Shown here piece after piece: positions 1 to 17,975 of a stretch of 17,975 nucleotides of DNA (position 1 is the first letter of the stretch; each line of letters opens with the position of its first letter). Source of the DNA: Flavobacteriales bacterium (lineage in GTDB: Bacteria; Bacteroidota; Bacteroidia; Flavobacteriales_D; CAJJDF01); assembly GCA_049609665.1 (NCBI GenBank), contig JBMYYT010000022.1, positions 1 to 17,975 of the forward strand. Reading direction: 5' to 3'. Both the position numbers and the translations under genes were made by a program. The notes below the pieces were generated by a model. That model did no database searches. It was not told the origin of the DNA and saw only the letters and a list, made by a program, of their open reading frames with translations.

Positions 1-930
1 ATTCCAACTGTAGATGCAGGAAACGATACGAATCTTTGTATTAATTCTACTTTTACGTTAAGCGGTTCTGGAGCAACTTTATATACTTGGAATCATGGTG
101 TAACCAATAATGTTCCATTTACTCTATCCACAACAAGAAGGTATGTAGTTACAGGAACAGATGCAAATAACTGTTCAGCTTCAGATAGTGTATTAGTTGT
201 AGTAAACAACTTGCCAATTGTGAATGCGGGTGTTGATCAAGAGATATGTAACAATACTTCTGTGACACTTTCTGGTTCTGGTGCAAGTACCTACACTTGG
301 GATAATGGCGTAACGAATAACGTTGCTTTTTCTCCTTCCTCAACTACAATTTACACTGTTACAGGAACAGATCTAAATAATTGTTCGGATACGAATCAAG
401 TTATCGTTAAAGTGAATCCTTCACCAACCATTAATGTTTCTCAAAAATTAGATGAATTATACGGAAATGATGGATTGATAAATGTTTCAATTACTGGAGG
501 AACTCCACCTTTTAAATACGATTGGGATAATGATGGAACAGGTGATTTTGATGATACAGAAGACTTGTCTGGATTGAGTACAGGAAGCTATTTATTAACT
601 GTAAAAGATACCAATGGATGTGAGGATACTACTCTGTTTAGGATTTCTTCCTTTGTTTTTGTGGATGAAAACACAAAAATTGAAGTGACTGTTAGTTTAT
701 TTCCAAATCCAACAAATGGTAGATTCAATGTGAAATTAAGTAGTCCAATTGATGAATCTATAAGGCTGACTGTGTTTGATTTAAGAGGTAAATTGATTTT
801 TCAAGAAAATCTAAATCCAATGGAAGTGAACAAATCCATTGATATCGGGAATGTGAGTGCAGGGACTTATGTTCTTCATGTTCAGAACTCGAAGATGGAC
901 AAGACGATCAAGTTTACTAAAACCAACTAA
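1..930 (+). CDS. T9SS-secreted cell-surface repeat protein (adhesin-like), 5'-truncated by window edge; tandem Ig-like repeats, an SprB-type repeat and a C-terminal T9SS sorting domain
   Basis: Frame 1 is open from base 1 (IPTVDAGNDTNLCINSTFTLSGSGATLYTWNHGVTNNV...) and runs into the listed 211..930 ORF, so the N-terminus lies outside the window. Two near-identical ~70-aa repeats have the pattern P[TI]V[DN]AG.D..IC.N[ST]..TLSGSGA..YTW..GVTNNV...TT.Y.VTGTD.NNCS. The motif GGTPPFKYDWDNDG is typical of SprB-type repeats. The C-terminus (LFPNPTNGRFNVKL...AGTYVLHVQNSK...IKFTKTN) matches the T9SS type-A CTD pattern. Confidence 0.75.
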   Translation: MPTVDAGNDTNLCINSTFTLSGSGATLYTWNHGVTNNVPFTLSTTRRYVVTGTDANNCSASDSVLVVVNNLPIVNAGVDQEICNNTSVTLSGSGASTYTWDNGVTNNVAFSPSSTTIYTVTGTDLNNCSDTNQVIVKVNPSPTINVSQKLDELYGNDGLINVSITGGTPPFKYDWDNDGTGDFDDTEDLSGLSTGSYLLTVKDTNGCEDTTLFRISSFVFVDENTKIEVTVSLFPNPTNGRFNVKLSSPIDESIRLTVFDLRGKLIFQENLNPMEVNKSIDIGNVSAGTYVLHVQNSKMDKTIKFTKTN

Positions 931-932
931 AA

Positions 933-968
933 ACCATTGAGAGGAGATGAATTATTCATCTCCTTTTT
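933..968. terminator. Bidirectional rho-independent terminator between convergent genes
   Basis: Hairpin GGAGATGAAT / ATTCATCTCC with U/A runs on both sides (ccattgagaggagatgaattattcatctccttttttatt). It sits between the + adhesin gene, whose stop ends at 930, and the - OMP gene, which ends at 972. Confidence 0.7.
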
Positions 969-971
969 TAT

Positions 972-2048
972 TTAAAAAGCTTCTCCAATCGTAATGTAAA
1001 ATTGAAACCCCTCATAACTATGAGCTACATCTGCTCTTAAATGAGAAAGTTGTTTTTTGTTGAGTTGGAATCTCAACCCTGCTCCGTAAGAGAATTTTTG
1101 TGGATTAGAATACAAATCCGAATAGGTATTTGAAACAGTTCCCAATGAGGTAAAGGCACAACCTCTTAATCTTTTGTAAATTGGAAAACGATATTCAGCT
1201 TGAAATAGGTTGAGGTTATTATCCAAAAACCTTCTGTCGTCAAATCCTCTGGCATTTTTTCCTGAAGAGAGATAAAAATAGTTGTAAAATGGAGAGTTTC
1301 CTATCTGTGAACCAGTTGTAAAATTTAAGGCAAGAATATGATTGTCTGCTAATTGGGTATAGTAGCTTGCGTTAAGTAAAACACTCCAATAATCAAAATT
1401 AGAGAAAGTAAAGTTACTGCTATTATCAATTTTCAAAGTGGCAAAAATCCCTTTTGAAGGATAAAAGATATCATTTCGAGAATCATAAGTGAGTTCAACT
1501 CCAAGAGTGCTCAATAAACCTCCATTAAATCCTTTAGGTTTAAGTTTTGTTAGTAAACTATCCGTCTTTGGGATTTTAAATTTATCAAAACGATAACTAA
1601 TTCCAGCTAAAAAATTATCCGTAAATCGATAGGAAACTGTAGAGATTATTCTTGGATAGTTAGCATCATAAAATTCTAAGTTATCTTTTGAGGAATTAAT
1701 TCCAATCCCATAAAAATTATAGAAATACCGATAATATCCAACCTCTCCATTTATTTTCCAATTTTGGTTGAGGTATAATTCATAAGGTGCAAAAATGAGT
1801 AACTGTTTCTTTAAAGTATAAGCAATGCCAAGTTGAACTTGGGATTTTCTCCAGCTTTTTTCTTCTCCAATGTTAAAAATTGTTTGTCCTAATCCACCAA
1901 ATGCCAGTCCAGTTTCAGGAAGGAAAAAGGCGATTGGAAATGCACTAATACTAAAATCGTCTTTTGGATTATAGAAAGAATCTGTTTGCGAAAATCCTTT
2001 AAAAAAAAGAAATAAGGAGATGAATAACAAACAATACTTTCGCGACAT
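972..2048 (-). CDS. Outer-membrane beta-barrel protein with signal peptide (Omp85/surface-antigen-like or porin-like; family not resolved)
   Basis: The N-terminus MSRKYCLLFISLFLFFKGFSQ is a signal peptide. The sequence is rich in alternating aromatic and Gly residues (YRF, GxGxN). The C-terminal residue is Phe (...ITIGEAF), typical of beta-barrel OMPs. Confidence 0.55.
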   Translation of the reverse strand: MSRKYCLLFISLFLFFKGFSQTDSFYNPKDDFSISAFPIAFFLPETGLAFGGLGQTIFNIGEEKSWRKSQVQLGIAYTLKKQLLIFAPYELYLNQNWKINGEVGYYRYFYNFYGIGINSSKDNLEFYDANYPRIISTVSYRFTDNFLAGISYRFDKFKIPKTDSLLTKLKPKGFNGGLLSTLGVELTYDSRNDIFYPSKGIFATLKIDNSSNFTFSNFDYWSVLLNASYYTQLADNHILALNFTTGSQIGNSPFYNYFYLSSGKNARGFDDRRFLDNNLNLFQAEYRFPIYKRLRGCAFTSLGTVSNTYSDLYSNPQKFSYGAGLRFQLNKKQLSHLRADVAHSYEGFQFYITIGEAF

Positions 2049-2068
2049 ATTTATAGATGTATCTTATT

Positions 2069-3100
2069 TTAGGATAAGGTACTTAATAAAAAATAAACCA
2101 ATCCACTAAATATTGCTGCAATTGGAAGAGTTAGAACCCACGATACAAGAATTTTTTTTACCACTCCAAAGTTTGCCTTTCTTGTAATTGTGCCAATTCC
2201 GAATATAGAACCTATTGAAACGTGTGTGGTTGATACAGGCATTCCATGAACACTTGCGGTTGTTACAAGAAGACCTGTAATTAGGTTTGCGGTAAAACCT
2301 TGACCGCTATTCATTGGCGTGATTTTTTCACTTATTAATTTTCCAACTTTTTTAGCGTTAAGTAAACCCCCAATGGCCATTGCAACAGCAACTGATATCA
2401 TTCCAATTCTGATATCTAAGTGATTAATAATAAGCAATAAACCTACAATTTTTGGAGTGTCATTGAGCCCACGAGCAAAACTTACGATTCCAGAACTAAG
2501 GAAATGCAACACATCCAATATCTTTTGATTTTTTACTCCAAAGGTTTCACCTAAATATTTTTCATCGGCTACGGTTTCATTTTCGCTTGGTACGGTCTTT
2601 TTTATGTTGGATTTTTTTCTAAGTTGAGTAAATATAAAATAGACAACGAGCGCTACTACAGCTGCCATCAGTGGGCTGGCAATAAGTGGAAATAAAAATT
2701 TATCTATTAATTTTCCAAAATCAAACCCTGAACCAACCGCAATAACTCCAGCTCCAAACAATCCTCCAACTAAACTATGAGTGGTAGAAATAGGCATTCC
2801 TATTTTAGTTGCTAAAAAAACTGTAATTGCCGCTCCTAAGGCAATTGAAATCGCAAATTCGGGGGATGTTTGCAATAATTCATCAGGAACTAAGCCTTTT
2901 CCTGAAAAATTCTTAACTAATTCTCCTGCTAAAAATATAGCGGTAACTGAACCAGAAAAAGTTGTAATAGTAGCCCAGTTTATAGCGTTTTTGTAAGAAG
3001 TTGTTTTGCTTCCAAAGAGCGTTGCTACTCCTTTGAAATTGTCATTGGCACCATTGCTGTAAGCTAACATAAGCGCAACAATAAATAGAATTATCATCAT
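2069..3100 (-). CDS. Inorganic phosphate transporter, PiT (PHO4) family-like permease
   Basis: Polytopic membrane protein with two repeated G-x-N-D motifs (SNGANDNFKGVATLFGS near the N-terminus and FARGLNDTPKIVGLL in the second half), as in PiT-family internal repeats. It carries a hydrophilic central loop. Confidence 0.55.
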   Translation of the reverse strand: MMIILFIVALMLAYSNGANDNFKGVATLFGSKTTSYKNAINWATITTFSGSVTAIFLAGELVKNFSGKGLVPDELLQTSPEFAISIALGAAITVFLATKIGMPISTTHSLVGGLFGAGVIAVGSGFDFGKLIDKFLFPLIASPLMAAVVALVVYFIFTQLRKKSNIKKTVPSENETVADEKYLGETFGVKNQKILDVLHFLSSGIVSFARGLNDTPKIVGLLLIINHLDIRIGMISVAVAMAIGGLLNAKKVGKLISEKITPMNSGQGFTANLITGLLVTTASVHGMPVSTTHVSIGSIFGIGTITRKANFGVVKKILVSWVLTLPIAAIFSGLVYFLLSTLS

Positions 3101-3274
3101 AAGTTAATAGTTTTAGAGAGTTAAACGTGTTTAATTCTAATACTTACGAATAAAAAGTAAAATTGGATTTTTATTCAAAATAATATTATGCGAATAGAAA
3201 GTTTTAAATTTTGAGCATACCTAAATAATCAATAAATTAGATGAATATAAATCATCAATTAATAGAAAAAAATC

Positions 3275-3838
3275 ATGAGTTATTTATTACCCTTAGGAAT
3301 TTTAGTACTTGTCTTAATTATCGTTATTGGAATGTATAACAGCCTTGTAGGTCGAAGAAATCAAGTTCGAAATGCATTTAGTTCGATAGATGTGATGCTG
3401 AAAAAAAGGTTTGATTTATTGCCTAATTTAATTGAAACTGTGAAACAATATGCTGGGCATGAAAAAGAAGTGTTACAGAATATAGTAGAATTAAGAAATG
3501 GATTGCAAAAGTCAGATTTATCGAGTGGAGAAAGAATTGAGATGGAGAATAAACTGACAAGTCAAATTAGTGCTTTGAACCTAACAGTTGAAAATTATCC
3601 AGATTTGAAAGCAAACGAAAACTTCTTGAATTTACAACGAAACTTGACCGAGATAGAAAGTCAACTTTCTGCTTCACGAAGAACTTATAATGCCTCTGTA
3701 TTAGATTTGAATAACGGATTAGAAAAATTCCCTTCCAATATCATAGGAGGGATGTTTGGATTTGAAAAAGAAACCTTTTTTGAAATTGCCTCTGCAGAAA
3801 GAGCTAACATTGATGTGAAAGATGCTTTTAACAACTAA
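3275..3838 (+). CDS. lemA: LemA family protein
   Basis: N-terminal TM helix followed by YNSLVGRRNQVRNAFSSIDVMLKKRFDLLPNL...YAGHEKEVL...ENYPDLKANENFL..LQ..L, the characteristic LemA pattern. The start ATG is 3 nt from an upstream stop and has an A-rich context. Confidence 0.85.
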   Translation: MSYLLPLGILVLVLIIVIGMYNSLVGRRNQVRNAFSSIDVMLKKRFDLLPNLIETVKQYAGHEKEVLQNIVELRNGLQKSDLSSGERIEMENKLTSQISALNLTVENYPDLKANENFLNLQRNLTEIESQLSASRRTYNASVLDLNNGLEKFPSNIIGGMFGFEKETFFEIASAERANIDVKDAFNN

Positions 3839-3840
3839 TT

Positions 3841-4731
3841 ATGTTGTTTGAGAATGATTCGCTGATAGACAGTGAAATAGAAAAAATAAACGCTCAAAAG
3901 GAACTGGGGAAAACGACTGCTAAAAAAGCATTTCGTATTACCTTACCCATTGGAATTGCTCTGGGTATTTTGGTATTTTATTTTTCATTAGGGGCCTTTT
4001 TTTATTTTGTGGTAGTGCTTATTTTGTGTATTCCACTCATTATAAAGTCTTATCTTAATATTGGATTGATTTCAAATTTTAAAGAGAAAATTGTAGCCTC
4101 CACCTTGTCAAAAATTTATCCTAAATTAACTTATTCTCCCGCCAAAAGAATGTCTCAATCTGCTTTTGAAAGTGCTAATTTATTTGATATAGCAGATCGA
4201 TACAAAGGGGAAGATTTGGTAGAAGGGATGCACAAGAAAACGGCTTTTTCTTTTTCGGAGGTTCATGCAGAAGCGAAACACAAAACTAAGAATGGCACTT
4301 CCTATTCTACTATTTTCAAAGGTTTGTTCATGGTAGCTGATTTTAATAAACACATTAAAAATGAGACTTATGTGTTAACCTCTGGGGGTAAGTGGTTTTC
4401 AAAATTTAAGCGAGTGAAATTGGAAAACCCTGTTTTCGAAAACAATTTCAATGTATATAGCGATAATCAAGTGGAGGCACGTTATATATTGACTCCTGCT
4501 CTGATGGAGAAAATAATAGGATTAGAGGAAAAATACAATTCTCAATTATACATGTCCTTTATTAAAACCAAAGTATACATCGCATTAAAAACTACTCACA
4601 ATTATTTTGAGCCCGATTTAAGTGACGAAGTGAGCAAAGAAACTCTGCGTGAAGTGATTAAGGAAATTGAAGAATGTATTGGGATTATTGATGAGCTGGA
4701 TCTTAATACGCGAATCTGGACAAAGGAATAA
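3841..4731 (+). CDS. LemA-associated membrane protein (DUF3137-like; family assignment tentative)
   Basis: Starts 3 nt after the lemA stop, so it is probably co-transcribed. It has two TM segments (ITLPIGIALGILVFYFSLGAFFYFVVVLILCIPLII) followed by a soluble domain. LemA genes are commonly paired with such a partner. Confidence 0.55.
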   Translation: MLFENDSLIDSEIEKINAQKELGKTTAKKAFRITLPIGIALGILVFYFSLGAFFYFVVVLILCIPLIIKSYLNIGLISNFKEKIVASTLSKIYPKLTYSPAKRMSQSAFESANLFDIADRYKGEDLVEGMHKKTAFSFSEVHAEAKHKTKNGTSYSTIFKGLFMVADFNKHIKNETYVLTSGGKWFSKFKRVKLENPVFENNFNVYSDNQVEARYILTPALMEKIIGLEEKYNSQLYMSFIKTKVYIALKTTHNYFEPDLSDEVSKETLREVIKEIEECIGIIDELDLNTRIWTKE

Positions 4732-4735
4732 TAAT

Positions 4736-5869
4736 TTATTTAAGCTTTAAGCCTAATTTGTATGCCTCAATTAACATTTCATCCAAATCAGCATCTCCTT
4801 GGTTGGAAAGAATAATAGCTCCCACTTTGGTTGATCTATTAAAAGCCATTACTGTAGAAACTCCTTGTTCACCTCCATCATGGCCCCATAGACCATTCTC
4901 AGCATCAAGTTCAAACAAGTGTAATCCTATTTCGTTGTTAAGAGAAGGAATTTGTTTTGTGAGCATTTGGTTTATAACTGAAGAAGATAACAGCTGATGA
5001 TTATTAGAACTTCCACCATTTAGTAACGCCTGTATTAATTTATGTAGATCTAAACTGGTAGATCGTAGACCACCATTGGGATAATCAGTAAAAGTATAAT
5101 GTCCTATGGCTTCGTACCTTCCTAATCTATAATTATAAGGTTGAACTATTGGTTTTGAAATTTCATCTAATCTCCAGAATGAATTAGTCATTCCTAAGGG
5201 AGAGAAAATATTTTGTTTACAATACGCATTAAAGTCTACACCTGAAATTTCTTGCACTAACAATCCAATCAGGGCATTCCCTACATTACTATATTCATAA
5301 TTAGTACCTGGAGCAAAATCATGAAAGTTATCATTAGCATCGTAGTATCTACCGGATGGCACCAAATAATCCTGTAAGAAAGAAGAAAGAGAAATAGGAC
5401 TATCTATACCGTAATAATATTGATTATCTAATTCACTCCCATCATCTATTCCCGAAGTATGAGTTAGCAGCATTCTAAAAGTAATATCTTGACTGTGGTT
5501 AGGAATTGATACACTAAAAGGTAAATGATCGTTTATTTTATCATCAAGTAAGAATTTACCCTCTTCGTGGAGTTGCAGCAGTGCAATTGCTGTAATCACT
5601 TTGGAAATAGAGGCAAGTAAAAAAGGGTGGTCATTTTTAAGGGATATATTTTGTTGTAAATGTGTTTTTCCCAACAGGTTTTGGTACAAGATTTCTTCCT
5701 TGCTGAATAATAAAACTGACATGGCAGGGATCTTTTGAAAATCCATTTCGTCCTCTAAATATTGGGTAAATTCTTCAATATTAGATATTTCAACTACTTC
5801 CTTTTTACAATTACTTAGAGTAACTAAAACCAGCAAGGCTATAAATGAGGTATACAATAATTTTTTCAT
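4736..5869 (-). CDS. Serine hydrolase, beta-lactamase / penicillin-binding-protein-like family (class C type)
   Basis: Signal peptide or lipoprotein-like N-terminus (MKKLLYTSFIALLVLVTLSNC). It has an S-x-x-K active-site motif (LLASISKVITAIALLQL), a Y-x-N-like motif (YEYSNVGNALIG) and a C-terminal H-D-G-G (KTG-box-like) region, typical of the beta-lactamase fold. Confidence 0.75.
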   Translation of the reverse strand: MKKLLYTSFIALLVLVTLSNCKKEVVEISNIEEFTQYLEDEMDFQKIPAMSVLLFSKEEILYQNLLGKTHLQQNISLKNDHPFLLASISKVITAIALLQLHEEGKFLLDDKINDHLPFSVSIPNHSQDITFRMLLTHTSGIDDGSELDNQYYYGIDSPISLSSFLQDYLVPSGRYYDANDNFHDFAPGTNYEYSNVGNALIGLLVQEISGVDFNAYCKQNIFSPLGMTNSFWRLDEISKPIVQPYNYRLGRYEAIGHYTFTDYPNGGLRSTSLDLHKLIQALLNGGSSNNHQLLSSSVINQMLTKQIPSLNNEIGLHLFELDAENGLWGHDGGEQGVSTVMAFNRSTKVGAIILSNQGDADLDEMLIEAYKLGLKLK

Positions 5870-5954
5870 CTTTTTCTTTCAGGTTAAACGCTAACTCTTT
5901 TTTATATGTTGCTTGAATCATTTAAAAATAGATAAAAAAAGAATGTTTAATAAT

Positions 5955-6755
5955 TTATTTAAGTTGAATGTGAATGTGGTCATCATGTCTTACAGAGCCA
6001 CAACCATGATAACGAATTCGAGAATCTTTTAATTTTAGTCTTTGTTTTAAGTGGGGTTCAATAAATATTTTGCCTAATTTTTTATGTTTTAAAATAGCTT
6101 TTATCAATTGTTTTGTTCCTATTTCTGAGAAAGTAAGCTCGTTATTTATTCTCCCAAAAGTCATATATTTAGGATAGTCATATTGAAAATAACCATTGTT
6201 TTTGCAAAATGATATTTGATCTTTTTCATTTTTAGTTGGTCCAGCAAATACTCCATATCCACTCATAGATTTTTTAAGATTTGTTATTTCACCATCTAAG
6301 CTTTTATAGACTAAACTGATGTCAAGCTTTTTTCCATCATTATGACTCAAGTGAGGCGGAAGAGGGAATTTATCAATAAAAGGAAAGTTTGCATCTAAGT
6401 ATTTAATTTCGATTTTAGTGTCTTCTAATCTTTTTGAAGTTTGGTTTAAAAACTCATTCATTTCTGGGCGAACATAATTTCGGTTAAGAATAACTGTCAT
6501 GTAGTTAGTAGCAGAAATATTAGCTGTGTGTTTAATAGGTTCTCTTCCAAAAAATGGAGCTAACAATGGAACAACTAAGAAAGTGAATAGGAGGTAAGAG
6601 CACAAGAAAATAAGTGATGTTTTAAATTTGATTTTCTTTTTTATCTTTCTGGAAATAAATAAACTAAGTAATAAAACAATACCACCAATTTGAGTTAATC
6701 CTGTCAGGAATAGAAATAGCAGGAGCAATCCAATTATGTATAAAAGCTTTTTCAT
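5955..6755 (-). CDS. Membrane-anchored penicillin-insensitive murein endopeptidase (MepA / peptidase M74, LAS-type)-like protein
   Basis: Two N-terminal TM helices. The C-terminal region matches the two metal-binding motifs I recall from E. coli MepA. LSHNDGKKLDISLV corresponds to GGHASHQTGLDVDIFL (H-x-x-G-x-x-[LV]-D-[IV]). KIFIEPHLKQRL...RHDDHIHIQL corresponds to RIFVNPAIKQQL...HRAHMHVRL (H-x-x-H-x-H-[VI]-x-L). The match is from memory, not from a search. Confidence 0.5.
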   Translation of the reverse strand: MKKLLYIIGLLLLFLFLTGLTQIGGIVLLLSLFISRKIKKKIKFKTSLIFLCSYLLFTFLVVPLLAPFFGREPIKHTANISATNYMTVILNRNYVRPEMNEFLNQTSKRLEDTKIEIKYLDANFPFIDKFPLPPHLSHNDGKKLDISLVYKSLDGEITNLKKSMSGYGVFAGPTKNEKDQISFCKNNGYFQYDYPKYMTFGRINNELTFSEIGTKQLIKAILKHKKLGKIFIEPHLKQRLKLKDSRIRYHGCGSVRHDDHIHIQLK

Positions 6756-6769
6756 CAGTTAAGTTTAAA

Positions 6770-6813
6770 CAAAAAAATCCATGCAGTATTGCTACCGCAT
6801 GGATTTTATTTTT
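6770..6813 (-). terminator. Rho-independent terminator of the SPFH gene (minus strand)
   Basis: 8-bp stem ATCCATGC / GCATGGAT (6777-6784 and 6797-6804) with a 12-nt loop. On the minus strand it is followed by a U-run, the complement of aaacaaaaaaa at 6770-6777, ~80 nt downstream of the SPFH stop. Confidence 0.7.
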
Positions 6814-6893
6814 GGTTCATATATTTTTTGTCACATTGAGTGATTTTTCGAAATGAAATGAAGAAAAATTGTATCGAAATGCGACAAAACTCT

Positions 6894-8000
6894 CTATGTT
6901 TTAACAGAAAAAATTTCTTTTAGTTGTTTTACCATACCACCGTTTCCAGTAACTGATATTTCACCAATTTTATCGGCAATTTTTTCTACGTATTCCATCT
7001 CTTTCAGCTGCATCAGCATTGGGTTGTCTTCCATTAGCTTGGCTGTGTTCAACAAACTTCTTGTTTGTGCAGTTTCTTCTCTTCGAGTAATGGTGTTCGC
7101 TTGTGCTTTTTTCTGAGCAACCAATACCTGGTTCATAATTTCTTTTACATCACCCGGTAAGATAATATCTCTGATTTCAGCCTGAGATACTTTTATTCCC
7201 AGGTATTTAGCTTCATTCTCAACCATATTCAAGATCTTATCGCTCATCTCAGATTTGTTTTCCAAAAGCTGATCTAAAGTGAATTGACCAATATAAGCAC
7301 GCAATTTAGTTTGTAGCAATACGTAAAGCATTTTGTCAAATCCTTTGTTGTCCAACAATGCTTTTTTAATATCTACAATAGAATATGTCGCATCCAAGTT
7401 GATTCTTAAATTTGCTTTGTCTTGAGTCAAAATTTCTTGACCATTTACTTCCAAGATTTGCTGACGTAAGTCTGCAATTTTAAGTTCAATCTTGTTGTTG
7501 TTTCGCCAGAAGTTGTAAAAACCACTTTCCAGTTCTTTTACGAATCTACCATCTACGATAAGTAAAGCTTTTTCGTTTGAAAGCACTTCGTATTTTAGCA
7601 TATAGTTGGTAAGTACGATATTAGTTAGCATCAAATCGGCAAGTTTTTTAGGCACTTCCAATTCAGAAGTATCTACTTTCTTGTATTCAATTTTCATTGG
7701 ATTTTTCCAGAAAACGTAGTTTCCTTTTGAAATTACTTCTTTGAATAAACCATTTTCATATTTGAATAAGAGTTCATTTTCTTTTACCTCATATTTGTTA
7801 ACGAGGTTTTCAAGAGTTTCATCTTCAAACAGCAATTTCTGTTCGTTTGTTAGATTCAAAGGTGCAAGAATGTTGTAGACTCTTACATCTTCTTTCCATT
7901 TTACCCAATATTTCTGACCTTCGGTTAATACTTTAACCAATTTCTTGTCTTTTGTAACCAAGGCAACTTGGTATGTTTTTATAGTTATTAATCGTATCAT
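6894..8000 (-). CDS. SPFH / band-7 (stomatin-prohibitin-flotillin-HflK/C) domain protein
   Basis: 368 aa. The central and C-terminal region (...KALLDNKGFDKMLYVLLQTKLRAYIGQFTLDQLLENKSEMSDKILNMVENEAKYLGIKVSQAEIRDIILPGDVKEIMNQVLVAQKKAQANTITRREETAQT...) fits the SPFH fold plus a coiled-coil tail. The start has an A-rich context (caaacaaaATG). The gene lies immediately downstream of, and co-directional with, the tRNA-like array. Confidence 0.7.
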   Translation of the reverse strand: MIRLITIKTYQVALVTKDKKLVKVLTEGQKYWVKWKEDVRVYNILAPLNLTNEQKLLFEDETLENLVNKYEVKENELLFKYENGLFKEVISKGNYVFWKNPMKIEYKKVDTSELEVPKKLADLMLTNIVLTNYMLKYEVLSNEKALLIVDGRFVKELESGFYNFWRNNNKIELKIADLRQQILEVNGQEILTQDKANLRINLDATYSIVDIKKALLDNKGFDKMLYVLLQTKLRAYIGQFTLDQLLENKSEMSDKILNMVENEAKYLGIKVSQAEIRDIILPGDVKEIMNQVLVAQKKAQANTITRREETAQTRSLLNTAKLMEDNPMLMQLKEMEYVEKIADKIGEISVTGNGGMVKQLKEIFSVKT

Positions 8001-8159
8001 TTTGTTTGTTTTTTTATGTTTTAAAATTGTTGTTTTTATTAGTTAATGGATACAAATCCTTGATTCATCTCATTACGGACGGAAGTCAATGTTTCTATTT
8101 TCTGAATTCAGTTTTATTATCAAAAAGGAAAATAAACTTTAGTAAAGTATATTTCTGTT

Positions 8160-8320
8160 TAAGTTAATTCGTCTGAACCAAGACTATATTGCCAAAGACT
8201 TTCAAGTCGCCAACCAGATTGTTTTTCTTGCACAATGAACGGAACAAGAATCACCGAATCAAGAGTTTGAATTCCATAGTTTAAGGGCAGTTTTTAGACT
8301 GCGTTACTGAGCTATCCCAT
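8160..8320 (-). pseudogene. Degenerate tRNA-like remnants (5'-GTTCCGT start motif, anticodon-arm-like and D-loop-like pieces; no intact cloverleaf)
   Basis: The minus-strand reading contains GTTCCGT, which is the 5' acceptor of the Glu-type tRNAs further right. It also contains a D-loop-like GGGATAGCTCAGTAACGC and a GCAGT-CTAAAA-ACTGC hairpin. No canonical T-arm is present. Confidence 0.3.
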
Positions 8321-8324
8321 TTTA

Positions 8325-8430
8325 CATCGGGAGATGGAATCGAACCACCGTCACATACATTATCAGTGTATTGCTCTACCGTTTAGTCATACATTAGAAG
8401 TGTATTGCTTTTCCATTTAGCTATCCCGAT
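8325..8430 (-). ncRNA. tRNA-Ile(GAU)-like, 105 nt, with a ~40-nt internal duplication or insertion in the D-loop region that creates a second anticodon-like hairpin (UCU)
   Basis: Minus-strand RNA parses as follows. Acceptor 5' strand ATCGGGA, then UA, then GCU. Next comes an insert carrying the hairpin ATACA-CUUCUAA-UGUAU. Then AACGGUAGAGC, A, the anticodon arm ATACA-CUGAUAA-UGUAU (GAU), variable GUGAC, T-arm GGTGG-TTCGATT-CCATC, acceptor 3' strand TCCCGAT and discriminator G. The acceptor strands ATCGGGA / TCCCGAT pair perfectly. The segment GCAATACACTnnTAATGTATG occurs twice in tandem. Confidence 0.45.
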
Positions 8431-8431
8431 T

Positions 8432-8500
8432 TCTCGGGAGCAGGACTCGAACCTGCATCGACTTGTTCTATTACTCTAACCAACTGAGTTAAACTTCAAT
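8432..8500 (-). pseudogene. Truncated tRNA-like gene: D-arm and T-arm/acceptor are present, the anticodon arm is deleted, and the acceptor strands do not pair
   Basis: Minus-strand RNA reads ...UUUAACUCAGUUGGUUAGAGU-AAUAGAACAAGUCGAU-GCAGG-UUCGAGU-CCUGC-UCCCGAG-A. Only 16 nt separate the D-stem from the T-stem, so there is no room for an anticodon arm. Confidence 0.4.
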
Positions 8501-8525
8501 TAGAAGTTATCGGATTTGAACCGAT
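8501..8525 (-). pseudogene. Orphan tRNA 3' fragment (T-arm ATCGG-TTCAAAT-CCGAT plus acceptor), with no matching 5' half downstream
   Basis: Plus strand reads agaagtt-ATCGG-ATTTGAA-CCGAT. No complementary acceptor strand, D-arm or anticodon arm lies within ~90 nt. Confidence 0.35.
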
Positions 8526-8769
8526 GCCCTTTGAACATGAGATTTATGGATATTCTCGAACCTTCAAATCAAGTTGAATACAAATGCATCATCCAACGAA
8601 TTGGAAAGACTTGTACAATAGTGCTATACTGAAACACCCAACAGGACTTGATTGATATCTTGACTCTTACGAGTTATATTTTAAAGAACGAACGCCATTT
8701 CTTAATGACAATTCAAAGTAAAAGAACTACTACGCAATTAATTTACGTAGTAATTTTTTTTAAAATTAG

Positions 8770-12968: not shown

Positions 12969-14021
12969 TTATTTATAAAACTCAATCCTAATCTCCCTCA
13001 TAACAGTTTCAATATATTCCTTATCAGGCTCTTCAGGCAGTCTTGATTCAGAAAACAAAGTACTTAACTCATTCTTTTTAGACTCAGCCAACTCAACCAA
13101 TTCTTCGTATTCAAAATTTCCTTTTTTTACTGATAATAAATACTCTCTGTCAGCTCGCCTTACATTCAAAGTTCCTTCTGTTGCTATTTCTTCTGCCATT
13201 TTTAATAGACGAATAGTATGCATCATGTTTTTAGAATCATAATTTTTACCATGCTGAACATTACTTGCGTATCTCTCTTCATTTCTTTTTTTAGTCCATT
13301 CCCAGTATTCTTTATATTGCTTGCAATAAGTAGAATAGCTTTCCATGTGAAAAGTTAATATTGCTATGGGTTCTTCTTCTTTGGGTACGGAACTTAATGC
13401 GATGTCATTTGATTTCTCATTTTTCACTATTCCTTTATAGGGGATTGTAGGATTACGATATAGGCTAAAACAGTTCTTGAAATTAGTAATTTTCACTAAT
13501 CCACATTCGTTCTGATTTATTTCTTTACCTTTTAAAAAGGAATTCAAAGATTGAGTTTTTTTGCCAGAGTAAACAAAACAAAAATCAAGTACTCCTTTTC
13601 GTATTTCGGATATTGGATTGACAATTTTCTTGTTCAATCCTCGAGCTTTTTTTATTTGTGCGAAAGCATAATTTGCGAATGATTTTTCACATTTTTTGGA
13701 TAAAAAATCAGAAAGTTGAAACCGATCAAACAAAGGATGTTTGAACAATATGGAGTCTTCGGGCATACTTAACAATTCAAGTATGTTTGGATTGTTTTTG
13801 AGCGCTAATTCTACAAATTTGTTTAGTTCATAATAAACCACATCGTTTTTCTCATCGTTTATTTGAGAGGTATATTCCAATGAATAGTATTTTGCTCTTG
13901 GCAAGATGAAAACTCCTTTTATATCTGTATCCGAGTGTTCGTTATCCAAACCATATGCTTTGCTGCCACATATGGTTTTGAATAATATACAGTTTGATTT
14001 TTCTAATTCTTCTAAAGTCAT
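12969..14021 (-). CDS. Pol-beta-superfamily nucleotidyltransferase (minimal NTase fold), paralog 1; resembles the RNA-ligase-associated RlaP-type NTases
   Basis: The N-terminal motif ICGSKAYGLDNEHSDTDIKGVFILP is a G-S-x-A-x-G...D-x-D NTase signature. The ATGA overlap with the upstream gene indicates translational coupling. The ~250-aa C-terminal region is alpha-rich. Confidence 0.6.
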   Translation of the reverse strand: MTLEELEKSNCILFKTICGSKAYGLDNEHSDTDIKGVFILPRAKYYSLEYTSQINDEKNDVVYYELNKFVELALKNNPNILELLSMPEDSILFKHPLFDRFQLSDFLSKKCEKSFANYAFAQIKKARGLNKKIVNPISEIRKGVLDFCFVYSGKKTQSLNSFLKGKEINQNECGLVKITNFKNCFSLYRNPTIPYKGIVKNEKSNDIALSSVPKEEEPIAILTFHMESYSTYCKQYKEYWEWTKKRNEERYASNVQHGKNYDSKNMMHTIRLLKMAEEIATEGTLNVRRADREYLLSVKKGNFEYEELVELAESKKNELSTLFSESRLPEEPDKEYIETVMREIRIEFYK

Positions 14022-14767
14022 TGTTGAGTGTATTTTACGAAGAATGAATTGAAATCTTCTTGGTTAAATTTGTTATGTAAAACGGAATCTCGTTCAGCTT
14101 CATTTTTCTCGATTACTTTTTCCAAAGTTCTATAAAGCGAAGCATCCATCAAATAAAGAAAATCCTCGTTTTTAGATTCCTTCAATTTTATTAAATCTAC
14201 TATTTTTTCCTTAGTTTCTTCAGAAACTAATTCTAACAATTCATAAAATAAGACAGGTGGTATTGTGCCTTTTTCTCTTGCCCAAGTTGCCGCTAATGCT
14301 GTTCTCATGGCATAGAATAGGCTTTTCAATTTTACTTTGTCTTTTGGGTCAAATTCCAAGAATCGTTTACTCATGCTATGAAAATGAAAGAAAGTTGAAA
14401 CTGGATTGTTATTCTCTTTTGCCAATCGTTGTATATCTTTTAAAAACAACTCATCCCCAAAATAAACCATAGGGGAGTACAGCCACCCCAAAAGTGAGGC
14501 GTTTGATTTTGCTAACAATCTCAATGCTTTTCGCAAATCCCAACCCGATCCATCCAGCAAATCGCTGGTCATAAACTGGATAGTGTCCCTTTTCTCCCAA
14601 AGGTTTAAATACCATGCTGCGTTATGAACGTATATAAATCGCACATCATAATCAGAATCTGGAGATGGAAATCCCCAAGCTCTGCTTCCTGATTCACAAG
14701 CAAATAGTATTTTTATATTCTTTTCAGCTTCTATTTCTTTAAGCTTAGTTATTATTCTTGTTTTCAT
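14018..14767 (-). CDS. Pol-beta-superfamily nucleotidyltransferase, paralog 2 (RlaP-like)
   Basis: Motif LFACESGSRAWGFPSPDSDYDVRFIYV is G-S-x-A-x-G...D-x-D. The start is taken as the ATG at 14765-14767 (MKTRIITKLKE...) with an A-rich context. The longer listed ORF to 14824 would run through a tRNA-like hairpin. Confidence 0.6.
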   Translation of the reverse strand: MKTRIITKLKEIEAEKNIKILFACESGSRAWGFPSPDSDYDVRFIYVHNAAWYLNLWEKRDTIQFMTSDLLDGSGWDLRKALRLLAKSNASLLGWLYSPMVYFGDELFLKDIQRLAKENNNPVSTFFHFHSMSKRFLEFDPKDKVKLKSLFYAMRTALAATWAREKGTIPPVLFYELLELVSEETKEKIVDLIKLKESKNEDFLYLMDASLYRTLEKVIEKNEAERDSVLHNKFNQEDFNSFFVKYTQQ

Positions 14768-14781
14768 GATTTTAGTATTGT

Positions 14782-14821
14782 ACCTCCTGCCAGATTCGAA
14801 CTGGCACTCCGCAATATGCGG
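14782..14821 (-). ncRNA. tRNA 3'-end-like element (T-arm GCCAG-UUCGAAU-CUGGC plus 7 nt) in the leader of the NTase operon; the 7 nt read AGGAGGU (SD-like)
   Basis: Plus-strand 14782-14805 is ACCTCCT-GCCAG-ATTCGAA-CTGGC, a perfect 5-bp stem with the canonical T-loop. No pairing acceptor strand, D-arm or anticodon arm follows. An adjacent small hairpin CCGCA-ata-TGCGG lies at 14809-14821. Confidence 0.35.
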
Positions 14822-15102
14822 CAAATTGGCTCTAAATGCGCTTCCCTACTTTTATACTTGTTAATTTCGGTGCTTCTGCAAATTCTATTCATTAGTGAGC
14901 GTATCTCTAACAACTTCATCCAATCACTCCATGGTTTCGTTAATGGCTTTTATATTATTCTGATTTTTTTTTGTCTAATTAATTATTATATAATGCCGAA
15001 ATAGTATGAAAATAGTCCAATTTGATTGGACTATATTGAATACATCATCGGTATTACCACAGCTCTTCCCTTTAAGCTAAGGAGGTATTTTTCGGTATTA
15101 AT

Positions 15103-15666
15103 TTATCTATTACTTTTTTCAAATTGTGGTTTCCAATTTTTTGTTTTCATTATTGCTTTCACTTCTTCGTAGGACAAAGGGTAATAATCATGACAATCCA
15201 CTCCAATATCAAAAGATAAGGAAGTTGGGTCATCTGCTAAACTTCCATGGGAATGCCCGTATAAATGATAAGATCCCCAATGCGATGCATTCCATTCTCG
15301 AATTGAATAATGAAAAAGTACAATAAGTTGTTCTCCTCTTTCAAATTCTTCATCTTTTATAATTAACTCATGATAGTCCTTAATCCATTCGAATCTGGAT
15401 TGACAAGCTTGAGCAGATTTTTCATGGTTTCCATTTATAAGGTAAATCTTTCCATTTAATCTATCAAGAATTTTCCTTAGTTTGCCAGATGACATAAGAC
15501 CTACGTCACCTAAGTGATAGACTTCATCTTCTGGTTTTACTTTTTCGTTCCATTTTTGGATTAATACTTCGTCCATTTCTTCTGCGCTCTCAAAAGGGCG
15601 ATTAGTAAATTTAATTATGTTTTTGTGTCCGAAATGATGATCGGATGTAAAATATATGTTGTTCAT
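15103..15666 (-). CDS. Calcineurin-like metallophosphoesterase; candidate RNA-end phosphoesterase (2',3'-cyclic phosphate or 3'-phosphate processing)
   Basis: Metallophosphoesterase motifs in order: YFTSDHHFGH (motif I, D-x-H), HLGDVG (motif II, GD), LINGNHE (motif III, GNH[DE]), then later His-containing motifs (LFHYS..., YGHSHG). 187 aa. Confidence 0.75.
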   Translation of the reverse strand: MNNIYFTSDHHFGHKNIIKFTNRPFESAEEMDEVLIQKWNEKVKPEDEVYHLGDVGLMSSGKLRKILDRLNGKIYLINGNHEKSAQACQSRFEWIKDYHELIIKDEEFERGEQLIVLFHYSIREWNASHWGSYHLYGHSHGSLADDPTSLSFDIGVDCHDYYPLSYEEVKAIMKTKNWKPQFEKSNR

Positions 15667-15739
15667 TTTTTTCGTTTTTAATTTGTTAGTTCAAAACTAC
15701 TCTCCAAGCACGCAATTATTTTGCGCACTTGGAAGATAG

Positions 15740-16303
15740 TTATTTTCTTTTCCAGAACCACTTCTTTTTTTTAGGCTCTGGATCAGGTGCTTCCACCTTT
15801 TTTTTCTTGTTTTTAGGTTTCTTTTTCTTTGGCATTTTCGATTTTATTCTTTTCTTGAATTCATTCAAATACTCCATAAAACCATCGTTGTAGGCATACT
15901 TTTTAGCCACTTTGATTACTTCAAGTGCTTCTTTGTACTTTCCTTCACACTCAAGTAAGGATACTTTTCGAGCGTATATTACTGCCTTGTCAGATGCTTT
16001 TACTGTTAAGGCAAACTCAATTAATGTATGAGCTTTCGCGTAATCTTCATTCCAAATAAGCGCAAACAAGTAATGTGGGTATACAAAAAATGCATTCACA
16101 TCTTCTTCTAAAGCTTCTTGGTAATAGCCAATGGCTGCATCATAATTTGAGTAAGTATCGGCTTCAATTCTTCCCATCAAACACAACCCATGAGGGTTTT
16201 TTGGCTCATAGGATAATGCATAATTCAAAGATTCCACTGCTTCTTCCAGGTTATATGGATAATTATCTAATGCCTTTATTAAATATTGATTTCCTGTGTT
16301 CAT
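15740..16303 (-). CDS. TPR-like helical-repeat protein with a C-terminal poly-lysine tail
   Basis: Alpha-helical repeats with a TPR flavour (YNLEEAVESLNYALSYEPKNPHGLCLMGRIEADTYSNYDAAIGYYQEALE..., KYKEALEVIKVAKKYAYNDGFMEYL). The C-terminus reads KSKMPKKKKPKNKKKKVEAPDPEPKKKKWFWKRK. The ATG at 16301-16303 (MNTGNQ...) with an A-rich context is preferred over the listed start at 16372. Confidence 0.5.
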   Translation of the reverse strand: MNTGNQYLIKALDNYPYNLEEAVESLNYALSYEPKNPHGLCLMGRIEADTYSNYDAAIGYYQEALEEDVNAFFVYPHYLFALIWNEDYAKAHTLIEFALTVKASDKAVIYARKVSLLECEGKYKEALEVIKVAKKYAYNDGFMEYLNEFKKRIKSKMPKKKKPKNKKKKVEAPDPEPKKKKWFWKRK

Positions 16304-16480
16304 TTTGTTTTGTTTTTTTAAATGGAGAGGAGTAAATTCTCGTGAAATATGGTTTGTGAGATTCTGAATCAAGTTTAGAATGACTGATGAAAGATAGACC
16401 TCTTAATCTCGTCCCAAATTTTCAAAAAGAAGATTTTTTGGTTGTGATAATAGTATATCAAGTGATTTTTCGTTTTTTTC

Positions 16481-16510
16481 TAACATCTAACATCTAACAT
16501 CTAACATCTA
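16481..16510. repeat. Tandem heptanucleotide repeat (TAACATC) x4.3, overlapping the prfH stop codon and 3' flank
   Basis: The plus strand reads taacatc-taacatc-taacatc-taacatc-ta. On the minus strand this is (GATGTTA)n. The prfH stop TAG and its last two codons lie inside the array. Confidence 0.8.
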
Positions 16511-17193
16511 TTTTCTCTCCTCCATTCTTGTTCATTCGTTTTTCGTTTTGTTCTGTATTTTTTCGGTTTTTTATCCAGTTTAAAATCCTTTGACTTAAAA
16601 ACCTTTACTGGATTTCCTCTTTGTAAATTCAGGTGATTGTTCCACACTCCTTCTTCATTGGTTTTGATTAATGAGAGTTGATGTTCGTTCCAAGCTTTTT
16701 CTAACCTTATTTTGGCCAATTTTTTATTTTGAACTTGAGATCTTGTGTCTATCACTTTCACACTAATTCCAGTAGGTAGGTGAGTGGCTCTAATTGCCGA
16801 ACTTACTTTATTCACATGTTGTCCTCCAGGACCAGAACTTCGTGTTGCTTCATAGCGTATGTCTTTTTGATTCAATGCTTTAATACTGCTTTGTTCAATT
16901 TCGAATACTCCTACAAACCAGTTTTTTCGTTTATGGTATTTTCTAAAAGTAGATGTTCCTATCCATTGAATGGTTCCAATCCAATCATTTCCAAGCCCCT
17001 TGTTTTTTGTTGTATCTATCCACAACGAAGCCGAGTATAAATTGCCATTGATATTACTGGGTTCTCGAGTTATTATCTCATGATAACAGTCAGCTGCTTT
17101 ACACTCTTTTATGAGTTTTTTAAGCACTTGACTCACCACGAAACAACATTCTTCAGGCCCTCGTCCAGAGGTTATTTGTATGTATTTTTTCAT
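16501..17193 (-). CDS. prfH: Peptide chain release factor H (PrfH; RF-like with GGQ, lacking a codon-recognition domain) with a basic C-terminal extension
   Basis: N-terminus MKKYIQITSGRGPEECCFVVSQVLKKLIKE matches the PrfH N-terminus as recalled from E. coli, which includes GPEECC. GGQ motif is present in RSSGPGGQHVNKVSSAIRATHLPTGI. It lies directly downstream of rtcB, the known rtcB-prfH arrangement. The tail is ...KKPKKYRTKRKTNEQEWRRENRC. Confidence 0.85.
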   Translation of the reverse strand: MKKYIQITSGRGPEECCFVVSQVLKKLIKECKAADCYHEIITREPSNINGNLYSASLWIDTTKNKGLGNDWIGTIQWIGTSTFRKYHKRKNWFVGVFEIEQSSIKALNQKDIRYEATRSSGPGGQHVNKVSSAIRATHLPTGISVKVIDTRSQVQNKKLAKIRLEKAWNEHQLSLIKTNEEGVWNNHLNLQRGNPVKVFKSKDFKLDKKPKKYRTKRKTNEQEWRRENRC

Positions 17194-17209
17194 TTTGTTT
17201 TTTCTATTT

Positions 17210-17331
17210 GTTCTCGATACTATTCATAAAACTCTCGTTTTCTGAATCACTCGAACTGACAACAATGTTTTTAACTGTCAGTTAGAGTGGTTTTTAGCAC
17301 ACGATAGTGTGATAAAAATTGTATCGAGAAC
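17210..17331. repeat. Perfect 11-bp inverted repeat (GTTCTCGATAC ... GTATCGAGAAC) bracketing ~100 bp of the rtcB-prfH intergenic region; each arm is followed by TATTCAT
   Basis: 17210-17220 is the reverse complement of 17321-17331. TATTCAT occurs at 17221-17227 and at 17333-17339. An internal 6-bp hairpin ACTGAC...GTCAGT is also present. Confidence 0.7.
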
Positions 17332-17338
17332 CTATTCA

Positions 17339-17975
17339 TTAATAATTCATTCTCACTATTTTAGGAGTAAAACTTCCAATAATATCCACCAACTCCGATT
17401 GGTTCCCCATAACTTTTTTTATGTCTTTGTAAGCCATTGGGGCTTCGTCAATTCCACCTCCAATTAGTGTTACTTCCTTTTCTTTTAGTTCTTTATTCAT
17501 TTCTGTTTGAGTAAAATTTTGTTTGCATTTACTTCTGGAAAACTCTCTTCCTGCTCCATGTGAAGCAGAGTTCAAGCTAAACTGGTTTCCTTTTCCTCTC
17601 ACAATAAAACCTGGCGCTGTCATTGAACCGGGAATAATCCCAAGTTCTCCTTTTGCTGCTGGAGTTGCTCCTTTTCTGTGGACTATACATTCCTCTCCAT
17701 TCACTTTTTGTTTCCAAGCAAAGTTGTGGTGGTTGTCAATTTTTGCTACCGCTCTTGTTCCTAATTGCTTAGAAATTCTGTCGTGAATATTGTCATGACA
17801 GGCTTTTGCATAATCTCCAGCTAAGTTCATAGCCAACCAGTATTCCATTCCATCGTGAGTGGTTGTGTCCAGCCAAGCCAGATGTTGCACTTGCTTTGGT
17901 AATGGGCATTGTTTTTCTGCCAATCGAGAATAATGCATCGCGATATTTGCTCCCAATCCTCGTGATCCACTGTGA
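17339..17975 (-). CDS. rtcB: RNA-splicing ligase RtcB (3'-phosphate/5'-hydroxyl ligase), C-terminal ~210 aa; the N-terminus lies beyond the window edge
   Basis: The frame stays open to base 17975. Upstream of the listed TTG it reads ...HSGSRGLGANIAM..., a conserved RtcB motif. Downstream motifs include KIDNHHNFAW, GIIPGSMTAPGFIV and NSASHGAGREFSR, the RtcB active-site His region. Confidence 0.85.
   Translation of the reverse strand, partial: HSGSRGLGANIAMHYSRLAEKQCPLPKQVQHLAWLDTTTHDGMEYWLAMNLAGDYAKACHDNIHDRISKQLGTRAVAKIDNHHNFAWKQKVNGEECIVHRKGATPAAKGELGIIPGSMTAPGFIVRGKGNQFSLNSASHGAGREFSRSKCKQNFTQTEMNKELKEKEVTLIGGGIDEAPMAYKDIKKVMGNQSELVDIIGSFTPKIVRMNY

Follow-up and report, generated by a model that had tools for sequence, protein, structure and literature searches.

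A probable RNA-damage response locus of Bacteroidota: an SPFH gene and a Y-like RNA accompanied by modular repair enzymes and spare tRNAs

Rescue and repair of ribotoxin-cleaved ribosomes by RtcB-PrfH, on which the original prediction relied, is backed by experiments (PMC9304027, PMC9223846, PMC12829566), and PrfH/RtcB2 repair ribosomes cut by colicin E3 or CdiA (PMC9304027, PMC9223846, PMC13166195). A PrfH-CT subfamily has also been described, including in Flavobacteriia (PMC12829566). RlaP extends the 3' ends of damaged RNA by 1-2 NMP (PMC12776372), an activity shown for Pseudomonas orthologues. Translational stress induces long tRNA arrays, which share their regulation with rtcB; of the 26 array tRNAs of Anabaena, 23 carry an amino acid in vivo, and a sponge role has been proposed for the operonic tRNAs (PMC8421152). 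The bacterial Y RNA YrlA mimics tRNA (bioRxiv 10.1101/312249), is bound as a stable stand-alone RNA by the protein of a neighbouring gene (bioRxiv 10.1101/312249, PMC7790460) and is not cleaved by anticodon nuclease (PMC7790460). Finally, the combination of SPFH (Band-7), b7a-tRNA and RtcB is a syntax predicted in 2016 (Burroughs and Aravind, as cited in bioRxiv 10.1101/312249); the earlier description of SPFH, tRNA-like RNA and RtcB as predicted and unvalidated is supported by that source.

The stretch of DNA analysed here (the window) is one whole MAG contig of 17,975 nt, annotated as "Flavobacteriales bacterium". We consider it probable, at roughly 70%, that it carries a Bacteroidota RNA-damage (ribotoxin) response locus, consisting of a core of SPFH and Y-like RNA, modular repair enzymes and spare tRNAs; the island is best read as belonging to the predicted Band-7/tRNA-like/RtcB class. 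It holds RtcB, PrfH, TPR, metallophosphoesterase, two RlaP, ATP-grasp, a tRNA array and SPFH. The expectation that everything from 6894 to 17975 would lie on the minus strand was borne out for family-supported ORFs of at least 60 aa, and profile searches returned the anticipated families for RtcB, PrfH, Metallophos, both RlaP and SPFH. Outside the RNA region, the features are as follows:

17339..17975, minus strand: RtcB RNA ligase, C-terminal part, PrfH-linked type (PF01139, 157 bits)
16501..17193, minus strand: PrfH release-factor homologue, PrfH-CT subfamily (TIGR03072, 234 bits against a cut-off of 167)
15740..16372, minus strand: TPR protein with Lys-rich C-terminal tail (weak TPR repeat matches; likely start, ATG at 16303)
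15702..15734, minus strand: terminator-like hairpin closing the RtcB-PrfH-TPR unit
15692-15699, minus strand: Bacteroidota-type -7 box TAGTTTTG, coming after that hairpin
15103..15666, minus strand: calcineurin-like metallophosphoesterase (PF12850, 28.7 bits, cut-off 27; PF00149, 24.4, cut-off 21.5)
14018..14824, minus strand: RlaP nucleotidyltransferase 1, full-length PF10127 (236 bits; phrog_14344, 210 bits; probable start, ATG at 14767)
12969..14021, minus strand: RlaP-family nucleotidyltransferase 2, 350 aa (N-terminal half of PF10127, 84 bits)
11750..12937, minus strand: tandem-duplicated domain protein, 395 aa (probable start at 12898)
11528..11710, minus strand: small unit with -7 box TATATTTG, a 39-codon ORF or sRNA, and its intrinsic terminator (11528-11550)
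10480..11280, minus strand: RimK/synapsin-like ATP-grasp protein, 266 aa (sub-threshold YheCD, TTL and RimK matches)
10294..10325, minus strand: intrinsic terminator separating the ATP-grasp gene from the tRNA array (direct reading: GGCACCT-AAATC-AGGTGCC, then a T7 run)
6894..8000, minus strand: SPFH/stomatin-like ("slipin") protein (PF01145, Band_7, 93 bits)
6774..6807, minus strand: intrinsic terminator 3' of the SPFH gene, island end

The three terminators proposed originally are all present (11528-11550, 10294-10325 and 6774-6807), but the four transcription units drawn from them were an undercount, two more minus-strand hairpins (15702-15734 and 8725-8755) bringing the total to five. With these five terminator-like hairpins dividing the island into separate units, co-regulation is only putative, which counts against our main reading. 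PADLOC defence families gave no match in the island.

Linkage was counted in 64 related Bacteroidota loci with full flanks. Co-oriented tRNAs lie directly upstream of SPFH in 54 of them (median 6.5), RtcB is found at no more than 10 kb from SPFH in 42, co-oriented in 41 of these, and only two loci have neither. The three closest relatives follow the order RtcB, PrfH-TPR and/or the RlaP pair, 8-14 tRNAs and SPFH, and the linkage is found again across Flavobacteriales and Chitinophagales. Tested in this way, the original neighbourhood claim holds. A housekeeping tRNA cluster lying by chance beside unrelated genes might be proposed, tRNA clusters being common in bacteria and the terminators suggesting independent units; however, the combination recurs in several orders among these independent loci, and the variable, incomplete array content, almost devoid of Gly, Ala and Thr, is unlike a core tRNA set. 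The linkage statistics refute such a juxtaposition, to which we give next to no credence.

The SPFH gene and the RNA adjoining it form the conserved core of this arrangement. The SPFH protein, which has more than 6000 homologues, resembles stomatin and QmcA in the PDB (1e-20 to 6e-15); no membrane segment is predicted in it (maximum KD19 0.87), and its sequence predicts a soluble protein. Upstream of its gene, the 2.2-kb tRNA-like array first described is real by ARAGORN and Rfam, but it comprises two unlike parts, tRNA genes on the one side and a Y-RNA-like ncRNA beside SPFH on the other:

8871..10256, minus strand: array of 10 intact tRNA genes (ARAGORN)
9727-9920, minus strand: degenerate tRNA remnants among the array genes
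9436-9553, minus strand: tRNA-Ile(GAU) interrupted by a repeat
9250-9357, minus strand: mini-helix copy of a tRNA-Leu 3' end
8945-9085, minus strand: Gln-like pseudo-tRNA
8770..8866, minus strand: tRNA-Phe(GAA), T-loop interrupted by a dispersed repeat (Rfam tRNA, 29.8 bits)
8725..8755, minus strand: terminator-like hairpin at the junction of tRNA array and Y-like RNA
8535..8668, minus strand: element X, structured RNA domain (nhmmer, covariation, model R1)
8465..8537, minus strand: permuted tRNA-like module 1 (model R2, 64.9 bits)
8293..8463, minus strand: permuted tRNA-like module 2 (8399-8463) and a further tRNA-like element (Rfam YrlA, 32 bits)

The conserved structured RNA adjoining SPFH is new in this analysis. 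Element X, formed by a closing helix with two hairpins and then an A-rich hairpin, matches no Rfam family, is limited to Flavobacteriales and has nhmmer matches in 63 sources; compensatory changes occur in 18 of its 29 pairs (alignment A2), and model R1 finds it once per Flavobacteriales locus, at 102-142 bits (113.7 in the window). Module 1 is built of a closing stem, a variable-loop-like linker, a T-arm, a closed acceptor-like hairpin and a D-arm, a topology equal to the Rfam consensus of YrlA, the module being circularly permuted. Covariation supports this fold: RNAalifold gives 20 of 25 pairs as compensatory, 97% of cells are paired and 17 of 20 pairs show double changes, a result matched by 0 of 500 shuffles. 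The region 8293..8463 aligns to Rfam YrlA at full length and contains two R2 matches (36.9 and 31.3 bits); the further element, at about 8326-8428, has its D and anticodon arms duplicated (internal duplication D6), and includes an Rfam tRNA match at 8332-8390 (35 bits). Model R2 detects permuted modules in about 76 of 82 loci, Chitinophagales included, at 350-550 nt upstream of SPFH. A closed acceptor end and the lack of an anticodon loop make it impossible for the modules to be aminoacylated or to be cleaved by anticodon nucleases.

Instead of being a trans-acting RNP partner, element X and the modules could act in cis, as a 5' leader of the SPFH mRNA that would sense signals related to tRNA, tRNA-processing enzymes or RtcB and thereby control SPFH expression. 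The RNA invariably shares the strand of SPFH and lies 350-1000 nt upstream of it, the window has no terminator between 8270 and 8000, and several loci show an attenuator-like hairpin and T-run just before the SPFH start codon. We nonetheless regard such a leader as quite unlikely: the closest structural analogue, YrlA, is the stable, protein-bound RNA cited above (bioRxiv 10.1101/312249, PMC7790460), the 270-nt AT-rich spacer ahead of the SPFH gene is not conserved, and the tRNA-like modules are natural candidate substrates of RNase P or RNase Z.

The tRNA genes of the array (Ser-GCU, Cys, Glu, Tyr, Ser-UGA, Ile-UAU, Leu-UAG, Leu-UAA, Arg-ACG and His) lie about 5-10 nt apart, none of the ten encoding a full CCA, and weaker Rfam tRNA-like matches extend beyond them down to 8332. 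They are mostly intact and identity-competent. Several members carry repeat insertions, and the array could be decaying in this window, which counts against our main reading; excision of the insert restores the ARAGORN call of tRNA-Phe. Rather than replacements for translation, these tRNAs might mainly be decoys or sponges for tRNA-cleaving toxins, or damage-signalling substrates. The "Leu" tRNAs are without the long variable arm of bacterial tRNA-Leu, the biased, incomplete repertoire appears skewed toward species with heavily modified anticodon loops, typical nuclease targets, and there is the sponge proposal for Anabaena (PMC8421152). We judge this use of the array unlikely, as His G-1:C73, Leu A73, intact stems and the long Ser and Tyr arms are kept, and the Anabaena array tRNAs are charged in vivo (PMC8421152).

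The RtcB gene runs off the contig end and has lost its N-terminus; what remains is 75-89% identical to the RtcBs preceding PrfH in loci L001, L002, L021 and L034. PrfH carries the SGPGGQ motif (GGQ) and a basic C-terminal tail (KLDKKPKKYRTKRK...). The Lys-rich tail of the TPR protein is visible in translation as first described; this protein, with a homologue after PrfH or close to SPFH in 19 of 64 loci, was regarded as an unannotated extra, but its association with PrfH-RtcB had already been noted (PMC6514570). A WYL protein, a candidate regulator, is present in loci L002 and L004. The metallophosphoesterase, with its DHH, GD, GNHE and GH motifs intact, also matches phrog_547 phosphoesterase (182 bits) and PDB 1xm7 (2e-11), and is a candidate RNA 3'-end healing enzyme by its presumed esterase role. 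RlaP1 has the GS...DSDYD motif; RlaP2 overlaps its stop by 4 nt and matches phrog_388 over its full length (177 bits). The pair is kept in 8-9 of 64 loci.

Both RlaP, the phosphoesterase and RtcB match phage protein families at full length, RlaP2-type nucleotidyltransferases occur in 272 phage records, jumbo phages of Tenacibaculum and Prevotella among them, and which modules lie upstream of SPFH varies greatly. A cassette that is mobile or of phage origin (tRNAs, RlaP, phosphoesterase and RtcB) might have entered an insertion hotspot beside a housekeeping SPFH gene, with no shared function. We hold this to be very improbable: no integrase, structural or replication genes were found in the window, whose composition breaks only at the RNA genes, RtcB is almost perfectly co-oriented, and the tRNA-mimic RNA belongs to the invariant core with SPFH. 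Furthermore, the genes on either side change from genome to genome, so the SPFH core itself travels together with the modules.

Two proteins have no demonstrable RNA link, which again counts against our main reading. The ATP-grasp protein, confirmed in its fold by AF2 (pLDDT 92) and Foldseek (TM 0.7-0.8 to synapsin and RimK), has the synapsin C domain, RimK, Ddl and RiPP macrocyclases as best matches; as modelled, it has a carboxylate-amine ligase fold, which rules out an Rnl-type RNA ligase and with it the "both ligase classes" of the original prediction. In 7 Flavobacterium loci it is flanked by the array and SPFH, and homologues stand alone in Mucilaginibacter and Fischerella. The internal duplication reported for the 395-aa protein is visible in translation, but its place as an island component is not sustained: none of the 64 related loci has it, its single-domain relatives occupy unrelated gene contexts, and it is likely a passenger. 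What stands of the proposed ribotoxin-damage island is a conserved, conflict-type RNA-damage response, shorn of the second ligase class, the 395-aa component and the TPR protein as unannotated.

In the arrangement we favour, the core is the gene of a soluble SPFH protein with the Y-RNA-like ncRNA immediately upstream on the same strand; this RNA has two or three circularly permuted tRNA-like modules, preceded in Flavobacteriales by element X. Variable co-oriented modules have been added upstream: (i) spare, identity-competent tRNA genes in an array; (ii) RtcB-PrfH(CT)-TPR, in which PrfH would free the peptide from ribosomes stalled by decoding-centre 16S cleavage or non-stop mRNA and RtcB would reseal the rRNA, both as shown for orthologues; (iii) the phosphoesterase and two RlaP, which would trim damaged tRNAs at the 3' end and add back 1-2 nucleotides ahead of ligation; and (iv), in some lineages, the RimK-like ATP-grasp ligase. 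Upon ribotoxin attack, the enzymes would heal and seal cut rRNA and tRNA, and the array would replenish or buffer tRNAs whose anticodon loops are typical nuclease targets. By analogy, an SPFH oligomer with the tRNA-mimic RNA may act as scaffold, cofactor or nuclease decoy; this putative pairing can be likened to the Ro60-YrlA of rsr-yrlBA-rtcBA operons.

The linkage of RNA-repair genes, tRNA genes and an SPFH gene observed in the island (6894-17975) is not restricted to this contig, as shown by a gene-neighbourhood check of 64 independent genome loci with full flanks. Co-oriented tRNAs lie within 5 kb upstream of the SPFH gene in 54 of these loci (median 6.5, maximum 16), RtcB is located within 10 kb in 42 (on the SPFH strand in 41/42), and only 2/64 loci contain neither tRNAs nor a repair gene. 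The TPR protein (19/64), PrfH (11/64), the RlaP pair (8-9/64), the ATP-grasp protein (7/64) and the phosphoesterase (4/64) were also counted in this set. The three closest relatives (67-72% identity) present the order RtcB, PrfH-TPR and/or RlaP pair, 8-14 tRNAs and SPFH, and two of the three possess a WYL-WCX regulator beside RtcB. A chance juxtaposition of the island genes is contradicted by these linkage statistics, and is thus excluded.

The window corresponds to an entire MAG contig (17,975 nt, annotated as "Flavobacteriales bacterium"). Positions 1-6755 carry ordinary Bacteroidota genes on both strands, encoding a T9SS-sorted protein, Omp85, PHO4, LemA-DUF3137 and a beta-lactamase-fold protein; the LemA-DUF3137 pair (3275-4731, plus strand) belongs to this housekeeping half of the contig and is unrelated to the island. 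From 6894 to the window end all ORFs of at least 60 aa with family support fall on the minus strand, as the original prediction had proposed, and Pfam and NCBIfam profiles upheld the assignments of RtcB, PrfH, the TPR protein, the phosphoesterase, the two RlaP nucleotidyltransferases and SPFH/Band_7. PADLOC returned no significant defence-system match in the window. The three terminators previously named are present, but the list was incomplete, since two additional hairpins were found:

15702-15734, terminator-like hairpin downstream of the TPR gene
8725-8755, terminator-like hairpin downstream of the tRNA array

A small stand-alone unit (11528-11710, minus strand) separates the 395-aa ORF and the ATP-grasp gene, and comprises a Bacteroidota-type -7 box (TATATTTG), either a 39-codon ORF or an sRNA gene, and a strong intrinsic terminator.

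At the upstream end of the island, RtcB (17339-17975, same strand as PrfH) lacks its N-terminal half because it is cut by the contig end; the remainder covers profile positions 192-423 of PF01139 with 157 bits (gathering score 27). It lies directly upstream of PrfH and co-oriented with it. PrfH scores 234 bits with TIGR03072 (curated cut-off 166.65), and presents the GGQ motif (SGPGGQH, residues 120-126) together with a basic C-terminal tail beyond residue ~205 (KLDKKPKKYRTKRKTNEQEWRRENRC). GGQ plus a basic C-terminal tail defines PrfH-CT (PMC12829566), and judging from its sequence the window PrfH is a member of this subfamily, the type typical of Flavobacteriia; an exact-sequence look-up with it gave no match. 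PrfH-CT rescues both ribotoxin-damaged and non-stop ribosomes (PMC12829566). PrfH orthologues recognise ribosomes with 16S rRNA cut at A1493/G1494 and release the peptide, after which RtcB orthologues reseal the cut rRNA (PMC9304027, PMC9223846, PMC13166195, PMC12829566). The TPR protein had been considered an unannotated extra component; the gene is indeed there, but such a neighbour of PrfH-RtcB had already been noted (PMC6514570). In the related Bacteroidota loci L002 (1-2774) and L004 (2838-5338), the WYL-WCX regulator gene is divergent from RtcB and adjoins it, and possibly corresponds to RtcR. Another RtcB is present in L002, with a TatD-like nuclease after it.

Downstream, RlaP1 matches PF10127 over its full length (236 bits, above the gathering score), and RlaP2 over its N-terminal half (84 bits), with a full-length match to phrog_388. 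Both retain the Pol-beta GS...D.D motif (GSRAWGFPSPDSDYD and GSKAYGLDNEHSDTD), and their genes overlap by 4 nt. The phosphoesterase (Metallophos) scores just above the Pfam cut-offs (28.7 vs. 27 and 24.4 vs. 21.5), with all its metal-binding motifs intact (DHHFGH, GDVG, GNHE and GHSH, for DxH, GD, GNH(E/D) and GH). RlaP extends the 3'-OH of damaged RNA by one or two nucleotides and can restore the function of over-trimmed tRNA, its products not being directly compatible with RtcB and needing more end processing (PMC12776372). In an unlikely rival reading, the upstream modules would represent phage-derived cassettes at an insertion hotspot, as RlaP1, RlaP2, the phosphoesterase and RtcB each have a full-length match to a phage protein family. 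An RlaP2-type nucleotidyltransferase is encoded by Tenacibaculum phage PTm1, with neither tRNAs nor further island genes near it, and comparison of the whole array with phage genomes gave generic single-tRNA similarity only.

The original prediction also placed both RNA ligase classes in the island, a claim that does not survive structural comparison. In the Burroughs-Aravind syntax, the "ATP-grasp" RNA ligases are said to be Rnl-type nucleotidyltransferase ligases. The 266-aa ATP-grasp protein was modelled by AF2 with a pLDDT of 92, and Foldseek (E 1e-13 to 1e-14, TM 0.7-0.8) recognised in the model a three-domain ATP-grasp fold; Rnl, DNA ligases and capping enzymes are absent from its 50 highest-ranking matches, which are led by the synapsin C domain, RimK, D-Ala-D-Ala ligase and RiPP macrocyclases. 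Based on these fold matches and on YheCD/TTL hints from Pfam, an ATP-dependent (Rnl) RNA ligase was rejected. Every match to RimK, TTL or YheCD stays below the curated Pfam/NCBIfam cut-off; on its predicted structure, the protein is of the classical carboxylate-amine ATP-grasp type, with a RimK-like fold. Since homologues are standalone in Mucilaginibacter and Fischerella, and the gene is situated between array and SPFH in seven Flavobacterium loci, it may be a lineage-specific accessory. The 395-aa protein consists of a ~165-aa domain in tandem duplicate, belonging to a rare family (41 representatives among 1.8 billion proteins). It has no Pfam, NCBIfam, PADLOC or PHROG match, and its sole notable fold neighbour is the uncharacterised Bacteroides protein BT_1490. 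It had been counted as an island component, but is missing from all 64 related loci, and its relatives adjoin unrelated genes; it is best treated as a passenger.

The "tRNA-like array" proved real, but it comprises two distinct entities, a tRNA array and a separate conserved RNA next to the SPFH gene:

8871-10256, minus strand, ten intact tRNA genes (Ser-GCU, Cys, Glu, Tyr, Ser-UGA, Ile-UAU, Leu-UAG, Leu-UAA, Arg-ACG, His)
9436-9553, minus strand, tRNA-Ile(GAU), T-loop interrupted after TTC by a dispersed repeat
8770-8866, minus strand, tRNA-Phe(GAA), T-loop interrupted after TTC by a dispersed repeat
8945-9085, minus strand, Gln-like pseudo-tRNA, more degenerate, D-loop and T-loop inserts with the repeat
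9250-9357, minus strand, mini-helix copying the tRNA-Leu(UAG) 3' end plus CCA, with nested repeat copies
194-nt stretch within the array, tRNA remnants
8293-8668, minus strand, conserved RNA region adjoining the SPFH gene, distinct from the array
8535-8668, minus strand, element X, structured RNA domain of ~125 nt

In the window, the ten intact genes and 3-4 disrupted ones are tightly packed within 1.5 kb, and almost none encodes the full CCA. Identity elements are retained, including an encoded G-1 opposite C73 in tRNA-His, A73 in Leu, and long variable arms in Ser and Tyr. Across 508 array tRNAs the median spacing is 7 nt, and nearly all genes (67 loci) end in N73-C followed by an A-rich spacer, without full CCA. 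Array content varies by genome, with a biased repertoire common to all: Asp, Phe, His, Pro, Leu-UAG, Lys, Arg-ACG, Asn, Gln and Tyr dominate (67 loci), these species (proline as Pro-UGG) being common together with Ser-GCU, Cys and Glu, and Gly, Ala and Thr are nearly missing (6/508 genes, 67 loci). The favoured species appear to be those with heavily modified anticodon loops, the targets of known anticodon nucleases. Bacterial tRNA-Leu is expected to have a long variable arm; the "Leu" tRNAs of the window array (UAG, 9358-9432; UAA, 9173-9247; both minus strand) are ~75 nt long and lack it, keeping A73, and this short-arm form is consistent across the arrays of the related loci L002-L084.

The insert motif of the disrupted genes is a short dispersed repeat (~yCTGAGCGMAGTCGAAGr), present in many Bacteroidota loci, both within arrays and elsewhere and in either orientation, and its excision in silico leads ARAGORN to call tRNA-Ile and tRNA-Phe again. 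A ribozyme, intron or split-tRNA pairing had been considered for the inserts (CCTTCGAC-N4-CTCAGGG and its complement), and was rejected given the dispersed nature of the repeat and the normal tRNAs obtained on excision; an Rfam search of the window detected no ribozyme. The repeat may be a T-loop-targeting mobile repeat. The mini-helix is kept in L004 (8903-8993). Two mechanical ORFs (9708-9911, minus strand, 67 aa; 8648-8953, plus strand, 101 aa) coincide in part with tRNA remnants, tRNA-His and element X, and are almost certainly not genes.

Each Flavobacteriales locus examined (L002-L083) contains a single copy of element X (102-142 bits with its covariance model), co-oriented with SPFH and invariably placed so that the tRNA array precedes it and the permuted modules and the SPFH gene follow; Chitinophagales-type loci lack it. 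Its fold consists of a closing helix enclosing two hairpins, with compensatory changes in 18/29 pairs, and it has no match in Rfam 15, permissive settings included. A phage origin was considered by scanning viral contigs for its 17-mer core and was rejected: all four matches fall within coding sequence, and the X model gives them 16-25 bits vs. >100 for true copies.

A circularly permuted tRNA lies directly downstream of X. This module is ordered as a 5-bp closing stem, a variable-loop-like GGGUC, a T-arm, a loop-closed acceptor-like stem, UA and a D-arm; the short closing stem is flanked by X and by the second module. RNAalifold found the fold unaided, with 20/25 pairs compensatory. In the trimmed alignment, 97% of cells pair vs. 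76% when shuffled and 37-49% with partners slid, and double changes occur in 17/20 pairs, a value reached by 0/500 shuffles. The topology is that of the Rfam YrlA consensus, and the YrlA model (RF02553) aligns full-length to the second module of the window, although below threshold (32.2 bits in the window and 38.2 bits in L002, vs. a gathering score of 69). In ~76/82 loci, including Chitinophagales-type loci without X, the module model scores 50-88 bits at a site 350-550 nt ahead of the SPFH start, and most loci have two or three T-arm units. As a free acceptor end is missing from these modules, and an anticodon loop from the first of them, they are tRNA mimics and not tRNAs. A less likely alternative explanation takes the conserved RNA, with its constant place upstream of the SPFH gene, for a cis-acting leader of the SPFH mRNA. 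In six related loci (L021, L025, L034, L041, L057 and L080) a G+C-rich hairpin and then a T/A-rich run directly precede the SPFH start codon, which could be an attenuator or the terminator of the Y-like RNA; such a hairpin is not evident in the window.

The SPFH protein (6894-8000, minus strand) matches PF01145 with 93 bits and the PH stomatin with 1e-20, and belongs to a large Bacteroidota "slipin" clade. No membrane segment is predicted (maximum 19-residue Kyte-Doolittle mean 0.87), and a hydropathy scan did not find the N-terminal anchor typical of stomatin, HflK/C and QmcA. Its N-terminal extension of ~150 aa, without membrane anchor, has two similar beta-rich segments (...G.Y.FW...); homologues of Chryseobacterium and Sediminibacterium are longer (433-507 aa).

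Ribotoxins, such as colicins, CdiA and T6SS effectors, or phage-defence anticodon nucleases, kill by cutting tRNA and rRNA. To our knowledge, how cells survive them is little understood outside E. coli and Salmonella. Our general reading of the locus is that of a ribotoxin-damage response island, to which we assign a probability of roughly 70%. By analogy with their orthologues, PrfH would release the peptide from damaged or non-stop ribosomes and RtcB would reseal the rRNA, and the RlaP pair would restore 3' nucleotides on damaged RNA. Given that RlaP products need further end processing before RtcB (PMC12776372), the phosphoesterase upstream of the pair may supply end-healing. The array would provide replacement or buffering tRNAs, as suggested by the Anabaena trn operon, whose expression rises under translational stress and is co-regulated with rtcB, and whose tRNAs are mostly aminoacylated (PMC8421152). 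A less favoured competing view holds that the array tRNAs act as decoys only. Within the damage-response reading, SPFH and the tRNA-mimic RNA might constitute a scaffold or decoy, with the Ro60-YrlA pair of rsr-yrlBA-rtcBA operons as the model; YrlA does not serve as a substrate of anticodon nuclease (PMC7790460).

A far more speculative proposal, which we regard as possible but rather doubtful, is a widespread Bacteroidota cytoplasmic RNP, in which a membrane-less SPFH oligomer and a ~300-400-nt ncRNA (X plus tandem mimics), in a Ro60-Y RNA role or as a vault-like cage, would organise RtcB/PrfH/RlaP repair and a private pool of nuclease-target tRNAs, including the short-arm "Leu" species, X being a new RNA family and the SPFH-binding module. 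Loci of this type are widespread among Flavobacteriales and Chitinophagales, two orders to which fish pathogens and taxa abundant in the sea and in soil belong. They bring together in one compact conserved arrangement two enzyme modules of known biochemistry (RtcB-PrfH-CT, RlaP) and two candidate components, a soluble SPFH protein with a Y-like tRNA-mimic RNA and accessory tRNA arrays. X and the permuted module, both strongly covarying and each described by a covariance model, offer handles on SPFH as a candidate RNA-binding scaffold and on tRNA mimics in repair.

Several known systems resemble parts of the island. The RtcB2-PrfH module (E. coli ATCC25922; PrfH-CT of Capnocytophaga gingivalis) shares the adjacent genes, the GGQ motif and the Flavobacteriia-type basic tail (PMC12829566), but here it is embedded in a larger island with TPR, RlaPs, phosphoesterase, tRNA array and an SPFH-RNA core. 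RlaP of Pseudomonas rtcB operons and NrdC.11 of phage T4 have in common PF10127, the nucleotidyltransferase motif and an RNA ligase neighbour (PMC12776372), whereas here two translationally coupled paralogues follow a metallophosphoesterase, with no RtcA in the window. The ATP-grasp protein shares the fold of the synapsin C domain and of RimK, the ribosomal protein S6 poly-glutamate ligase (TM 0.7-0.8), being only 14-18% identical and below Pfam and NCBIfam cut-offs. Long tRNA arrays (L-arrays, such as the Anabaena PCC 7120 trn operon) are likewise made of co-oriented, tight accessory tRNAs, some of them pseudogenes, linked to rtcB genomically or regulatorily (PMC8421152); the present arrays are shorter (1-16 genes), biased without Gly/Ala/Thr, contain short-arm Leu tRNAs and are fixed upstream of the SPFH-ncRNA core. 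The Salmonella rsr-yrlBA-rtcBA operon similarly places a tRNA-mimic ncRNA, with the order T-arm, closed acceptor-like hairpin and D-arm, near RtcB and a putative RNA-binding scaffold gene (PMC7790460). Unlike that operon, the island has no long Ro-binding stem, its modules are tandem, their presumed partner is an SPFH protein, and RtcR is replaced by the WYL regulator in relatives; a search of the window proteins and of the genes called in L001, L002 and L004 found no Ro60/TROVE gene.

The closest likeness in overall composition is to the Band-7/SPFH + tRNA-like "b7a-tRNA" + RtcB class, predicted by Burroughs and Aravind (2016). In the summary given in bioRxiv 10.1101/312249, this class is an RNA-repair scaffold put forward together with its own ncRNA, and is cited as unvalidated; here too, an SPFH/Band-7 gene adjoins a tRNA-like RNA with RtcB nearby. 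That summary describes b7a-tRNA as a single ncRNA "strongly resembling an authentic tRNA", and YrlA as lying "occasionally" beside Band-7. The present loci differ from this description: nearly all of them have a permuted YrlA-type mimic beside SPFH, with the extra domain X before it in Flavobacteriales, and tRNAs of authentic appearance make up an array of their own, with up to 16 genes. As far as the summary goes, the near-universal permuted YrlA-type topology, X, the tandem modules, the biased arrays and the short-arm Leu tRNAs are possibly new beyond the 2016 prediction. The locus is thus an unusually complete member of the predicted Band-7/SPFH + b7a-tRNA + RtcB class, joined to individually characterised modules.

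What the first reader, a model, noticed from the sequence alone, without database searches (positions are those of the whole stretch)
12969..14767. Translationally coupled pair of paralogous Pol-beta nucleotidyltransferases next to a tRNA array in which no gene encodes CCA
Both proteins begin with the minimal-NTase signature, GSKAYG...SDTD and GSRAWG...SDYD. Their stop and start overlap as ATGA. RlaP-type NTases of this form are predicted to add nucleotides to damaged RNA 3' ends, a CCA-repair-like activity, during ligase-mediated repair.

Every tRNA unit I folded in the array lacks an encoded CCA. The island also encodes a phosphoesterase that could clear 2',3'-cyclic phosphate ends. Two diverged paralogs may specify different nucleotides or substrates. 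I cannot distinguish this from a toxin-antitoxin-like NTase pair by sequence alone. Neither protein shows the small HEPN partner expected in a toxin-antitoxin pair; both are 250-350 aa.
Basis: partly seen in the sequence, partly recalled or inferred. Interest (0 to 1): 0.6.

Follow-up and report, generated by a model that had tools for sequence, protein, structure and literature searches.

The report
Paired RlaP RNA-repair nucleotidyltransferases in Flavobacteria
The two overlapping genes are two different members of the known RlaP family of RNA-end nucleotide-adding repair enzymes, a gene pair kept together across Bacteroidota inside a known type of RNA-repair island; the missing CCA on the neighbouring tRNA genes is normal for this phylum and says nothing special about them.

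Summary
Two minus-strand ORFs, 14018-14767 (249 aa) and 12969-14021 (350 aa), overlap by ATGA. Both carry GS...DxD motifs and both match Pfam RlaP (PF10127, E 4e-70 and 2e-23).

They belong to two distinct RlaP subfamilies. One is short and canonical (A). The other is long and resembles phage nucleotidyltransferases (B). Homology is detectable only in the catalytic core.

The A-to-B tandem is conserved. A lies within 350 nt upstream of B in 57 of 78 Bacteroidota loci that have room, and stop and start overlap in 33. RtcB, a WYL regulator, tRNA arrays, PrfH-RtcB and a Band-7 gene are usually nearby. This is the RtcB/Band-7/tRNA-like repair island described in 2016.

A 2025 preprint showed that two Pseudomonas RlaP enzymes add 1-2 nucleotides to RNA 3'-OH ends, preferring broken anticodon loops. 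The toxin-antitoxin and antibiotic-resistance readings are not supported.

The CCA argument fails. Bacteroidota tRNA genes generally template C74 but not CCA (183 of 184 rRNA-operon tRNAs), so a canonical CCA enzyme must exist. One phage carries both a B-type RlaP and a canonical CCA-adding enzyme.

Verdict: a new member of a known kind. Why two RlaPs are coupled remains open.

The parts
14018..14767 (-). RlaP-A: short canonical RlaP nucleotidyltransferase, 249 aa. Has GS(27-28) and D39/D41/D72, invariant in 23 orthologues.
   Evidence: PF10127 match over its full length, E 3.9e-70. phrog_14344, E 1.2e-61. Invariant residues from alignment A2. AF2 model with pLDDT 92 and pTM 0.88, showing an N-terminal alpha/beta NTase domain plus a C-terminal helical domain.
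12969..14021 (-). RlaP-B: long RlaP-family nucleotidyltransferase, 350 aa. NTase core with G19 S20, D31/D33/D60 and E65 invariant. The model also shows a beta-rich middle region (about residues 144-224) and a C-terminal helical region that the Pfam model does not cover.
   Evidence: PF10127 match on residues 4-125 only, E 1.7e-23. phrog_388 match along the whole protein, E 1.5e-51. Invariant residues from alignment A1. AF2 model with pLDDT 78.7 and a poorly modelled core. Foldseek matches to phage nucleotidyltransferases down to E 4e-14. End-to-end but weak alignment with T4 NrdC.11 (20% identity, E 0.015).
14018..14021 (-). ATGA stop/start overlap (translational coupling of A to B).
   Evidence: Read directly. 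Among 57 related loci with A within 350 nt of B, 33 have overlapping stop and start (ATGA or TGATG/TAATG).
15103..15666 (-). Calcineurin-type metallophosphoesterase, 187 aa, upstream on the same strand. Inferred to heal 2',3'-cyclic-P or 3'-P ends to the 3'-OH that RlaP needs.
   Evidence: PF12850 and PF00149. phrog_547, E 2.3e-53. Closest solved relative is Aquifex aq_1665 (1xm7, uncharacterised), E 2.3e-11. Present in 1532 phage records. The substrate is inferred, not shown.
14780..14830 (-). tRNA 3'-half remnant (T arm GCCAG-TTCGAAT-CTGGC followed by AGGAGGT-A-C) in the 335-nt spacer upstream of RlaP-A. Probably a decayed tRNA gene, not a functional RNA.
   Evidence: tRNA covariance model scores 15 bits, E 2.6. 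Unique in the window and absent from the 83 loci held at that point. Fold is no better than shuffled sequence (z 0.84).
11750..12937 (-). Unknown protein of up to 395 aa with an internal duplication, downstream of RlaP-B and before the next terminator-like hairpin. Variable cargo, not part of the conserved module.
   Evidence: No Pfam, NCBIfam, PHROG or PADLOC hit. No tblastn hit in 82 related loci. Terminator-like site at 11550-11528 on the minus strand.
10480..11280 (-). ATP-grasp-like protein, 266 aa. Variable cargo.
   Evidence: Only sub-threshold Pfam and NCBIfam hits (YheCD, TTL, RimK). Found in one related locus, L068.
8770..10256 (-). tRNA array: 10 canonical tRNAs (Ser-GCU, Cys, Glu, Tyr, Ser-UGA, Ile-UAU, Leu-UAG, Leu-UAA, Arg-ACG, His) plus several degenerate or insertion-bearing tRNA-like units. 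None encodes CCA. All 10 canonical genes encode C74.
   Evidence: ARAGORN, Rfam, 3' ends. Gene order parallels the array of L211.
8325..8640 (-). tRNA-like non-coding units next to the Band-7 gene, candidate 'b7a-tRNA'. One (8325-8430) has tandemly duplicated D and anticodon arms.
   Evidence: Rfam tRNA hit of 35.4 bits at 8332-8390 and a weak YrlA hit of 32 bits at 8380-8483. A 33-nt direct repeat at 8354-8386 and 8388-8420. The b7a-tRNA concept is quoted in 10.1101/312249.
6894..8000 (-). SPFH/Band-7 protein, a recurrent component of the island.
   Evidence: PF01145, E 2.4e-26. Present in many related loci.
15740..17975 (-). TPR protein (15740-16372), peptide-chain release factor H (16501-17193) and an RtcB RNA ligase cut by the contig end (17339-17975). 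This is the known ribosome rescue and repair module.
   Evidence: TIGR03072 release_prfH, E 1e-69. PF01139 RtcB, HMM positions 192-423. The PrfH-RtcB-TPR neighbourhood is described in PMC6514570.

Best explanation
The two genes encode two different RlaP-family, template-independent RNA 3'-end nucleotidyltransferases. RlaP-A (249 aa) is the short canonical type. RlaP-B (350 aa) is a long type whose relatives are common in large phages. Together they form a conserved, co-translated two-gene module of a Bacteroidota RNA-damage island. That island is typically WYL regulator | RtcB - RlaP-A - RlaP-B - tRNA array - Band-7, often with PrfH-RtcB2-TPR.

Proposed mechanism:
1. A tRNA- or rRNA-cleaving toxin from a phage-defence system or a competitor breaks RNAs, and some such toxins also trim 1-2 nucleotides.
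2. The broken 2',3'-cyclic-P or 3'-P end is converted to 3'-OH. In this window the adjacent metallophosphoesterase is the candidate.
3. [quoted passage not shown]
4. A ligase reseals the RNA. Meanwhile the array supplies replacement tRNAs and PrfH/RtcB2 rescues damaged ribosomes.

What is shown here: family membership, intact catalytic residues in both proteins, conservation of the tandem, and its linkage to RtcB, tRNA arrays and Band-7.

What is taken from the literature: RlaP biochemistry, demonstrated only for two Pseudomonas enzymes in a preprint.

What is inferred: that A and B both have this activity, that the phosphoesterase heals ends, and that the two enzymes divide labour (different substrates or steps) or act as a complex. 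They are not the CCA-maturation enzymes of the array.
For: - Family: PF10127 hits at E 3.9e-70 and 1.7e-23. Distinct PHROG families 14344 and 388.
- Catalytic residues are invariant in both orthologue sets and align with each other.
- Conservation from the B side: the genome scan found at least 578 relatives. Among the 80 best loci plus two fetched earlier, A lies upstream on the same strand in 69 of 78 loci with room and within 350 nt in 57. Stop and start overlap in 33.
- Conservation from the A side: 3 of 3 A homologues checked have a roughly 350-aa RlaP immediately downstream and an RtcB upstream.
- Context within 10 kb: RtcB in 39 of 82 loci, PrfH in 18, at least 5 tRNAs in 23 and at least 1 tRNA in 40.
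- The compact island WYL | RtcB - A - B - 11 tRNAs - Band-7 in L211 is flanked by housekeeping genes. Similar islands appear.
- Each subfamily occurs singly in large phages. The A type lies 0.7 kb from an Rnl1-like ligase.
- Biochemistry of RlaP: adds 1-2 NMP to RNA 3'-OH, prefers Mn2+, prefers the 5' half of an anticodon-loop break, is inactive on 3'-P ends, and improves aminoacylation of a tRNA that had lost one nucleotide.
- Island type: RtcB + Band-7 + b7a-tRNA and PrfH-RtcB-TPR have been described before.
Against: - No enzyme of either Bacteroidota subfamily has been assayed. The B type shares only its core with characterised RlaPs, and its model is poor in that core.
- RlaP products end in 3'-OH, but RtcB needs 3'-P or 2',3'-cyclic-P. 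The preprint itself flags this incompatibility. In the commonest arrangement RtcB is the only ligase next to the pair.
- In this window the only RtcB is the PrfH-linked one, 2.6 kb upstream of RlaP-A. No WYL gene is present on this contig, which ends inside the RtcB gene.
- The phosphoesterase is variable cargo, found next to the pair in only a few loci, and its substrate is unknown.
- Nothing here explains why two RlaPs are needed.
Confidence: 0.65

Rival explanations
1. A dedicated two-enzyme CCA-(re)building system for the array tRNAs. One paralogue would add C75 and the other A76 to array transcripts that template only C74, by analogy with the split CC-adding and A-adding enzymes of some bacteria.
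For: - tRNA arrays lie within 10 kb of the pair far more often than chance: at least 5 tRNAs in 23 of 82 loci.
- Array tRNAs template C74 in 255 of 275 cases but CCA in only 11.
- The two paralogues are tightly coupled.
Against: - C74 without CCA is a phylum-wide property: 183 of 184 rRNA-operon tRNA-Ile/Ala genes, and PMC5143459. A canonical CCA enzyme is therefore already required for every tRNA.
- 42 of 82 loci have the pair and no tRNA gene within 10 kb.
- Phage PBES 02 has both a PF01743 CCA enzyme and a B-type RlaP.
- PfRlaP showed little NTP specificity, and its activity on the tRNA 3' end fell when the tRNA halves were annealed.
- Neither protein matches PF01743.
Confidence: 0.1
2. An obligate heteromer in which only one paralogue catalyses. 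The other supplies RNA recognition or produces an RtcB-compatible end (for example by acting on a 3'-phosphate). The pair would then be one enzyme rather than two.
For: - Conserved gene order and overlapping stop/start imply co-expression in fixed proportion.
- B has an extra beta-rich region and a diverged C-terminal region not shared with A.
- The unresolved 3'-OH versus 3'-P incompatibility with RtcB leaves room for a second activity.
Against: - Both proteins keep all three catalytic carboxylates and the GS motif invariant across orthologues.
- Each subfamily works without the other in phages.
Confidence: 0.15
3. A toxin-antitoxin or anti-phage signalling nucleotidyltransferase pair (MNT-HEPN/MntA type, AbiEii/MenT type, or a Hailong HalB-like oligonucleotide synthase).
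For: - Minimal-NTase signature at the N-terminus.
- A weak MntA hit (E 0.0045, 16.9 bits).
- The A model has Hailong HalB among its fold neighbours (E 5e-5, TM 0.45-0.51).
Against: - The MntA score is far below the 60-bit cut-off.
- No PADLOC hit for any island protein apart from one marginal hit on the Band-7 protein (E 6.3e-4, 17.8 bits, PDC-M44B).
- No HEPN or HalA-like partner is present. The proteins are 249 and 350 aa.
- The full-length RlaP match is decisive.
- The neighbours are RNA ligases and tRNAs in dozens of genomes.
Confidence: 0.03
4. An antibiotic (aminoglycoside or lincosamide) nucleotidyltransferase.
For: The top Foldseek PDB hits of the A model are kanamycin NTase/ANT(4') (E 2.7e-5). 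LinB and AadA appear lower in the list.
Against: - TM-scores are only 0.23-0.46 with 10-15% identity.
- No sequence-profile hit to any ANT family.
- The context is RNA repair.
- These hits rank first because no RlaP sequence is detectable in the PDB copy.
Confidence: 0.02

Closest known systems
[quoted passage not shown] Defined by Burroughs & Aravind 2016. PfRlaP and PaRlaP characterised by Carruthers, Fatma & Huang 2025 (preprint PMC12776372).
   Same: Both window proteins pass the family model. Both keep the GS and three-carboxylate active site. Both sit in RNA-ligase (RtcB) neighbourhoods. The RlaP-A model has the same two-part layout reported for PfRlaP: an N-terminal NTase domain, a C-terminal helical domain and a final helix.
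   Different: The characterised enzymes are single genes lying between rtcB and rtcA under RtcR control in Pseudomonas. Here two diverged subfamilies are fused into a co-translated pair. Control is apparently by a WYL regulator in related loci, and rtcA is absent. RlaP-B matches the family model only in its first 125 residues and has extra domains. Neither subfamily has been assayed.
RtcB / Band-7 / b7a-tRNA RNA-repair system (Burroughs & Aravind 2016, as quoted in bioRxiv 10.1101/312249), and the PrfH-RtcB-TPR ribosome rescue module (PMC6514570, PMC9304027).
   Same: The window contains a Band-7 gene, adjacent tRNA-like RNAs, and PrfH, RtcB and TPR in the same orientation. Related loci contain RtcB directly upstream of the pair.
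   Different: The 2016 paper could not be read here, so I cannot say whether the two-RlaP tandem or the long canonical tRNA arrays were described in it. Here the 'tRNA-like' component is a full array of up to 25 tRNA genes (L011) plus degenerate units.
Phage T4 NrdC.11 and PHROG 388 phage nucleotidyltransferases.
   Same: RlaP-B has the same length class (336-351 aa). It aligns along the whole PHROG profile (E 1.5e-51) and end to end with NrdC.11. Its predicted fold matches phage NTases (E down to 4e-14).
   Different: Identity to NrdC.11 is only 20% (E 0.015 pairwise). The phage proteins occur singly, without an A-type partner.
Long tRNA arrays (L-arrays) co-regulated with rtcB in cyanobacteria (PMC8421152).
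   Same: A horizontally mobile tRNA array is associated with RNA-repair genes, with a proposed role under translational stress or tRNA cleavage.
   Different: Different phylum and a different regulator. No RlaP pair is reported there. In that paper rtcB and the array are co-regulated in Anabaena, whereas here they are contiguous.
Split CC-adding and A-adding class II tRNA nucleotidyltransferases (from my own knowledge of the literature; not checked here).
   Same: Two paralogous Pol-beta NTases could share the job of rebuilding a short 3' sequence.
   Different: Those enzymes belong to PF01743, which neither window protein matches. Nucleotide specificity has not been shown for any RlaP.

Membership tests
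RlaP (PF10127) | Sequence match to the family profile above the curated cut-off | tested here: met
   RlaP-A scores 236.8 bits and RlaP-B 84.1 bits against a cut-off of 23. For B only profile positions 10-139 of 249 are matched.
RlaP (PF10127) | Pol-beta NTase active site: hG[GS] motif, DxD, and a third carboxylate | tested here: met
   A has G27 S28, D39, D41 and D72. B has G19 S20, D31, D33 and D60 (plus E65). All are invariant in 23-sequence orthologue alignments and aligned to each other by hhalign. Assignment of the third carboxylate is by position in the predicted strand, not by geometry.
RlaP (PF10127) | Gene-neighbourhood association with an RNA ligase | tested here: met
   An RtcB gene lies on the same strand 2.6 kb upstream in the window. 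RtcB is within 10 kb in 39 of 82 related loci and often directly adjacent.
RlaP (PF10127) | N-terminal NTase domain plus C-terminal helical domain forming a cleft, with the last helix packing back on the NTase domain (PfRlaP crystal structure) | tested here: inconclusive
   The secondary-structure order of the RlaP-A model fits: N-terminal helix, beta-sheet, helical domain, final helix 236-247 (pLDDT 92). PfRlaP coordinates are not in the PDB copy, so no superposition was possible. RlaP-B has a different, larger C-terminal part.
RlaP (PF10127) | Adds 1-2 NMP to RNA 3'-OH | not testable with these tools
   Biochemistry is known only for PfRlaP and PaRlaP.
MNT-HEPN / MntA type VII toxin-antitoxin | Small (about 100-150 aa) minimal NTase matching the MntA/MNT profiles | tested here: not met
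   MntA_antitoxin scores 16.9 bits against a cut-off of 60, on A only. The proteins are 249 and 350 aa.
MNT-HEPN / MntA type VII toxin-antitoxin | Adjacent HEPN-domain toxin partner | tested here: not met
   No HEPN hit in any neighbouring ORF. No PADLOC hit for either NTase.
Antibiotic nucleotidyltransferases (ANT(4')/KNTase, LinB, AadA) | Sequence-profile membership in an ANT/Lnu family | tested here: not met
   No Pfam or NCBIfam ANT family reported at E <= 0.01. Only distant fold resemblance: TM <= 0.46 and 10-15% identity.
Class II CCA-adding enzyme / poly(A) polymerase (PF01743) | PolyA_pol head-domain profile match | tested here: not met
   No PF01743 hit for either protein. A phage carries both PF01743 and a B-type RlaP as separate genes.
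RtcB / Band-7 / b7a-tRNA repair island | Co-location of RtcB, an SPFH/Band-7 gene and tRNA-like RNA genes | tested here: met
   In the window: Band-7 at 6894-8000, tRNA-like units at 8325-8640, the array at 8770-10256, and RtcB at 17339-17975. The same trio occurs in L001, L003, L211, L212 and L213. The defining description is taken second-hand.

The most novel reading that the evidence does not exclude
RlaP-A and RlaP-B form an obligate two-enzyme machine, possibly a heteromer, with divided chemistry. Either each adds a defined nucleotide or acts on a defined damaged RNA, or the second enzyme converts the RlaP product into an end that RtcB can seal. That would resolve the 3'-OH versus 3'-P paradox left open by the 2025 RlaP study. 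A sub-variant is that they rebuild the last two nucleotides (C75, A76) on tRNAs after attack by toxins that target the CCA end.
Probability: 0.15. Interest if true: 0.6.

Novelty: new member of a known kind. Interest (0 to 1): 0.3.

Why it matters
RlaP enzymes are a recently characterised class of RNA-repair nucleotidyltransferases proposed to counter toxins that cut tRNAs and also trim them. This locus shows that across Bacteroidota two very different RlaP subfamilies are kept as a co-translated pair, next to RtcB and often next to spare tRNA arrays.

That gives a concrete and testable question: why are two enzymes needed? It also points to natural systems, such as Kordia algicida OT-1 and Flavobacterium or Tenacibaculum isolates, in which to study the uncharacterised long, phage-like subfamily and the unresolved hand-off from RlaP (3'-OH product) to RtcB (3'-P substrate).

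It does not reveal a new kind of system. The CCA angle that made the finding look special is explained by a phylum-wide property of tRNA genes.

Tried and rejected
- **C74 as an array-specific signal.** C74 is templated in 10 of 10 window tRNAs and 255 of 275 array tRNAs, followed by A-rich sequence. This looked like a link to an enzyme that adds two nucleotides. Rejected after the control on Bacteroidota rRNA-operon tRNA-Ile/Ala genes: 183 of 184 have C74 and 16 of 184 have CCA.
- **Solved-structure homologues by sequence.** Single sequences and profiles gave nothing at E < 0.1.
- **Foldseek of the RlaP-B model against PDB.** No significant hit, because the model is poor in the NTase core. 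The BFVD search did work.
- **tRNA-like piece upstream of RlaP-A as a Y-RNA or b7a-like regulator.** Only a 3' half is present. It scores 15 bits, folds no better than shuffles, and is not conserved in other loci.
- **Defence or toxin-antitoxin reading.** PADLOC gave no hit for either NTase and NCBIfam only a sub-threshold MntA hit.
- **Sigma-70 promoter scan.** Not informative: counts equal the shuffled expectation, and Bacteroidota use a different promoter consensus.
- **Burroughs & Aravind 2016 (PMC5062991).** Could not be read. Whether it already shows the two-RlaP tandem is unknown.
- **Phage origin of the tandem.** Phages carry A or B singly. No partner gene or tRNA lies within 6-10 kb in the three phage loci checked.
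Full report
**1. The observation**

The window is an NCBI MAG contig from a Flavobacteriales bacterium, exactly 17,975 bp long. On the minus strand, an ORF with an ATG at 14767 runs to a TGA at 14018-14020 (249 aa). NCBI annotates the same start. A second ORF starts at the ATG at 14021-14019 and ends at 12969 (350 aa). The sequence CAACAATGACTT shows the ATGA overlap.

The N-termini read ESGSRAWGFPSPDSDYDV and CGSKAYGLDNEHSDTDIKG, which is the minimal Pol-beta NTase signature. Both proteins pass the Pfam RlaP model (PF10127). The upstream one matches end to end (E 3.9e-70). The downstream one matches over its first 125 residues (E 1.7e-23).

**2. The two proteins are not close paralogues**

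- BLASTP aligns only 87 N-terminal residues at 31% identity.
- Profile-profile comparison of 23-sequence orthologue alignments finds homology only across 78 columns of the NTase core (97% probability).
- They fall in different PHROG families: 14344 for the short protein (RlaP-A) and 388 for the long one (RlaP-B), the latter matched along its whole length.
- Both keep the GS motif and three acidic residues invariant across orthologues. These are D39/D41/D72 in A and D31/D33/D60 in B. Both look catalytically competent.
- AlphaFold models A confidently (pLDDT 92, pTM 0.88) as an alpha/beta NTase domain followed by a helical domain and a terminal helix. That is the layout reported for the PfRlaP crystal structure.
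- B is modelled less well (pLDDT 78.7, weak in the core). It shows an additional beta-rich middle region and a long helical C-terminus.
- Neither protein has a solved relative detectable by sequence.
- The nearest PDB folds to A are kanamycin NTase, an uncharacterised NTase (3c18) and Hailong HalB, at TM 0.35-0.5 and 10-16% identity. That is superfamily-level architecture, not family membership.
- B's model matches predicted structures of phage nucleotidyltransferases (E down to 4e-14). B aligns end to end, weakly, with T4 NrdC.11, which the RlaP preprint places in the family.

**3. The tandem is a conserved module**

A scan of one genome per species found at least 578 relatives of RlaP-B, nearly all in Bacteroidota. 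I analysed the 80 best loci plus two fetched earlier.

- An A-type gene lies upstream on the same strand in 69 of the 78 loci that have room for it, and within 350 nt in 57.
- In 33 of those 57 the stop and start overlap. Counting from the junction sequences, 28 are ATGA and 5 are TGATG or TAATG.
- From the A side, three A homologues chosen independently all have a roughly 350-aa RlaP immediately downstream.
- Phages carry one type or the other, never both, in the loci examined.

**4. Context**

Within 10 kb of the pair, RtcB occurs in 39 of 82 loci. PrfH occurs in 18. At least five tRNA genes occur in 23 loci and at least one in 40.

Annotated examples give a recurring island: WYL regulator | RtcB - (small ORF) - RlaP-A - RlaP-B - tRNA array - Band-7. 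It is often accompanied by a second RtcB with PrfH and a TPR protein. Variable cargo includes an RNase T-like exonuclease, an AlkB-like oxygenase, an RNaseH-like protein, DUF434/DUF5616, a metallophosphoesterase and ATP-grasp enzymes. The most compact case, L211, is WYL | RtcB - A - B - 11 tRNAs - Band-7 between housekeeping genes.

The window carries a rearranged version, read on the minus strand:
- RtcB (cut by the contig end) - PrfH - TPR, then a terminator-like hairpin;
- phosphoesterase, a tRNA remnant, RlaP-A/B and an unknown 395-aa protein, then a terminator-like hairpin;
- an ATP-grasp gene, then a hairpin followed by a T run;
- the tRNA array, then a terminator-like hairpin;
- tRNA-like units and Band-7.

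This matches two published descriptions. One is the RtcB/Band-7/'b7a-tRNA' system of Burroughs & Aravind 2016, quoted; the original could not be read. The other is the PrfH-RtcB-TPR neighbourhood. An association of long tRNA arrays with rtcB is also known in cyanobacteria.

**5. What RlaP does**

A December 2025 preprint studied two Pseudomonas RlaPs encoded between rtcB and rtcA. Its findings:
- They add one or two NMPs to RNA 3'-OH ends, not to DNA or protein, and not to 3'-P ends.
- They show little NTP specificity and prefer Mn2+.
- They prefer the 5' half of an anticodon-loop break over the tRNA 3' end.
- Pre-treatment with RlaP improves aminoacylation of a re-ligated tRNA that had lost one nucleotide.

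The authors propose RlaP as an antidote to 'smart' ribotoxins such as RloC. They flag an unsolved problem: RlaP leaves a 3'-OH, whereas RtcB needs a 3'-phosphate. An earlier comparative-genomics prediction said the same. The preprint's main text does not mention tandem RlaPs or Bacteroidota.

**6. The CCA argument**

All ten canonical tRNAs in the window lack CCA. This is not diagnostic.
- I noticed that the array tRNAs almost always template C74: 10 of 10 in the window and 255 of 275 across related arrays. I tested whether this is array-specific.
- In 184 tRNA-Ile/Ala genes from Bacteroidota-type rRNA operons recovered from metagenomes, 183 have C74 and only 16 have CCA.
- The property is therefore phylum-wide, and a canonical CCA-adding enzyme must serve all tRNAs.
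- Half of the loci have the pair without tRNA genes nearby.
- A phage has a B-type RlaP 2 kb from a canonical PF01743 enzyme.
- The characterised RlaPs disfavour the tRNA 3' end.

A dedicated CCA role is unlikely. I put it at about 0.1.

**7. Most likely mechanism**

After toxin cleavage of tRNA or rRNA, sometimes with extra trimming, the ends are healed to 3'-OH. The adjacent phosphoesterase is the candidate here. Its family is common in phages, and its closest solved relative is uncharacterised. RlaP-A and RlaP-B then add back one or two nucleotides, and a ligase reseals the RNA. In parallel the array replaces lost tRNAs and PrfH/RtcB2 rescues ribosomes.

Shown here: membership, active-site conservation, synteny. 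Taken from the literature: the chemistry. Inferred: that both enzymes have it, the role of the phosphoesterase, and any division of labour. The tight coupling of two very different RlaPs suggests different substrates or steps, or a complex. Nothing I could compute discriminates between these.

**8. Alternatives rejected**

- Toxin-antitoxin or defence NTase: there is no HEPN or other partner, the MntA hit is sub-threshold, and there are no PADLOC hits for the NTases.
- Antibiotic NTase: there is only distant fold similarity.

**9. Verdict**

This is a correct observation of an ordinary but not yet studied member of a known system. The family and island type are known. The conserved two-subfamily tandem and the long B-type enzyme are uncharacterised and worth a biochemical look. 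Interest 0.3.

Noticed in passing
window 8770-8865, 8949-9086, 9438-9554 (minus strand): Three array tRNAs (Phe-GAA-like, Gln-UUG-like, Ile-GAU-like) carry 23-51 nt insertions in the T loop. The Gln-like one also has an insertion in the D loop. Orthologous tRNA-Phe and tRNA-Gln in the related array of L211 lack them. The inserted core is CTGAGC-N3-GTCGAAG and occurs in either orientation. These are probably pseudo-tRNAs disrupted by a small repeat, but three hits in T loops is odd.
   Followed up: partly
window 9254-9345 (minus strand); L006/L087 about 5070-5150: Directly after tRNA-Leu(UAG) there is a minihelix-like unit. It consists of an imperfect copy of the Leu acceptor/T-stem 5' side, the same repeat element, and then an exact 18-nt copy of the Leu 3' end (GAATCTCTCTCCCTGTAC). 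A homologous unit follows tRNA-Leu(UAG) in a genome whose RlaP-B is only 61% identical, so it may be functional.
   Followed up: partly
related loci L020, L026, L030 (intergenic between RlaP-A and RlaP-B); many other intergenic sites in L004-L083: The motif CTGAGC-N3-GTCGAAG with flanking complementary bases (for example GTCACACTGAGCTTGTCGAAGTGT) is a dispersed intergenic repeat in Flavobacteriia. Where it has inserted between the two RlaP genes, the stop/start overlap is lost. Rfam has no match for it.
   Followed up: partly
window 8325-8640 (minus strand), next to the Band-7 gene: tRNA-like units that ARAGORN does not call. One (8325-8430) has a normal acceptor and T arm but tandemly duplicated D plus anticodon arms (a 33-nt repeat, with anticodon loops reading UCU and GAU). 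It gives a weak YrlA hit (32 bits, below threshold). It is a candidate for the 'band-7-associated tRNA' predicted in 2016 and never validated.
   Followed up: partly
window 9727-9920 (minus strand): By eye, two further degenerate tRNA-like units lie between tRNA-Tyr and tRNA-Ser(UGA). They have paired acceptor stems but aberrant T and anticodon arms.
   Followed up: no
window 14780-14830 (minus strand): An orphan tRNA 3' half (T arm plus acceptor 3' strand plus A-C) lies in the spacer upstream of RlaP-A. It is not repeated in the window and is absent from the 83 related loci held when the search was run. It looks like a remnant of array decay or rearrangement.
   Followed up: yes
L090-L209 (metagenome rRNA operons); arrays in L001-L083: Bacteroidota tRNA genes template C74 almost universally but rarely C75-A76 (183 of 184 rRNA-operon tRNA-Ile/Ala genes have C74; 16 of 184 have CCA). 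I did not find this described in the one paper consulted on CCA templating. It may reflect how 3' ends are processed in this phylum.
   Followed up: partly
window 11750-12937 (minus strand): A protein of up to 395 aa with a clear internal duplication (two repeats of about 170 aa, each containing ...NEYFE...IEGYF...LYKDS.PEYP.RGMTL...). It has no hit in any family library and no tblastn hit in 82 related loci. It lies downstream of RlaP-B on the same strand, with no terminator-like site between them.
   Followed up: partly
window 9562-9635 (minus strand): The array includes a tRNA-Ile with a genomically encoded UAU anticodon, which to my knowledge is uncommon in bacteria.
   Followed up: no
L002/L007 (Kordia algicida OT-1): A much larger repair island. 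It holds Rnl1-like ligase, PNKP-like kinase/phosphatase, an R2K ATP-grasp, two RNase T-like genes, DUF434/DUF5616, a 419-aa RlaP, a B-type RlaP, an Rnl2-like ligase and 17 tRNA genes. The A-type gene there is extended and separated from B by one ORF.
   Followed up: no
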